The translations under genes and the position numbers were made by a program. A model generated the notes under the pieces. That model was given only the letters and a program-made list of their open reading frames with translations, was not told the origin of the DNA and searched no databases. From Minisyncoccota bacterium (GTDB lineage Bacteria > Patescibacteriota > Minisyncoccia > Phycocordibacterales > UBA5272): a stretch of 64,000 bases of DNA. Positions 1 through 64,000 of the stretch are shown here, in pieces. The stretch is from contig JAGORG010000001.1 of assembly GCA_018062965.1 (NCBI GenBank), forward strand, positions 7,488 through 71,487, written 5' to 3'. The first letter of the stretch is position 1. Each line of letters starts with the position of its first letter.

Positions 1-35
1 ATTCTGAATAATGAATTAAAATAGTTAGCCTCCTC

Positions 36-263
36 GTTTTTACATTGTATTATTTTGTACAAAATATGCGTTTCATCCCCTAACCATGACCTAACCGATC
101 TATATTTATCCGACAACCATCCGATAACCGAATTAAGTGTTTTGTCCATGAACCGACCATGAACCGATTTCTAAAAAATACGCATTTTGTCTGTGAACCG
201 TCTGCAAACCGAAAATTCATTTTTAAATGATACCCCACCCCGTTTTACATTGTATTATTTTGC
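36..263. repeat. AT-rich iteron-like array (at least 6 units of [G/T]AACCGA) bracketed by a 20-bp direct repeat TTTTACATTGTATTATTTTG (38-57 and 244-263); candidate replicon origin or recombinase-binding region of an integrated element
   Basis: Read directly: cctaaccgatc, ccgataaccgaatt, catgaaccgaccatgaaccgattt, ctgtgaaccgtctgcaaaccgaaaatt; exact 20-nt direct repeat at both edges. Confidence 0.45.
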
Positions 264-890
264 AAAAATAAAGTGTTTCTTTTCAATTGAAGATTTACAC
301 TTACTAGTAGCTTTCTCACACTTCTTTTTAGTGAACTCAACATCAACAGAATTTTCAGTGAGAGTACTTGGAATATAATTTGCTAGAGTTTCCTCGGTTT
401 CCTTTTCATCTCCATAAAAACCTAACTTTGAAGTATAAGTAAGTAGCACTTTATTTGTAGTGTGAAAATACTGGTTTACTCTATACCAACTATCAACTTC
501 CTTAATATACCCAGTTCCACTTTCTTCGATAGTGGTAACAACAAGGTAATCCTTAGTAGGTCCTTTTATAACCCTGTAAATTGGTGGACCAATGTTTGGA
601 TTCTGAATTAACAAAGAATCAATAACTGCATCATTTAAGGTAAAAACAAATAATACACCCAAGCTGTTAGAAACATCTGAAGTGAAGATTTTTACACTTG
701 AATTTGTCTCACTTAATCTTGCAGTATCAAAGTAAGTAAGTATAGGCGGTTTATTCTGCAAATTCTCCGTTTTACGCTGTGTTGATGTAAAGAAAGGATG
801 TTTAGCTGTGATGTCGCTAATAACTAGCAGTAAAAATGCAAAAATAACAGCCGCCATTATTACTTTTCTTGTAGGTAAGATTTTCTTCAT
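255..890 (-). CDS. hypothetical secreted/membrane-anchored protein (N-terminal signal/TM MKKILPTRKVIMAAVIFAFLLLVIS)
   Basis: 211-aa ORF, hydrophobic N-terminus. Confidence 0.5.
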   Translation of the reverse strand: MKKILPTRKVIMAAVIFAFLLLVISDITAKHPFFTSTQRKTENLQNKPPILTYFDTARLSETNSSVKIFTSDVSNSLGVLFVFTLNDAVIDSLLIQNPNIGPPIYRVIKGPTKDYLVVTTIEESGTGYIKEVDSWYRVNQYFHTTNKVLLTYTSKLGFYGDEKETEETLANYIPSTLTENSVDVEFTKKKCEKATSKCKSSIEKKHFIFAK

Positions 891-952
891 TTATTTAACT
901 ATACCCTATTGCAATACTCTTAAAAAGGAGTAGATTTGAATCACAAGGATCC

Positions 953-1732
953 ATGGCAAAAAAAGAAATATCCGACATTAAAGACTATGAATACTTTGTT
1001 GGTAAAAAGTCTAAAGCAAATACTAAAATGGTTGCTTATTTAGATGAATTACTAAGAAATAAATTCTTCAAAAAGAAACTGAAGCTACTTAAAAAAGAGC
1101 GTGTTAAAGATGATAAGTTATTTTCTGATAAATTAGATAAGGCAAATTCAATTTCAGATAGGTTTGAAAAGCTGAAAAGAGAAGCTCTAACAAACTCAAA
1201 TAGTAAATATTCTTCGTTACTAGAGAGCTTGATCAGTGAGTATGGTATAAGCTCTGGTGCTATAGAACTAGCGACAGCAATGATGGATGAAGATTATGAC
1301 TTTGTTCAACGTCAGATGCACGATGTTCATTTATGCTCAATAAATGACGACTACCAAATATATGTATCACCACTAAACCCTGCAGAGGACTTTATCGCAC
1401 ACAATTTAAGACAAAAAAGGAACATCCTTGCTTACCCCATAAGCATTGGAATAAGCCCTAAAGCGACCAAAGTAGATGTTACCGACTTTATCGAAAAAAA
1501 CTGGTGGTGGATTCAGAACGGACTTAATGATTTTGGACTTAAACCTCTACGCATAAGAAAGCGTAAAAATAATAAAGAGGTTATAAATTTTATATGGGAA
1601 AAGAGAAATCTGAGTCTTAAAAAAATAAAAGAGTTGTTGGATACAGAACACCCGAAAAATAAACTTATTTATAACGAGATTCAAGACATTATTACATATG
1701 AAAAAGGTAAGAGATTAAAGAAATTAACTTAG
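953..1732 (+). CDS. hypothetical lysine-rich protein
   Basis: 259-aa ORF, no recognisable motif. Confidence 0.45.
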   Translation: MAKKEISDIKDYEYFVGKKSKANTKMVAYLDELLRNKFFKKKLKLLKKERVKDDKLFSDKLDKANSISDRFEKLKREALTNSNSKYSSLLESLISEYGISSGAIELATAMMDEDYDFVQRQMHDVHLCSINDDYQIYVSPLNPAEDFIAHNLRQKRNILAYPISIGISPKATKVDVTDFIEKNWWWIQNGLNDFGLKPLRIRKRKNNKEVINFIWEKRNLSLKKIKELLDTEHPKNKLIYNEIQDIITYEKGKRLKKLT

Positions 1733-1802
1733 GTAGTTAATTTCTTATCTATTGTTTTGCACAAAGTTTAATCTTGAAGTAATCCTTCGGGATTACTCAT
1801 AA

Positions 1803-2069
1803 ATGCAACAAAATTCTTTTCTATTGTTTCCAAAAAGACACTTCGAAACACAAGACCTCGCAACTGCGTGTGTGCTTATGTATAGAGGTTTCAAACTTCT
1901 TACGACACCTAAGGATCCAATAGCTCCTTCGGTTATTCATTACGTGTTCATCAAAAAGGATGGCATCGAGGACGCTTGTATCTTCAACAAGCAAGAGTTC
2001 ACAAATACAACACTTGAAAGTCTGAGAGGGATAGCAAAGGAATTAGTTGTAAGAGTTAAGAAAAATTAA
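1803..2069 (+). CDS. hypothetical protein
   Basis: 88-aa ORF. Confidence 0.35.
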   Translation: MQQNSFLLFPKRHFETQDLATACVLMYRGFKLLTTPKDPIAPSVIHYVFIKKDGIEDACIFNKQEFTNTTLESLRGIAKELVVRVKKN

Positions 2070-2073
2070 GGCG

Positions 2074-2247
2074 ATGAAATTAACGAGTAAGCACATCGCA
2101 GATTTTCAACAGCTTTATCTTGAGGAATATGGGATCACCCTTTCTGAAGATGAAGCTCTTGAAAGAAGCACAAAACTAATCGAGCTTATTCGAATAATTC
2201 ACAAGCCCATTACTAAAGAAGACTATAAAAAATTTAAAAACCACTAA
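2074..2247 (+). CDS. small hypothetical protein (57 aa; MKLTSKHIADFQQLYLEEYGITLSEDEALERSTK...)
   Basis: ORF below the track's length cut-off, found by reading; fills the gap between neighbours in the same orientation. Confidence 0.3.
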   Translation: MKLTSKHIADFQQLYLEEYGITLSEDEALERSTKLIELIRIIHKPITKEDYKKFKNH

Positions 2248-2251
2248 GCCT

Positions 2252-3553
2252 ATGCAAGACAAATATTTACCAATGGGAGTTGATGAGCTAGCAGATATTT
2301 TATCTCTGACCATTAAGCAAGATAAAGAAAATAAGGTTGCCACATTTCTTTGTCAGTTATCAGCGTTTACAGAAGACTCACAATTTAATGTCATATTAAA
2401 TGCCCCCTCTTCTTCTGGTAAGACATACATACCACTTGAAATTTCATATCTCTTTCCAAAGGAGGATCTGATTGTTATTGGGAATATTTCAGCTTCTGCT
2501 TTTTTCCATGAACAAGGAGTACTCAACAAGGAGACAAACACAATTACTATTGATTATGCTCGCAAAATTCTCGTACTCCTTGATATGCCTCACACAGGAG
2601 TTTTGGAAAAAATACGACCCCTTCTTTCACATGATGAAAAAGAGATGGTATCAAAAATTACTGACAGAGATCAGAAAGGAGGACATAGAACGAAGACAGT
2701 TATTCTTAAGGGGTATCCTGCTGTTATTTTTTGTTCTGCAGGATTCAAGATGGACGAGCAAGAACTTACACGCTTCCTTGTCCTCAGCCCTGAATCAACA
2801 CAAGAAAAATTATCTGAGGGTATCAACCAAGCAATTTACAAGGAAGTTAATCCTGAGGAATACAGGAGATTCATACAGTCGGATGAAAGAAGAGCACTGC
2901 TAAAGGAAAGAATTCTTGATATAAAAAATGCACATGTATGTGATATTAGAATTTCGAATGAGCAACTAATTAGGGATCGTTTCTTTACCAATAAAAATGG
3001 TCTCAAGTCTCGCCACCAAAGAGATATAAAAAGGTTCATGTCTCTTATTAAAACAATTGCACTTCTTAACTACTGGTGGAGGAATCCAGTTAATAACGAA
3101 ATTACTGCTAACGAAAGTGATGTCGAGGAAGCGTTTAAAATTTGGGAGAAAATATCAATCTCACAGGAGATGAATCTTTCTCCTTATGTTTACTCTATCT
3201 ATCAAACTATTTTTATTCCTCTCTGGAAAGAAAAACGTATTGCTAATAAAAAGTTAAACCTACTAGCAAGTAACGACTGTGGCATATCAAGGCTTGAAGT
3301 AGCCCAAAAATATTATGACGTTTTTCAGGTGTTTTTGGATAGCCACAAGCTTCGACTCGACATACTTCATAGCCTTGAAACTGCAGGTCTTATAACGCAA
3401 GAATTCGACCCTAACGACAGGAGAAACAAGCTTCTTTACCCAACGATTGATATCGAAGAATACAATGTAAACGAAGGTGGGGTAGTTGATCATGCACAGC
3501 TTCAAGTTCACGCCCTAAAAATAACAGGAGACACTACAGAAGCCAGACCTTAA
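2252..3553 (+). CDS. P-loop NTPase, putative replication/primase-helicase-type protein of the integrated element
   Basis: Walker A-like APSSSGKTY near N-terminus; sits between iteron-like region and integrase. Confidence 0.4.
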   Translation: MQDKYLPMGVDELADILSLTIKQDKENKVATFLCQLSAFTEDSQFNVILNAPSSSGKTYIPLEISYLFPKEDLIVIGNISASAFFHEQGVLNKETNTITIDYARKILVLLDMPHTGVLEKIRPLLSHDEKEMVSKITDRDQKGGHRTKTVILKGYPAVIFCSAGFKMDEQELTRFLVLSPESTQEKLSEGINQAIYKEVNPEEYRRFIQSDERRALLKERILDIKNAHVCDIRISNEQLIRDRFFTNKNGLKSRHQRDIKRFMSLIKTIALLNYWWRNPVNNEITANESDVEEAFKIWEKISISQEMNLSPYVYSIYQTIFIPLWKEKRIANKKLNLLASNDCGISRLEVAQKYYDVFQVFLDSHKLRLDILHSLETAGLITQEFDPNDRRNKLLYPTIDIEEYNVNEGGVVDHAQLQVHALKITGDTTEARP

Positions 3554-3656
3554 TAATTAAAATGACATTTGTCACCAAAGAAGGGGTAACAGTTTCTTGC
3601 GGTCTGGCGATTGCAAGTGTCGTGCTGTTACTCCTTTTTTGGTGCAGTGAATATAT

Positions 3657-5282
3657 ATGAAAAAAAATAATGAGCAGATAAAGTATTTTCTTTACGCAAG
3701 AAAATCTTCGGAGAGTGAGGATAGGCAAATACAGTCTATCGATGATCAGATAAACAAACTAAAAGAACTCGCAAAAAAGCAGGACATTAAAATTGTGAAA
3801 ACGTACGAGGAATCTAAATCTGCAAAGATGCCATACAATCGTCCTATATTTACTGAGATGCTTGAGAGGATTGAGAAAGGAGAAGCACAAGGAATCCTGT
3901 GTTGGCAGATCAATAGACTCACGCGTAATCCAGTAGATGGGGGCAAAATTTCTTGGTTATTACAAAAGGGAGTTCTTAAATCTATTCAAACAATGGAAAA
4001 GGAATATCTACCAGAAGACAATACTCTACTTCTTAGCGTAGAAACTGGTATGGCGAATCAGTTCATTATCGACCTTCGAAAAAATGTTAAGCGTGGCATG
4101 AATGGAAAAGTAGATCGTGGAGATTATCCAACTAAGCCCCCTCTTGGTTATAAGAATGATAAAGAAGAAAAGAAAATAATTGTTGATGAAAAAGTTTTTC
4201 CTTTAGTAAGAAAGATGTGGGACCTCATGCTAACTGGTAATTACGCACCTTCTAAGATTCTTACTATCGCTAACAACGAATGGGGATTTCGAACACCTAG
4301 AACAAAGCGTGGCGGGGACAGACCGATAGCAATGTCTACTATATACAGAATGTTTAATAACATTTTTTATACGGGATCCTTTGCTTGGAACAAGGAAACA
4401 AGAACGGGTAACCATAAACCAATGATTACTATTGATGAATATGACAGAGTTCAATTTCTCCTTGGAAAGAAAGGTAAGCCACGATTCGCTAAACATAATC
4501 ACCCTTACACTGGAATAATTAAATGTGAAGAATGCGGATGTTTACACACTGCGTCTACTAAGTTTAAACAAATTAAATGCACCGGCGAAATAAAGTCTTT
4601 CACTTACTACTACTGCACACGAAGAACAAAAAGAGTTGAATGCTCTCAAAAGAAAGTGCTGACTATTGGAGAACTTGAACAGCAGATAGATGAAGAACTT
4701 CAGAAATGCACTATTGCACCGAAGTTTTTTCAGTGGGCTATGGAGCGACTTAGTGAAGCTAACGAACTTGAAGTTACTGACCGCGTAAAGATATATGAAT
4801 CTCAACAATCCTCTTACACTAAACTACAAGCAGAATTAGACAACCTTGCGAAGATGCTCTACAAGGAACTTATAAGTGAAGATGACTTTACAAGAATGAG
4901 AGATGACCTTAGAACCAAACTCGCTACACTAAAATTGTCTATGCAAAGTACTGAGGACCGAGCAGCTAAGTGGCTAGATGCAAGTAAAGAGGTTTTTGAT
5001 TTCGTAACATTCTCACGAGCACGACTACATAACCCAGAAACAACTTCTGAGGATAAAAGAAAGATACTCACCTCTTTAGGTTGGAACTTTACAATGTTGA
5101 ACCAAAAGCTCAACATTTCCAAGTACGAACACATTTTAACGATAGAAAACAAGTATCCTCCACTAGAATCAAGATTGACTAGGTTGGAACTGAATAAAAC
5201 ACTTACTACTACAGGTCGAAACATTGAACTCGACGCTATTCGTAGCGATTGGTGTGCCTATCGAGATTCGAACTCGAACTGA
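3657..5282 (+). CDS. large serine recombinase (integrase) paralog 1
   Basis: N-terminal resolvase domain (YARKSSESEDRQIQSIDDQ ... ILCWQINRLTRNP); recombinase domain; Cys-rich zinc ribbon (CEECGCLH...YYCTRR); last 33 nt overlap tRNA-His 3' end on the opposite strand. Confidence 0.85.
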   Translation: MKKNNEQIKYFLYARKSSESEDRQIQSIDDQINKLKELAKKQDIKIVKTYEESKSAKMPYNRPIFTEMLERIEKGEAQGILCWQINRLTRNPVDGGKISWLLQKGVLKSIQTMEKEYLPEDNTLLLSVETGMANQFIIDLRKNVKRGMNGKVDRGDYPTKPPLGYKNDKEEKKIIVDEKVFPLVRKMWDLMLTGNYAPSKILTIANNEWGFRTPRTKRGGDRPIAMSTIYRMFNNIFYTGSFAWNKETRTGNHKPMITIDEYDRVQFLLGKKGKPRFAKHNHPYTGIIKCEECGCLHTASTKFKQIKCTGEIKSFTYYYCTRRTKRVECSQKKVLTIGELEQQIDEELQKCTIAPKFFQWAMERLSEANELEVTDRVKIYESQQSSYTKLQAELDNLAKMLYKELISEDDFTRMRDDLRTKLATLKLSMQSTEDRAAKWLDASKEVFDFVTFSRARLHNPETTSEDKRKILTSLGWNFTMLNQKLNISKYEHILTIENKYPPLESRLTRLELNKTLTTTGRNIELDAIRSDWCAYRDSNSN

Positions 5283-5325
5283 GGGCTCCACAAGCCCGCG
5301 TGCTAACCATTACACTATAGGCACC
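5250..5325 (-). tRNA. tRNA-His (anticodon GTG) with encoded G-1 and CCA; discriminator read as A73
   Basis: Manual cloverleaf: G(-1)+GTGCCTA/TAGGCAC acceptor, D GTGT/GCAC, anticodon stem CGGGC/GCCCT loop TTGTGGA, T-arm TCGAG TTCGAAT CTCGA, ACCA. Confidence 0.8.
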
Positions 5326-5490
5326 ATCTGCATAATTCCTTGCGGAATCAGGGTTTTACTCTAACACAGAATTCACTTTTTTTGAAGGGTGCACTGATTT
5401 TCCGAAAGTGGTAGGATTATATTCTCATTGCTCTTTTAAAGATACAGAAACGATATAAGGAGCAGTCTAATTAACCCAAAGGAGAACACC

Positions 5491-6129
5491 GTGGTAAAGA
5501 CCATTGTTGTAGCACTACTGATAGCAGCAGCTGCCTTGGCGTCCAAAAGCACCGAAGCAGAAACGGTTGACTCCATGGAAATCTATCCAGGAGTAAGCCA
5601 AGCAGTCGCCCAAACGGTTGCAGAAACGTACCGACCCAACCTCACATGGCAAGGAGTTGAACCGCTCCCTGAAAAGGAAATACTACCGCCGGACGATGAG
5701 GTTGATACACGTATCACCTTTTACGGTGGTGGTGTGAGTGATCACCGTAGGTCAAGCACAAAGAACGAATCGTACAAACAAAAAAACGGCATGCTCGGAA
5801 TCGGTCTGAGCACTGCAGAAAGTTGGTACGGGATCCGCCCTATTGCGCAGTGGGTTCATGTCTTTGACAACAGCCGTAAAGGCAGCACTGACATGAAAGG
5901 TGTTGGACTTGAGTTGTGTTATGAGTTTGTGCTTGAGATGTGTTACTCACGCATAAAAGCATACGCAAAAATAACCGACAATAAAGGCAACTCCATCTCC
6001 CAATGGGTACCGAAACCTGTACCCACCCTATCGCTTGGCAAGGGGCCGTTCCTAGTTGCTGTAACTGGGATAGACAACAAGACATCATTTGTGTTCTTGG
6101 GATATCGCAAGGAATTTAACTTGTTCTGA
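5491..6129 (+). CDS. secreted hypothetical protein (signal peptide MVKTIVVALLIAAAALAS); GTG start after RBS aaaggagaa; GC-rich relative to neighbours
   Basis: 212-aa ORF, about 48% GC, followed by strong terminator. Confidence 0.55.
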   Translation: MVKTIVVALLIAAAALASKSTEAETVDSMEIYPGVSQAVAQTVAETYRPNLTWQGVEPLPEKEILPPDDEVDTRITFYGGGVSDHRRSSTKNESYKQKNGMLGIGLSTAESWYGIRPIAQWVHVFDNSRKGSTDMKGVGLELCYEFVLEMCYSRIKAYAKITDNKGNSISQWVPKPVPTLSLGKGPFLVAVTGIDNKTSFVFLGYRKEFNLF

Positions 6130-6134
6130 ATCGA

Positions 6135-6170
6135 GGGCGCGTCCGTACGGACGCGCCCTTTTTATTTTTA
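6135..6170 (+). terminator. rho-independent terminator GGGCGCGTCCG-tac-GGACGCGCCC + T-run
   Basis: perfect GC hairpin then TTTTTATTTTT. Confidence 0.8.
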
Positions 6171-6220
6171 TGTATTCTGTGGTAGTATTTCATTACTTCA
6201 AGCAACTTGGTTGCGAAGAT

Positions 6221-6279
6221 GCCCAGGTGGCGAAACTGGTAAAAGAAAATTTGCGCACTCCGTGCGTCTACCAGTTTCG
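6221..6279 (+). repeat. partial duplication of tRNA-Leu: direct copy of its first 21 nt (6221-6241) plus inverted copy of its D-arm (6262-6279) forming an 11-bp hairpin
   Basis: gcccaggtggcgaaactggta identical to 6323-6343; gtgcgtctaccagtttcg is reverse complement of cgaaactggtagacgcac. Confidence 0.7.
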
Positions 6280-6322
6280 TTTACTGTAAGCAAGTTAAAG
6301 GTTCTAGTTACACAACATATAT

Positions 6323-6406
6323 GCCCAGGTGGCGAAACTGGTAGACGCACTACCTTGAGGTGGTAGCGCTGGCAACGGCATGGAGGTTCAAGTCCTCTCC
6401 TGGGCA
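6323..6406 (+). tRNA. tRNA-Leu (anticodon GAG), class II with long variable arm
   Basis: Acceptor GCCCAGG/TCTGGGC? read as GCCCAGG...CCTGGGC-A, D GCG/CGC, anticodon stem CTACC/GGTAG loop TTGAGGT, T-arm GAGG TTCAAGT CCTC. Confidence 0.8.
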
Positions 6407-6410
6407 CATT

Positions 6411-6449
6411 AATACAAAAGACAGACTTTCACAGTCTGTCTTTTGTATT
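6411..6449 (+). terminator. terminator hairpin AATACAAAAGACAGAC-tttca-GTCTGTCTTTTGTATT
   Basis: near-perfect palindrome directly after tRNA-Leu. Confidence 0.7.
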
Positions 6450-6680
6450 AACTGTGTCTCTACAGAAGTACATGACCTGCGTCATGTACGATAGGACTTG
6501 AATGGGCCGTCTACAGGTGTCGACTCTTAAACAGTCGACTTCGCGAAACTACTTCGAACAAAGTGAGGTAGTTTTGTGACCAAGTCCTTTTCTCAACAAA
6601 CCACGAGCGGCGGCCGGCGAACTTTTTGAGTGGCGACGAGAAAAGATTTGTCGGAAAGACTCCTCTCCTTAACACATAAT

Positions 6681-6706
6681 AAAACCGCATCAATCGATGC
6701 GGTTTT
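6681..6706 (-). terminator. terminator hairpin AAAACCGCATCaatcGATGCGGTTTT downstream of rplS
   Basis: palindrome + T-run on minus strand just after rplS stop. Confidence 0.7.
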
Positions 6707-6710
6707 ATTA

Positions 6711-7139
6711 TTATGCTGTTACTTCTTCTGGAGTTTCTACTTCTGCAGCTTCTACTGTTGTAACACCGTCTTTCTTGATCACACGAACGTCTTTCTTCAA
6801 CTTTCGACGAACATCACGGAGAGCCTTGTCACGAACGTAGTAAAGCTTGCTACGACGTGTACGTGAGCGACGAACGATTTCGATCTTGTCAATCATAACG
6901 CCAAAAAGTGGAAATACTCGTTCAACACCAACACCTGAGGTAACACGACGAACTGTAAATGTAGCACCTGTTTCTGTGCCGTGCTTGCGAGCAAGAACCA
7001 TACCTTCAAAAGCCTGAAGACGAGTCTTTCCATCAGCTTCTTTGATCTTGTTCCATACACGAACAACATCTCCAGAAGAGAAATCAAGGGCTTTTCGGGC
7101 TTCCATATCAACAGGTGTAAGTTTGATAGTTGTTTTCAT
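6711..7139 (-). CDS. rplS: 50S ribosomal protein L19
   Basis: MKTTIKLTPVDMEARKALDFSSGDVVRVW...GVERVFPLFGVMIDKIEIVRRSRTRRSKLYYVRD, typical L19. Confidence 0.9.
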   Translation of the reverse strand: MKTTIKLTPVDMEARKALDFSSGDVVRVWNKIKEADGKTRLQAFEGMVLARKHGTETGATFTVRRVTSGVGVERVFPLFGVMIDKIEIVRRSRTRRSKLYYVRDKALRDVRRKLKKDVRVIKKDGVTTVEAAEVETPEEVTA

Positions 7140-7206
7140 AAAAAGTTTCTATAAATACCGTAAGGCGGTGCTGTTTTCTTAGTCAACGCATGATATCACA
7201 GAAACG

Positions 7207-7932
7207 CTATATAAGCAAGAGGTTTTTCAGCACCTCTTTCATGTCTTCTGGAATATCAGCGGTGACCGTTGTTGCGGTTTTCCCCTCATCATCCCCTGGA
7301 ATATCAAGCGTTATAGAATACGCATGGAGCATAGATCGAGAAGCTGCGTCCTTACCCATTTTTGAGCCATACAAGTCATCTCCAATAATTGGGTGACGTA
7401 TCCCTCTAAAATGAGCTCTAATTTGATGTGTACGTCCAGTGAGCGGGTAACACTCTACATATGTATATTGTTTTCCGTCTGGTGCAGTACTGCGAGCGAG
7501 CACCTTGTACCTAGTAATAGCTTCTCGCTCTTCTCCGCGAGTGTCCCCAGAAAACATATCCACTACGGTACGTTTTCGAAAGTCTGATTTTGCACGCGCA
7601 ATTGGGAGTGCTATCATTCCTGTTTCATTTCTAATGTTTCCTTCAACGATTGCTCGGTATACCTTACGCGCTGTGTGATCCTTGAACTGCTTTTTAAACG
7701 TTGTATAGGCAATGGCGTCTTTCGCAAGAACAAGCACGCCTGTTGTGTTGCGATCTAGGCGGTGAACAACCCCCTCTCTCCCTGGGTCGCCTATACCATC
7801 TACCTTGTATGCAGTTCGCATCCAATCAGCAATAGTTTCTTCGTCCTGACGTTCATCAGGGTGCACCATAATACCTGCGGGCTTATCAATGATGACGCAG
7901 TGGTTATTTTCAAAAAGAATAGGGAATTTCAT
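7207..7932 (-). CDS. RluA-family pseudouridine synthase
   Basis: HRLDRNTTGVLVLAKD catalytic motif. Confidence 0.8.
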   Translation of the reverse strand: MKFPILFENNHCVIIDKPAGIMVHPDERQDEETIADWMRTAYKVDGIGDPGREGVVHRLDRNTTGVLVLAKDAIAYTTFKKQFKDHTARKVYRAIVEGNIRNETGMIALPIARAKSDFRKRTVVDMFSGDTRGEEREAITRYKVLARSTAPDGKQYTYVECYPLTGRTHQIRAHFRGIRHPIIGDDLYGSKMGKDAASRSMLHAYSITLDIPGDDEGKTATTVTADIPEDMKEVLKNLLLI

Positions 7933-7949
7933 TATGTATGTATCCTAAC

Positions 7950-7979
7950 AAAAAGAACTCGCATCCGCGAGTTCTTTTT
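7950..7979 (-). terminator. terminator hairpin AAAAAGAACTCGCatcCGCGAGTTCTTTTT after tRNA-Val
   Basis: palindrome flanked by A/T runs. Confidence 0.7.
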
Positions 7980-7989
7980 GTGGTTACTG

Positions 7990-8062
7990 TGGGCAATAGA
8001 GGATTCGAACCTCTGACCTTCGCTGTGTAAAAGCGCTGCTCTACCAACTGAGCTAATCGCCC
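7990..8062 (-). tRNA. tRNA-Val (anticodon TAC)
   Basis: GGGCGAT/ATTGCCC acceptor, D GCTC AGTTGGTA GAGC, loop TTTACAC, T-arm AGAGG TTCGAAT CCTCT. Confidence 0.85.
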
Positions 8063-8131
8063 GATATTTCTCTGCAAGTACATAAATACTACATCATTTT
8101 GTATTTTTTTGCTAGTATGTAGCAATCCATC

Positions 8132-8203
8132 GCCCTGGTAGTTCAATGGACAGAACAGCGGACTTCTAAGCCGTTAATAGTGGTTCGATTCCACTCCGGG
8201 GCA
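8132..8203 (+). tRNA. tRNA-Arg (anticodon TCT), CCA encoded to 8206
   Basis: GCCCTGG/CCGGGGC acceptor, loop CTTCTAA, T-arm AGTGG TTCGATT CCACT. Confidence 0.8.
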
Positions 8204-8262
8204 CCAAAAAAATCCCTACTCAACATTTTGCAATGCTCGTCAGGGATTTTAACAAAAGACAT

Positions 8263-8553
8263 TCAATGCATGAGGAGCGGATTCTGCGCCAGCTCCGCGT
8301 AGCCACCCATAACTGACTCCACTTCTTCCTGGCTGGGAGTTTTCAGTTGCCAGGCGTTAATCTGACGTTGGAACATTTCAGCCCACGAACCGTCCAGATA
8401 CACCTCTTTGTTGGTGCGCTTGTCCACAATCTCAAAACCATGACGCGCCAGAGCGGGTGGAGGCTCTCCAGGTTCTGGCTCGTTGGCCTGCATATGGACC
8501 ACAATAAACGACTCGGAATCATACAACATCTGCATAGAAATATCCTTTCTCAA
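8263..8553 (-). CDS. hypothetical 96-aa protein in a roughly 50% GC insert next to tRNA-Arg
   Basis: ORF with G/C-ending codon bias unlike surrounding genes. Confidence 0.5.
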   Translation of the reverse strand: MRKDISMQMLYDSESFIVVHMQANEPEPGEPPPALARHGFEIVDKRTNKEVYLDGSWAEMFQRQINAWQLKTPSQEEVESVMGGYAELAQNPLLMH

Positions 8554-8697
8554 CAGAGTTTAAATATAAGGAACAAAGCCCTCACTACACTCTCTAGTGT
8601 ACACCTGTTAATAACCACCCACCAAACACTTTCCTTAGTAGTGATATTCTATATATCAAGAGTCCTGTCAAACAACCACTGTAAACGGAGAACTGTT

Positions 8698-8880
8698 ATG
8701 CTGTTACCTTTTAGTGTAAACATTCGCAACTTGAGCGAGCTGGCAAAAATGTTTGGCTTTGTCACACCGCGAGAAGTACACCCAGCGTGTGCGGGTGTCT
8801 ATCTCAAACCACAACATCAAGCACAAGCCCGTGTCAAAGAACGCCTCGATGAGGAACCCCCTTTCAATATTTTGCATTAG
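8698..8880 (+). CDS. hypothetical 60-aa protein (MLLPFSVNIRNLSELAKMFGFVTPREV...) in the same GC-rich insert
   Basis: C-terminal part of track ORF 8347..8880; upstream part is antisense to 8263..8553 so the start was moved. Confidence 0.3.
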   Translation: MLLPFSVNIRNLSELAKMFGFVTPREVHPACAGVYLKPQHQAQARVKERLDEEPPFNILH

Positions 8881-8883
8881 AAC

Positions 8884-8911
8884 AAACCCCGCATCCGCGG
8901 GGTTATTTATT
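8884..8911. terminator. bidirectional terminator AAACCCCGCatcCGCGGGGTT + T-run
   Basis: GC hairpin between convergent genes. Confidence 0.7.
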
Positions 8912-9140
8912 CGTATGCAACAGCCCTTTTTAGTCGATCTTCTAGCTTTCTCCCAAGCATTCTTTTTGCATCACCTTCACCGCACAGAATGACTTCGTCG
9001 TTTCCAATTTTTGGAACAATCACATCCAGGATTTCGTTGATCACACGAGTCATGTCTTTTTCAATAGCAAAACGACCAAATGGAATCATGTCGTTATCAA
9101 ACACAGTGTAGTCATCATGAATACAAATATGATGTTTCAT
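8907..9140 (-). CDS. hypothetical protein (77 aa)
   Basis: ORF only. Confidence 0.35.
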   Translation of the reverse strand: MKHHICIHDDYTVFDNDMIPFGRFAIEKDMTRVINEILDVIVPKIGNDEVILCGEGDAKRMLGRKLEDRLKRAVAYE

Positions 9141-9142
9141 GA

Positions 9143-9814
9143 TTATAGTATACCTTGCACTTTGAGAAGTATGTACAGAGCGATGAGTCCACCAACTGCA
9201 TATGTCACTCGCTTTGTGTGCTTCAAAATATAATGACGGGCCTCATCTCCAAAGTGATACGAAAAGTACGCGACAATCCCGACTCTAATAAGTCTTCCAC
9301 AAAAGAATGATACGACAACCACGAGGAATGGTAATGCAAAAACCCCTGAAAGAAATGCAAATATTCTATCCGGAAGAGGTGTGAACGCAGCGAGGAAGAT
9401 TGTTACAAAAGCATTCCCTGTTACTACACGTTCTGCATATTGTGCAATGAGTGATGTATCAAAAACATTTGTAAACCATGCCTGGTTAAGTGCGTACACA
9501 TATTTACCAAGAAGATACAAACTAGTGGCGCCAAGCGCTGACCCTGCCGCAGAAATAATACTCAGGAGTTTCCATGAAATATCTTTGCGGTATGAGAGCA
9601 CCGCAGCAACCACAAGCTCAGGCAAGAGTGGTGAGATAGTTGTCTCAAGAAATGCAACAACAAAAATACCTGTTCGTATCCATGTGCGCGTAGCTACATA
9701 TTTTACCCATTTATCTATTCTGTGAACTCCTTGATTAACGAAGTTTTGTTCCATTGGTAAGAGTTTTGGTTGGATTAAGAAGGGCAAGTCCGTGTTCTTC
9801 GTCACTTCCTGCAA
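9143..9814 (-). CDS. polytopic membrane protein, DedA/SNARE-associated-like
   Basis: multiple TM helices; start probably internal (MEQNF...) because of overlap with upstream gene. Confidence 0.4.
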   Translation of the reverse strand: MQEVTKNTDLPFLIQPKLLPMEQNFVNQGVHRIDKWVKYVATRTWIRTGIFVVAFLETTISPLLPELVVAAVLSYRKDISWKLLSIISAAGSALGATSLYLLGKYVYALNQAWFTNVFDTSLIAQYAERVVTGNAFVTIFLAAFTPLPDRIFAFLSGVFALPFLVVVVSFFCGRLIRVGIVAYFSYHFGDEARHYILKHTKRVTYAVGGLIALYILLKVQGIL

Positions 9815-10097
9815 GGATCATCCCTTGAGACTCCAGTCCACGCAACATACGTGGAGCGAGATTGGTGATAAAAGGAAACTGTTTGTTGAGAAGATCATCC
9901 GCCGTCACAAACTCACGTATTCCGGAAAGTATCTGGCGGGGTTTTTCTTCACCAAGATCAACTTGTAGTACATAGAGTTTGTCAGCACCTTCTACGACAT
10001 CAACAGAAATAACAGTTCCAAGTCGTATTTCAACTTTTGCAAAATCATCGATAGTAACATAACTCTTCTCTTCTTTGGCGGGTATTGTTTCTTCCAT
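9735..10097 (-). CDS. tRNA-binding domain protein (CsaA/EMAP-II-like)
   Basis: FAKVEIRLGTVISVDVVEGADKLYVLQVDLGEEKPRQILSGI ... GLESQGMILA matches OB-fold tRNA-binding domain. Confidence 0.7.
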   Translation of the reverse strand: MEETIPAKEEKSYVTIDDFAKVEIRLGTVISVDVVEGADKLYVLQVDLGEEKPRQILSGIREFVTADDLLNKQFPFITNLAPRMLRGLESQGMILAGSDEEHGLALLNPTKTLTNGTKLR

Positions 10098-10106
10098 ATA
10101 CAGATA

Positions 10107-10562
10107 CTACCAAGAGTCAGGTGTGCTGTCACTGTCATCCCCTTCTTCGTATGTTTCTTCAGAAGCTACTCCTGGGCCATTTATTTTGTCCAAGTGACGC
10201 TGAAGAACGATGGCAGCCGCTTGGTCATCCACTTCATGACTTCCTTCTTTACCTGGTTGCTTGCGTGCTTCTACAGTTGAGTACCACTCTTTTTCAAAAG
10301 CGATACGTACATCAACTACCTGTTCCAAAGAAAGGCCGAACTTGCGAGCTTCCTTTGCTATTGGATTTAGCTTTCCGTGACCGTCAACACTTTCACCGAT
10401 AACTACATCTGTTATTTTCATCGCGCGAATAAGTTCAACTGTATCTCCGAGTAGCGCATCGTCGTTTGGAGAAATCATAAGCGGAAACGCCAACCGTCCT
10501 TCATCATCAGACTGTGCAAACCCAACTTTTTTAGATCCGTAATCTATTCCAAGATATTTCAT
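10107..10562 (-). CDS. yqgF: YqgF/RuvX-like putative Holliday junction resolvase / pre-16S rRNA nuclease with acidic tail
   Basis: MKYLGIDYGSKKVGFAQSDDEG... Confidence 0.7.
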   Translation of the reverse strand: MKYLGIDYGSKKVGFAQSDDEGRLAFPLMISPNDDALLGDTVELIRAMKITDVVIGESVDGHGKLNPIAKEARKFGLSLEQVVDVRIAFEKEWYSTVEARKQPGKEGSHEVDDQAAAIVLQRHLDKINGPGVASEETYEEGDDSDSTPDSW

Positions 10563-10620
10563 ATAAAGCAGTATATAGTCAGTAGTTGGTAGTTACTAGT
10601 GGAGAAATGAAATATATAAA

Positions 10621-10647
10621 ACACCGGGCAAAAATGCTCGGTGTTTT
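10621..10647 (-). terminator. terminator hairpin ACACCGggcaaaaatgctCGGTGT + T-run, 3' of element R1 on minus strand
   Basis: hairpin flanked by A-run and T-run. Confidence 0.6.
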
Positions 10648-10653
10648 ATATGT

Positions 10654-10760
10654 TGGCGGAGCGTCTCGTGTTAGAACCGTGGTCGGTTAAGACCTGTAAG
10701 GACAGTTTACTACATTTTAAAATAACTGAATCGACCCGTCTCGAGCACTAGCAAAATGAG
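10654..10760 (-). other. R1: degenerate tRNA-3'-half-like remnant (minus-strand sense ...GGTTCTAACACGAGACGCTCCGCCA) ending in CTCCGCCA immediately before a terminator
   Basis: Resembles T-loop/acceptor/CCA of class II tRNA (compare tRNA-Ser 27237-27324) but no cloverleaf can be drawn; shares GGCGGAG and TTAGAACC blocks with R2. Confidence 0.4.
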
Positions 10761-10828
10761 ACAAAGTGAGACACGAAAAGTACTATTTTAATGTCTCACT
10801 TTAATTACAAAAAGTGACAAAAGTGACA
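10756..10828. repeat. short direct/inverted repeats GTGAGACA x2, TGTCTCAC, GTGACAAAAGTGACAC upstream of serine recombinase 2
   Basis: read directly; candidate recombinase or regulator binding sites. Confidence 0.4.
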
Positions 10829-11005
10829 CTTTTTTCACTATAAAATTACAGTCATCTGTAACTTTTTTTCATACATAATCATACATATCAGACTATATAA
10901 GATTAATCATTATCAATACCTGTAAAGCTTTTTTGTTATCACAATGTCGCTTTTTTTAATTTTGCATAGACTATGCAAGGATTATGGTTCTGTCATTAAT
11001 ATATA

Positions 11006-12325
11006 ATGGAAGCACAATCAAATGTTGGACTAATCGGCACTATGGCGGTTATCCCAACAACAAAAATTAAATACGTTTTGTATTCAAGAAAGAGTACTGA
11101 ATCAGAAGAAAGACAAATACTTTCAATTGATTCACAAATTAATGAAATGTTATCTTTAGCTGAAAAAGAAAGCTTAGAAATAGTCGATATTCGTAGAGAA
11201 TCACACAGTGCTAAAGAATCAGGTCAACGACCAGTATTTAAGGAAATATTGGAAGATATACGTAGAGGTAGATATAACGGAATACTTACGTGGGCACCAG
11301 ATAGACTAAGTAGAAATGCAGGCGACCTAGGGTCGCTTGTTGATTTAATGGATCAGAAAAAATTGATACATATTCAAACTCATGGACAAACATTTTCTAA
11401 TTCTCCTAATGAAAAGTTTTTGTTAATGATTCTCTGTTCTCAAGCTAAATTAGAAAATGATAACAAAAGTATTAACGTTAAACGAGGACTTAAAACGAGA
11501 GTCGAAATGGGACTATGGCCATGCCCTGCTCCTACTGGTTATCAGAAAGAAAAAAGGACTGATCGCAAATGCGAAACTCTCATTGATCCTGAACAAGCTC
11601 CAACTATTAAGAAAATGTTTGAGAAAGTAGCATATGAACACTGGAGTGGTAGAAAGATATACAACTGGTTAAAGTTTGATCTTAACTTTAGAACATCATA
11701 TGGTAAGAAACATCTTAGTTTAGGTAATATCTATAAAATACTAGATAATACATTTTATTATGGAGTGTTTGAATATCCAAAAAACTCTGGTAACTGGTAT
11801 ACAGGAAAACACGAGCCAATAGTAACTAAAGAACTGTTTGATTTAGTCCAAAAACAAATCAAGAGTAATATTTTAAGAGTAGAAAACAAGGAATTCGCTT
11901 TTACAAAACTTATGACATGTGGACTATGTGGTAGTGGTATATCTGCCGATGAAAAGTTTAAGAAATTAAAAGATGGTGGAGCTAATAGACATGTGTATTA
12001 CGGATGTACCAAAGCAAGAGATCAAAATTGTAAATGTGGATATATCAATGAAGAAGATTTAATTGAGCAACTACAAAAACTAGTTGATCGTATCGATATA
12101 AATGAAATAGCGATGAAGGATAAAATCAAGGAAGAAGTTGAACGAATCAAAGGATTTCAAAAAGCCATGTTTGATATCAAAGAAAAAATTGATGTCAAAG
12201 ACGTAGATATACGAAACTATGTTAAGCACATTTTGAGAACTGGCAAAGAATCAGAGAAAAGAGAAATAATCGGATGTTTTAAGAGTAACCTTCTTTTGAA
12301 GAACAAGAAGGTTACGTTAGAGTAA
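11006..12325 (+). CDS. large serine recombinase paralog 2 (439 aa)
   Basis: YVLYSRKSTESEERQILSIDSQINEM ... ILTWAPDRLSRN catalytic domain; Cys cluster CGLCGSG...YYGCTK. Confidence 0.85.
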   Translation: MEAQSNVGLIGTMAVIPTTKIKYVLYSRKSTESEERQILSIDSQINEMLSLAEKESLEIVDIRRESHSAKESGQRPVFKEILEDIRRGRYNGILTWAPDRLSRNAGDLGSLVDLMDQKKLIHIQTHGQTFSNSPNEKFLLMILCSQAKLENDNKSINVKRGLKTRVEMGLWPCPAPTGYQKEKRTDRKCETLIDPEQAPTIKKMFEKVAYEHWSGRKIYNWLKFDLNFRTSYGKKHLSLGNIYKILDNTFYYGVFEYPKNSGNWYTGKHEPIVTKELFDLVQKQIKSNILRVENKEFAFTKLMTCGLCGSGISADEKFKKLKDGGANRHVYYGCTKARDQNCKCGYINEEDLIEQLQKLVDRIDINEIAMKDKIKEEVERIKGFQKAMFDIKEKIDVKDVDIRNYVKHILRTGKESEKREIIGCFKSNLLLKNKKVTLE

Positions 12326-12369
12326 AAATCTGATTAATTATAACTTTACAGATTCGATACAATCTAAAA

Positions 12370-12933
12370 TTATAACTCTATAATTTTATCTGAAAATACA
12401 TAGATAATTTTTGTATCTTCATACTGAGTGACAAGATGTTCATCATTCGGATATGTATGCCCATGCAACAGATACTTTGGTTTTTGAACTTCAAGATATG
12501 TGCGTAACGCCTTAAATCCTTGATGAGCTATTTCCTCAGGCTCATCATTTATTTTATATGGAGGACAGTGAGTAAGCATAACATCTACTTTTGGAAAATC
12601 ATGGAGCAAGGTGAACGCTTCATCTTGAGTATACATAGGTGCATACTTATCATCTTTATATCGTACTGAGCCTTCAAAGCCACCAAATACCATTCCCTTG
12701 TATTCAAAAGTGCTTAAGTGCATATTCTTGATACCAAGTTCATCAAAATAACTTCCTGAACAGTGATTCCCGTATACTCCAATTTTTGGAATATCGTGTA
12801 TATCTTTTAATTCTACTAACGAAAAATAATCCAGATCACCGAGCGTACAAATAAGATCAATATTTGGTTCTTTTTGTAGAATGGTACGTATACTTTCTTT
12901 TGGTGCCCTGTCTGCGATAGCTAAAATTTTCAC
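12370..12933 (-). CDS. calcineurin-like metallophosphoesterase (YfcE/MJ0936 type)
   Basis: GDLDY, GNHC, HGHTY motifs. Confidence 0.65.
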   Translation of the reverse strand: MKILAIADRAPKESIRTILQKEPNIDLICTLGDLDYFSLVELKDIHDIPKIGVYGNHCSGSYFDELGIKNMHLSTFEYKGMVFGGFEGSVRYKDDKYAPMYTQDEAFTLLHDFPKVDVMLTHCPPYKINDEPEEIAHQGFKALRTYLEVQKPKYLLHGHTYPNDEHLVTQYEDTKIIYVFSDKIIEL

Positions 12934-12944
12934 AGTAATCTTAC

Positions 12945-13613
12945 TTAGCTGATTGGTTCAAATTCTTTGTATTCATATGGTTTAAGATTTTCAAATAGCG
13001 CGGGGTCAACATTATAGATAGAAGCAACGTGTTTACTTTCGAAAGGAGAAATATTAAATATAATATTTCTACAAGTACGCAAAAGAGTGTCACCTAACTC
13101 TTCTGAAACCTGCCCCATATATTGATGAACAATGGTTAATGATATATTTAAATCTTTTGAATCTGATAAAAGCTGTTGTATTTTTTTAGAATCAAACATA
13201 TAAACTTCATCTATAAAGATAAAATAATCAGCAAAAAGTTCTTTATTATTTAATATTACATCAAGCAACAAGTTACAGATACGTGTAGCTCTTGCTTCAC
13301 CAATTTGATCCTTAGCTATTATGATTTTAGCACTACTATTTTTTTGTAAAAATTCCTTAACCATCTTCTCAAGATCTTCATACCCAAAAGTATCATCATT
13401 AGGATTGTTTGTAAGAATGAAAACTGAATTTGCGGGTGGTTTAATAACTAAACTTGGAGCTTCAGGAAAAGTGTCTACGTTATACCAATCAATATAAAAA
13501 ACCTTCTTGCCTTCTTTAAAAAGAGTAGATGCTTGATTTGAAACAAAAAAAGTTTTACCAGAACCTGCCCTCCCTATAATATGAGTATTAAAATTTGTTG
13601 AGTTCATATACAA
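12945..13613 (-). CDS. P-loop NTPase (Zot-like/AAA-type, 222 aa)
   Basis: Walker A IIGRAGSGKTFF, Walker B IFIDEVY. Confidence 0.6.
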   Translation of the reverse strand: MYMNSTNFNTHIIGRAGSGKTFFVSNQASTLFKEGKKVFYIDWYNVDTFPEAPSLVIKPPANSVFILTNNPNDDTFGYEDLEKMVKEFLQKNSSAKIIIAKDQIGEARATRICNLLLDVILNNKELFADYFIFIDEVYMFDSKKIQQLLSDSKDLNISLTIVHQYMGQVSEELGDTLLRTCRNIIFNISPFESKHVASIYNVDPALFENLKPYEYKEFEPIS

Positions 13614-13685
13614 AATATAATACCATTTTCTAAAAAATATTTGAAATGCACAGGTGCGAAAAATATGATTAATATTTTTCGTAAA

Positions 13686-14639
13686 TTATTTTACATATTT
13701 TTGTAAGAATTTTAGTCCAGTCGCATCAGTATATTTCTCAATATCAAGCTCTCGAGAAAACAAGTCTGCGAGCTTTCTCTTCTCTTCTTGAGACACCTCG
13801 TTTATTTTAGGGATATTAATTGACTGGGGTTTGATATCCTTATATTCCTCAATGAATCTTTTTATTTCTTCTCCTCCATCTGTAAACAAACTTTCATCGA
13901 GTATAGACTGACCATCATAAGAAGCCCTTACTAAAGCGTTAAATACTTGGTCTTCTGGCACTCGAGAGAACGTAGCTATTTTGTTTACCAAAATATCAAT
14001 AAGAACTCTTCCAATATCGTATGTTTTATAATATCCTTCCTGAGCTAAGTGCGTATTGCCTGACCTTTTTAGATACTCATCTAAAACCATGTCAGCAATT
14101 TTCTCAACTAAACCTTCGTTAAAAGCTGTTAACACTGTTTCAAAATCACCACCTTCTTCGCTATATCTCTCTCTGCTTATACCTGAAAATCCCGTAGTAA
14201 CTTTATGTTCACCAACGTCTATGGCTTCCGTTTGCTCATTTTGTTGTGTTATATGTACTTGCTCATGCACTAAAAGTTTAAGGATAAGCAATCTCTTTCT
14301 CATCTTTTCTTTTAAAAGAGGCAGGACAAACTTGTAGTTCACTGGATTAAAACGAAGGAAACTTCTTTCCTTTTCTTCTCCTGATTCATCTGCTTCAAAT
14401 TCCGTTCCCGCACATGCGGCATAATAAAATACGTCATAAAAAAATTCTATATCTTCTCTGCCGACAAACTTCATCTGACTAACATCAAGACCACACTTTC
14501 TGTATATTTCCTCAAATACTCCTCGAAGTAAATCAAAATCAACCTTGTCCAAGTCTTGTTCAATTCTCTCCTTAGAGCCTTCAAAAACAGCTTCTTTTAT
14601 TTTCCCGTGAACTGATTCTTGTGATGGTAGCTTTTCCAT
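13686..14639 (-). CDS. hypothetical protein with HExxH motif (LLVHEQVHITQ), possible Zn-metallopeptidase
   Basis: motif only. Confidence 0.4.
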   Translation of the reverse strand: MEKLPSQESVHGKIKEAVFEGSKERIEQDLDKVDFDLLRGVFEEIYRKCGLDVSQMKFVGREDIEFFYDVFYYAACAGTEFEADESGEEKERSFLRFNPVNYKFVLPLLKEKMRKRLLILKLLVHEQVHITQQNEQTEAIDVGEHKVTTGFSGISRERYSEEGGDFETVLTAFNEGLVEKIADMVLDEYLKRSGNTHLAQEGYYKTYDIGRVLIDILVNKIATFSRVPEDQVFNALVRASYDGQSILDESLFTDGGEEIKRFIEEYKDIKPQSINIPKINEVSQEEKRKLADLFSRELDIEKYTDATGLKFLQKYVK

Positions 14640-14651
14640 AAAAATTAATAC

Positions 14652-16058
14652 TTAACGATCAAGATAATCTTGAACTCTAAATTTTCGTGATCTTAATCTT
14701 TGCGATGCTAAATCAAGATTATCTATAAGGCGGACAAGAGTATGTATATGAGGCTCTGCTTTATCTCCATATGTATCACGAAGTTTCTTACCAAAAGAAA
14801 CCATATCTTGGGCAACATTAGATAAACTGTCATCCAATCTTCCGAGACTATCTACATCCTCACTGAGCCGCGACTCTTGAGACACACCAAACTCTGACAT
14901 CGCTTCTGCAGCTTTATTAATATCTTTTCGCAAAGCTTCATCTAGTTTTTGATTGTCTCTTATTCTAGCTAACGCACTTGCATATTGAGATGCGGCTGAT
15001 TGCTGTAAAAGATAATTTAAACCATCCCTCTCCCTTTCTTCTAGTTTTTGAAGTAATCTTACATTTGACTCAATAACATCTTCAAAAGATTTTTTAATCT
15101 CTGGGCTAAAAACAGGCTCACTTTGTTCTATCTGTTCTAAAGATTCAACCTTTTGGTTCGTTGTATTTTCTTGTAGAACAGCACCTTCGTCTACAGAAGG
15201 AATCCCTACTTCATCCTGTGTGTCCATTGTTGAAGGAACAGCTACTTCAACAGCTTTAGGTGTATCATCTTTCTTTTCTTGAACTTTTTCTGGTTGCTCG
15301 CTTAGCATGTTTTCACCTGCATCTATTCTCGCTAATTCCGCATCTTGTTGTTGTTTTTCTGCGCGTTCTCGAATCTTTTCTTCTGCTGTTTTTAAAAATC
15401 CAGGTTTCTTTTGAAGTATATCTAAGTTAGTTACGCTGTCTTGCACAATAGAAGGATTTGGCTCAACTACCCCTTCTTCAATCTTCTCTTGGTCTTTGGG
15501 TAATTCAAAAACTGAATCGTTTGCAGGCGCCTTATTTATATAACTTGATCTCTCTTCGCTCGCTACAGGTTTAACAACTGAATATTTAGCGTCCAATGCT
15601 TTAATCCTATCAGTTGCTTCATCTTCTGTTTCTAGCCGTAAAGAATCCACTTCGCTAGATGGAGTTAATTTATCTTGCTGATGTGGTTGATTGTTAATTT
15701 CAACACTGCTAGCTTCATTACCAACAGGCTCTACAACGTTTAGTTTTTGTTGGACAGGAATTTTTACGCCATCTTGCTGAGCGACAGCTTTCTTTCCATA
15801 TGTATTGCGTATGAAATCAACAGCGGTCCCCATTTCTTCCATAGATAATCCTGCTTGCTTAGCTTCACCTAGTCTCTTTGCAAAAGAAGGATCATTAGCA
15901 AAATCAACCACACTTGCATTAGTTCCATTTTTTGCCTGAAAATCCCAATAAGAAAATTTGAGATCTTTTTTTAATTGATTAACTAGGGAGTTACTTTCCA
16001 CATGTGAAATAGGATTGTCATTTTTCTTCTCTTGACTAGACATTTCAGGGCTTTTCAT
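14652..16058 (-). CDS. hypothetical acidic, coiled-coil-rich protein (468 aa)
   Basis: E/D/Q-rich, no motif. Confidence 0.45.
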   Translation of the reverse strand: MKSPEMSSQEKKNDNPISHVESNSLVNQLKKDLKFSYWDFQAKNGTNASVVDFANDPSFAKRLGEAKQAGLSMEEMGTAVDFIRNTYGKKAVAQQDGVKIPVQQKLNVVEPVGNEASSVEINNQPHQQDKLTPSSEVDSLRLETEDEATDRIKALDAKYSVVKPVASEERSSYINKAPANDSVFELPKDQEKIEEGVVEPNPSIVQDSVTNLDILQKKPGFLKTAEEKIRERAEKQQQDAELARIDAGENMLSEQPEKVQEKKDDTPKAVEVAVPSTMDTQDEVGIPSVDEGAVLQENTTNQKVESLEQIEQSEPVFSPEIKKSFEDVIESNVRLLQKLEERERDGLNYLLQQSAASQYASALARIRDNQKLDEALRKDINKAAEAMSEFGVSQESRLSEDVDSLGRLDDSLSNVAQDMVSFGKKLRDTYGDKAEPHIHTLVRLIDNLDLASQRLRSRKFRVQDYLDR

Positions 16059-16187
16059 AACAAAATTTTAACATAATTATTATGATAAGGTTACCAACAC
16101 ACTACAACTAGAACGCTCTTGATACTTACATTGATTTACATTACCAATGAAAACGTTTTTATAAATAAGATACCTGCTAAAAAGCAA

Positions 16188-16221
16188 AGCACGAGATATG
16201 TTGTACAACACATCTCGTGCT
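16188..16221 (-). terminator. long near-perfect palindrome AGCACGAGATATGTTGTACAACACATCTCGTGCT followed by T-run on minus strand (3' of R2)
   Basis: 17-bp stem. Confidence 0.6.
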
Positions 16222-16227
16222 AGCTGT

Positions 16228-16325
16228 CAATGGCGGAGGGTGGTAGACGAGATTAGAACCTATTGGGCTATCCCGTCCAATTACTTTTATGTCCCTAGCT
16301 TATCAGCAGAGACAGCGAACATCCA
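16228..16325 (-). other. R2: second tRNA-3'-half-like remnant (minus-strand ...GGTTCTAATCTCGTCTACCACCCTCCGCCA)
   Basis: same organisation as R1 (CTCCGCCA + terminator), about 100 nt between stop of 16326..16934 and the hairpin. Confidence 0.4.
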
Positions 16326-16934
16326 TTAAGATTTGCCATTCGACTTGGCCAATTTGCCCTTGTAGCGCTCTATACGCTTTTCCCAATCTCCACCCCACTT
16401 TTGGGCCAAAGCCGCCTCACAGAGCCGAATAGCGTCCTCTAGGCGGCCTTCTTTCTCCCGGATAATGGCAAGGTCCATATAGCCGACATGGGACGGTAAC
16501 TCTTGGTCACCGTACTCTTTCTTAAAGGCCTCGGCCGCTTCCGCGCTTATGGCTATCTGTTGCTCACATGCCTTGGTCGCCCGGTCCAAAGCGAAACTAT
16601 CCACGTCCCGGAAACGGTAATAAATATCTTTTTTGTTTTGATACAGGAAATGACGGTCGAGGACCGGAGCGCTTGCCTCCAACGCCTCCGCTTTTTCCAA
16701 TAGCTTGTAGGCAATGTTTCGGTCTTGCTCGGTCTTGAGCCACCCGGCCATAGTGGAGAGATAGCCGGTGGCGGAGCCACTCATTGAAAGAATGTCGCCC
16801 TCTACCACTCCACCGGGACCGTACACGGCAAGTATTCTTTTCCTCTCGGTATCACTAAAGACCGTGAGCCACCAATCGGAGAGGCCGTAGTATTTTATTG
16901 CGCCGCTTGGTTTTTTCGCAAAGAAAGAGAACAT
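16326..16934 (-). CDS. hypothetical protein (202 aa), helical/TPR-like
   Basis: ORF, roughly 50% GC. Confidence 0.45.
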   Translation of the reverse strand: MFSFFAKKPSGAIKYYGLSDWWLTVFSDTERKRILAVYGPGGVVEGDILSMSGSATGYLSTMAGWLKTEQDRNIAYKLLEKAEALEASAPVLDRHFLYQNKKDIYYRFRDVDSFALDRATKACEQQIAISAEAAEAFKKEYGDQELPSHVGYMDLAIIREKEGRLEDAIRLCEAALAQKWGGDWEKRIERYKGKLAKSNGKS

Positions 16935-16938
16935 AAAA

Positions 16939-17643
16939 TTAGCGAATAAACTTCACTTGGATACCGACTACTCCATACTTGGCTTCCTCGTCTTTTGAAT
17001 AATATTTGTATATACCCATGAGGTCGTCTTTGTTTATGCCACCAAACATAGTTGCTGGAAACGCGTCAAAGAGTTGAGAAAATGTTGGATAGTGAAATAA
17101 GTTGGTTATCTTAACTCGAATGATTTGCTCCGGGTCGCTCATTGCCGAAAACTCTATTTCGTCGCCGACGTTAAGAAGCTGTCTTTTCTCATCATTCAAG
17201 CGAACCTCAATGGTTTTAGAGCCGTCCTTTATCTTTCCAAAAGGATTGGGTTGGAGTTTCATTTTGTGAACGTAAACATTCCCGGCTTTCCCGTATGCTT
17301 CCATTTCGTATTTATTTTTCCTATATCCATTACGTGCCGTTTCAAGTTGGTATAAAAATGGGTGAATAAGCGGCTCTCTCATACTTTGTGCAACGTGCAC
17401 GAGTTCATGTTCCAAGTCGTTATCCAACGCATTGGGACTTATCAAAACCATATTTCCTAAAGCCATTGCTCGCGCACCTTTTTGATTTGGTAACCACCAA
17501 TACCACCAAAAACTTTTAACGTGAACCACTAATGCAAAAGGTGTATAAGAAAAAGAGAATTGTTTAGGAATGGAAACAAGCGCACCGCAAAAGCCAAGTA
17601 TGGTCCAAGGAAGATTTAAGATAATTGATAAGAATGTCCACAT
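16939..17643 (-). CDS. membrane-anchored HExxH (HELVH) metallopeptidase-like domain fused to C-terminal ASCH (PUA-like) domain
   Basis: LEHELVHVAQ; GKIKDGSKTIEVRLNDEKRQLLNVGDEIEF resembles ASCH GxKxxExR. Confidence 0.45.
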   Translation of the reverse strand: MWTFLSIILNLPWTILGFCGALVSIPKQFSFSYTPFALVVHVKSFWWYWWLPNQKGARAMALGNMVLISPNALDNDLEHELVHVAQSMREPLIHPFLYQLETARNGYRKNKYEMEAYGKAGNVYVHKMKLQPNPFGKIKDGSKTIEVRLNDEKRQLLNVGDEIEFSAMSDPEQIIRVKITNLFHYPTFSQLFDAFPATMFGGINKDDLMGIYKYYSKDEEAKYGVVGIQVKFIR

Positions 17644-17645
17644 GG

Positions 17646-20600
17646 CTAGATATTTCTTGTCCCTCGGCAGTACGGGAACTTTGAACAGCCATAGAACTTA
17701 CCGCGTCGGCCGTTCCTCAATATCATTTTCGCGGAACAGCGAGGGCAATCTACATTCGATAGGACCGGGGCCGGACGCTCGGCTCTTGCGCCGCTTCCGT
17801 GGGATTTACAGTAACGGCAGAAACGGCCGTATCCGGTAACCAAACTGTTGTCCTTAAAGTCCTCGTCCTCTCGTATCTCTTTGCACTTTGGGCATTCCTT
17901 CTTGTCCCCGTTTTGGAGGCCTTCGACTGTTTCTTGGATATTGTCGAGGAACCCATTGCGAGGGCTGTTTCTAAAAAGGTCGCTAATCCGCTCGTCCAAG
18001 GTAGCGATAGGATTTGTTCCGATATTGAACTTGTTTATACGCAAGAACTTATATCCGTAGCTCTCTAACACTTTCTCGCGGTACACGTCTCCCTCGGAAT
18101 AGTAATTCTTGTAGTTGAACTCGTTTACCTCATCAATATTCTTGAAGTGCTCGCGGAAACCGTCGTACTCGATAATAATTTTATGCTCGCGGTGGTTCTC
18201 GTCCTTGTACACCAAGAGGAAATCAACCTTGTAGTTGGCGTGCTGATAGCTAATATCCAACTGCTTTAGATATTTTCCAATCTCGAATTGCGGAATGAAC
18301 TCAATGCTATCTTTATTCTTTTGCCAGAACTCCGTTTGGTAAAACCAATTGAGAACCTCCGGCTCCATTTTCGAGCTTTGGTCAACGTCGGCCGAGGTCC
18401 TTTCCTTCTTGGCTTCTTCCAACACGTTGTAGTAATGACGCAAAGCGTCACCAATCGAGCCGTCGTACTTATCGAGCGGTTTGCTCAAGACAAAGTGCAT
18501 ACATTCTTTTGCACGGCTGAAACCGACGTTGAGACGCTGTACTTTTATCTTTCCGTCTTCCTCGCTATCAACGCTGTTGAGGTCCTTAATGAATACGCCC
18601 CATAGTTTGTCGGAAACCTCATTGGCAACCATTGAATAGAAAATGATGTCGCGTTCCTCGCCTTGGCAAGTATCGAACGTCATTATCTTGAGCTTGAGTT
18701 TGTCGAAATAGTAATCGCGCTCCGGTAGCTTGCTGATTTCGTCAATAAGGATTTTCTGTTGGTTCGTGTGCGGCGTGATAATTCCCACACTCAAACCTTT
18801 GTCGGCCTCACGAAGCGCTTGGAGTTCGGAGATTATTAACTCGATTTCTTTTCTATTGGTGTTTGGTATCAACTCAACTTTTCCGTCGCTCTCGGCAAAA
18901 GAGAACTTAATAACCTCGTCCATTGCCTTGCCGCGTATCTTCATTACCTGCAAGCTGTTTTGATAGAAATACTTGTTGGAGTAAGAAATGATTTCTTTGT
19001 ATCCTCGGAAATGCTTAAGAAGCTGGATATTGTAGTTGCTTATGAACTCGAAGAACTCAAGTATCGAGGTCTTGATGTCGAACTTGGCCAACTTCACTTG
19101 CTTTGCGTCCTCTTGGGAAACCTCACGTCGGAACACTTCCGCCAATGCGTTGAGATACTCTCGGTTTGTTTCCGACCTCGCTTGTGCGGCCTTTATGTTG
19201 CTGAACTGCCTCTTGTCTCCAAGAATAAGAACCTTCTTTGCGCGTATGAGAGCCGGGAACGCTTGCGCGATGCTGACCTGCGAGGCCTCGTCAATTATCA
19301 CCAAGTCGAATATGCCGGCTTCCAACGGTATGTATTCCGCGTAATCTCTAATGCCGGCCAATATGCAAGGGAACGCGTCTTTGAGTTTTGCGAACTGCTC
19401 TTTAGGGAACTGCTTTTTGTCACGGATAATATTTCGCAATGTCTCCGCGTCGTTCTTGTTGTGTTCGTAAAAATCAATGAGGCGTGAATCGAGAAGGTGG
19501 GTTACTTGGGTTGTGACGAGCGTTTCGACTTCCTTTTTGTGCGATGCGTAATTAAGTTTTGGGATACATCCGAAACGAGTTGAAATCGCATTCTTGAGGC
19601 CGGCAAATCTCATGGCCTTCTCAAACTCCATAGACGACATGTCTACGAGCTTATTCTTAAACCACGTCAAAATATTCTTATCCGAAATGCCGGTTTTCTT
19701 GAGTGACTTAGGGTATAGCTCGAAACCCTCCGAGAACTTTTCTACTTGCTCCATGAGCGAACCGGCAAGCTCTTTGCTTTCAGTAACTCCGTGCATGTCC
19801 GCAAGAAGGTCTGTAAGCGTCCCTAGATAATCTCCCTTGATTTCGACAAGGTAATCGCTGTGCTTCCTTATGGCGTTGAGGTGGTCGAAAATCTCAATCG
19901 CATTTCCAATATCCGAAAGCGACTCTTGGACCTTCTCGTATTTGGAGAATGGTAAGAGTGTACGGAAACGAGCGTTGAGCGCTTCAACTTTTGTACCAGC
20001 AAACAAGAAACCGAGCACCGGCAACTTTGCGTCACGACACTCTTTTACAAGCTCTTTTAGTTTTGGCAAATCCTCGTCGCTAAAATGTCCGAGGTTTGAA
20101 ATGGCAGAAAGTTTTGTCTCGTATTTTGCCGACACCTCAATAAGAGCGGCACTTACCGACGAGATTTGAGACAGAAAACCTACAAAGGCCTCTTTGGTTT
20201 TAATGTCCTCAATATCAACACCTAGGAACTTGGCAACATGGATAGCTTCAAGCTGATTTCTAAGGCCAAGGAGAAAAGCTCGCAATTCTTCAAAGTAACC
20301 AATCTCGTACTGGTTGGCTGAAAGCTCATCCACATCAAACAAGAAACTCTCTTTTTCGTAGTAGCTTTCGAGGTCGTAGTAGTCGCGGATTTCCTTTAGG
20401 TCCACGTCGCTGTACGCCACAATCTCGGCCTCAATATCTTCCTTCAAAGAGTTTTGCAACTTTGAAATATTTTCGGTGAGCACGTCGTAATCTTTCTTCA
20501 CCGCTCGGTGGTGAGCTTTGATTTTCTCGATTGTCGCCTTGGAAAGGATTTGGCTATACGTGTTTCCGGTTTTACCGAGACGGAGTATTGGATTTTGGAA

Positions 20601-22190
20601 ACCTTCCTCGTCGAAACGGACCTTATCCATTGTCTCGGTAATTTTGTCCTCGACAACATCAAGCGCTTCTTTCTTATCCGAAAGAACTAAGACGGATTGG
20701 TGCCGGAGTATCGCATCAAAAATGATTGCCGTAATCGTATGGCTCTTACCGGTTCCCGGTGGTCCCTCAACAACCAAATACTTACAGTTATCTTTGCGTA
20801 TGGCTGACAATATTTGTAGCTGTTCGCTGTTCAAGGGAATAGGGCTAGCAAATACGAGCTTGTCCGGTACGTCGGTCCCGTCCCATTCGCTCTCCACCTC
20901 GGGATTAACAGGGTCCGGGTTTTTGTGTATGAAATCTTCTACCAAAAGATTGAACATTTCCGCGAGTAGCCCCGTATCGGAGTTCAATTCCTGCAAGATT
21001 TCTTCGTAGTCGTTTACGAGTGCTTCGTCGGACTTGTCGAATAGGGAGAGATAAAGGGAGTTGGATACGCGCGCGTGTAAGCTCCGTGACAGTTGGGTTT
21101 GGTCGCTTGAAACATCAACCTTTTTGTCCAACTCGAAGTTGTTTACAATCTCGCTCAAAATGCTGTTGAGGAACTCGGGCAAATCGTTTTTGTGTTGTGA
21201 CAAATAGATAATACGCTCGGTAATTGAGCGAAGATTTCCGCGAGTACCTTTTTGGTTGTTGTATTCCTGAACTATGAACTCAAGCGCTCTCTTGTTGATA
21301 TAAACTTGCGAATCGAACTCAATCTTGAATACGTCGTTGTCCCGGCGCACGGTAAAGGGAGTATAGAAAATCGGATACTTAACCTTGTTGAAAGTGATGT
21401 CACAGAAATATAAATAGAAATCTTGCTTATCGAGAATGGCTCTGTTTCGGTCCATTTCAAACACCTCCGCGAAAAGGTCACCCACTTGGAAGCTCTCGAA
21501 AAAACCTAGAATGCTTGTCTTGATACTCTCGATGTCGAAAGCTGTTTTGAGTTCCTTGGCCGCGTTTACTTTCTCGTCGGCAATAAGATTTTTGAGAAGT
21601 TCGGAAACCTTGTTCTCAAGCATTCTTAGAAGAACCTCGGTAAGTTCTTCCTCCATTAGATAAATGTCGTTCTCGTCGCCGATGTCGAGGTTTTCGATTG
21701 ATTTCTCAATACTTCCAACGAACGGCAGTACCAATCCTTGTTTAACAATGCCGGCGGTATTTTCGAGAGAAACCGAAAGTCCTTTCTCGTATTCTTTTTT
21801 GTATAGGGCGGCCGCCTTTTCGATTTCCTCCGCTATCAATGCAAGAGTTTCCTTAACTTGTGTCGGCGATATTTTGCCGACTTGCAACGTAATCAAGTCG
21901 AGCAGGTTCTTCGGGAGGTTTGATTTGTAGACCCCTTTTTGGAGGGTGCTTAGAGCGTCTTTATCAAATGACTTTTTAATGAGCGAATGTATGTCTTTAG
22001 AAAAAGAGGGGTATTTGGCAAGATTTACGCCAATCAAAAGATTGTCCGGGTTGCGGAGCTTAACGGAGCGGCGCGGGTTTTTCCTCTTATGGAAATCCGT
22101 TTCGAGGAAGTCCATAAAATACTTCGCAACTTCCTTGACGAAAAGAAGATTGCCGGTGACCTGTTCTTTTTTAGTGGTTTCGGTAGGCAT
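17646..22190 (-). CDS. 1514-aa Upf1/DNA2-like SF1 helicase fused to DUF559/Vsr-like endonuclease domain and C-terminal topoisomerase-type C4 zinc ribbons; long N-terminal region of unknown function
   Basis: Walker A VVEGPPGTGKSHTI, Walker B LVIIDEASQV, motif TFDTCQGEERDIIF, then YKVDFLLVY...IIIEYDGFREH, then CPKCK...CRYCK...CPRCS...CSKFPYC. Confidence 0.75.
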   Translation of the reverse strand: MPTETTKKEQVTGNLLFVKEVAKYFMDFLETDFHKRKNPRRSVKLRNPDNLLIGVNLAKYPSFSKDIHSLIKKSFDKDALSTLQKGVYKSNLPKNLLDLITLQVGKISPTQVKETLALIAEEIEKAAALYKKEYEKGLSVSLENTAGIVKQGLVLPFVGSIEKSIENLDIGDENDIYLMEEELTEVLLRMLENKVSELLKNLIADEKVNAAKELKTAFDIESIKTSILGFFESFQVGDLFAEVFEMDRNRAILDKQDFYLYFCDITFNKVKYPIFYTPFTVRRDNDVFKIEFDSQVYINKRALEFIVQEYNNQKGTRGNLRSITERIIYLSQHKNDLPEFLNSILSEIVNNFELDKKVDVSSDQTQLSRSLHARVSNSLYLSLFDKSDEALVNDYEEILQELNSDTGLLAEMFNLLVEDFIHKNPDPVNPEVESEWDGTDVPDKLVFASPIPLNSEQLQILSAIRKDNCKYLVVEGPPGTGKSHTITAIIFDAILRHQSVLVLSDKKEALDVVEDKITETMDKVRFDEEGFQNPILRLGKTGNTYSQILSKATIEKIKAHHRAVKKDYDVLTENISKLQNSLKEDIEAEIVAYSDVDLKEIRDYYDLESYYEKESFLFDVDELSANQYEIGYFEELRAFLLGLRNQLEAIHVAKFLGVDIEDIKTKEAFVGFLSQISSVSAALIEVSAKYETKLSAISNLGHFSDEDLPKLKELVKECRDAKLPVLGFLFAGTKVEALNARFRTLLPFSKYEKVQESLSDIGNAIEIFDHLNAIRKHSDYLVEIKGDYLGTLTDLLADMHGVTESKELAGSLMEQVEKFSEGFELYPKSLKKTGISDKNILTWFKNKLVDMSSMEFEKAMRFAGLKNAISTRFGCIPKLNYASHKKEVETLVTTQVTHLLDSRLIDFYEHNKNDAETLRNIIRDKKQFPKEQFAKLKDAFPCILAGIRDYAEYIPLEAGIFDLVIIDEASQVSIAQAFPALIRAKKVLILGDKRQFSNIKAAQARSETNREYLNALAEVFRREVSQEDAKQVKLAKFDIKTSILEFFEFISNYNIQLLKHFRGYKEIISYSNKYFYQNSLQVMKIRGKAMDEVIKFSFAESDGKVELIPNTNRKEIELIISELQALREADKGLSVGIITPHTNQQKILIDEISKLPERDYYFDKLKLKIMTFDTCQGEERDIIFYSMVANEVSDKLWGVFIKDLNSVDSEEDGKIKVQRLNVGFSRAKECMHFVLSKPLDKYDGSIGDALRHYYNVLEEAKKERTSADVDQSSKMEPEVLNWFYQTEFWQKNKDSIEFIPQFEIGKYLKQLDISYQHANYKVDFLLVYKDENHREHKIIIEYDGFREHFKNIDEVNEFNYKNYYSEGDVYREKVLESYGYKFLRINKFNIGTNPIATLDERISDLFRNSPRNGFLDNIQETVEGLQNGDKKECPKCKEIREDEDFKDNSLVTGYGRFCRYCKSHGSGARAERPAPVLSNVDCPRCSAKMILRNGRRGKFYGCSKFPYCRGTRNI

Positions 22191-22193
22191 TTT

Positions 22194-22376
22194 TTATCTC
22201 CGTTTGCGAAGGTTGGAGTTTTCCTTAAGGAACTTTTGCAAGTCCGCTTCCTTAATGCGCCAGTAACCGACTTTTGTGGCCATTAAGCGCTTGCTATGGA
22301 TATACCGAAACACCGAACGCTCACTCACTCGCAAGCGTGTCGCAACCTCTCTTAGTGTAAGCAGTTTCTCTCCCAT
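22194..22376 (-). CDS. excisionase/AlpA/MerR-type HTH DNA-binding protein (60 aa)
   Basis: LTLREVATRLRVSERSVFRYIHSKRL...GYWRIKEADLQKF. Confidence 0.65.
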   Translation of the reverse strand: MGEKLLTLREVATRLRVSERSVFRYIHSKRLMATKVGYWRIKEADLQKFLKENSNLRKRR

Positions 22377-22404
22377 AAGGTTATTACAATTCTATTATTT
22401 CCAT

Positions 22405-22445
22405 TTCAAGTTGTCAAAATGTGTCAAGGTCGTTAAAATGGATAT
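22405..22445. promoter_or_regulatory. divergent promoter/operator region with two TGTCAA repeats 10 bp apart (TTGTCAAAATGTGTCAAGG)
   Basis: between divergently transcribed xis-like gene and 22446 operon. Confidence 0.4.
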
Positions 22446-23162
22446 GTGGGGTCAAATATGAAAATGACGATGAAAGTAAGTAAGGGTGAGTATAGAAAAA
22501 TCCTCTCCGCCTTCTCCGATAAGGCGGCTCTTGATATTCGACATTTATGTTCTGTTCTTCTTAAAGCAGAGTTAGAAGACCGGCTCGATATAGAGCGAAA
22601 TATTTTGGATATAGAAGATATTGCGGCAAGCGCTATACCGGAGAACCAACTAAAATCAATCTACGAAAGAATGACGGGCGATTTGGGGATTTTAAAAACA
22701 GCGACACCGGTTACCAAGAAAATGCTGAAACTAGATTTTAGCGGCTTGGAAATCAATACGGAAAACGCTATTACGCTTTCGCAAGTCGCCGACGAAATGG
22801 GCCGGCCGGCACATCCGCTTTGGAACAGAAAATCTAAGAGTGAACAGGAAGAAACTCCCGATGAAGATTTGTGGCTCGATGAGGAAAACGGCTTAATCCA
22901 TTTTCGAGGCAGAAAATGCAAGTTGGGTATCGGAGATATTGATTACTTTTTAATACAAACTTTACTTAAGTCCCCAATAGGTAAGCGAGTTGCCGAAGAC
23001 GATATTTTGGAAGCAGATGATTTTGTTCAACGCACCAGAAAAAGCAAAAAGTCACGACGTCTATATGACGCTCGTCGTCGTCTAAATAACAAAATGGCTC
23101 TTGATTTAGGGATAACAGAGTTTGTCGGTTTCGAGAAATCTTACTTTTGGAGAAATCAGTAG
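22446..23162 (+). CDS. hypothetical protein (238 aa)
   Basis: ORF. Confidence 0.45.
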   Translation: MGSNMKMTMKVSKGEYRKILSAFSDKAALDIRHLCSVLLKAELEDRLDIERNILDIEDIAASAIPENQLKSIYERMTGDLGILKTATPVTKKMLKLDFSGLEINTENAITLSQVADEMGRPAHPLWNRKSKSEQEETPDEDLWLDEENGLIHFRGRKCKLGIGDIDYFLIQTLLKSPIGKRVAEDDILEADDFVQRTRKSKKSRRLYDARRRLNNKMALDLGITEFVGFEKSYFWRNQ

Positions 23163-23242
23163 AGCAATAATTATTGGCTCGATGTGAGTCAAGTTGGTTC
23201 TCATGCTCCTTAGCTACGCTACACACGTAGCTTTTTTGCTAT

Positions 23243-23503
23243 GTGATTATGACGATGAAAAAGGACAATTCGGTTAGCTTCTATCGCACGTCGGACCTCG
23301 CGTTGACGTGTGCTCTTTGCATTGTCGGCTTTATTGCCGAGGACGTGGAAGCTATCGGTCCTACAAGGTCGGTCTTCGTCTTCAAGAGTTCGGAAGAACT
23401 AAGCACAGCAATAAAACGCTACTGGATGAGCGAGCTTCGAGTGGAACCGCAAGCATATTTCAATATGCTTAAAGTCCTTAAAGCTCGGCTCTATCAGCGT
23501 TGA
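23243..23503 (+). CDS. hypothetical protein (86 aa)
   Basis: ORF. Confidence 0.35.
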   Translation: MIMTMKKDNSVSFYRTSDLALTCALCIVGFIAEDVEAIGPTRSVFVFKSSEELSTAIKRYWMSELRVEPQAYFNMLKVLKARLYQR

Positions 23504-23504
23504 G

Positions 23505-23741
23505 ATGCTTTCGCCCGAAGCATTGCAGGAGTTCAAGGATATTTGGAGGGATGAGTTCCATGAGGAAATCCCTGACCATTTTGCTGTTGAGCAAGCAATC
23601 AATCTCTTGGCGATGTTCAACGTAATCTACCGACCTCTCCAACGAGAGTGGCTAAATGACTATGAAAATAAAGAGCATAGGAGAAATCCTCAAGGACCGA
23701 GACAAGAACCAAACCCCGGACCTAAGAGGACTTCCGATTAG
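23505..23741 (+). CDS. hypothetical protein (78 aa)
   Basis: ORF; overlaps next ORF by 86 nt. Confidence 0.3.
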   Translation: MLSPEALQEFKDIWRDEFHEEIPDHFAVEQAINLLAMFNVIYRPLQREWLNDYENKEHRRNPQGPRQEPNPGPKRTSD

Positions 23742-24165
23742 GCCACGAAATAAGCAAAACCGTTTCTACATAGATAACGAGTTTCTCGAAAGAGGTTATG
23801 TAGCAAGGTTCAAGAAGTTCCCACTCATTCCCGTATACGCCGTCTTGTGTAAGTACGCCAACGCACGAACGCAAAAATGTTGGCCGGCGTGCGAAACGAT
23901 AATAAAAGAAACCGGAATAAAGAACCGAAATACTGTTTGGGCTGTCATTACTCTCTTGGAGAAATTAAGCATCATCTATACAGAGCGTTCGAGCGGTAGA
24001 ACCTCGAATAGATACTGGATGCTCGATAGCAAATATTGGAAAGAGCCGAACAGTATCACGGTTGATACGGTTAGGGATTGGGTCAACAAGAACCGTATCA
24101 AAAAGAAACCAACCGTATCAAATGAGGAAACGAACAGTATTCCCGGTGATACGCGAAGTCATTAA
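23656..24165 (+). CDS. HTH protein resembling phage/plasmid replication-initiator or DnaD-like N-terminal domain
   Basis: YAVLCKYANARTQKCWPACETIIKETGIKNRNTVWAVITLLEKLSII; true start uncertain. Confidence 0.4.
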   Translation: MTMKIKSIGEILKDRDKNQTPDLRGLPIRPRNKQNRFYIDNEFLERGYVARFKKFPLIPVYAVLCKYANARTQKCWPACETIIKETGIKNRNTVWAVITLLEKLSIIYTERSSGRTSNRYWMLDSKYWKEPNSITVDTVRDWVNKNRIKKKPTVSNEETNSIPGDTRSH

Positions 24166-24197
24166 ATCTTAGAAATCAAATAAATATATAAATCACT

Positions 24198-24545
24198 ATG
24201 ACAATGAAAAAAGAAAAACGATTGCCAATTGGTTACGTGCTTGGTGAGAAAAAGCAGGTTGTTCTATCAAACGACCAAGAAGTTATTACGGCGCTCTTTG
24301 GTTACTTTGCTCGAATGCATAGCGAAGCACATAGTCGAGCCACCAAACGAGGAATTGCTGAGGCAAAGAAGCGATGCGAAACATCCGAAGCTAATGAAGT
24401 CATTGCTTCAGCTAGAGGCAAGGGACATGTTGCTCACCGCTTTCTTAAAAAGCCATTGGCCTTAGACGGAAAGAAACTATTTGTGAATAAATCCAGCTTT
24501 CTAAAGGTACATCGACTAACGAGAGCACCGCGCGCGAGTGTCTAA
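24198..24545 (+). CDS. hypothetical protein (115 aa)
   Basis: ORF. Confidence 0.35.
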   Translation: MTMKKEKRLPIGYVLGEKKQVVLSNDQEVITALFGYFARMHSEAHSRATKRGIAEAKKRCETSEANEVIASARGKGHVAHRFLKKPLALDGKKLFVNKSSFLKVHRLTRAPRASV

Positions 24546-24587
24546 ACCCAATTATTCAAATATTGGCCCCACCTATACCTCGAAGCT

Positions 24588-24926
24588 ATGAAATGCAAAC
24601 ATGTAAAACCAAATAAAAGTAAGTGCAAAGCCAACGCAATGGTAGGTAAAGATTGTTGCTTCATGCACAACCCGGATACACGTAAGAAGCTCCTTGAAGC
24701 ATCACGCAAAGGTGGCAAGTCGAATAAGCGTGAACGCCGCAAACTACGGATACTCAAAACACGTTTAAAGACCCCCGAGGGTATCCGCAAACTCCTTGAA
24801 GAAACGGTGGTCCAACTTAATGACGGAAAGATTGATGAGAAGACCGCAAACACCGTTGCATACCTGTCCTCCAACCTAATGAAAGCCCTAGAACTCAAGC
24901 ACGATAAGGACTATTGGGAGCTATAA
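24588..24926 (+). CDS. hypothetical basic protein with N-terminal Cys/His cluster
   Basis: ORF. Confidence 0.35.
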   Translation: MKCKHVKPNKSKCKANAMVGKDCCFMHNPDTRKKLLEASRKGGKSNKRERRKLRILKTRLKTPEGIRKLLEETVVQLNDGKIDEKTANTVAYLSSNLMKALELKHDKDYWEL

Positions 24927-24959
24927 AAATGCTTCCAAAGCACCCCCTAAAAATGTTAT

Positions 24960-25170
24960 GATTTATATGCTACCCGTTAGAACAAATACCGCACGAGGTT
25001 TTCGTCTTTTTTGGCGCCGTTTATGGGCTGAAAGGGGCAGTCAAGACCTCCGTAAACGGTGCCTCGTGCATTCGTTCTTGCGGGTAGCAGGCAACTTGGC
25101 TGTCCCTTTTTGCGTTGTCCCGCGAGAGAGAGCTGTTGCCTCTTATAAGAATTATTTAGCTACGAATAAT
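24960..25170 (+). other. GC-rich, highly structured non-coding segment (nested inverted repeats GCACGAGG/CCTCGTGC, GGCGCCGTTTA/TAAACGGTGCC, CTTGCGGG/CCCGCGAG, GGCAAC/GTTGCC); candidate ncRNA or regulatory leader
   Basis: read directly; the track ORF 24958.. is coding only from the ATG at 25174. Confidence 0.35.
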
Positions 25171-25173
25171 TTT

Positions 25174-25611
25174 ATGGAGGTACAAAAGAAAAAGTATAGT
25201 AAGGGTTTGATAGTGTTCGTGTCTGTCTGTGTGTTTTTCCTAGTGGTTGTTATCGGTTTAAGTTCCGGGTCCGGCGATAAGCAGGCGGAGCAAAAAACGG
25301 AAGCGGTCGCAACCGAACAAACCGACGCCTCAAAGAAAGAAGCACAGGAAGGGCTTGAAGCACTCTTGGCTCTCTCAAAGCAAAGCGGTATCGTCGCGTC
25401 GTACGAGTTTTCCGATACTGCAAATGTTGTTTACGTGACCGATGTTTGGTATTCGCTCGATGTTCCTTTCAAGAAGGACCTCGTTGGAAAAATCGCATCA
25501 CTCAAAGAAGCCGCAACCGGCTACCACACGTTCCAAGTTATGAATGTAAAGTCGAATGAGAAAGTGGCAGAGGTTACCTCGTTTAGCGGCTCGATAGAGA
25601 TTTATAAATAA
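25174..25611 (+). CDS. membrane-anchored hypothetical protein (146 aa; MEVQKKKYSKGLIVFVSVCVFFLVVVIG...)
   Basis: start moved to in-frame ATG preceding the TM helix. Confidence 0.45.
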   Translation: MEVQKKKYSKGLIVFVSVCVFFLVVVIGLSSGSGDKQAEQKTEAVATEQTDASKKEAQEGLEALLALSKQSGIVASYEFSDTANVVYVTDVWYSLDVPFKKDLVGKIASLKEAATGYHTFQVMNVKSNEKVAEVTSFSGSIEIYK

Positions 25612-25616
25612 AACCC

Positions 25617-27248
25617 ATGAAGAATACTGATACTCAAATCAAATACGGAAACTACAACCGCAAAAGTAGTGAAGACCGTGAGCGGCAGATTTTGAGTATC
25701 GGTTCCCAAATTGATTGGGCGAAAGAAGCGGCGGAAAAGCACGCCGTTAAAATCCTCAAGTCATACCAAGAGGAAAAGTCGGCAGAGGCACCCTATCAAC
25801 GTGCCGTCTTCGACCAAATGGTTAAAGATATTCATGCCGGAATAATCAACGCACTTATTTGTTGGAAGTTGGACCGTCTCGCTCGTAATCCCGAAGAAGC
25901 CGGCATCATTCTTGGAATGTTAAAGCGCGGTGAGATAAAGCACATCATCACCAACGAGCGAGAATACCGACCTGAAGACAACGCCATTATCTCCTATGTG
26001 GACTTTGGAATGGCGGACCAGTATTCGCGTGATTTAAGCAAGAACGTTAAGCGAGGTCTAAAAACAAAGCTCAATATGGGTTGGTATCCGAGCCGTGCTC
26101 CATTGGGATATTTGAATACTAAAATTGCGGAGAAAGGTGAGAACACAATCGTAAATGACCCAGAGCGTTTTGAGACAGTAAAGCGCATGTGGCAAACAAT
26201 GCTTACCGGGAGGTATACGGCTCCCCAGATATTGCAGATAGTGAATAACGAATGGAAGTTTAAGACACGAACAACTAAGAAGTTCGTCGGGAAGCCCCTT
26301 TGCCGAGCAACTATCTATAAGATTTTCAATAATCGTTTTTATTGCGGTTTTTACGAGTTCCCGAAAGGAAGCGGAGAATGGTACCGAGGCAAGCACGAAC
26401 CAATGGTTACGGAGGACGAGTTCGAGCAGGTCCAAATGTTGCTCGGCAATAAGAAACGTCCGCGCCCTTTGACGCGTCGGTTCGCTTTTACCGGCCTAAT
26501 GCGTTGCGGAAATTGTGGCGCAATGATTACGGCAGAGGAAAAGATAAAAAGGCAAAAGAATGGAAACGTACACCAGTACATTTATTATCGTTGCACAAAG
26601 CGCATAGACGAGAAGTGTCCCGAGAAAACGGTTGAATTAAAAGAGCTTACCGGGCAGATTGATTTGCTTATCCGTGGCCTCACTATTTCCGACAAGTTTG
26701 CGGCTTGGGCAATCCGTTACCTCCACGAGGTCCGACAAAACGAAGCGAAAAGCCATGAGGAAATGTTCACCAACAAACAGAAACGACTTACCGACGTTGC
26801 AAAGCAAATGAACAATCTCTTACTAAAATATACGTCCTCCGAAAACTCCACCGGTGACCTCATTAACGATACGGAATATAAGACATTAAAGCTCGCTCTT
26901 ACGAGAGAAAAATCTGCGCTTGAAGGTGACTTACAAACACAGAGCAAAGAAATGGAGAGGTGGATTGAGTTGAGCGAACGGACTTTCCACTTTGCCCGTT
27001 ACGCAAGCACTTGGTTTGAAAAAGGCGACCTAGAAACTAAAAGAGCCATTTTTGCCTGTTTAGGTTCGGACCTCATCGTAAAAACCCAAAAGCTCAACAT
27101 ACAACTGCATAAACCGTTCCAATTCATTTTCGATAACCTTGAGGAAATAGAAAAAGAATTGGTTACGGTTAGAACCTCAGAAAGTGAAGTATTTATGGGC
27201 CAGAAAGTATATTTGGACCCAAGTTGTCTTACGTTGCGGAGGAGGTGA
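25617..27248 (+). CDS. large serine recombinase (integrase) paralog 3 (543 aa)
   Basis: YNRKSSEDRERQILSIGSQ ... LICWKLDRLARNP; zinc ribbon CGNCGA...YYRCTK; last 12 nt overlap tRNA-Ser 3' end. Confidence 0.85.
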   Translation: MKNTDTQIKYGNYNRKSSEDRERQILSIGSQIDWAKEAAEKHAVKILKSYQEEKSAEAPYQRAVFDQMVKDIHAGIINALICWKLDRLARNPEEAGIILGMLKRGEIKHIITNEREYRPEDNAIISYVDFGMADQYSRDLSKNVKRGLKTKLNMGWYPSRAPLGYLNTKIAEKGENTIVNDPERFETVKRMWQTMLTGRYTAPQILQIVNNEWKFKTRTTKKFVGKPLCRATIYKIFNNRFYCGFYEFPKGSGEWYRGKHEPMVTEDEFEQVQMLLGNKKRPRPLTRRFAFTGLMRCGNCGAMITAEEKIKRQKNGNVHQYIYYRCTKRIDEKCPEKTVELKELTGQIDLLIRGLTISDKFAAWAIRYLHEVRQNEAKSHEEMFTNKQKRLTDVAKQMNNLLLKYTSSENSTGDLINDTEYKTLKLALTREKSALEGDLQTQSKEMERWIELSERTFHFARYASTWFEKGDLETKRAIFACLGSDLIVKTQKLNIQLHKPFQFIFDNLEEIEKELVTVRTSESEVFMGQKVYLDPSCLTLRRR

Positions 27249-27324
27249 GATTCGAACTCACGGTCCGGTTGCCCAGACTCTTGTTTTCAAGACAAGTGCA
27301 ATAGACCAACTCTGCCACTCCTCC
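27237..27324 (-). tRNA. tRNA-Ser (anticodon TGA), class II
   Basis: GGAGGAG/CTCCTCC acceptor, D GCAG AGTTGGTCTATT GCAC?, anticodon stem CTTGT/ACAAG loop CTTGAAA, long variable arm, T-arm GTGAG TTCGAAT CTCAC, discriminator G. Confidence 0.8.
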
Positions 27325-27374
27325 CTGTTTCTTTACAGTCGAAATAATTTACCACATTTTCACATTTTTAACAA

Positions 27375-27830
27375 CTACACCGCATAGTGTTCACTGTAAT
27401 GACAGTTGGGGCATAGGAGTTCTAGATTTTCAAACGAATTATCTTTTCTGTTCCTATTTTTATGGTGAACATGCAGCACCTGATGAATTGCATATAAACA
27501 CCGTTCACATTGAGGTCCACGTAAATCAAAAAGCTGTTTTTTAATTGAACGGATTCCTTTTGCTTTGTCGTTTGGACCTTGCATAAGATAATGAATACCT
27601 GCACGATTTTTGTTAGCACATACCCTGCTACACGTTTTCTTATTGAACCCAGAAAGAATAAGTTTTCCGCACACAATACAAGAAACTTCTTTACGGCAAG
27701 AAATACCATAACAAGCACTACTACAGAACAGTTTGTTTTTCGTAGCTTTTATTTCTGAAGGTCTTTTGTAGATTGACCTGTTACACACGCAACATGCTGT
27801 ATTTGGCTTTCTTATGTATAACTCAGTCAC
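27375..27830 (-). CDS. HNH endonuclease with multiple CxxC zinc knuckles
   Basis: HVHHKNRNRKDNSFENLELLCPNCH. Confidence 0.7.
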   Translation of the reverse strand: MTELYIRKPNTACCVCNRSIYKRPSEIKATKNKLFCSSACYGISCRKEVSCIVCGKLILSGFNKKTCSRVCANKNRAGIHYLMQGPNDKAKGIRSIKKQLFDLRGPQCERCLYAIHQVLHVHHKNRNRKDNSFENLELLCPNCHYSEHYAV

Positions 27831-27899
27831 TAATCCAGTTTACCACAAGATAAGCTCCTATGGTCAAATGACAAAAAATATTGTAGTATCTGATGTATC

Positions 27900-27971
27900 G
27901 CTCTCGTAGTTCAATGGATAGAATTCAAGTTTGCGGTACTTGCGATGCAGGTTCGATTCCTGCCGAGGGCA
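27900..27971 (+). tRNA. tRNA-Arg, anticodon read as GCG (unusual)
   Basis: GCTCTCG/CGAGGGC acceptor, anticodon stem CAAGT/ACTTG loop TTGCGGT, T-arm GCAGG TTCGATT CCTGC. Confidence 0.65.
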
Positions 27972-27975
27972 CATG

Positions 27976-28015
27976 AAAACAAAACAACCACTTTAAAAAG
28001 TGGTTGTTTTGTTTT
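27976..28015 (+). terminator. terminator AAAACAAAACAACCACTTT-aaaa-AGTGGTTGTTTTGTTTT
   Basis: long palindrome directly after tRNA-Arg. Confidence 0.7.
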
Positions 28016-28021
28016 CAAAAA

Positions 28022-28135
28022 CTCTGCCCTCGACAGGAATCGAACCGAAGGTCCACATTTTTAATAAACAAAGTGAATACTAAAAATGTAGAATCTCGAC
28101 CAAAGGGAGAGGCTGTTCCTGCAAAAAGGGCGCAC
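28022..28135. repeat. tRNA-associated module copy A: inverted copy of tRNA-Arg 3' end (28022-28046) + conserved 66-nt hairpin core (28047-28112) + imperfect direct copy of tRNA 3' end (28113-28135)
   Basis: ggttcgattcctgYcgagggca shared with 27950-27971 in reverse complement; core about 80% identical to 32559-32623. Confidence 0.6.
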
Positions 28136-28251
28136 TATAGAGAACCCTCGTACAAATCACATTTTAAGATATTCTCAGCCGACAAATACTTCTTGATGTA
28201 ACCTAACTTTGAATACAAACAATAAACCGACCACGCGGGTCGGTTTATTGT

Positions 28252-28521
28252 TTACTTTGTTATTGCTTTTGCGATTGCCTTTGCAAGACGAGACTTCTTG
28301 CGGTTTGCAGTACCTTTCTTGATAACCCCACCCTTAGCTGCTTTATCAAGAGCCTTGAATGCGAGTGAAAGTTCTTCAACTGTTTCTTTTGTTTTCTTTG
28401 CCAAAGTAGCAGATCTAACTGTCTTTACAGCTTCTTTCATCGTACGGCGTAGCTTGTCGTTAACGACGCGCTTGCGTAGACTTGATCGGTGTGCTCTTTT
28501 TGCGTTTTTTGTAATTGCCAT
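28252..28521 (-). CDS. rpsT: 30S ribosomal protein S20
   Basis: MAITKNAKRAHRSSLRKRVVNDKLRR... Confidence 0.85.
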   Translation of the reverse strand: MAITKNAKRAHRSSLRKRVVNDKLRRTMKEAVKTVRSATLAKKTKETVEELSLAFKALDKAAKGGVIKKGTANRKKSRLAKAIAKAITK

Positions 28522-28595
28522 ATGTTTATGTGAATGTAGCTACTCTACCACAAAAAGCTTAATTCTTCAATACCTACACATGATATACTCGCTCT

Positions 28596-29156
28596 ATGAT
28601 TGGTTACCTTACAGGAACAGTATTTCAAACCTCAGAACGAAACATACTTCTTTTAGTTGGTGGGGTTGGCTACAGTATTCTTGCTCCACTACCGACGATC
28701 CTTGCAAGCGAACACGGAAAAGACCGTTCTCTTTATATTCATACACATGTCAGAGAAGATGCTATTACGCTCTATGGTTTTGATAAAGACATAGAATTAG
28801 AAACATTTGAACGACTTATCTCTGTATCTGGTATTGGCCCAAAATCAGCACTTGCTATGCTTTCAGTTCACTCCCCTGCATCAATTGCTGAAGCAGTAGA
28901 GCGCGGGGATGCGGCGCTTCTTTCTCATACACCAGGAATTGGCAAAAAAACTGCAGAAAAAATAATCGTTGAACTGCGTGGCAAACTGGTACATCTCCAA
29001 GGTGCCGAAATAACCGACACACTCTTTGAGGTACGCCTCGCTCTTGAAGCTCTCGGATATTCATCAAAAGAAATTCACGAGGTATTACAAAAACTAAACC
29101 CGCTTGAAAAAAATACAAGCAAACTTATTACGCAAGCATTAGCAGAATTAAAATAA
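28596..29156 (+). CDS. ruvA: Holliday junction helicase subunit RuvA
   Basis: MIGYLTGTV...LLLVGGVGY; HhH region GIGPKSALA. Confidence 0.8.
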   Translation: MIGYLTGTVFQTSERNILLLVGGVGYSILAPLPTILASEHGKDRSLYIHTHVREDAITLYGFDKDIELETFERLISVSGIGPKSALAMLSVHSPASIAEAVERGDAALLSHTPGIGKKTAEKIIVELRGKLVHLQGAEITDTLFEVRLALEALGYSSKEIHEVLQKLNPLEKNTSKLITQALAELK

Positions 29157-29160
29157 CATC

Positions 29161-30432
29161 ATGCTAGAACGTATTCTTCGCACCATCGAAAAGCTAACCC
29201 CAAAAAAACTCTATCGTTTTTTGCAACCTGTGTATCATTTTCTTCTTGCATGCACTGGAACGATTATCTACCGCCACCCATCGCAACACATCTACGTCAT
29301 AGGTATCACTGGAACAAAGGGTAAATCTTCTACAACGGAGTTTGTAAACGCAGTTCTTGAAGCTTGTGGGAAAAAGACAGCGGTGCTTTCTACTATCCGT
29401 TTCAAGGTGGGAACAGAGTCTCGACCAAACAAATACAAAATGACCATGCCGGGGAGATTTTTTACACAGTCATTTTTACGACAAGCGGTTGATGCCGGAT
29501 GCGAGTACGCAATCATAGAAATGACATCAGAAGGCGCACGATTCTTTAGACACTTTGGAGTGTCAATGGATGCACTTATCTTTACCAACCTCTCCCCTGA
29601 GCACATCGAAAGTCATGGCTCATTTGAACGCTACAAACGTGCAAAGCTTCGCCTTGTACATAACTTGGCACGCAGTCGCAAACCTGTTCGTATATGTATC
29701 GCAAATATAGATAACGAACACGCTCCGAGTTTTCTCATTCATGATATAGAAAAAAATATTGGGTACTCACTTAGTCATACGCATATCCTTTCTGAGACAC
29801 CGACATCTAGTACTATCAAGTGGCATGATATAGATATCACCATTCCACTTCCTGGAAAATTTAATATTTCAAATGCACTTGCTGCTCTCACACTCGCGCA
29901 TGAGCTTGGACTATCAGTCGAGCAAGCAAAGCAAGGTATCGAGTCTCTTTCACTTATTCGTGGTCGAGTTGAACGAGTAGATGCTGGGCAAGACTTTTCA
30001 GTTATTGTTGACTATGCACATACTGATGACTCACTTCGCAAGCTCTACGAGACATTTCCAACATCTCGTAAAATTGCAGTACTTGGTTCTACTGGCGGAG
30101 GACGAGACTCGTGGAAGCGACCAGTTCTTGGAAAAATCGCAGACGAATACTGTGACGAAATTATCATTACCAACGAAGACCCGTATGATGAAGACCCGAT
30201 GAAAATTATTGAAGAGGTTGCAAAGGGTGTGACAACACATACACCAATGATTATTCTCGATCGTCGTGAAGCAATCGCACACGCTCTGTCTCTGGCGCGC
30301 ACAGGAGACACAGTTCTCATAACAGGCAAAGGAACTGACCCCTACATTATGGGACCACATGGAACAAAAGAAGTTTGGGATGACGCAACAGTTGCAAAAG
30401 AAGAGCTAGAAAAAATACCAAAGATACAATAA
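29161..30432 (+). CDS. Mur ligase family protein (MurE-like)
   Basis: GITGTKGKSSTTEF ATP-binding motif; VDYAHTDDSL. Confidence 0.65.
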   Translation: MLERILRTIEKLTPKKLYRFLQPVYHFLLACTGTIIYRHPSQHIYVIGITGTKGKSSTTEFVNAVLEACGKKTAVLSTIRFKVGTESRPNKYKMTMPGRFFTQSFLRQAVDAGCEYAIIEMTSEGARFFRHFGVSMDALIFTNLSPEHIESHGSFERYKRAKLRLVHNLARSRKPVRICIANIDNEHAPSFLIHDIEKNIGYSLSHTHILSETPTSSTIKWHDIDITIPLPGKFNISNALAALTLAHELGLSVEQAKQGIESLSLIRGRVERVDAGQDFSVIVDYAHTDDSLRKLYETFPTSRKIAVLGSTGGGRDSWKRPVLGKIADEYCDEIIITNEDPYDEDPMKIIEEVAKGVTTHTPMIILDRREAIAHALSLARTGDTVLITGKGTDPYIMGPHGTKEVWDDATVAKEELEKIPKIQ

Positions 30433-30433
30433 G

Positions 30434-30461
30434 AAAACCCGGCGCTCCGCGCCGGGTTTTT
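30434..30461. terminator. terminator AAAACCCGGCGCtcCGCGCCGGGTTTTT
   Basis: GC hairpin + T-run. Confidence 0.8.
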
Positions 30462-30472
30462 GGTTGCCTCAG

Positions 30473-30925
30473 TTAAGGCCTCAAAGGTTTTCCATCTACC
30501 TCTATTGGGATCCATGTCCCCTCCACTTGCTCCTCGTAAACGACATATTGGCGAACAGACAGAATGTCGTTCCTGAGATGGAGCTGGCAAAGTCTACACC
30601 CCGACTCACGAGGTACCAGTTGCGTCCGGATTCGCTGTGCACTTCCCTTTCTTTCAAACGTGACAAGGTCTGTGGCAATCAACTTTTCAGGATATTCCAC
30701 GGCGTACTCGTCATGTTTAGGAAGACCGCACCCTTCTTCGGGTTTGAGAACAAGAAACCTTTGGGTAGGAACATCCCACCCTTCTCTTGTGATTTTGTAA
30801 TCTCCCAGAACCCGAAACGGGCCAAGTGGAGGCGGATCAGGTTCCCCTTCGCAGTGGGTCATCTCTGGAAAAAACTTGTACAGACCATTTATCTTGAGCG
30901 GATATGGTGTATGAACGTCGTCCAT
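30473..30925 (-). CDS. hypothetical protein (150 aa) in roughly 50% GC insert
   Basis: ORF with distinct codon usage. Confidence 0.45.
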   Translation of the reverse strand: MDDVHTPYPLKINGLYKFFPEMTHCEGEPDPPPLGPFRVLGDYKITREGWDVPTQRFLVLKPEEGCGLPKHDEYAVEYPEKLIATDLVTFERKGSAQRIRTQLVPRESGCRLCQLHLRNDILSVRQYVVYEEQVEGTWIPIEVDGKPLRP

Positions 30926-30999
30926 GGATTTCTCCAGTTTGTTTGTACAATCCCTTTCGGGGCTTGCGATAACCCTACCATATCGGCTATAGTCTTGTC

Positions 31000-31920
31000 A
31001 TGCCCGAACTCCCAGAAGTCCATACTACCGTCACAGGTCTCCATAAAGTTTTGCCTGGACTTACTATAACCGATGTCTGGTCAGATATGTGGTCATCTGC
31101 AAAGCTCTCAAAAAATACGATCAAAGACCGTAGCTACTTCCCCTATTTCAAAAAGTACACACTTGGTAAAAAAATCATCGCTGTACGTCGTCGTGCAAAA
31201 CATATTTTGATAGACCTCGAGAATGGCTTCACGATGATCATTCACATGAAGATGACAGGACATCTCATGTACGGAACCTACAAGGAAAACAGAACATACA
31301 ACGGTCGCGAGTGGTCATGGATTCCCACAGAAAAAGATTCTCCCCTACATGACCCATACAATCGCCATATCCATGTCGTGTTCACGCTTTCAAATAAAAA
31401 ACAGTTAGTCTTTTGTGATTCGCGAAAGTTCGGCACAATAGTTGTAGAAAAAACAGATACGTTACACACAGAGCGTCTCGCACACCTTGGACCAGAACCA
31501 CTTGAAACGACGTTCACACAAAATAACTTTAAGGAACGCATTATGAAATCCCCCGCTCGCGCCATCAAAACGGTGTTGATGGATCAAACAATCGTCGCTG
31601 GGATTGGAAATATTTATTCCGATGAAATGCTTCACCGAGCACATATCCTACCAACACGCACACCAAAGAGCTTTGATGAAACGGAGTGGAAACTGCTCTT
31701 CAAAGCAATGAAAGATGTCCTCATGAAAGGAATAAATTTTGGTGGAGACTCGACGAGCGACTATCGCAACATAGAAGGCTCCCGCGGAAAGTTCCATGAA
31801 AACCATCTCGTCTATCTCCGAACAAAAGAAAAATGCCTGGCACGCGGATGTGCAGGCATTATCGAAAAGAAAACCATCGGCGGACGAAGCGCTCACTTTT
31901 GCACTGTGTGTCAGAAGTAA
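31000..31920 (+). CDS. mutM: formamidopyrimidine-DNA glycosylase
   Basis: MPELPEVHTTV N-terminus; C-terminal zinc finger CLARGC...CTVCQK. Confidence 0.8.
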   Translation: MPELPEVHTTVTGLHKVLPGLTITDVWSDMWSSAKLSKNTIKDRSYFPYFKKYTLGKKIIAVRRRAKHILIDLENGFTMIIHMKMTGHLMYGTYKENRTYNGREWSWIPTEKDSPLHDPYNRHIHVVFTLSNKKQLVFCDSRKFGTIVVEKTDTLHTERLAHLGPEPLETTFTQNNFKERIMKSPARAIKTVLMDQTIVAGIGNIYSDEMLHRAHILPTRTPKSFDETEWKLLFKAMKDVLMKGINFGGDSTSDYRNIEGSRGKFHENHLVYLRTKEKCLARGCAGIIEKKTIGGRSAHFCTVCQK

Positions 31921-32165
31921 ACATCACGCACAGCCTCGCTACTTATTCTTCTCCTAAAGTAGTAGCCGCGCTTTTCGTCGTAGAGCATGCAGAGATTTGT
32001 CAGACCTGACTCGTCAGATCCAATCGACCTCGTGTTATAGGGTGCCGTGTCTGCACGCTCACAATCCCTTCGGATGGTAACCAAAACGGACAGTACCGCA
32101 AACAACAGTACAACTACAGCAATGCCAAGGATTTGGTATTCGTTAATGAGCGAGAAAGAACTCAT
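31911..32165 (-). CDS. small membrane protein (84 aa)
   Basis: single TM helix. Confidence 0.35.
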   Translation of the reverse strand: MSSFSLINEYQILGIAVVVLLFAVLSVLVTIRRDCERADTAPYNTRSIGSDESGLTNLCMLYDEKRGYYFRRRISSEAVRDVYF

Positions 32166-32442
32166 GGGAATCTCCTATGTTTGTTTATATAAACACTACA
32201 GCAAAATATTCCAATACGCAAAATATTGTATACTACAAACATGTCTCTCCTCTTAAAAATCTTTGTAGGTTTCTGGGCGCTGTGGATTCTCTGGTATATC
32301 ACCGGCGGGCCACTTCGCGATGATAAAACAAAACCATTTGTCGGGCCAAACCAGAGAGGTCAACTAGAAATGTTTGGTACATCGTCCCTTCCACGATAAC
32401 TGGAAAAATATTAGAATTTTTGCTAGGATAGAGCAACCAAAT

Positions 32443-32515
32443 GCCCCTATAGCTCAGTTGGTAGAGCAGCGGCCTTTTAAGCCGACGGTCGCAGGTTCGA
32501 TCCCTGCTGGGGGCA
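32443..32515 (+). tRNA. tRNA-Lys (anticodon TTT)
   Basis: GCCCCTA/TGGGGGC acceptor, D GCTC AGTTGGTA GAGC, loop CTTTTAA, T-arm GCAGG TTCGATC CCTGC. Confidence 0.85.
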
Positions 32516-32540
32516 CAAAATAAGCGAAGCGTTTTTGATA

Positions 32541-32641
32541 CCCAGCAGGGATCGAACCGAAGGTCCATATTTTTAAGAAACGAAGTGACTATAAAAATAT
32601 ATGATCTCGACTGAAAGGAGAGGCGGACCTGCTGGGGGCAC
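32541..32641. repeat. tRNA-associated module copy B: perfect 18-nt inverted copy of tRNA-Lys 3' end (32541-32558) + conserved 65-nt hairpin core (32559-32623) + direct copy of tRNA 3' end (32624-32641)
   Basis: cccagcagggatcgaacc = reverse complement of 32494-32511; cctgctgggggcac repeated directly. Confidence 0.65.
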
Positions 32642-32659
32642 TCAGCACTAAAAACACCT

Positions 32660-33184
32660 ATGAAAACCTTCAAAAATATTTATGACGAGGACACACTTGA
32701 GAATGAAGCTAAACCAAGCAGTGAATATACTCTACGACCAACAGTAAAGGCTATCGTTATCAACAACGAAAATAACATTGCACTACTAAAAGCTCGCGGA
32801 CACTACTTGCTCCCTGGTGGAGGCATAGAGACTGGCGAGTCTGCTATAGATGCGCTACGAAGAGAGCTGATGGAAGAGATTGGTTGCAATATTGATAACA
32901 TCAAAGAACTTGGTATTTCGAACCAATTTAGAAAAAAGCATATGGTTCACTACGAAGTAGTATTCTTTAGTGCAAACGTTGCTGGTGAAAAAGGAAACCT
33001 AACAACTACCCAAGAAGACGAGCTACGAGATGTTGAGTTGTTGTGGTTTAACAAAGAAAAAGTCTTTACACTTCTAAAGTCTCAGATAGATACACAAGAT
33101 GAAAATGAATACTCATTTTATTTTAATTCCCGCTCTCACTTTGGAGCATTTGAGGAATACATCACAAATTCACAAGATAGGTAA
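32660..33184 (+). CDS. NUDIX hydrolase
   Basis: Nudix box GGGIETGESAIDALRRELMEEIG. Confidence 0.8.
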   Translation: MKTFKNIYDEDTLENEAKPSSEYTLRPTVKAIVINNENNIALLKARGHYLLPGGGIETGESAIDALRRELMEEIGCNIDNIKELGISNQFRKKHMVHYEVVFFSANVAGEKGNLTTTQEDELRDVELLWFNKEKVFTLLKSQIDTQDENEYSFYFNSRSHFGAFEEYITNSQDR

Positions 33185-33193
33185 AATAAAAGT

Positions 33194-33823
33194 CTACACT
33201 CCAAGCACGATACTCTCTAACTCAACTTTTAAATCCTTCTCCCCTCGATGAGCATCGAGACTTGCACGGATGATACGGGATGCAAATAGCTCACATTCTT
33301 TTTCAGAAAACTTTGTTGCTTTACCTGACTTTGTGTCCTCCCATATTGTTTTCATCTTCCACCACAGAGCCCCTTGTATCGCCTCAGCAGAGTCAGTGTC
33401 TCGTAGCTTCATCCATTCAAGCCATGCTTGTTTCTTATCTCGTCGCGCAAACGCATTACAAAGAGTAAACGGAGTTGCGGATTCAACTTTTTCCTCACGT
33501 GCGTCAAATGTTTTTGTAGAATACTTTTCGAGACGCTTAACACGATTCGCATCCGCCAGAGGCTCATCGATAATAAATATATTTTCTGAGGTTTGCATCT
33601 CTCCGAGCAAATCAACTACAACGTCCCTACTACCTGCCACGTCCATTGTTTGAATAAGGTTGGCAACTATTTTTTCACCAAAAAGACTACGAGCTTCCAC
33701 GAGTGGTTTGAGTGCTGCAATTTGTTCGCTGTATATATGTACCGAAATAGGTCCAAGAGAAGCAAGTTCCTTGTAAGCTTTTTCTCGACGTAGCGTATCT
33801 GTACCGATAAGTGAATATATCAT
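33194..33823 (-). CDS. possible DNA polymerase III delta subunit-like protein
   Basis: size/position next to polA and weak resemblance to HolA N-terminal region. Confidence 0.35.
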   Translation of the reverse strand: MIYSLIGTDTLRREKAYKELASLGPISVHIYSEQIAALKPLVEARSLFGEKIVANLIQTMDVAGSRDVVVDLLGEMQTSENIFIIDEPLADANRVKRLEKYSTKTFDAREEKVESATPFTLCNAFARRDKKQAWLEWMKLRDTDSAEAIQGALWWKMKTIWEDTKSGKATKFSEKECELFASRIIRASLDAHRGEKDLKVELESIVLGV

Positions 33824-33826
33824 ATC

Positions 33827-36178
33827 TTAGAGAGCTTGAAGGTTGGCCCCGAGAGACCTTGAGGCGACGAGTGGAAGATTAGACAGATTTCTTTTTTTCA
33901 AAACGTTTTCAAGTACTACCACCAAGTCATCTGCAACAGACTCTGCAATATCAGCATCTAACTCAAAAACAAGTTCATCGTGAATTTGAAGTGAGAGTTT
34001 CACTTTGTCTTGTAGGTTTTTTTCTTTGATGTACGCGTCCGCATCAATCATAGCGAGCTTGATAACATCTGCTGATGTTCCTTGTATTGGTGCGTTAATA
34101 GCAATACGTTCACCTTGGGCTCGCAAAAATGGAAGCGGACTTTTAAGTAGCGGCACCTCGCGACGACGTCCAAGAAGGGTGACCGTATAACCGTGTTTCC
34201 ATGCGTATGCTTTTACTTCTTCAAGATATTCCATGAGTCGGGTAAAGGTTGCTTTGTATTGATCATAAAACGCTTGAGCTTCTGCTCGTTCTACATGCAT
34301 ACCCTCCTTAAGAGAGGTAACCCCCATACCATACAAAATACCAAAGTTGATAGCTTTTGCTTTGCGACGCATATCTGCTGTCACATCAGCTTCTGAAACA
34401 CCAAACACGCGCGCCGCGGTTCCTGTGTGAACGTCAATGTTCTTTTCAAAAATTTCAATCAGATGTTTGTCCCCTGAAAGCATCGCAGCAGCTCTCAAGT
34501 CAATCTGCGCGTAGTCACATGAAAGCAATACTTTTCCAGGTGGAGCAACGAATGCTTCGCGAACTTTTTTCCCAAGCTCGCTTTTGATTGGTAGGTTTTG
34601 TAGATTTGGATCTTCACAACTAAATCGCCCCGTCCCTGCTCCTGTTTGAATAAAGTGCGCGTGAATGCGACCGTCATCTTGTACATAGTTTGGTAGCGTA
34701 TCAATATACGTCGAGAGTAGTTTGGTCAGTTCGCGATATTCTATTATCTGTACAACAATAGGATGCTCGTCTTTTATTTTTTCAAGCTCGCCTGCATTTG
34801 TACTTTTTGCACCAGTTGATGTTTTTTTGATTTTTGTTCCGAGGTTTAGTTTTTCATACAACACTTCTCCAAGCTGTTTTGGTGAAGCAATATTAAATTC
34901 CATTCCAGCGGATGTATAAATTTCCTGAGAGAGAGCAACTACACGAGCGTGTAATTCTTTACTTAACTTCCCCAACCCTTTTGTGTCTAATGTGATACCG
35001 CAGGCTTCCATGTCTCTGATAACCGACATGAGCGGTTGCTCGACTTCTTCGTACAAATTCCATAGCCCTTCTTTTTTGAGCTCTTCCTGAAGCCAAGCTC
35101 GCATATCTACAAAAGATGACTTGTCAGTAAGTGTACGAATGTCTACAAGGGAAGCATTTGTCATTTCACTATGGAGCAAGTGCGTCATAACTCGCAGTTC
35201 TTCAAGATCGGCGAGTGCAACCTCTTCTTCAACAACTAGAGGCGCTTCACCTTCTCGTGTATCGATACTTGCAAGTTTGTTTCGCAGTGAGCGAAACTCA
35301 AACTCATCGCAAAGTTTTTCGTATTCTTCCATGTTGATGGTTTCACTCCACTTTTTTTCTGGGAATACATACGTAACAGGTGCGTCGCGTCTAATGGTTG
35401 CTAGTGTTTTAGAAAAGAGCGCCTCTTCTTCACCTTCTTCAAGAAGTTTTACCATGCGCTCTTTGAATCCTTTTTCTAAAAACTGATTGCGGTCTTTTTT
35501 AATGGCAACATACATGGACTCAACACTTCCAAAAGCTTTGATGAGTTCGGTTGCTGTTTTATCTCCAATACCTTTGATGCCGATGATGTTATCTGATGGA
35601 TCACCCGCTAGACCCTTGTAATCTGGAATCATCTTCGGGCCAAAACCGTAGCGTTCTATAACAGCCTTTTCATCAAAGAGTACTGTGTCGTTTCCCCGCT
35701 TGAGCGTATAGACAAATACTTTTTCATCATCAACAAGCTGTAGTGTATCCATATCTCCACTTGCGATAATGATTCGAACATCTTTTCTTTGTTTGAGCTG
35801 ATCAACAATCGTACCCAACATATCATCCGCCTCAAAGCCTTCATGACAATACACTGGAATGGATAGACGTTCACAAATAGATGGAGCGGCTTTTAGTTGT
35901 TCCGCAAGTGCGTCTTCTGTTTTTGCACGACCTGCTTTGTATGCATCGTATGATGTGTGACGAAATGTAGGCTTTGGCAAATCAAAACACGCAGCAATAT
36001 AATCTGGTTTGATTTCGTTATACAAACGAAGAACCATGGTCATCAGCCCATAGATAGCACCCGTTGGTCGACCATCTCGAGTGGCGAACCCCTGCATCGC
36101 ATGATACCCACGATGAAGTACCGCATGAGCATCCAGTAGCACGATAGTATATGGGTGGTTAGATTTAGTTGATGCCAT
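33827..36178 (-). CDS. polA: DNA polymerase I (5'-3' exonuclease + polymerase domains)
   Basis: [37 protein letters not shown]. Confidence 0.9.
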
Positions 36179-36617
36179 AGGTAATAGTCACATCACGTGT
36201 ATCGTCATCAATAACATCAAACGAAAGTACAACATCTGGTTCTATATATGACATCTTGCTTGGCCATTCGATAAGTACAAGCGTGTTTGGAGATGTTACG
36301 TCATCTTGTAGCTTTAAAACTTTTGCTTCTTTGGGGGCATCGAAACGATATGCATCGATGTGAACTATTTTTTTAAATGTTGCATGCGGAGTCGTGTACT
36401 CTTTTTTGAGAATAAATGTTGGACTGTGAACCTCTTCTGTTACCCCGAGACGTTTTGCAAGGGCTTTTGTAAATGTAGTTTTACCCGCACCAAGGTCGCC
36501 TTCGAGTAATACCACAGAACTTTTTGTGTGTTCATATGAGCCAAGGTGGTTAAGTACTTTGTCGACAACGGCATCAAGCCCTTGTTCATCTATGAGAAGC
36601 GTCTCTTTCATGTCCAC
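36165..36617 (-). CDS. tsaE: tRNA t6A biosynthesis ATPase TsaE (YjeE)
   Basis: [23 protein letters not shown]. Confidence 0.8.
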
Positions 36618-36688
36618 ATTTTACCATACAAAACCGCCCCCTTGCGGGGGCGGTTTTTCCTTGCGACCACACTCACATAAGGCAAATG

Positions 36689-39013
36689 TTAGTGATGGTT
36701 ATTGTTGTTGTCACCCTTGTACGCAACGTAGAGGCTGCGTCCGAGGATGCCAATGATGAAGAGGATAGCAATGAGTGCAAGCCATTCGATAAGTGTGTTT
36801 GGAAGGAATCCGATACCGTCCCCACTTTTACCGATAACTTTTTTACCTCCTTCTGATTTTGAATCAGTCTGTTCTGTGATAGTTCCGACAACGTATGATG
36901 TTACTTCGTCTTGAACTGTTTCATTTCCCGATGTACCTGGAACAGTGTAGATAACGTATGCTGTGGTCACAACTGATGTACCAACGAGAGCTCCGTTATT
37001 TACTTGTACGTTCCATGTGAGTGAACCTTCAGCATATGGATCAAGCCCCACTCCACTGACAGTTAGTGTTCGTGCATTTGCATCAAACATTCCTGCGGTT
37101 GAGTTTACAAAACTCATATCAGATGGAACGCTCACCTTAAATGTAAGTGGTGCGATTCGTGTGTCTGAAAGGTTTTTGTACACGAGGCGGTATGTTGCTT
37201 CACTGTTTGGTGAAAGTGATCCACTTACTTTTTCTACATGAAGTGAGATGAGTTTCTGTCCTTCATTGATAAGCGCTGCCGTACCTCGTGAACCAATAGT
37301 TACAACTGATCCGTCACTACAAACGATTTCGTTTTTAACAGTAGTTTTTGTTGATGTTTTACCTGGAACCTTAACTGGAGTAACAGGCTTTACATACGTA
37401 ACCTTTGATGACTTTGTTGTGAACTTTACGATTTCACCCTTTACTGTACCGTACTGATTATTCATAACCGCACGACAGTAGTATGATGTGTTTTCTTTAA
37501 GGTTCGTAAGCATGTTTGAGAACGGTGCTGTCGCTTTGTTTCCGATAGAAGCAGATGCTGTCTGTCGTCCAAGGTTTGATGTCTCACCGTATTCGAACCA
37601 TGCAGTTGACTGAGCACCTGAGGCGATAAGACCTATACCGTTACAACGAGCACTGTTCTTTGTGATTTCTGTTACTGGAGATGTAACCACGTTGTTGAAC
37701 TTGATGTTTTGACTTTGTGGGTATACCGTAACCGAATCTGTTGCCTGGTTTCCTACACTGTTGTAACACGTGATGGTAAACGTTGTTGGCTGTGTGATGT
37801 TGTATCGTAGTTCGTTTCCAGAAAGGTTCTTGTAACCACTCCATCCGTTTGACGCAGAACAGTTTGTCGCGTTCTGACTTGTCCATGTGAGTGTTGTGTT
37901 TCCTCCGTAGACGAGTGTTGTTGGGTTAGCGTTGATATCTACCCATGGAATACTTGCAACTACTGGGCAGCTTTGGTATTCAGGGATAACAGAACCGTTT
38001 GGACATGTTCGGTAACATGTAGAACTTTCAGGAACTGTTGTTCCGTTTGGACACACCTTATAACATGTTTGTGCTACGGGAACTGTTGTTCCGTTAGAAC
38101 ATGTCTTGTATTGAAGTGGACACACCTGTGTTACAGGAATAACACTTCCATCCCAACATGTCTGATTCTGCACTGGAGTAACCGGAGCAGGACAGTATGT
38201 GTTTGCGGTAACTGTTGTTCCATTGCTACATACTTTTGTACATGATGGGTAGTCGTGATTGTAACGACTAACATATGGGTCGTTTAGTGAATATGTACAT
38301 GTACTTGGAGTAGGAGCCTGACATGTTCCATTCGCTAGACGAGTATAGCCAGCTGGACATGGAGCAGGTGTAGCAGGACACGCAGCAAATGAACAGTTAG
38401 GGCCAGTTCGTCCGACAGTTGATCCATCTGGACAGATTTGAGCATCCTGAGGACACGCTCCTGGTGTCACGACAGTAGGACAGCTCTGTGTTTCTGGAAC
38501 AACAGAACCGTTTGGACATGTTCGGTAACATGTAGAGTTCACAGGTACTACTTGTCCGTTTGCACAGACTTTGTTTGTTTGAGCAACTGTCCCTCCCCCT
38601 GTTGAATATGTGCCGTATGAACTAGATGTGTAGTATGTTGGTGCGCTATAGTATGTTGAACCTGTATACCCTGTCCAACTTGGAGATGAGTATGTGTTGT
38701 AGTCTACATAACTTCCTGATGAATATCCTGAAGTTGTGTAGGCAGGATAATATACATCATTTGAAACTGGAGGATAATATACATCTGAGCTGTTAGTTAC
38801 CGTTGGTCTGTAGTATTCGTCATCACACCACGTACATGCTGTATTAACAACATCATAACCACCATCATATGTTGGTATGTAGTCGTTCCATTCTTCTTCA
38901 GTTGCCCATTCATACTCTTCTGCCTCTTCTGCTATGACTTGAGTTGGAACAAAAGATGTAAGCACAGCAAACATAACGAGAAGTGCGGATATTTTTTGTA
39001 AAATGTTTTTCAT
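36689..39013 (-). CDS. large Cys-rich cell-surface protein: signal peptide, tandem Cys-containing repeats (CxNGTTVPxxxxC), C-terminal TM anchor
   Basis: MKNILQKISALLVMFAVLTSF signal; repeats around residues 150-350; C-terminal LALIAILFIIGILG. Confidence 0.6.
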   Translation of the reverse strand: MKNILQKISALLVMFAVLTSFVPTQVIAEEAEEYEWATEEEWNDYIPTYDGGYDVVNTACTWCDDEYYRPTVTNSSDVYYPPVSNDVYYPAYTTSGYSSGSYVDYNTYSSPSWTGYTGSTYYSAPTYYTSSSYGTYSTGGGTVAQTNKVCANGQVVPVNSTCYRTCPNGSVVPETQSCPTVVTPGACPQDAQICPDGSTVGRTGPNCSFAACPATPAPCPAGYTRLANGTCQAPTPSTCTYSLNDPYVSRYNHDYPSCTKVCSNGTTVTANTYCPAPVTPVQNQTCWDGSVIPVTQVCPLQYKTCSNGTTVPVAQTCYKVCPNGTTVPESSTCYRTCPNGSVIPEYQSCPVVASIPWVDINANPTTLVYGGNTTLTWTSQNATNCSASNGWSGYKNLSGNELRYNITQPTTFTITCYNSVGNQATDSVTVYPQSQNIKFNNVVTSPVTEITKNSARCNGIGLIASGAQSTAWFEYGETSNLGRQTASASIGNKATAPFSNMLTNLKENTSYYCRAVMNNQYGTVKGEIVKFTTKSSKVTYVKPVTPVKVPGKTSTKTTVKNEIVCSDGSVVTIGSRGTAALINEGQKLISLHVEKVSGSLSPNSEATYRLVYKNLSDTRIAPLTFKVSVPSDMSFVNSTAGMFDANARTLTVSGVGLDPYAEGSLTWNVQVNNGALVGTSVVTTAYVIYTVPGTSGNETVQDEVTSYVVGTITEQTDSKSEGGKKVIGKSGDGIGFLPNTLIEWLALIAILFIIGILGRSLYVAYKGDNNNNHH
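37950..38600. repeat. intragenic DNA-level tandem repeats (ggaactgttgttccgttNgNacat... units) encoding the Cys repeats
   Basis: repeated near-identical 40-60 nt segments read directly. Confidence 0.5.
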
Positions 39014-39144
39014 ACTATATAACTACTCCAATAGAATAATATATCTATAGTATCATACTATACACAAATTGTCAATGTGTTGTTTGTTGTTGTGTATATA
39101 AAAAGCCCCACCTAGTGGTGGGACTTTGGGAAAGAACAGGGTGC

Positions 39145-39936
39145 TTAGGTTGCCTGTCTCATTTTTTGCGGCGAGCAGTACTTGGGAAATTTGTACCCGT
39201 CACGGACATACTCCCAATGTTCCTTCAGCTGCTCCTGCATGCCGTCGCAATGAAAACCTTTTTCGTTTTTCGCTGCGATTTCTTTTTTGACGAAGAGGGG
39301 TTTGATTTTTTCATCTTCTCTCAAGGTCTCCTTGTCGACAGGTCGAACAATGAGACGACCAGTTTTAGCGTTGGCCCGAAGCTCCATAACGACAAAGACG
39401 TTGCCACCCCGCTGCACCTCAGAGAAGCATCGACCGTCAGCGCGAGATTTGATCTCGCTTTCGGTTTTCAGCTTTTCTTCTGGCTTACAGTCTTTTTTGC
39501 AGGTTTCGTCCTTCGGCGCAGACACAGTTACGGTCGGTGTCGGGACCGTCATAGTAGGAGCTGGTTTGGCTTCTTCCTTGCTGGGAACAACCACATTATC
39601 AAACGGATTACCGCACTTGTGCATCCGTTTGGCTCCAGAGGTGTGTTCCCAGTACAGGAACCCGCCCGCAACAACAACGATCTTACCTCCGACAGGTTTA
39701 CCATCTTCGAGGATGTACGCACCTGTGAGGCACGCACCCCCGTCCGGAACCGTTTTCTTTGTCCAACCCTTTTGCTCTTTGAACGGGTGGTTGGTTTTCG
39801 GTTCGTACATGTCGGCAGGTTTCATCTTGCCGGAACTGAGTGTTGCTTTGCACTGTTCTTCGGTATCAAATACCGTAAACGCAGACGCGTGCCCTGCAAA
39901 CAGCAGAACAAACATCAGAGAGAGGATCGATTTCAT
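39145..39936 (-). CDS. secreted hypothetical protein (signal MKSILSLMFVLLFAGHASA), roughly 52% GC
   Basis: start moved to Met preceding signal peptide. Confidence 0.5.
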   Translation of the reverse strand: MKSILSLMFVLLFAGHASAFTVFDTEEQCKATLSSGKMKPADMYEPKTNHPFKEQKGWTKKTVPDGGACLTGAYILEDGKPVGGKIVVVAGGFLYWEHTSGAKRMHKCGNPFDNVVVPSKEEAKPAPTMTVPTPTVTVSAPKDETCKKDCKPEEKLKTESEIKSRADGRCFSEVQRGGNVFVVMELRANAKTGRLIVRPVDKETLREDEKIKPLFVKKEIAAKNEKGFHCDGMQEQLKEHWEYVRDGYKFPKYCSPQKMRQAT

Positions 39937-40085
39937 GGTTGACTCCTTGGTCAAAAAGAATTGTTTTCAAAAGAATTTTAGTAAAAAACTAAAACCCACA
40001 TCTAATAATAAGTATACACTAAAATATAAAAAAGTCAAGCCCCAGCATCCGAAGATGTGGGGCTTTTTGTTCACCGAGGAGGTGA

Positions 40086-40799
40086 TTATTTCAACGATTC
40101 GCAGAAACGTTCACCTGTGGAACGTCTGACGGCTGGGCGCTCGGTTTTTGGATTGCACCAGTTGGGAACCTTTTCCCCATCTTCAAGGGTGACAATGCTT
40201 TGCGAACGCGAAGATTCACGACGTTGGATAGGTCGGTTTTGAGTAACCGTTTCCACTTCGTCGTGCGCACCTTCGGTGCCACCAACCTGCTCTTCCGCAG
40301 GAATGGGGCGACCACTGAACTCGGAAGCTTGCTTGATGACTGCCTCCTTGTGTTCGGGGGTAACAATCACGTAACATGCGCCGGCGCTCGGTCCGAAAAA
40401 CAGACCAAGGGCCGCGCCGATGCCGGCACTGCGCGAATCATCACCAAGGCCGGCGCCGACCAGTCCACCCTTCAGGGCGTTCAGACCGTTAACGACGAAC
40501 CACTTTTTCAAGTGATCCCAGAATCCGCACGGGATACGTGCGTAACCCGGAGGCAGTTGGGATTGTGCTTGCTGGCGAACCGCGACAGGTTGACGGCGGT
40601 ATTGACCGTCATCGTAGCCTTCGTTGTACGCGGGAGCGGGTGCTCGGACAATCCGTCCAGTGAAGCTCACCGGAGGGCAAGGTCGCGAACCAAGCTGGAG
40701 GAAGGTTCCCCCTTTTCCGTCTGCGCAGTACGAATCCGCAAAAGCGGGTGTACCACACAACATGACCAGGGCCATGAGGGCGATTTTGATTGCGTTCAT
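40086..40799 (-). CDS. secreted/lipoprotein-like protein with glycine-zipper segment (GGLVGAGLGDDSRSAGIGAALGLFFG), GC-rich
   Basis: signal MNAIKIALMALVMLCGTPAFA; start moved to internal Met. Confidence 0.5.
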   Translation of the reverse strand: MNAIKIALMALVMLCGTPAFADSYCADGKGGTFLQLGSRPCPPVSFTGRIVRAPAPAYNEGYDDGQYRRQPVAVRQQAQSQLPPGYARIPCGFWDHLKKWFVVNGLNALKGGLVGAGLGDDSRSAGIGAALGLFFGPSAGACYVIVTPEHKEAVIKQASEFSGRPIPAEEQVGGTEGAHDEVETVTQNRPIQRRESSRSQSIVTLEDGEKVPNWCNPKTERPAVRRSTGERFCESLK

Positions 40800-40937
40800 T
40801 GAGTGCTCCTTTCGAGCGGATGAAGTTGAATACAAAGGGCGTTCTAGGATTTGGGTAGTTGTATGACCACCCTATCTAGCATGTATATAGTATACATAAT
40901 TTATAGGATTTGTCAAGTCCTCTAAACTAACCACCTA

Positions 40938-41045
40938 AAAGCTCACATCTGTCTTTATATAGGACTCTCGGAAGCGGGTAGCTGAGAGGGAAGGATTTTC
41001 TTAGCAAAGAAAATACCTGTGCCTATATAAAGACAGATGTGAGCT
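40938..41045. repeat. perfect 24-bp inverted repeat AGCTCACATCTGTCTTTATATAGG / CCTATATAAAGACAGATGTGAGCT separated by a 58-nt internally palindromic spacer, 70 nt upstream of pilB
   Basis: read directly. Confidence 0.6.
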
Positions 41046-41114
41046 GCTACCAACCCTCTGTTATCCCCTTTTTTGAACATGCACCTTATATAACAAGGTA
41101 TACTTTACATATCT

Positions 41115-42809
41115 ATGATTACCTTTGATGAAGTACTGCAAAATAAAAAACTAAGTGAACTCCGTAGAGATGAGGAGGAGGATTTGGTAAAAATACTTTC
41201 TGATAAATATGGACTTCCGTATGTAGATTTGCGGGGTATCGCTCCAGAGCCTGATGCAATGCGATTTTTTAAAGAAGAAGACGCCAGAAAAGCTGGGGTT
41301 GCTGCGTTTAAGGTGGTTGGCCGCAAACTCTACATAGCAACGAACGCTCCGCATAAAGCAGAGGTGGAAGCTCTTGTTCGTCCACTTGAAACACGTGGGA
41401 CTGAACTGGTTATGTTTTTGTGTTCGCAAGCATCCCTTGAACATGTCTTTGCACGTTATGCAGATATTCACGAGGGATCAAAAGTTGCCGAAGGAACTCT
41501 TGATCTAACACTGGGTAAAATGGAGTCACTAGCTGCTACATTTGAACACGTGAGTGACATGCAGAAACTATTTGATGAGCTTCTTGGTTCAAATGTACTC
41601 TACAAAACAACACGACTCATTGAACTCATCATTGCAGGCGCGCTTAAGTTTGATGCATCTGACATTCATATTGAACCAGAAGAAACGACGGTGCGTATAC
41701 GCTATCGCTTAAACGGTGTACTTGAAGATGTTGCATATATCGACGGTGTAGCACTCAAACAAATCACAAGTCGTTTGAAATTGGTTTCTGGGTTGAAACT
41801 TTCAACTGTTGCAAATGCGCAAGACGGAAGATTTAGTATCGACCTTGGGGAGGTGGAGGTGGAGGTGCGTGTGTCTGTGATTCCTGGAAACTACGGAGAA
41901 AGCTTTGTGATGCGTCTTCTTGACCCACGCCACGCTCAGTCTGATATCAATAACATCGCCATGGGAGTAAAGGTACGCGAAGCGGTAGACCGAGCGCTCG
42001 CTCGACCAAATGGGGTTATTTTGACAACTGGACCAACGGGTTCTGGAAAGACAACAACACTGTATGCGTTTTTACGCCACACATATTCCCCTGGTACAAA
42101 AATCATCACTATTGAGGATCCTATCGAATACCATTTGGATGGCATCACACAGACCCAGGTAGACGAAGAAAAAGACTACACCTTTTTGTCTGGACTACGA
42201 GCATCCCTCCGTCAGGACCCAGATGTAATCATGGTGGGAGAAATACGAGACGAAGACACTGCAAAGGTTGCGATCAACGCAGCACTCACCGGGCACTTGG
42301 TGTTTTCTACATTGCACACCAATACAGCAGCTGGAACTATTCCTCGTCTTATTGATTTGAAAGTTAACCCGAAAGTTATCGCTTCAGCGCTTTCTCTTGC
42401 ACTTGCTCAACGTCTCGTACGAACACTGTGTGAGCATTGCAAACAAGAATACGTAACCAACGAAAAAGAATCTAGAGTCATAACGAACACTCTTGGTGCC
42501 ATGAAAGTAGCTGGTATGGAGGAATCAATGATGGGATATGTACCACTTCCTGAATACAGGATATATAAAGCAGTTGGGTGCGACAAATGTAGTTCTGGGT
42601 ACACAGGGCGCACTGGTATCTTTGAAGCAATTGTTATGTCAGACAGTATTGAGCTTGCTCTTGCAGGGAATCCGAGTGAGCGCGATATACGCGAAGCAGC
42701 TAAAGGATCCAAAATCCCCTCACTTCTCCAAGATGCTATACTGAAGACACTTCAAGGCATAACTTCGCTTGAAGAAATAGGAAAAACGGTTGATCTTTAC
42801 GGTGAATAA
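41115..42809 (+). CDS. pilB: type IV pilus / type II secretion assembly ATPase (GspE/PilB family)
   Basis: Walker A GPTGSGKTTTLYAFL; MVGEIRDEDTAKVAINAALTGHLVFSTLHTN; C-terminal tetra-Cys. Confidence 0.85.
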   Translation: MITFDEVLQNKKLSELRRDEEEDLVKILSDKYGLPYVDLRGIAPEPDAMRFFKEEDARKAGVAAFKVVGRKLYIATNAPHKAEVEALVRPLETRGTELVMFLCSQASLEHVFARYADIHEGSKVAEGTLDLTLGKMESLAATFEHVSDMQKLFDELLGSNVLYKTTRLIELIIAGALKFDASDIHIEPEETTVRIRYRLNGVLEDVAYIDGVALKQITSRLKLVSGLKLSTVANAQDGRFSIDLGEVEVEVRVSVIPGNYGESFVMRLLDPRHAQSDINNIAMGVKVREAVDRALARPNGVILTTGPTGSGKTTTLYAFLRHTYSPGTKIITIEDPIEYHLDGITQTQVDEEKDYTFLSGLRASLRQDPDVIMVGEIRDEDTAKVAINAALTGHLVFSTLHTNTAAGTIPRLIDLKVNPKVIASALSLALAQRLVRTLCEHCKQEYVTNEKESRVITNTLGAMKVAGMEESMMGYVPLPEYRIYKAVGCDKCSSGYTGRTGIFEAIVMSDSIELALAGNPSERDIREAAKGSKIPSLLQDAILKTLQGITSLEEIGKTVDLYGE

Positions 42810-42821
42810 TTCTACATAAGA

Positions 42822-42846
42822 AAACTCCCACATTGTGTGAGAGTTT
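42822..42846 (+). terminator. terminator AAACTCCCACAttgTGTGAGAGTTT
   Basis: hairpin after pilB stop. Confidence 0.6.
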
Positions 42847-43140
42847 CTTGTAGAGTATTGTCAGTCTTTTGTGTGAGCTAACCGCTTACACCTCTAAGCA
42901 ACCCCTTGGTGAAGAACAAACCTTCATAAGGATAGACACAGAACGCAGCAAGTGCGACCAGATCGTCCTCTGAAATAGTAGGTGCTGGAAAAATCCAGCG
43001 ATTGTTTAGAGATGTAAATGTTCAGCTACCACATCACAGATATTGACAATATCTTAAAATGTTACAACGTGTGTTTACGTCGTAGCTAGGATTATAGCAC
43101 ATACAAACCTTTTGTCAAGCCCCTTTTCCTCACCCTCTCT

Positions 43141-44124
43141 ATGCCCCCTTTTGAACCAGAAAACAATGATATAGAGACACGACACCTCGATAGTACACTT
43201 CGCCCGGAGCAATTTTCTGATTATATTGGGCAAGAAACCATCAAAAAGAATTTACATATACTACTCACAGCAGCTCAGGAACGTGGAACACCACCAGAAC
43301 ATATTTTGTTGTACGGTCCACCAGGGCTTGGCAAGACAACACTTGCACATTTGATTGCAAAAGAGCTTAATGCAAACCTAAAACTCTCCTCCGGTCCTGC
43401 GATTATGAAGGTTGGAGACTTGGCAGCGATACTAACCAACCTAACACCGGGCGACGTTTTGTTTATTGATGAAATACACAGATTAAACAAACTTATCGAG
43501 GAAGTTTTATACCCTGCTATGGAATCTGGGAAGCTTGATATCGTCATAGGTAAAGGTCCATCTGCTCGTACAATACAACTTGATCTTCCACCGTTTACCC
43601 TGATAGGCGCCACAACGCGTGTATCACTCCTTTCATCCCCTCTTCGTTCTCGATTCTCAGGTGGTGTACATCGACTTCAGTTTTATACAGAAGATGAAAT
43701 AGCAACGATTGTAAAAAACAGCGCGAAGATTTTGGGCACAAGTATTCCACACGATGCAGCGTTTGAAATAGCGAAGCGTTCTCGATTCACCCCACGTATC
43801 GCAAACTACTACCTGAAACGAGCACGCGACTACGCGCAAGTGCACAAAGCAATTATCGATAGAGATGTAGTAGACACTTCTCTTGCGCTCCTTGAAATTG
43901 ATGAGTTCGGTCTTGGTGTTTCGGAACGGCTCGTGCTTGATGCTATCGTCAACACATTTAATGGTGGACCTGTTGGGTTAAATACAATCGCCGCAGCAAC
44001 TGGTGAAGAAGAAGCAACTATTGAAGACGTTACAGAACCGTACCTTATACAAATCGGAATGCTTGAACGAACACCACGCGGAAGAAAGGCGACAGAAAAG
44101 GCAATGACGAGGTTTAAGAAATAA
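43141..44124 (+). CDS. ruvB: Holliday junction helicase RuvB
   Basis: [21 protein letters not shown]; DEIHRL. Confidence 0.9.
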
Positions 44125-44187
44125 AGGTTTGACTTTATTCTAGGTTGATATTAGGCTTGTTTCAGATTCTTTATTAGGAGACCTTGT

Positions 44188-44499
44188 ATGAAACTTGTAC
44201 AGTCAAAAACGTCTCGTAGACACAAAATGGAGTGTCTTGTGAGAAACAGGATACACCGAGAAATTGAAATTCTCTGGCAACCCTTCAGAGCACCTTGGAT
44301 GTTTGTTGCGAAATTTGAAGGTGTTCACCACGCCAACAAACTCATTAACGAGTATCCTGAATTCCAGGAAACCGCGGAACGAATGGGTTTTGTCGTAGGT
44401 GTGGCTATTCAAAAACTACACAAAGACTCTCGTCTTCGCCCCCATGAACCAAGAAGGAACTTTTATTGGTTCGTGCCGCAAGCGATACTGGGGAAATGA
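44188..44499 (+). CDS. hypothetical protein (103 aa)
   Basis: ORF. Confidence 0.35.
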   Translation: MKLVQSKTSRRHKMECLVRNRIHREIEILWQPFRAPWMFVAKFEGVHHANKLINEYPEFQETAERMGFVVGVAIQKLHKDSRLRPHEPRRNFYWFVPQAILGK

Positions 44500-44552
44500 C
44501 CAGGAACCAAGGAGCGCGTCTTAACGCGCTCTTTTTATGTTACAGTTACAAC

Positions 44553-45050
44553 ATGAACCCTGTACGAATTATCGGTATTGACCCTGGCTTTGATCGTCTT
44601 GGGGTTGCTGTTATTGATAAAGATGGAAACAAAGAAACACTTGTCTATTCGACGTCTATTGTGACATCTCGGGGTGATACGTTTGAAGACCGTATCATCG
44701 CTATTGGAAACGAACTTGAAAAGATATTACAAACATATGCGCCATCTGAATGTGTTGTTGAAAAACTTTTCTTTGCAAAGAACCAAACGACTGCGATTCA
44801 AGTAGCAGAAGTACGTGGAGTTGTGTTGTATGTTGCAAGAAAAGCAGGACTCTCTATCTATGAGTACTCCCCTCCTCAAATAAAACTTGCTGTAACTGGA
44901 TATGGAAAAGCAACCAAACAAGATGTGGGGATGATGGTTGGAAAAATACTTCATCTACCACCACAAGCAAAACAATTAGATGATGAACTAGATGCTATCG
45001 CTATCGCACTCACTCACAGTGCACACCGTAAAACACTGCTCTGGAAATAA
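44553..45050 (+). CDS. ruvC: Holliday junction resolvase RuvC
   Basis: MNPVRIIGIDPGFDRLGVAVID...; start moved to internal ATG. Confidence 0.8.
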   Translation: MNPVRIIGIDPGFDRLGVAVIDKDGNKETLVYSTSIVTSRGDTFEDRIIAIGNELEKILQTYAPSECVVEKLFFAKNQTTAIQVAEVRGVVLYVARKAGLSIYEYSPPQIKLAVTGYGKATKQDVGMMVGKILHLPPQAKQLDDELDAIAIALTHSAHRKTLLWK

Positions 45051-45150
45051 GCGAATATAGGCTTTTATTTATTGGTTTTTTGAGCACTTGCATTGCACTT
45101 CATAAAGTGATATCTTTTGAAGGACAAAATCAGCTCAACAAATTATTTAT

Positions 45151-45327
45151 ATGTTAATTGAAGAAGAAGAGGTAAAAACAGGAGATATAAACCCAGACGC
45201 CCTCGAAGCGGTTTTCGAGGATGATGGTGGAGTAGATGAAGTGGATGTTGTTGTGTTTACTGATGACGACGAAGATGTAGATGAAATAGATATCGCCTTT
45301 CAGGCAAATGATGAAGGGTACTGGTAA
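45151..45327 (+). CDS. small highly acidic protein (58 aa; MLIEEEEVKTGDINPDALEAVFEDDGGVDEVDVVVF...)
   Basis: ORF below track cut-off; ends at bidirectional terminator. Confidence 0.3.
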   Translation: MLIEEEEVKTGDINPDALEAVFEDDGGVDEVDVVVFTDDDEDVDEIDIAFQANDEGYW

Positions 45328-45329
45328 TT

Positions 45330-45359
45330 AAAGAGCGGCGCCTGTGGCGCCGCTCTTTA
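45330..45359. terminator. bidirectional terminator AAAGAGCGGCGCctgtGGCGCCGCTCTTTA
   Basis: between convergent small ORF and tyrS. Confidence 0.8.
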
Positions 45360-45366
45360 ATTTTTA

Positions 45367-46563
45367 TTATTCTGAAACTAGTATTTTTACAAATCGCTTT
45401 TTTCCTATTTTAAGCGTTGAATTAGCAACAAGGGTTTTTGCGTCAGTTAGTACATTTCCATCTACATCTGCAACAGCACCATCTTCAATGAGTCGTCGCC
45501 AATCTGTTTTTGAAGAAACAATACCTTCTTTGATGAGAACATCTGCGAGAGATTCTTCTTTGTTGACATGTAGTTCAGGTATTGAGTCTGGTACACCTCC
45601 TTTTGAAAACGTTTCTATCCAGGAGTTTTTTGCTAGGGCTGCCGCTTTTTCGTCGTGATACATGGTAACAATTGTAGAGGCAAGTTGTAGTTTTATGTCT
45701 TTTGGATTTGCTCCGTTCTTCAACTCATCTTCAATAGCGCTGATTTCTTCGAGACTAAGATCTGTACAGAGTGTGAAGTACTTAATAATAAGCTCATCGC
45801 GTACGGCCATCAGTTTCCCAAACATATCAAACGGCTCATCAACAACGGTGATAATATTCCCCCAACTTGTTGCCATTTTACGACCATCTGTACCTTCGAG
45901 CATTGTGCCGACCATAACGCTTTGTTTTTCCTGACCGAAAAACTCCTGCATGGTACGTCCAGCTTTTACATTAAACAACTGATCAAAGCCGCCAAGTTCA
46001 ACATCGGCTTTAATAGCAACAGAATCATACCCCTGCATCATCGGGTACAAAAACTCTCGCAGTGTTATTTCTTTTCCTGCTTCATAGCGGTCCTTAAAAT
46101 TTCGACGTGCGAGCATTTGCTGAACAGTAAAACATTCCATCATTTTTACAACATCCCCAAACGATAGTTTTGATAGCCAGTCGTTGTTATATACAAATTC
46201 TGTTTTGCTAATGTCTATAATTTTACCTATTTGATTTTTGTAGTCTTTTATATTTTCGTCAATCTGTGCACGTGTAAGCATGGGGCGCTTTTCGGTTTTA
46301 TCAGACGCATCACCAATCTGTGCTGTAAAATCCCCCACAACAAGTACAGCTTGATGACCAAGTTTTTGGAATTCACGAAGTTTACGTAGCGGAATAGCTC
46401 GTCCAAGATGGATTTTTGGTCCAGTTGGATCAATACCGAGCTTCACTCGAAGCTGCTTCCCTGACATGAGAGCTGCTTTTAGTTCTTCCTTAATGAAAAT
46501 ATCCTCAACTCCACGAGTAAGGAGTTCATCAATACGTGATTCGTCTACAATTACTTTATCCAT
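45367..46563 (-). CDS. tyrS: tyrosyl-tRNA synthetase
   Basis: class I Rossmann region PTGPKIHLGRAIPL; KMATS (KMSKS-like); C-terminal S4-like domain; start at internal Met (MDKVIV). Confidence 0.8.
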   Translation of the reverse strand: MDKVIVDESRIDELLTRGVEDIFIKEELKAALMSGKQLRVKLGIDPTGPKIHLGRAIPLRKLREFQKLGHQAVLVVGDFTAQIGDASDKTEKRPMLTRAQIDENIKDYKNQIGKIIDISKTEFVYNNDWLSKLSFGDVVKMMECFTVQQMLARRNFKDRYEAGKEITLREFLYPMMQGYDSVAIKADVELGGFDQLFNVKAGRTMQEFFGQEKQSVMVGTMLEGTDGRKMATSWGNIITVVDEPFDMFGKLMAVRDELIIKYFTLCTDLSLEEISAIEDELKNGANPKDIKLQLASTIVTMYHDEKAAALAKNSWIETFSKGGVPDSIPELHVNKEESLADVLIKEGIVSSKTDWRRLIEDGAVADVDGNVLTDAKTLVANSTLKIGKKRFVKILVSE

Positions 46564-46623
46564 ACCCCCTATACTACCACACCCTATACGCAAGTTCTAA
46601 GCGTGGTACTATAGACTATATCC

Positions 46624-48801
46624 ATGCATACATCTACAAAAAGAAGAAAATTTACCAAGCGCTTTATCCGTGAAGTGTTCTTCTTGGGTGCGGCTGTATC
46701 TTTTTTAATTGTCACCTGCGTGATTATTTGGGTAGCAAGCCTTGAACTTCCTGATTTTAATAATTTTGAAAACAGAACAGTAGCAAACTCAACCAAAATA
46801 TATGATAGAACAGGAAAAACCGTTCTCTATAATATTCATGACAACGTAAAACGAACAGAAATACCCCTTTCTGAAGTGAGTCCGTATATACAACAAGCAA
46901 CGGTTTCTATAGAAGACGCGCATTTCTATGAGCATCACGGGTTTAGACCTGTGGCATTTTTGCGTGCAGCTCTTGCAAACGTAACAACTGGTAGCTTTTC
47001 ACAAGGAGGTTCAACAATTACACAGCAGGTTGTAAAAAATGCACTTCTCACTAGAGATAAAACTGTTACTAGAAAAATAAAGGAAATTGTTCTTGCCCTT
47101 AAACTAGACGCTCAGGTAAGTAAGGATATGATTTTACAGATTTATCTTAACGAGAGCCCGTATGGCGGGACTGTGTACGGTATAGAAGAAGCCTCTCTTG
47201 GGTTTTTTGGTAAACATGCGAAAGATGTAACATTAACAGAAGCTGCGTACCTCGCATCTCTTCCTCAATCCCCTACTCGCCTATCCCCTTATGGAGCAAA
47301 CAGAAACTTACTTGAGAAAAGAAAAAATCTTGTCCTTGAACGAATGTATGAGCTTGGTTATATAACTGAGGATGAAAAAAATAACTCACAAAAAGAAGTA
47401 CTTACATTTGAACAAGATGTAACAAGTAGCGGTAAAGCGCTTCATTTTATATTTTATCTACGAGAATATCTTGAGGAAAAATACGGTAAGGATGTGGTAG
47501 AAAATGGCGGGTTAAAAGTTATATCTACTATTGATTATGATCTACAAAAAGAATTTGAAACTATTGTAAAAGAGGGCGCTCTTGAAAATGAAAAGAAGTT
47601 CCAGGCGCGTAATGCTGCACTTGTTGCAATAGATCCAAAAACTGGACAGATTATATCTATGGTTGGATCACGAGATTTCTTTGATAAGGAAATACCTGGT
47701 CAATACAATATCGCAACTGCACTCCGACAACCTGGTTCATCATTTAAACCTATTGTGTATGCTGCGGCGTTTATGCTCGGATATACACCAGAAACAATTC
47801 TTTTTGATGTTCCTACACAATTCAGTTCGCTGTGTGATGCATTTGGAAATCCAAAAGCGGGTGTTGATGAGAGTGCTTGTTACATGCCAGGAAACTATGA
47901 CGACATGTTCCGTGGTCCTATATCTCTACGAGACGCTCTTGCTCAATCACTTAACATTCCTGCGGTAAAACTACTCTATCTATCTGGACTTAAAAACGCT
48001 GTTACCGTCGCGCAGTCTATGGGATTATCAACTATAACAGATCCTGCTCGGTATGGTCTATCTCTTGTACTTGGTGGTGGTGAAATAACTCTTCTAGAAT
48101 TAACAAATGCGTACGGTGTATTTGCGAACAATGGCGTGTATCACAAACCAACAGGGATACTTGAAGTACGAGATATAGATGGGAATCTGTTAGAAAAGTA
48201 CAGTGACTCAGGAAAAGAGGTTTTATCTGAATCTGTAACATCACTCATTTCAAGTGTTTTATCTGATAATGAAGCACGAACCCCAGCATATGGTTCAAAC
48301 TCTGCTCTTTATTTTAATGAACGACCAGTGGCAGCTAAAACAGGTACAACAAACGATTATCGTGATGTGTGGATTGTTGGATACACTCCTTCTTTAGTTA
48401 TTGGTATGTGGGCTGGTAATAACGATAATAAACCAATAGATAAGCGAGTTGCTGGTTTTGTAATTGCCCCTATTTGGCATAAAACAATGGACTACGCACT
48501 AAAAAATACTCCTATTGAGTATTTCCCTGAACCACTCCCAAACACCTCATCTAAGCCGATTTTACGGGGTGAGTGGTGTACTTCAGAAGGAGCTCACGAA
48601 ATACTACATTATGTAGAAAAAGATAATCCAGATGGTCCTTATCCATCTAACCCATACTCTGACGCTCAGTACTCATTATGGGAGACAGGTCTTCAATCAT
48701 GGCTTAGTAAAAACTCTTTTGGTTGTAGTGCTGCATATACTGATACAGACTCAATAAACGGAATTAACCCTGTTATTATCGCAACTACAACTGTTCAATA
48801 A
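46624..48801 (+). CDS. bifunctional penicillin-binding protein 1A (glycosyltransferase + transpeptidase)
   Basis: IEDAHFYEHHGF, QGGSTITQQ, SSFKP. Confidence 0.85.
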   Translation: MHTSTKRRKFTKRFIREVFFLGAAVSFLIVTCVIIWVASLELPDFNNFENRTVANSTKIYDRTGKTVLYNIHDNVKRTEIPLSEVSPYIQQATVSIEDAHFYEHHGFRPVAFLRAALANVTTGSFSQGGSTITQQVVKNALLTRDKTVTRKIKEIVLALKLDAQVSKDMILQIYLNESPYGGTVYGIEEASLGFFGKHAKDVTLTEAAYLASLPQSPTRLSPYGANRNLLEKRKNLVLERMYELGYITEDEKNNSQKEVLTFEQDVTSSGKALHFIFYLREYLEEKYGKDVVENGGLKVISTIDYDLQKEFETIVKEGALENEKKFQARNAALVAIDPKTGQIISMVGSRDFFDKEIPGQYNIATALRQPGSSFKPIVYAAAFMLGYTPETILFDVPTQFSSLCDAFGNPKAGVDESACYMPGNYDDMFRGPISLRDALAQSLNIPAVKLLYLSGLKNAVTVAQSMGLSTITDPARYGLSLVLGGGEITLLELTNAYGVFANNGVYHKPTGILEVRDIDGNLLEKYSDSGKEVLSESVTSLISSVLSDNEARTPAYGSNSALYFNERPVAAKTGTTNDYRDVWIVGYTPSLVIGMWAGNNDNKPIDKRVAGFVIAPIWHKTMDYALKNTPIEYFPEPLPNTSSKPILRGEWCTSEGAHEILHYVEKDNPDGPYPSNPYSDAQYSLWETGLQSWLSKNSFGCSAAYTDTDSINGINPVIIATTTVQ

Positions 48802-49028
48802 CTAAGTGTATACCCTTCATGTCCAAGAAGATCTTGTATATGCTTTTTATGAAGTTTGTTTTTTTGAACTGAAGTTATATTGAGGTGTATATTCATACCT
48901 GTAACTTCGATACACGATTCATCAAGTGTCACCCCTGTTACGTCTTCAATATACATAACTAAACTTTTTTTAAATGAGTTTCTTGCTTCTATATGGTGTT
49001 TATATTTCGCAAAAAGATTAATCTCCAT
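48795..49028 (-). CDS. hypothetical small protein (77 aa)
   Basis: ORF only. Confidence 0.25.
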   Translation of the reverse strand: MEINLFAKYKHHIEARNSFKKSLVMYIEDVTGVTLDESCIEVTGMNIHLNITSVQKNKLHKKHIQDLLGHEGYTLSY

Positions 49029-49031
49029 AGA

Positions 49032-50120
49032 TTACCTATTAAGAGGCATAAGTAGGTATGTAAATGTTGCATCATTTCCACTAATAAACATTGCTCGTTC
49101 TTGTGTTGTAAACGAAAGATGAACTTGGTTACCAGATATATGTGGTAGTACATCTAAGAAATATCTGTTGTTGTATTGCGCTTCAATATCTCCACCTGTT
49201 TGTGTTGCTTGTATTGAATATGTTGCCTGCCCAAGAGCTTCATTTCTACTATGAAGAGTGAGTGTGTTATTTGTGAGGATACATTTTACTTGTGCGTAGT
49301 TCTCTGTGAAGTACGTTGTTATATTAAGTGTTTTTTGAAGATCTTCTTTTGAGATAGTTGCTGTAGTAGTAAATTCTTTAGGGAAAAGTTGTCTATAATC
49401 TGGGAATTGACCTGTAATAATATGAACACAGAGGGTTGTTGTTTCATGGGTAAAATTAACAATTCCTTCATGTTTTGAAACAACAACATCCCCTTCTTCA
49501 TCTTGAAGGATTGAAACGATATCATTGATATGTTTTTGAGGTATAAGAAGAGATGTTGTAAATGGATTTTGTAGTTGAATTCTTTTTTCAGCTAAACGAT
49601 ATGAGTCTGTTGCAACAGCGACTAAAGATTCTTCATGTTGATAAATATATACTGATGCTATTTCTGGTTTTATTTCTGTTGTTGCTGCACAAAAGGAAAC
49701 TTCTTTTATTAATGCGATAAAAGTTTGTATATCAACAGTTCCAATATGTTCACCTTGTGGTGGTAGTTTAGGAAAATCTTCTTGTGGTGTTGTTTTTATT
49801 TCTATAACACCCCCTTCTTTACGAATAGAAAAAATACCATCAATAAGTTCACATGTAATAGTTGCATCATTTGATTGCAAAAAATTACTTATTTTAGATA
49901 TTGTTTCTCCATGAACAATACATGATCCATTTTGAATACCTTTAACAGGAATACTTTTTTCACAACTCATTTCTAAGTTAGTTGCTCGTATTGTGAGTAT
50001 ATGATTATCTAACTCAAGATAAATATCTTGAAGGTATGCATGTGTTTGTTGGTGACTACGGGCTTTACCGACTTGTTGTATAGCTCCAACAAGTACATAC
50101 CCCTTACATTCGAATTTCAT
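49032..50120 (-). CDS. dnaN: DNA polymerase III beta sliding clamp
   Basis: three-domain 362-aa protein downstream of dnaA, N-terminus MKFECKG... Confidence 0.8.
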   Translation of the reverse strand: MKFECKGYVLVGAIQQVGKARSHQQTHAYLQDIYLELDNHILTIRATNLEMSCEKSIPVKGIQNGSCIVHGETISKISNFLQSNDATITCELIDGIFSIRKEGGVIEIKTTPQEDFPKLPPQGEHIGTVDIQTFIALIKEVSFCAATTEIKPEIASVYIYQHEESLVAVATDSYRLAEKRIQLQNPFTTSLLIPQKHINDIVSILQDEEGDVVVSKHEGIVNFTHETTTLCVHIITGQFPDYRQLFPKEFTTTATISKEDLQKTLNITTYFTENYAQVKCILTNNTLTLHSRNEALGQATYSIQATQTGGDIEAQYNNRYFLDVLPHISGNQVHLSFTTQERAMFISGNDATFTYLLMPLNR

Positions 50121-50343
50121 AGGTTAAGTATATATAAAATATAATATTAAGTATATCTATGTGTATTATGTGGAGATATATAAATATACTTATATTATAA
50201 AGGTTTTTTAGGTATAGATAGTGTATTTAAAAACCTAACAACTAGTTTTAATTTGTGTATAAAAGAGAGGTTTTAAAAGTTATACACTAACAACATAACT
50301 TTATGCACAGATCTATACCAAGTTTTCAACAGGTTATTAACAT
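50121..50343. promoter_or_regulatory. probable oriC: AT-rich dnaA-dnaN intergenic region with DnaA-box-like 9-mers (TTATGCACA, TGTGGAGAT, TTATACACT)
   Basis: position plus box matches to TTATCCACA with 1-2 mismatches. Confidence 0.55.
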
Positions 50344-51681
50344 CTACACTAAAATAGCTCTAATATCCTCAATCTCTTTATGTAAAACACCATCAGATAC
50401 GAGGTTATTTTTAATTTTTTCATACGAATGTATAACAGTCGTGTGATCTCTTCCCCCTAACTTATCACCAATCATTGGATAAGAGATATCGAAATCCTCA
50501 CGTAAAATATACATAACCACCTGACGAGGTTTTACAACATCTTTTCTTCTTGTTTTATTATATATATGAATATCTGGAATTTGGTAATAATCAGCAATTA
50601 TTTTAACAATCTCAGGAATTGATATGGTTTTCTTTGCTCGAGCAGTATTTTTAAGGATTGTTTTAACATCAGGAAGAGTAAGAGGTTGTTGTTTTATTTG
50701 AACATACGCAAGTAATGATGTCATAACACCCTCAAGTTCTCGAATATTTCCTTGTACTGTTTCAGCAACATATTCCAAAACATCGTGAGGGATTTTATCG
50801 TAACCATCTTTTGTTTTTGCTTTAAGGATAGCTAGACGTGATTCAAATGATGGTGGGTTTACATCAACAATCATCCCCTGATTAAAACGAGATCGTAGAC
50901 GCTCCTCAAGTCCAGATATCATATTAGGGTGCACATCAGATGAAAAGATGATTTGTTTATTCATCTCATATAAAGCGTTAAATAGATGAAATAGTTCATC
51001 TTGAGTCTTTTCTTTACCGTTAATGAACTGTATATCGTCCATAATAAAAACATCATATTTTCTATACTTTTCTTTAAATGTATTGATTTTGTTAAGCCCT
51101 GTTGCATTAACATAATCCATATAAAACTTTTCAAGTGATGTGTAAAATATTTTACGATCAGAATATTTTCTTTTAATAGTATTTCCTATAGCTTGCATCA
51201 AATGCGTCTTCCCAAGACCTGTTTTTCCATAAATAAAGAAAGGATTATATACAATACCTAAGCCATTTATAATAGCTTGGGAACATGCATACGCAACTTC
51301 ATTAAATGGTCCAACAACAAAGGTATCAAATGTGTAACGAGGATTAAGCCCATCATCTTTGTTGATATAAAGATCTTGGAGTGGGAGTGTTTGCCCAGTG
51401 ATGGTTATGTGTTGTGCTTTCTTTTGAAGTGCTTCAGGTTTTACAACGGTAAATGAAACAGAACGTACTCCATCATGAATAATACGTAAAATACGAAGGA
51501 TGAATTTGTGATATTTTTGATTCAACCAATCTTTAACAAATTCATTTGGGACACCAATAGTTACGTCGCCATCTTTATAGTCGATAACTTTCGTGTTTTT
51601 AAACCACGTATTAAAGTTGACCCGAGAAAGCTCTAATTCTATTTGAGACAATGCACTATTCCAGAGTTGCTGATAATCCAT
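50344..51681 (-). CDS. dnaA: chromosomal replication initiator DnaA
   Basis: Walker A GKTGLGKTHL, sensor motifs, C-terminal DNA-binding domain VVKPRQVVMYIL. Confidence 0.9.
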   Translation of the reverse strand: MDYQQLWNSALSQIELELSRVNFNTWFKNTKVIDYKDGDVTIGVPNEFVKDWLNQKYHKFILRILRIIHDGVRSVSFTVVKPEALQKKAQHITITGQTLPLQDLYINKDDGLNPRYTFDTFVVGPFNEVAYACSQAIINGLGIVYNPFFIYGKTGLGKTHLMQAIGNTIKRKYSDRKIFYTSLEKFYMDYVNATGLNKINTFKEKYRKYDVFIMDDIQFINGKEKTQDELFHLFNALYEMNKQIIFSSDVHPNMISGLEERLRSRFNQGMIVDVNPPSFESRLAILKAKTKDGYDKIPHDVLEYVAETVQGNIRELEGVMTSLLAYVQIKQQPLTLPDVKTILKNTARAKKTISIPEIVKIIADYYQIPDIHIYNKTRRKDVVKPRQVVMYILREDFDISYPMIGDKLGGRDHTTVIHSYEKIKNNLVSDGVLHKEIEDIRAILV

Positions 51682-51781
51682 AGTTTTGTAGTATACACAT
51701 CCTTTTTCAGTAAATCGAGACGGTGGTACCTAGGAGTATACGCCTGTTGATTTATCTTTGCCACTCATGTAGAATAGCCCC

Positions 51782-51916
51782 ATGTCAATTACATATAACC
51801 CAAAACGAAAGAAGCGAGGAACAACACACGGATTCCTCGTTCGTATGGCCTCAAAAGGAGGGCGAAAGGTGCTTTCACGTCGCCGTAGCTCAGGACGCAA
51901 AAAACTCTCTGTATAA
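51782..51916 (+). CDS. rpmH: 50S ribosomal protein L34
   Basis: [44 protein letters not shown] (44 aa), not in ORF track because of length. Confidence 0.85.
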
Positions 51917-51943
51917 ACCCTTGGTGTATACAAACCTGTACCC

Positions 51944-52258
51944 ATGCCCCCTCTATCGGAACGTCTAACAAAAAAAGACTTCTCGTTGTTTGCTAAGAAA
52001 AAACTGATACGATCAGACTTGTTAGATATTGCTTATATAGAAGCACCTAAACATAAAGTTGCTTGTGTTATAGCAAAAAAACACATCAAAAAAGCGGTTG
52101 CTAGAAATAAATTACGTAGAAAGTTCTATCATGCATATATAGCTGTCCGCCCAGAAAAGCCGTATATGGTAGTTTTGTACCCAAAACCACAAGCTCAGTA
52201 TGTGTCATATGGAACACTTCTTGATACACTACAGAAGCTCCTTACCCCACTCTCCTAA
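51944..52258 (+). CDS. rnpA: RNase P protein component
   Basis: KKAVARNKLRRKF motif; position after rpmH. Confidence 0.8.
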   Translation: MPPLSERLTKKDFSLFAKKKLIRSDLLDIAYIEAPKHKVACVIAKKHIKKAVARNKLRRKFYHAYIAVRPEKPYMVVLYPKPQAQYVSYGTLLDTLQKLLTPLS

Positions 52259-52269
52259 TTTAACTCTAT

Positions 52270-53004
52270 ATGTTCCATACTATTTTTTACGAACCAATAT
52301 ACAATCTTCTTGTTATTGCTCTTACATACGCTCCGCTGCACGATGTTGGTATATCAATCATTTTTGTTACATGTGTAGTTAAGTTTATCCTCTTACCCCT
52401 TAACTTATCTGCAACACGAAGTCAGTACGCTCTTAAGCGAGTCGAAAAAGAAATGGCGGATATAAAAGACTCGTACAAAAAAAATCCCCAAGAAGCTTCA
52501 AAAAAGATGATGGAAATATATAAGCGTGAAAACATAAATCCGTTTTCTAGTATCTTTGCTGTGCTTATTCAAATTCCTATTTTTCTAGCACTTTATTTTG
52601 TGTTTTCAAAAGGATTGGTCAGTGACCCAAATTCTCTCTACTCATTCCTTAGCTTCCCAGAAGTTTTACACAACGAAGCTTTCGGTGTGCTTGATGTTAC
52701 AAAAAGAAGTATCGTCATTGCTCTTCTAACTGGGATAAGTGCTTATGTATTAGCTCGTCGCCAAACATCAACTATGGTGAGCACAAAGCAACCCCATGAA
52801 GAAACATTCCAAGATCATTTCATGAAGTCTATGAGAGTGCAGTTACTATATGTTTTACCTGTTATTATTGGTGTTTCTGCCTTTGTTTTACCTGCTGCGC
52901 TTGGATTGTATTGGACAACAAGTAATCTCCTTGGAATACTTCAAGATGTGTATATTAAGCGTAAGTTCTTTAACGAAACCAAAGTTAATCCTCTAGTGAA
53001 ATAA
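52270..53004 (+). CDS. yidC: membrane protein insertase YidC (short form)
   Basis: 5-TM 244-aa protein after rnpA. Confidence 0.75.
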   Translation: MFHTIFYEPIYNLLVIALTYAPLHDVGISIIFVTCVVKFILLPLNLSATRSQYALKRVEKEMADIKDSYKKNPQEASKKMMEIYKRENINPFSSIFAVLIQIPIFLALYFVFSKGLVSDPNSLYSFLSFPEVLHNEAFGVLDVTKRSIVIALLTGISAYVLARRQTSTMVSTKQPHEETFQDHFMKSMRVQLLYVLPVIIGVSAFVLPAALGLYWTTSNLLGILQDVYIKRKFFNETKVNPLVK

Positions 53005-54286
53005 GGCGAGGAATATTTACTAACCAAAGCGCCCCGTCTTTTTTGTTGGTAAATGCAAGTAATGTATCGTTGGTATCAAGAAGAAGATTCTCCATATCAA
53101 TAGGTTGACCCAGTTCCTGCCCTATGTTGAATGTAAACGTAGAAGCCCCTTCCGCCACACTTACTATCGTTAAGGAATCACTAAATGAAGTCCTTCCCTG
53201 GTACCAATCATCAGGAAGACCTTCAACGGGTGTTGATAGTTTTTCAGGAACACCACAAACAGTAAACAACGCAGATGTTTCCCATACACACTTATCAGCA
53301 AGTGTTCGTATACTAAGAACTTTTGTTTCCCCTGTTCTCACATCAAAATAAAATGTTGCCAAACCAGAGCGTGACCACATACTGGCAAGGTAGAGTGTAT
53401 TTTTTGTTGATGGACTTATCATGAGTCCTGTTTTTTGTGCCAGTGTTCGAGCGGATGTTTGTGCATCTAATACAACACCTTCTACATATGCAGATGGTTT
53501 TGAAACAAGAAGTGGTGTTTTTCCTGCATAGCTGATATTCCATTCAGATAAAGGGATATCAGTGCGAGTTATTTTTTTATCCAAAGAGATGGTGTACAAA
53601 GAAGAACCTGTTGTGTTTGGCACAATATATGAAATAAGTGTCCCATCAGGTGACATATCAACAGATGATATGTTGTTCGGCAGTGAAGAGTTGCCTTCGA
53701 CTGGAAGAGGGTCTCTACCAGGAGCAACACGAGGAATGTCTATAAGAGTTGATATAGTATCACCTGTTGAAGTGTCGTACGAACGAACAAGAGCTCTTCT
53801 TCCGTCGCGGTATATGTAAGCATCAAACACACCTGGCATTAAGGTGTTTGTTATTTGGTCAATATTTTGTGTCAGTGTGTCATATCCATAAACGTATCCA
53901 GTCGTCCTGTCTATAAACATCAAACTTGTTGATGTTGCACGTTCTTGGCGGGTTATGGGTGTACCAGAAGCGGTTGTCGAAGTTGCCCCTAGTAGGTATT
54001 GATAGTCAACAAATTGATACCCAGCAACAGGATTGGGCCATATTTTTAACATAGGGAAGTTATCTTCAATAGAAATCTGTTGGGTCGTCGTCGATCCATC
54101 CTGGTAAGGTGAATCGGTAACAAATTGAGATATAAAACGCGAAGCGGCTACACCAAATGGATTAGATGATGGGTTTGAGGTAAGAGTCCCAGGAGAAGAT
54201 GTGTCTCTACCAAAGAAGATATAGAGTGTTACACCTGCTGTTATAACAAGCACCACAGCAAAAAGGATATAGATGTTTCTTCGCAT
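52985..54286 (-). CDS. secreted hypothetical protein (N-terminal TM/signal), beta-rich
   Basis: MRRNIYILFAVVLVITAGV. Confidence 0.45.
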   Translation of the reverse strand: MRRNIYILFAVVLVITAGVTLYIFFGRDTSSPGTLTSNPSSNPFGVAASRFISQFVTDSPYQDGSTTTQQISIEDNFPMLKIWPNPVAGYQFVDYQYLLGATSTTASGTPITRQERATSTSLMFIDRTTGYVYGYDTLTQNIDQITNTLMPGVFDAYIYRDGRRALVRSYDTSTGDTISTLIDIPRVAPGRDPLPVEGNSSLPNNISSVDMSPDGTLISYIVPNTTGSSLYTISLDKKITRTDIPLSEWNISYAGKTPLLVSKPSAYVEGVVLDAQTSARTLAQKTGLMISPSTKNTLYLASMWSRSGLATFYFDVRTGETKVLSIRTLADKCVWETSALFTVCGVPEKLSTPVEGLPDDWYQGRTSFSDSLTIVSVAEGASTFTFNIGQELGQPIDMENLLLDTNDTLLAFTNKKDGALWLVNIPRLISLED

Positions 54287-54335
54287 AGTCTTGTTGTTAG
54301 TATAGCAAAATTACTGGTTCCTCTGATGTATACAG

Positions 54336-55205
54336 CTATTTATTAACATGCCAATGTGCCCCTGTTGTTTTTGCGTAAGCTCCTTGCCCTTCGTTACAAA
54401 ATCTCCACCCCTGGAAAACATATACAACACCACCAGCACATCTACCACTTGTTGGACTTGTTGGTTGACGTTTAATGTAGGCGTCCAAAGTAGAGTTGCC
54501 TATTTGAACATCAACAGCGGAGACTCCTGGACCGTGTGTGCTATGTGCCCACCACTCTGTCCCTCCAGAAATAACAACTTTACAATTACATGCTGCTTGT
54601 AACTGGATAAGCATTGATATAACATCCGCAGGTAAAAGTCCAACATTTGTACATCTCTCTTGTCCAACACGCGTACACCATGAACTATTATTGTTCGTTT
54701 CAACTTTACCAGATAGTAATCCGCGCACACGTTGTTCGTCAGCAAGAATTTCTTGAAGTTTACTGTTTGGGCAGTTCCTATCTACACACGCCCCTGCTGG
54801 TAATGTTGTTGGGGTTGATGATGATGTGGTACCGCCAGGTGCGGTGCTTGTCCCGGTTGTTGTGGTCTGCACAGGGATATCTATTGGTTTGAAACTAATT
54901 TCTCCTCGAAGTAAGTCTGGGTTTACTTGGTATAAAATTAGCCACAGCGCGAGTACGCCAATAACTCCATATGTTGCACGTACAATGTCTTCTTTTATTT
55001 CTCGAGCTTTATTCCCAGAATCAGCTGCGGTGAGACGTAAACCACCGATAGCAACTATCGCCGCTCCTGCGAGTAAACAAGCAACAATACCAAGTAACCA
55101 CATATATGAAAAAACTTCCCCTATCGAAGCAGTTATCGCTCCAAAAGAAGTACTTATCCCAGAAAAAACAGGAAGATCTTGCTGGAGAAGGTTGTAGGTT
55201 GCCAT
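54336..55205 (-). CDS. membrane-anchored protein with Thr/Ser-rich linker and C-terminal M15-type (VanY/DD-peptidase-like) zinc peptidase domain
   Basis: STHGPGVSAVD fits SxHxxGxAxD; later AHWH. Confidence 0.5.
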   Translation of the reverse strand: MATYNLLQQDLPVFSGISTSFGAITASIGEVFSYMWLLGIVACLLAGAAIVAIGGLRLTAADSGNKAREIKEDIVRATYGVIGVLALWLILYQVNPDLLRGEISFKPIDIPVQTTTTGTSTAPGGTTSSSTPTTLPAGACVDRNCPNSKLQEILADEQRVRGLLSGKVETNNNSSWCTRVGQERCTNVGLLPADVISMLIQLQAACNCKVVISGGTEWWAHSTHGPGVSAVDVQIGNSTLDAYIKRQPTSPTSGRCAGGVVYVFQGWRFCNEGQGAYAKTTGAHWHVNK

Positions 55206-55225
55206 AACGTTAAGAAAAGTATACT

Positions 55226-56194
55226 CTATTTTCTGCTATCAAAGACAATTTCAACTCTAGCTTCAGTTTTTTGTAGTTTTCTCTTCAGTTGATCTATAGA
55301 AACAACAAGTGTTTGTGCACCATAACTGTCATCTTTTGGGCGAAGTGTTGTTGTATAAAGTGAACTCTGTGTGATAGGTAACCCATTAAGTGTCCATGAA
55401 AACCGTTCACTCCCACGCGGTGTTCCTTTTGTTGATAGGTAATATGGTGCAAGATAGAGCGTGACTTCTTTTGTTGTTTCAAAACGACGAATAAAACCAT
55501 ACGAGGTGTTTGGGCCAAGGATTGTGTCGTGTGTATAAAATAAAGGCATAACAGCATGTGGTCGAATCGTTACACTGTTCTCACTTTGTGAACCGGATTC
55601 GCTCCGCACTATTACTTTGACGATGTGTTCGTTTCGTAAGTAATCAAGACTTGTTGTAAAAGTAGATTTTCCCCTACCAGATGCAGATTGAACAAATTCA
55701 CCATGTACATACCATGCGTATGATAAATTTGTTGCTGGAATACGTTTATTGTTTTCAAAAAACTCAGGGAATGCAGTCACTGTAATAGCTGCCCCCTCCC
55801 CAGGAAGAGCTTTTCCTTTGTAAAAAGGAGGAGTATAGCTTTCAGGTGACTCCCATAGAAGCGTAACAGATTGAGGTGAAAAAACTCTTGATAACCCAAT
55901 CTCTTCTCCAGAACCGTCTCGTGCTGTGAGCTCAACAGTTGTTTTTGTCCCTGGTCCACCAAGAGTTACGTTAAGAGTCTTTTCGCCAACACTGGAACGA
56001 ACAGTTACACCATTTACTTTCCAAGTTAGGAGTGCATTATCGACATCAAAAGAATAACTTTGAACGGTAACTTTGAGGGTTTCGTACGGGTTAATGTTAT
56101 TCGTTGGTATGATCAAATCAGCAGATAGTTGAGCCTGGGCGATGCCAAGGGATATACCAAGGGAACATAGTGCTAAGGTAAAAAAGCGAATCAT
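55226..56194 (-). CDS. secreted hypothetical protein
   Basis: signal MIRFFTLALCSLGISLGIAQA. Confidence 0.45.
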   Translation of the reverse strand: MIRFFTLALCSLGISLGIAQAQLSADLIIPTNNINPYETLKVTVQSYSFDVDNALLTWKVNGVTVRSSVGEKTLNVTLGGPGTKTTVELTARDGSGEEIGLSRVFSPQSVTLLWESPESYTPPFYKGKALPGEGAAITVTAFPEFFENNKRIPATNLSYAWYVHGEFVQSASGRGKSTFTTSLDYLRNEHIVKVIVRSESGSQSENSVTIRPHAVMPLFYTHDTILGPNTSYGFIRRFETTKEVTLYLAPYYLSTKGTPRGSERFSWTLNGLPITQSSLYTTTLRPKDDSYGAQTLVVSIDQLKRKLQKTEARVEIVFDSRK

Positions 56195-58005
56195 GATGAA
56201 GATTGTTCTAATTCCTTCTTCATTTCTTTTATTTGTAAAAGCTGTGATGGGTCAGATGTAATAATCTGATCCTCAGTGTACGAAGCAACTACCTTGATGG
56301 CTACGTGTTTAAGCCCCGCAAAGAATATCCCCTCACCTACACCAGACTCAAGAAGAAGAAACTTTTCTTCGTCTGTAAGATTGAATGTTTTTTGAACAAG
56401 ATCAATTGAAGAAGGAGATTGCTTTAGGAGCAACTGAATTGATGAGTTGGTGATAATAGGTAGTCCGTATGGAGACTTGAGAAAGTCCCCTACGTCTTGC
56501 GTAATCGTTGCAAGTCCTAGGTAATATTTTCGTCCGCGTTTTGCAAGTCCAAACAAAAATGATGCGGTGTCGTCGTTTTTCATCATAATCCACGCTTCGT
56601 CCACAACAAGAAGACGTTTTCGTATATCTTTACGAACAGCGTTCCAGATGTAGTGTGTGATGATATACATCGCAACAGGTTTTAGTTCATCTTCCATGTC
56701 GCGGATAGAGAAACACACAAGCTTTTTATTGATATCTACGTTTGATGGTTGATTAATAAAACCAGACCATGTTCCTTTTGTGTATTTTGCAAGACGGGCA
56801 AGTAGATCCCCTGACCCACCAATACCAGTCAGTACCATTTCAAAGTCAGAAAGAAGTGGTGGTTCAAGTTTTGTAAAATCAACATCTCCTGAAATGTCTT
56901 TGAGTGCGTATGTTTCAGTGATGGCCTGGTCGATAATAGCGTCTTCCTCAGGGGTGAGTCCTCCAAGCATCACACGGAAAAGTCCAACCAGGTTTACAAT
57001 GTTTGAACGAAGAACTTCAGAAGGAGATTCATCCTCTGTTGGTGCAGGTAAATCAAATGGGTTAATATGATGCTCGCTTGTGAGAGAAATATCAAAGTAT
57101 CGCCCCCCAACAGATTCTGCTAGATATTCGTATTCACGTTCTGGGTCGATAATAATAACCTCAGTATCAAACATAAGTGTACGCAAGATTTCTAGCTTTG
57201 TTGTATAGCTTTTACCAGAACCTGATTTTGCAAAGATGATTGAGTTGTAGTTTTCTAGTGAGAAACGATCAAAAAGGATGAGCGACCCATTGTGACGGTT
57301 AAGTCCATACAAAATACCTCTATCAGAAGAGAGGTCAAAAGAAACGAATGGGAAAAATGATGAAAGTGGAGAGGTGTTGAGTTTGTTTTTGATGAGCAGT
57401 CTGTCGTCTTGCAAAGGAATTACCGACAAAAAAGCATCTTCTTGTTGGAAAAGTGCTGGTTTTATATACACAAGACGGCTATCAAGTATGGTTTTTATTT
57501 CATTTTCAACCTTATCAAGTTCTTTTTCGTCGGATCCATAAATAGAAATATAGAGAGACACATCAAACATTTTTTCTTGGGCCTGGATAAGTCCATCACG
57601 CAAGTCTTCAAGGTCTTTGTAAGCAACATCAAGAGATGGGTCACGCACAAGACCTTTTTCTTCTCTTGCCATGATCTGACTTTCAACCTCAGCAACTTTT
57701 CTTTGAAAATCTTTCATCACCTTCCCTGTTTCAAGTGGTGAAATATGAATAGAAACATCAAACACCTTATCGAGGTTAATGATCGGGCTTAGCCAGTTAT
57801 CGGTAAGAAATCGTGGATATGAAATAACAAAAAACGAACGAACAATATTTGTTCCAAGGTTAAGAGCTTTCGGTGTTACCCCAAGCGCGCTTGGTGCAAT
57901 GATGTCTTTTAACTGCATTTCAGCAGCTTTGTACACCTGGTCCGGGAGAATAGGACGCACAGCAGCTTCTCCGTTATTTTTTTTGATGAAGTCAAATAGT
58001 CCCAT
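56191..58005 (-). CDS. VirB4/TrbE-like type IV secretion ATPase
   Basis: Walker A IIFAKSGSGKSYTTK, Walker B LLVVDEAWIMM. Confidence 0.75.
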   Translation of the reverse strand: MGLFDFIKKNNGEAAVRPILPDQVYKAAEMQLKDIIAPSALGVTPKALNLGTNIVRSFFVISYPRFLTDNWLSPIINLDKVFDVSIHISPLETGKVMKDFQRKVAEVESQIMAREEKGLVRDPSLDVAYKDLEDLRDGLIQAQEKMFDVSLYISIYGSDEKELDKVENEIKTILDSRLVYIKPALFQQEDAFLSVIPLQDDRLLIKNKLNTSPLSSFFPFVSFDLSSDRGILYGLNRHNGSLILFDRFSLENYNSIIFAKSGSGKSYTTKLEILRTLMFDTEVIIIDPEREYEYLAESVGGRYFDISLTSEHHINPFDLPAPTEDESPSEVLRSNIVNLVGLFRVMLGGLTPEEDAIIDQAITETYALKDISGDVDFTKLEPPLLSDFEMVLTGIGGSGDLLARLAKYTKGTWSGFINQPSNVDINKKLVCFSIRDMEDELKPVAMYIITHYIWNAVRKDIRKRLLVVDEAWIMMKNDDTASFLFGLAKRGRKYYLGLATITQDVGDFLKSPYGLPIITNSSIQLLLKQSPSSIDLVQKTFNLTDEEKFLLLESGVGEGIFFAGLKHVAIKVVASYTEDQIITSDPSQLLQIKEMKKELEQSSS

Positions 58006-58007
58006 GG

Positions 58008-58649
58008 TTATAATTGTGAAGCCTGCTCCTCAGATAGTGGCACACCACGATCTTGTTCGCCTGGATTAAATAGTTTATAGAAAAGCTCAACAACCTCTTC
58101 TGTCCCAAGTTTTTGAGCACGCAACCCGAAACGCATCAGTCCTTGTGTTACGCTTGCAACACGTTGTTCCAGTTGTGTGCGAGCTGTCTCAAAACCAACA
58201 GTATCTTCTTGTTTGTTGTTATTAAATGAAAGCAACCCACCTGTTCCCCCAGCTGCTGCTCCTGGTGGAAGGTACGGTATCACAATAAAGAAATGCTTTG
58301 TCATAATATTGGTCTCGTCAGTGAACTTTTTGATGAACCCCATGTATTCTTTGATTTGAATCTTAAGCAAATCTTCTTCTACTTCGCCGCTTCTGGATTC
58401 CAACAGGTTCATGTATGGCTTTATGTTCAACCTGCGAGATTGAATAAAAAGTTGCACAGGAAATTCAAGCCCATTTAGAAGTGACTGAAATTGCATAATA
58501 ATAGCTTGCTGCTCATCACTGCTTTTTAGTGAAAGGTTAAGAGATGATGTAATCAAAACAGCGCGCAGTTCGCCATTTTTGAGCGTAACAATCCCATCAC
58601 GAATATGCTCTATAGGAACAAATTGCTGTGTTGCAGACGTGGATGCCAT
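58008..58649 (-). CDS. hypothetical protein (213 aa) in T4SS-like cluster
   Basis: ORF. Confidence 0.4.
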   Translation of the reverse strand: MASTSATQQFVPIEHIRDGIVTLKNGELRAVLITSSLNLSLKSSDEQQAIIMQFQSLLNGLEFPVQLFIQSRRLNIKPYMNLLESRSGEVEEDLLKIQIKEYMGFIKKFTDETNIMTKHFFIVIPYLPPGAAAGGTGGLLSFNNNKQEDTVGFETARTQLEQRVASVTQGLMRFGLRAQKLGTEEVVELFYKLFNPGEQDRGVPLSEEQASQL

Positions 58650-58689
58650 AGATAGTATCCAGTATAGCGCATATTATCTGTGTATCGTG

Positions 58690-59115
58690 TTATTCCTGTG
58701 GGTTACGGTCAAGCACATCAAGTCCAAGAGCTATGTCGTGCAGTTTTCCAGAGTTAGCTTTTTCAAGCATGGCCTGTTTTTGAGATGTTGCGATGATGTC
58801 ATCAACATGAGTCTGCTCCTTGTTGTCATTTTTTGTAGGTTGCTTCCATGTGTAAACCTTGTTTCCTGTGTAGTATTTGAAAGCACTCTCAAGTACATCA
58901 ATGAATGGCCGCTCGTTTACTTTCCAAAAAGCAAGAGCAATAAAAAGCCCTGCAACTGGTATGATAAGCATCATCGCAATTAGTTTTGAGCCAATCAGTG
59001 TCCAAATAAGAAACGAAAACCCCCCTGCTCCAACTAGGTAAGCAAACTGCTTAAGCGTAAAAGGACCAAAAATCTTGTCCTCCATGTCAATAAATTGTGG
59101 AACGCGGAATTGCAT
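58690..59115 (-). CDS. small 3-TM membrane protein, VirB3/PrgI-like
   Basis: EDKIFGPFTLKQFAYLVGAGG then two TM helices; immediately upstream of VirB4-like gene. Confidence 0.5.
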   Translation of the reverse strand: MQFRVPQFIDMEDKIFGPFTLKQFAYLVGAGGFSFLIWTLIGSKLIAMMLIIPVAGLFIALAFWKVNERPFIDVLESAFKYYTGNKVYTWKQPTKNDNKEQTHVDDIIATSQKQAMLEKANSGKLHDIALGLDVLDRNPQE

Positions 59116-59147
59116 ATAGAATAAGTATATCAGAATCCAAGTGATTA

Positions 59148-59873
59148 CTAAGCAATTTCCCTGTATGGGTCAATATTGTATTTTGTAGGAGCTTTGCTGT
59201 ATGTAGCTGCTTGAGGCGCTGGTTCAACAGGTACTTCTCCGCCGTGGGTAAGGTTCTGCTCAGCGCTTGGCGTAACAGAGGGCGTTTCTTCTTTTGGTTC
59301 CATGGACCGCAACTGTTCTTGAATATGCGCAAGGCGTGCTTGTATTTCGTCATCGTCTGGTATGTTTCCTAAAACATCGAGTTGCTCCATGAGTTGCGAG
59401 CGAGAGCCGAGTGTGATTACTTTTGCGGGACGAGGAGTGTTGGGTGTTACTGGGGATACATCGATTGCTGATTCTCGTTTTGTTGTGTCCAAGATTTCTT
59501 TACGCAACTCCTCAGGATGGGGATCATTTCCTAGGGTGATTGTTTTTATTTCTCCAACTGCTTCACCAAGTATTTTGATACGTGCTTTTTGAAAGATGCT
59601 TTTATCTAAATCTTCTGCGAGCTTTGTCGCTTGTTCATGTGATATGCCAAGGGATGTTTCTAAAACATCAACAGCGTGAGATGGATCAATAGCCCCAAGA
59701 AGAATAAGGGTAATGGTATTTTTAAGTGGAAGATACTTTGGTATGGGGAGATTGTAGAGTTTCCCCAGTGTTGCCGCAGATTTGTTCACTTCATCTCCTG
59801 CGAGAATTTCTTGTACAGCAGGAGATGTTTTTGCTATCAGTTCTTGAATTGTGTTTTGGTTTATATCACTCAT
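59148..59873 (-). CDS. hypothetical protein (241 aa)
   Basis: ORF. Confidence 0.4.
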   Translation of the reverse strand: MSDINQNTIQELIAKTSPAVQEILAGDEVNKSAATLGKLYNLPIPKYLPLKNTITLILLGAIDPSHAVDVLETSLGISHEQATKLAEDLDKSIFQKARIKILGEAVGEIKTITLGNDPHPEELRKEILDTTKRESAIDVSPVTPNTPRPAKVITLGSRSQLMEQLDVLGNIPDDDEIQARLAHIQEQLRSMEPKEETPSVTPSAEQNLTHGGEVPVEPAPQAATYSKAPTKYNIDPYREIA

Positions 59874-59882
59874 AGAGATAGT

Positions 59883-62849
59883 TTATGCACGCTTACCACC
59901 TTGCATAGCCATTTTAACAAAGTCGTGTATATCTTGAGGGGTGTTTACTTGTTGAGAGTATGAAGCAACACGTGCATCCGCTTGATCGTTACTTTCTATG
60001 TTAAGGGTTACTTTTGGTCTGATGTTTGCATCAAGATCAAAATCAATCGTATGCTTATCTCGCTCCTCTTGTTGGGTATAAGCGGTCTCTCGAGCGGCTT
60101 CAACGGCTTCATTTATGAAGTTTTGTGTTTGTACTCGAGCGTTTGCCTGAGTATTTGTTTCTAGTTTAAAAGGTAAATCGGCTTCCTGAGTTAAATCAAC
60201 GTCCATCTTACCTTTTTGTAGATCAAGGTTACTCTTCAGGTCTTTTCCTGTTGTTGCGACGTTATATGCTGAACGCAGATCAGAGCGTAGCTTCTTAAGT
60301 GTTTCGACATTCTGTTGCTTCTTTGATGCTATATTTCGGCGAGCTTGATCATAAACCTTCTTTTCTTCATCAGTGGTTCTAGCCATCAGTTCTAGTTCCC
60401 CTTCTAGTTTTTCAATTTCTTTCTTCTGATCTTCAGCAACTTCTTTGAATGGGTCTTTATTGATAAGCTCAAGAGCCATGTCAGAGTTGTCTAACTTCAT
60501 AAGGGAAGCAACCTTCTTTTGAAGTGTATCCTGAGTGAGGTTCCCGCTCTGGTCTCGTGTGACTGGTGTTGCTGTGTATTGATCTGCAACTTTATACTTT
60601 TCCTTAAGAACATAATCATCCCCCGCCTCTTCAATGAGTTTTGTTCGAGCCTTTTGATCTGCTTCAGCATAGTTAGCGACTTTTGCATTGCGGGTGTCTT
60701 GTCGTTCACGTTCGCGAGAGCCGAGCTGTTCAGCAATGAGGTCTCCATCAGTTTTTAAACCATATTTATTTTTTACAGAATCACGCACATTTGCATATCT
60801 GTTTGCATACTCAGATACGGTTGGGTTTGTTGATGCACGTAGTCTATCTTCAACACCACCAAGCACTCCTCGTTTTACTTTGTCGATGTATTTTGCGCGT
60901 GTTGCATCATCTTGTATACCGTCTGCACGAGCTTTTGTTTTTTCAGCTCTATCTTTAAATGCTTGATCGTATGTTTTCAAACCTTTACCCATGTTAGTAA
61001 AGCCAATTTTACCAGCGTTGTTTTGAACAAGGGCTGTATTACGAGCATCAAATGAGCTGTTTTGAAGAGAAAGGAGGCTGTCTTTTACACGGTTTCCGAC
61101 CCAGGTGTTCTGCATTCTGTCCACAGCACCACTACGAGCCAATCGCGCAGCTCCAGCACCAAGCGTTGATCGAGCGAGTAATCCAGCTCCACCCATAGCA
61201 ACCCCTCCTGCAAAACCACCAACCATACCAACACCTTTTGTTGCAAACTCACCAACTGCCCCAGAAACTTCTTTTGTCACTTTGAGCATGATATGTAGCA
61301 TGATAAGCATCATGAGTACGTTTGCTATCTGAGACACCCCACTTAGGTTTGCTACGCTACCAACAGCGTTTCTGCTTATGGCACCACCCTGCCCAAAAAT
61401 AAGTGTCATTTGAATAGACAAATAGAGCATAACCATAAACACAACAGACACAGCGAGCTGACTAAAGAATATACCACGCAGCTGTTGTGCTCGTTCACCA
61501 AGTTTTGGAATCATGACATCCACTAAAAGAAGTGGTGAAAAAATAATAATAAACGAGAGTGCAAGTGTGCGCATCATGAGTATTCCGGAAGCCATCAAAA
61601 AGATATATGCAGCATAGAGAACATATCCTACAACCAAAAGCGCAGCGGGCCAGGTGGTGATAGAGCTAAGTATGCTGATAGGTCTACCCTCAGCATCTTT
61701 TTTGTCAGTATTTGTATTTGTTGCAGAAATAACCAAATCCTGGAGACCAAGCTGTCCCATAATAATAGCGCCTGCGCTATTATTAATATTTTGACCAGAT
61801 AACACATTTGTTACTGTATCGTTCACTGCACTTGCATAGATATTGAGCGAAATAATATTTGAAACATCAATCGCTGCTCGTGTGAGTGGATATGAAAAGT
61901 TCACAAAGAGTGCAAATACAACTACCCATGGCAAGTACTTTTTAAAGGTATCTTGTTTGTTGATGATATACATGAAACCAAGATATAGTCCCGAGAACAC
62001 AACAAACATAGAAATTATCTGCCGTATGAGTTGCCATAGTGGGTAAAACGCAGGCGGAGCCCATGTACTGAACTCAAGAATACCGTAGACGACAATATAG
62101 TTGAGAAGGTTTGTAGATAGCCACAACAAAAACCCCGCAAACTGGAGAAGGGTGTTTTTGATAATGTATGTTACAAAAACATCAACACAACTAACAAGGC
62201 TAAATTGCCAAATCTGACACTTATCAGGGTTAGCGATTCGTTGAGCAGCTTCTGTTCCTGCGGTTGTTATTGGAGTTGCACTAGTAAGACGAGAGAGGTC
62301 ATTTGCTCCAACGTTGTTACCTTCTCGTTCCATTGTTTCTGCAGCTCGTACAAGACTATTTGGACCTGTAAGTTTTAGCAAAAAAGCATTTGTAACACCG
62401 GTCATATCAGCAGGTGCTCCAGAGTTTACGTTTGCATTACGAAAAGAAACATCTGCTGCTGTGATTGCACGCACTTGTGCTTGAGTCGGACTAACCCCTG
62501 TCGCGCGGAGATCGTTAAAGGTTTTTGTGTATAGAGCTTTTGCCGTAGTAACTGCCTGTTGAGCTTTTACAACAGACGCAAGTTCACCTTCAAACTTTTC
62601 TGTTCCTGATGTTGCACGCTGTTTGTACGCATTTTCGATACCTGTAAGACTAGCTGTTGTCGCATCAAAAACTGTAATAGCTGATTGGAAAAGTGTTGTT
62701 ATGGTTGCCTCCTGTTTATCTATGATTCTATCTATTCCTTGTGCAAAGGCAACTTGTTGAGGTGCGAGAAACAAGAAGATGGATAGAAAGATACTACTAC
62801 ATACAGCAAGCTTTCGAAGGCTATTCATAGTGCTCAGTGTATCATGCAC
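59883..62849 (-). CDS. 988-aa polytopic membrane protein, VirB6/TrbL-like channel component with long charged coiled-coil C-terminal tail
   Basis: signal + about 8 TM helices in residues 200-560; KR/DE-rich tail. Confidence 0.5.
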   Translation of the reverse strand: MHDTLSTMNSLRKLAVCSSIFLSIFLFLAPQQVAFAQGIDRIIDKQEATITTLFQSAITVFDATTASLTGIENAYKQRATSGTEKFEGELASVVKAQQAVTTAKALYTKTFNDLRATGVSPTQAQVRAITAADVSFRNANVNSGAPADMTGVTNAFLLKLTGPNSLVRAAETMEREGNNVGANDLSRLTSATPITTAGTEAAQRIANPDKCQIWQFSLVSCVDVFVTYIIKNTLLQFAGFLLWLSTNLLNYIVVYGILEFSTWAPPAFYPLWQLIRQIISMFVVFSGLYLGFMYIINKQDTFKKYLPWVVVFALFVNFSYPLTRAAIDVSNIISLNIYASAVNDTVTNVLSGQNINNSAGAIIMGQLGLQDLVISATNTNTDKKDAEGRPISILSSITTWPAALLVVGYVLYAAYIFLMASGILMMRTLALSFIIIFSPLLLVDVMIPKLGERAQQLRGIFFSQLAVSVVFMVMLYLSIQMTLIFGQGGAISRNAVGSVANLSGVSQIANVLMMLIMLHIMLKVTKEVSGAVGEFATKGVGMVGGFAGGVAMGGAGLLARSTLGAGAARLARSGAVDRMQNTWVGNRVKDSLLSLQNSSFDARNTALVQNNAGKIGFTNMGKGLKTYDQAFKDRAEKTKARADGIQDDATRAKYIDKVKRGVLGGVEDRLRASTNPTVSEYANRYANVRDSVKNKYGLKTDGDLIAEQLGSRERERQDTRNAKVANYAEADQKARTKLIEEAGDDYVLKEKYKVADQYTATPVTRDQSGNLTQDTLQKKVASLMKLDNSDMALELINKDPFKEVAEDQKKEIEKLEGELELMARTTDEEKKVYDQARRNIASKKQQNVETLKKLRSDLRSAYNVATTGKDLKSNLDLQKGKMDVDLTQEADLPFKLETNTQANARVQTQNFINEAVEAARETAYTQQEERDKHTIDFDLDANIRPKVTLNIESNDQADARVASYSQQVNTPQDIHDFVKMAMQGGKRA

Positions 62850-62906
62850 AAACCCTCTTTCTTGTGAGAAAGAGGGTTTGATTGTTGGTATGATTTCTTT
62901 TGCTTT

Positions 62907-63971
62907 TTAAGCACCAGCTCCTCCAAAGTCTTGGGTTTCTAACTGTCCGCGTATCGCTGCGCAGTCTGCTTTGTAGATAAATATTGTACCCCCTTCAGAA
63001 AGGCTTTGCTGTACATTTCCTTTAAATGAAACATATTCGCCGTCACGTATTGCAGCGGAGGTTTGGTTAGGTAAAGCTTCCGCATCTATTCTGTTCTGAT
63101 AATCTCTAAATAGGTTCAAAATAACCTCGCTTGAGTTAGATGTTTGGATCGCGTTGAGTGTCGTTGTGACAAGGGCTGTTGTTGTCGCAATAAGATTTAA
63201 CTCTTGTCCTATAGTTGTACGCAAGCGGTCATTTGTTGTACTTTCGTTTGAGTGGAAGCTAAAAGCAGCTGTAACACGAGCATCGGTTTCTATTTGTGGA
63301 TGATCTTTAACAAGTTTTTCGTAACATGCTTTCATCACGTTAAGTTGATTTTGGTAAAGAGTTATTTCGTTTAGATAGCTTTGGTCGGTGATCTGTAAAC
63401 TAGCAAGTGATTTTTGGTGAAAACTTAGCTGTTGTGCAGGAGGTCCGACAATGGTTTGTTTTCCAGAAGTGTTATTAGCTAAGTCGTTTACCGGCGGACG
63501 GCTCGTGACTACTGTTCCGGTGCCCCCTCTACTTCCACCTGTGATATTTCCAGCTGCTGTGCTGATACTTTGAAGTAGATTAATACTAGTGAATGCTGTA
63601 CTGATAAGTGACCCAGCCCCTGGGCCAAGTGTTGAACGAAGGGTTTCTGCTGGAGACTTGAGAGCATCTTCTAGGAGTGTATTAAACATACGCCCTGTTT
63701 GTTGTACTTCTTCAACAAGACACGGTGGACTAGCTGTTTCTGCATATAGGTTACCGTTAATATCATTTTCAGCGTACTTAACACACGTTGTTAAGCTTTT
63801 TATACCGGCACCTAGGTCAAAATCTTTTACCACTTGTTCTCGCACAGCACTAGCTCCTTCGTTTACAGCGAGCTGGACGTTCATATTTCGTGTATATTCA
63901 TTATCCCCTCCTGTGATAGCGAGCCACGCATCCATGCCACCTGCATTTGGTCGAGCTTTTTGAAGCTCCAT
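62907..63971 (-). CDS. secreted/pilin-like hypothetical protein (N-terminus may lie beyond window end)
   Basis: ORF reaches within 30 nt of window edge. Confidence 0.35.
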   Translation of the reverse strand: MELQKARPNAGGMDAWLAITGGDNEYTRNMNVQLAVNEGASAVREQVVKDFDLGAGIKSLTTCVKYAENDINGNLYAETASPPCLVEEVQQTGRMFNTLLEDALKSPAETLRSTLGPGAGSLISTAFTSINLLQSISTAAGNITGGSRGGTGTVVTSRPPVNDLANNTSGKQTIVGPPAQQLSFHQKSLASLQITDQSYLNEITLYQNQLNVMKACYEKLVKDHPQIETDARVTAAFSFHSNESTTNDRLRTTIGQELNLIATTTALVTTTLNAIQTSNSSEVILNLFRDYQNRIDAEALPNQTSAAIRDGEYVSFKGNVQQSLSEGGTIFIYKADCAAIRGQLETQDFGGAGA

Positions 63972-64000
63972 GAGGGCTTGTGCGGTCTCTACACCCTCAT

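Follow-up and report, generated by a model that had tools for sequence, protein, structure and literature searches.

A conserved chromosomal type IV secretion gene cluster of Paceibacteria, with a VirB2-like pilin fused to a putative wall-active domain

Results

Layout of the cluster

The window, the whole stretch of 64,000 nucleotides that was analyzed, belongs to a genome of the CPR lineage Paceibacteria/Parcubacteria, as indicated by its nearest relatives. At one end it carries an operon of nine tightly packed minus-strand genes (52985-64000), separated by -4 to +57 nt and all lying on one strand. A preliminary description had proposed a type IV secretion system (T4SS)-like cluster, typical of CPR bacteria, at 52985-63971; all the ORFs it listed are present on the minus strand, at the same positions, and the attribution to a CPR lineage agrees with the taxonomy. 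Conspecific contigs place a tenth gene, as well as the 5' end of the ninth, past the window end. Its neighbors are ksgA at one end and yidC, rnpA, dnaA and dnaN at the other. The features, in descending coordinates, are:

62907..64000, minus strand: 3' 363 codons of a 591-aa-family secreted protein; the frame is open to the window end (listed ORF 62907-63971)
62849..62880: perfect hairpin with a 14-bp stem, in the gap between the 591-aa-family gene and the VirB6-like gene
59883..62849, minus strand: VirB6-like polytopic channel protein, 988 aa (GTG) or 981 aa (ATG), from its TM profile and the family matches of orthologues
59148..59873, minus strand: acidic non-membrane protein, 241 aa, a positional family in 69 of 80 related loci
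58690..59115, minus strand: PrgI/VirB3-like small membrane protein, 141 aa (PF12666)
58008..58649, minus strand: TrsD-like protein, 213 aa, from matches to TrsD/TraD and to the N-terminal part of NCBIfam VirB4 models, and PF26593
56191..58005, minus strand: monoderm-type (MPF-FATA-like) ATPase of the VirB4 family, 604 aa (conju_CD1110)
55226..56194, minus strand: Ig-like secreted protein, 322 aa, with a signal peptide (BiPBP_C, Ig_3 and PKD in orthologues)
54336..55205, minus strand: VirB2-like pilin hairpin followed by a Cys-rich domain, 289 aa (T4SS_pilin in orthologues, invariant residues, AF2 model)
52985..54286, minus strand: N-terminally anchored protein, probable TolB-like beta-propeller, 433 aa (TM segment, TolB profile matches)

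The complete gene order is thus 308-aa anchored protein, 591-aa secreted protein, VirB6-like, 241-aa cytoplasmic protein, PrgI/VirB3, TrsD, VirB4, Ig-like secreted protein, pilin-enzyme fusion and TolB-like anchored propeller. In conspecific contigs the gene for the 308-aa anchored protein, first in the cluster, precedes that of the 591-aa family, whose Cys-containing products measure 586-591 aa, feature a signal peptide and are 83-94% identical to each other; this second family occupies the same place in 52 of the 80 related loci. Searches of Pfam and of PDB sequences gave no match for either protein. The hairpin at 62849..62880 has no T-run after its stem. The 241-aa protein ends in a conserved motif, ...YN(I/V)DPYRE, and has no match in Pfam, NCBIfam or PDB.

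The 322-aa protein contains Ig-like beta-sandwich repeats: BiPBP_C is recognized in 20 of 60 orthologues, along with Ig_3 and PKD matches, there is a weak match to phage T4 Hoc (E=9e-4), and the family occurs in 74-75 of the 80 loci. The 433-aa protein, encoded by the last gene of the operon, which shares its last 20 nt with the convergent yidC, carries a TM segment at aa 3-28; its profile matches 12 TolB chains (E~0.002), PD40 repeats and PG_binding_1 are found in 4 and 2 of 57 orthologues, respectively, and the family is present in 60-61 of the 80 loci. No cluster protein matches a VirB8-like (NTF2-fold) bitopic protein, which is also rare in a published survey of Patescibacteria T4SSs (PMC12102498).

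VirB4 and its immediate neighbors

The predicted Walker A/B VirB4-type ATPase is borne out by the motifs AKSGSGKS and LLVVDE and by matches to NCBIfam conju_CD1110 (E=9e-110, 368 bits versus a cut-off of 325), the conjugal-transfer ATPase of Clostridioides ICEs and its best family, and to Pfam P-loop_TraG (E=7e-25). Partial matches to CedB and CedD are confined to P-loop segments and fall far under the cut-offs.

A small protein with three TM segments had been described as directly preceding VirB4. That place is taken instead by the soluble, 213-aa TrsD-like protein, and PrgI, with two adjacent hydrophobic helices in its hydrophobicity profile, is found one gene further upstream. The TrsD-like protein matches the N-terminal 100-230 residues of NCBIfam VirB4 models, as well as TrsD/TraD, and its precomputed Pfam assignment is PF26593, TraC-like; by these matches, it is the VirB4 N-terminal domain encoded as a separate gene. 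Since it forms an ORF of its own in 78 of 80 species, the separation is not due to a frameshift. PrgI scores over the Pfam gathering cut-off (PF12666, E=6.6e-12) and is syntenic with VirB4 in 77 of the 80 loci. T4SS profiles other than VirB4 are matched within the cluster by PrgI and by the TrsD/VirB4 N-domain, and those of pilin and VirB6 types by orthologues of its proteins.

The VirB6-like protein

The 988-aa protein was expected to be polytopic with a long charged tail, and is: a signal peptide and about seven hydrophobic/TM segments, the latter between aa 205 and 526, accompany a tail of about 370 residues (368), 36% of which are charged. The 988-aa reading starts at a GTG (62849); gene callers prefer an ATG at 62828 (981 aa). 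The window's own protein matches no family in Pfam or NCBIfam. Among 53 positional orthologues, TrbL/VirB6 (PF04610) is recognized in 10 (best 1e-6), CD3337/EF1877 in 7 and Mbov_0396 in 2, and the protein is taken as VirB6-like via transitive homology.

About 170 aa of the protein form a hypervariable domain on the extracytoplasmic side, which shares 26% identity with the allele carried by 10 conspecific contigs. The occurrence within one species of ectodomain alleles about 26% identical appears to be new relative to the literature; such unrelated-looking surface variants are candidate determinants of host specificity or of phage/immune evasion.

A pilin hairpin fused to a putative wall enzyme

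The 289-aa protein consists of a hairpin (aa ~28-99), a linker rich in Thr, Ser, Pro and Gly, and a Cys-rich extracytoplasmic domain (aa ~140-289) containing the motif HGPGVSAVD...HWH. The AF2 model (pLDDT 81 for the full protein; pLDDT 89.5 and pTM 0.85 for the domain alone) depicts the former as a two-helix membrane hairpin. T4SS_pilin (PF18895) is recognized in 11 of 21 orthologues (best 2.4e-10) and TrbC/VirB2 in two; the window protein itself hits PF18895 under the cut-off (E=0.003).

In the C-terminal domain GGTE, H221, H224, D232 and H284 are invariant; E217 is likewise invariant, and several cysteines are conserved. H224-x7-D232, a motif of the zinc-ligand type, and the distal H284 recur without exception in 59 sequences, the last motif being H-W-[H/D]. 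The family comprises 2548 clusters at 50% identity, its larger members being composed of pilin, enzyme domain and SLT. Relatives also join this pilin hairpin to SLT (E=3e-10) or to YkuD (E=1e-9).

Foldseek returned nothing significant for the enzyme domain, and LAS enzymes are overrepresented among the weak matches: MepA (E=0.66), Shh, LdcB and VanX in PDB (E 0.7-8.5), an M15A protein in BFVD (E=0.03, probability 0.72), with M15, M15B, DD-carboxypeptidase and MepK entries among the top 50. TM scores range from 0.25 to 0.40, individually non-significant. The enzyme domain scores under the threshold of every curated family. M15 Pfam profiles (clan Peptidase_MD) gave no match at E<=0.01 in 21 orthologues and 10 larger family members, the enzyme-domain profile found no sequence match in PDB, and hhalign against the MepK family gave a probability of 2.5%, aligning just the HxGxxxD motif.

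Of the membrane-anchored M15-type peptidase proposed earlier, the anchor stands, and the peptidase finds backing in the metal-binding motif, the weak fold matches and the domain context, but not in any M15 profile match. The M15 label is plausible but unproven; the Cys-rich domain is probably a LAS-type (M15-like) zinc peptidoglycan peptidase. A pilin hairpin joined to interchangeable wall-enzyme domains (LAS-like, SLT, YkuD) appears to be new relative to the literature; it suggests a route across peptidoglycan and offers a testable catalytic motif. As YkuD is a cross-linking, not a lytic, enzyme, "hole-cutting" may be too narrow a description of what pilin-tethered enzymes do.

Conservation across related species

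The nearest genomes, with at least 490 relatives, are Nomurabacteria, Paceibacterota and Parcubacteria. Eighty related loci, one per species, were compared: strand, gene order and flanking core genes are common to them, the ten families each recur in the same order in 52-80 species, and the position between ksgA and yidC/dnaA is fixed in 46-57. Judged from sequence comparison, such an array is far beyond chance, and its recurrence with the same flanks in about 80 Paceibacteria species indicates core machinery passed on by vertical descent rather than a mobile element. The base composition of the cluster is unremarkable and matches that of the genome.

VirB4 is 72-91% identical over the 80 species. 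Median identities in the same genomes are 74% for VirB4, 54% for DnaA, 50% for KsgA and 32% for DnaN, the loci having been picked by VirB4 similarity, which slightly inflates its relative conservation. That VirB4 is more conserved than DnaA appears not to have been reported previously. The ten-gene conserved core defines which of the unknown proteins merit study.

Search for conjugation genes

A relaxase or coupling protein beyond the window had been suggested as worth looking for. No relaxase was found in the cluster, in about 30 other window ORFs searched with Pfam, or in the 5 kb past the window end, where UvrD and KsgA are encoded; the same regions hold no match to a T4CP family of the VirD4/TcpA type. 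About ten of the other ORFs have no Pfam match, three are serine recombinases, and the rest belong to housekeeping or other non-conjugation families. ORFs with a Walker A motif correspond to RuvB, a PilB-type ATPase (41115-42809), DnaA, an SF1 helicase and VirB4, plus two without a Pfam match, of 433 aa (2252-3553) and 774 aa (36689-39013). No integrase lies within the cluster. In many Patescibacteria VirD4 homologues are encoded far from virB4 (PMC12102498), and this genome, too, may have a coupling protein at another place. The preliminary description had named two outcomes that would count against it, a lack of T4SS profile matches apart from VirB4 and the presence of a full conjugative module with a relaxase; neither was obtained in the regions scanned, and its interpretation is supported.

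Discussion

We interpret the cluster, with a probability of roughly three in four, as a chromosomal, vertically inherited T4SS of Paceibacteria, whose VirB4 belongs to the Patescibacteria clade stemming from monoderm (MPF-FATA) conjugation machinery, and which most likely serves exchange with a host and not conjugation. The latter point follows from the lack of a relaxase or coupling protein with the cluster, and a host-exchange role fits the essentiality of the homologous system for epibiotic growth of a Saccharibacterium.

In the mechanism that we propose, a VirB4 hexamer, to which TrsD would supply the N-domain in trans, would dock onto PrgI and the VirB6-like protein at the single membrane and, with ATP, would assemble VirB2-like subunits into a conduit or pilus. 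The pilin-tethered enzyme domain would cut peptide cross-links of the peptidoglycan locally and so open a way through the wall for the apparatus; relatives carry a lytic transglycosylase or L,D-transpeptidase domain tethered likewise. The Ig-like and propeller proteins may form a wall-spanning scaffold, and contact with the host cell would fall to the secreted proteins and to the variable ectodomain of VirB6. The likely job, as suggested by gene content, would be contact-dependent host exchange, either protein export or import of host molecules.

A bolder version of this scheme, which we advance as speculation with low odds, makes the Paceibacteria VirB2-like pilin a carrier module. VirB4 would extract hairpin-anchored fusions to a LAS-like peptidase, lytic transglycosylase or L,D-transpeptidase and assemble or push an enzyme-armed pilus that drills through the cell's own wall or that of the host, and host specificity would depend on the secreted partners together with the allelic, hypervariable ectodomain of VirB6. 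On this view the LAS-like domain would constitute a family not yet catalogued, of about 2500 clusters at 50% identity and occurring solely after T4SS pilin hairpins.

Among the other explanations, the one that survives best, improbable as it is, is an uptake machine resembling ComB or Ced, importing host DNA or nucleotides to offset missing biosynthesis. CPR bacteria lack nucleotide synthesis, a relaxase and T4CP are absent as in import systems, and a review speculates that host molecules are taken up via T4SS and pilus (PMC12857230). However, the similarity of VirB4 to CedB and CedD is limited to the sub-threshold P-loop segments, and no ComB- or Ced-specific component is found in the cluster. 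Moreover, transformation of Southlakia epibionticum needs ComEC and type IV pili, and loss of comEC is non-lethal, whereas loss of the T4SS is lethal: the essential role of the T4SS cannot therefore be DNA import by the known competence route.

It is still less probable that the cluster serves chiefly as a surface organelle or for wall remodelling, providing an adhesive pilus or an anchor to which wall enzymes are tethered and translocating no substrate. Envelope proteins, secreted or anchored, make up half of the gene products, the surface parts are hypervariable, and the pilin is fused to wall-active domains, one of them, YkuD, synthetic; but retention of the VirB6-like protein, PrgI and TrsD, with a VirB4 so extremely conserved, argues for an active translocon, and type IV pili for adhesion are separately encoded, as the PilB-type ATPase indicates.

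Ordinary DNA conjugation, by a mating-pair-formation module left by an integrated conjugative element or plasmid, is the least probable reading: the ICE origin of VirB4's best family, the TrsD, PrgI and CD3337/Mbov_0396 matches, all from conjugative elements, and the presence in the window of three large serine recombinases beside tRNA genes and of a 1514-aa SF1 helicase would favor it, but relaxase and T4CP are missing from the cluster, the window ORFs scanned and the upstream flank, the recombinases lie at least 25 kb off with housekeeping genes between, the fixed position in about 80 species, the conservation of VirB4 above that of DnaA and the genome-like composition all speak against it, and relaxases were reported in only 103 Patescibacteria genomes (PMC12102498).

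Comparison with known systems

The LAS/MEROPS M15 zinc peptidases, here represented by VanX, VanY/LdcB, MepK, phage M15A endolysins, MepA (M74) and the Hedgehog N-domain, share with the cluster domain a conserved 'xTGGTE' strand (cf. 'SGYR' in M15) and, after it, a strand bearing a His and an Asp 6-7 residues apart, a C-terminal strand with H-x-[H/D], the order of alpha/beta elements, and an extracytoplasmic location in a cell-wall context. They differ in that the cluster domain has no M15 Pfam or PDB sequence-profile match (its fold matches span E 0.03-8), has extra conserved cysteines and always follows the hairpin of a T4SS pilin.

Gram-positive conjugative T4SSs (pCF10 Prg/Pcf, pIP501 Tra, pGO1/pSK41 Trs, C. 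difficile CTn2 and the Mycoplasma ICE) likewise feature VirB4 (PrgJ/TraE/CD1110/Mbov_0397), PrgI, TrsD/TraD as a separate VirB4 N-domain, a VirB6 analogue (PrgH, CD3337-type or Mbov_0396) and a membrane-anchored peptidoglycan hydrolase, the last two putative in our case, with no outer-membrane core. In contrast to the present cluster, they encode both relaxase and coupling protein, are borne on mobile elements and lack VirB2-type pilins, the pilin-like protein of the Mycoplasma ICE giving just a weak match here; their hydrolases combine SLT with CHAP or LytM on a simple TM anchor.

The system has already been described as the Patescibacteria T4SS (PMC12102498, PMC10633639 and the review PMC12857230). 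The preliminary remark that such systems are poorly characterised is now half true, as they have been surveyed across Patescibacteria and found essential in one Saccharibacterium, S. epibionticum, by Tn-seq (PMC12102498, PMC10633639). The locus of the latter, SEML1_0006-0019 (Wang et al. 2023, PMC10633639), also lies near the origin, without relaxase or coupling protein, and has the same core order of PrgI, TrsD-like and VirB4, after which come cell-wall hydrolases (putative in our case). It also encodes VirB2-like pilins and, at about 1000 aa, a VirB6/TrbL-like protein. Directly downstream of its VirB4 are a protein with a Hedgehog/DD-peptidase domain and a lysozyme-like one. There the pilins are six and free-standing, in an array, whereas here a single pilin gene bears the enzyme domain; the DD-peptidase domain ends a protein of over 1100 aa, the lysozyme/CHAP-type protein is separate, and an NTF2-like (VirB8-like) protein, not recognized here, is present. 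Essentiality has been shown only for S. epibionticum.

The closest correspondence is with the Patescibacteria T4SS surveyed by Quinonero-Coronel et al. 2025 (PMC12102498): a monoderm-like VirB4, a separate TrsD, PrgI/VirB3, a VirB6 homologue (assigned through orthologues in our case), a VirB2-like pilin near virB4 and no relaxase are common to both. A text search of that paper gave no mention of LAS-like, SLT or YkuD domains joined to pilin hairpins, of the 241-, 308-, 591-, 322- and 433-aa partner families, or of intraspecific variation of the VirB6 ectodomain. The dnaA/dnaN/rnpA/ksgA neighborhood, reported there as typical for Paceibacteria, is the same here. The window offers a clean example from Paceibacteria, not a system of a new kind. 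Besides the Patescibacteria T4SS no other is known to be essential to the cell that carries it, and the group may account for a quarter of bacterial diversity.

Results

Organization of the cluster

Within the window, the cluster is made up of nine long ORFs, all on the minus strand between 52985 and 64000 and spaced by -4 to +57 nt, the ninth of which is open at the window end and corresponds to a 586-591-aa gene in conspecific contigs retrieved through exact matches to VirB4 and PrgI. There, an additional cluster gene, of 308 aa, precedes the 591-aa gene, and the flank upstream of it, in which the preliminary description had proposed to look for a relaxase or coupling protein, contains KsgA and a UvrD-type helicase. 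On its downstream side, the array borders on a yidC-rnpA pair in convergent orientation, after which come dnaA, dnaN and the gene of a class A PBP. Recomputing the ORF array bore out the coordinates and gene descriptions initially proposed, with two amendments: the gene directly upstream of VirB4, taken for a small membrane protein, encodes a soluble 213-aa protein, and the actual small membrane protein, located one gene further upstream, shows two hydrophobic helices, not three.

One intergenic element was noticed within the array:

62849-62880, perfect hairpin with a 14-bp stem and a 4-nt loop, located between the 591-aa and VirB6-like genes, which are 57 nt apart

No T-run is found at this hairpin, whose function may lie in processing, stability or attenuation.

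Components of the secretion system

Table. Cluster genes: length; assignment; basis; number of the 80 related-species loci containing the family. Many loci are incomplete, so that counts are lower bounds.
604 aa; VirB4 ATPase; NCBIfam CD1110-family VirB4 (E=9e-110, above the curated cut-off), Pfam TraG P-loop (E=7e-25); 80/80
213 aa; TrsD-like VirB4 N-domain; matches the N-terminal part (100-230 residues) of VirB4 models, and also TrsD/TraD; at least 78/80
141 aa; PrgI/VirB3; PF12666 (E=7e-12); at least 77/80
322 aa; secreted, Ig-like repeats; BiPBP_C in 20/60 orthologues; at least 75/80
241 aa; see text; at least 69/80
289 aa; pilin; see text; at least 67/80
988 aa; VirB6-like; positional orthologues, its own sequence having no family match; at least 65/80
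433 aa; anchored TolB-like propeller; membrane anchor and weak, consistent TolB similarity; at least 61/80
308 aa; see text; at least 53/80
591 aa; see text; at least 52/80

The Walker A and B motifs ascribed to VirB4 are present in the 604-aa protein (AKSGSGKS and LLVVDE), which, jointly with the 213-aa protein, spans a full VirB4. A frameshifted pseudogene as the cause of this split can be dismissed, since the 213-aa protein matches TrsD and the split, being present in 78 of the 80 related species, is ancestral.

The 988-aa protein is indeed polytopic with a charged tail: it features a signal peptide and an ectodomain of about 170 aa in its N-terminal part, about 7 TM segments and a 368-aa tail, 36% charged. 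Some of its 53 positional orthologues match TrbL/VirB6 (10, best 1e-6), the CD3337/EF1877 mobilome membrane family (7) and the Mycoplasma ICE Mbov_0396 membrane protein (2). For the 433-aa protein, 12 TolB chains were matched at E~0.002, and orthologues with PD40 (n=4) or PG_binding_1 (n=2) were found. No relatives of the 241-, 308- and 591-aa families were detected in Pfam or PDB, profile searches against the latter included. One of them is conserved at its extreme C-terminus:

59148-59873, minus strand, acidic, cytoplasmic 241-aa protein ending in the strongly conserved motif ...APTxYN(I/V)DPYRE

In 69 of the 80 loci its gene is flanked by those for the VirB6-like protein and PrgI; the product might serve as a dedicated adaptor or chaperone, or be a substrate.

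Beyond VirB4, T4SS profile matches were thus obtained for PrgI, the TrsD-like protein and, in orthologues, pilin and VirB6-type families. The original observation is confirmed, and its interpretation as a T4SS is supported.

A pilin fused to an enzyme-like domain

The protein described as an M15-type peptidase is encoded at:

54336-55205, minus strand, 289-aa protein with pilin hairpin and Cys-rich domain

Its N-terminal 100 residues form a VirB2-type pilin hairpin, recognized in orthologues as T4SS_pilin (11/21, best 2.4e-10) or TrbC/VirB2 (2/21) and modeled by AF2 as two long antiparallel helices, followed by a Thr/Ser/Pro/Gly-rich linker and a 150-aa Cys-rich domain. Within the latter, G-G-T-E, H221, H224, D232 and H284 are invariant in 59 sequences, outlining the motif H-x7-D ... 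H-W-[H/D]. This domain matched no Pfam family in the 31 members scanned, nor did its profile match PDB sequences; hhalign against E. coli MepK, as single sequence and as family profile, aligned the HxGxxxD motif only, the MepK homologue set (at least 76% identity) being too narrow for a sensitive profile.

The full-length AF2 model resembled histidine kinases in its top PDB matches (E>0.1), a topology artefact produced by a helical hairpin next to an alpha/beta domain, and the Cys-rich domain was consequently re-predicted alone (pLDDT 89.5, pTM 0.85). Foldseek found no significant match for this model; the weak PDB matches are mostly to LAS enzymes (MepA, Sonic hedgehog, LdcB, VanX), and those in BFVD to M15A (E=0.03), M15, M15B, DD-carboxypeptidase and MepK.

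Stronger support for a cell-wall enzyme comes from genomic and domain context. In relatives, the pilin hairpin is fused instead to an SLT lytic transglycosylase (E=3e-10) or a YkuD L,D-transpeptidase (E=1e-9), while larger members of the domain family combine pilin, LAS-like domain and SLT. Such fusions (SLT, YkuD, or LAS-like plus SLT) include proteins P0083, P0084, P0104, P0116 and P0125 of Paceibacteria T4SS loci, and those encoded at:

L017 (related-species locus), 14976-16040
L062 (related-species locus), 12863-14278

Grouping at 50% identity divides the LAS-like domain family into 2548 clusters; in the 80 loci, the domain never occurs without the pilin hairpin. In close relatives, the 433-aa gene is followed by an eleventh one encoding a pilin-SLT fusion, which the species of the window lacks; no second pilin or pilin-SLT gene was found in the window.

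Motif, weak LAS fold matches and context therefore speak for the peptidase part of the initial assignment, while membership in M15, lacking a Pfam or PDB sequence match, is not demonstrable. We put at about 65% the probability that the domain is a divergent zinc peptidase of the LAS type with peptidoglycan as its substrate.

Inheritance and mobility

A search of species-representative genomes with VirB4 yielded at least 490 relatives; the 80 top-ranking ones, with 72-91% identity, are labelled Nomurabacteria, Paceibacterota, Parcubacteria, Taylor-, Kaiser-, Wolfe- and Adlerbacteria and generic CPR. Profile searches over the 80 loci recovered the ten families in an unchanged order and on one strand, with KsgA, yidC, dnaA and dnaN as flanks in 46-57 of them. 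Median identity to the window in the same genomes is 74% for VirB4, 54% for DnaA, 50% for KsgA, 38% for YidC and 32% for DnaN, a contrast somewhat inflated by the choice of loci on VirB4 similarity. The envelope partners share only 25-30% identity across these 80 Paceibacteria species.

The GC content of the cluster is ordinary, and no relaxase or coupling protein was found among the approximately 30 other window ORFs scanned. Three large serine recombinases (Resolvase + Recombinase + Zn ribbon), at 3.6-27 kb and adjoining tRNA genes, belong to other elements, unrelated to the cluster. Conserved order and flanks, together with these features, show the cluster to be part of the chromosomal core rather than an ICE.

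Other features of the window are:

3657-5282, serine recombinase, overlapping tRNA-His (5250-5324)
11006-12325, serine recombinase
25617-27248, serine recombinase, abutting tRNA-Ser (27236-27324)
1-4 kb and 10-14 kb, low-GC stretches
2252-3553, plus strand, 433-aa ORF with a Walker A motif, no Pfam match, situated in low-GC DNA next to a serine recombinase
17646-22190, minus strand, 1514-aa SF1 helicase (AAA_11/AAA_12), with a topoisomerase-I-type C4 zinc ribbon at its end
16939-17643, ASCH-domain protein, after the helicase
13686-16058, uncharacterized ORFs, following the ASCH-domain protein
14652-16058, minus strand, 468-aa ORF, no Pfam match
36689-39013, minus strand, 774-aa ORF, no Pfam match
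41115-42809, plus strand, PilB/GspE-type ATPase (T2SSE E=5e-111, MshEN domain), a type IV pilus motor

The recombinase regions probably represent integrated mobile elements or what is left of prophages; the helicase/ASCH group may form a module for defence or one of a mobile element. Given the PilB/GspE-type ATPase, a type IV pilus system is encoded separately from the T4SS.

Allelic variation of the VirB6-like ectodomain

PrgI is 100% identical to the window in ten conspecific contigs; in L001-L006, the conspecific loci compared in this respect, the same holds for VirB4, TrsD and the 322-aa protein, with DnaA at 99.6-100%. In contrast to this identity, all ten contigs have in common a VirB6-like ectodomain allele with about 26% identity to that of the window:

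62222-62727, minus strand, divergent ectodomain, about aa 40-205 of the VirB6-like protein

The two alleles are not alignable as DNA, while the TM core (87%) and the tail (about 91%) are conserved; no similarity to either was detected in other species. The 591-, 433- and 289-aa proteins vary too, with 83-95% identity among conspecifics.

A diversity-generating retroelement is ruled out, both by the lack of a template-like repeat in 52-64 kb and by alleles unalignable at the DNA level, where adenine-only differences would be expected. An assembly chimera may still account for the window allele, because the exact VirB6-like protein of the window is not on record elsewhere; exact look-up retrieved neither its 988-aa nor its 981-aa form. 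As judged from sequence comparison, the overall pattern speaks for exposed parts being under diversifying selection or subject to allele replacement.

Discussion

In Agrobacterium, pilin dislocation is driven by VirB4. By analogy, VirB4 and TrsD, docked on PrgI and the VirB6-like protein at a single membrane, could dislodge the pilin hairpin from the membrane and assemble a short conduit. The two-helix hairpin would leave both termini outside the cell, and the conserved cysteines of the tethered LAS-like domain are consistent with an extracytoplasmic location, where this domain, with SLT or YkuD in relatives, might remodel the peptidoglycan that surrounds the apparatus or lies in front of it. 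A wall-spanning scaffold would probably be provided by the Ig-like and propeller proteins. As to the role of the system, conjugation is less likely than export of proteins or import of molecules from the host; that the whole represents an enzyme-armed pilus with a host-specificity ectodomain seems to us rather unlikely.

The cluster is the already known system of Quinonero-Coronel et al. 2025 (PMC12102498), who described a Patescibacteria-specific VirB4 clade, sister to MPF-FATA, with TrsD as the commonest partner, PrgI/VirB3, divergent VirB6 and VirB2-like pilins also present, relaxases almost absent, and a location near dnaA, dnaN, rnpA and ksgA, above all in Paceibacteria. By Tn-seq, Wang et al. 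2023 (PMC10633639) found the homologous locus SEML1_0006-0019 to be essential for epibiotic growth, and remarked that coupling and relaxase proteins are missing. The T4SS and pilus may serve to exchange signals or to acquire molecules from the host, as a 2025 review (PMC12857230) speculates. Part of the context evidence for a cell-wall enzyme comes from S. epibionticum, where a Hedgehog/DD-peptidase-domain protein and a lysozyme-like protein are encoded directly downstream of VirB4. With respect to these systems, the window offers a well-resolved Paceibacteria example, along with some new architectural detail.
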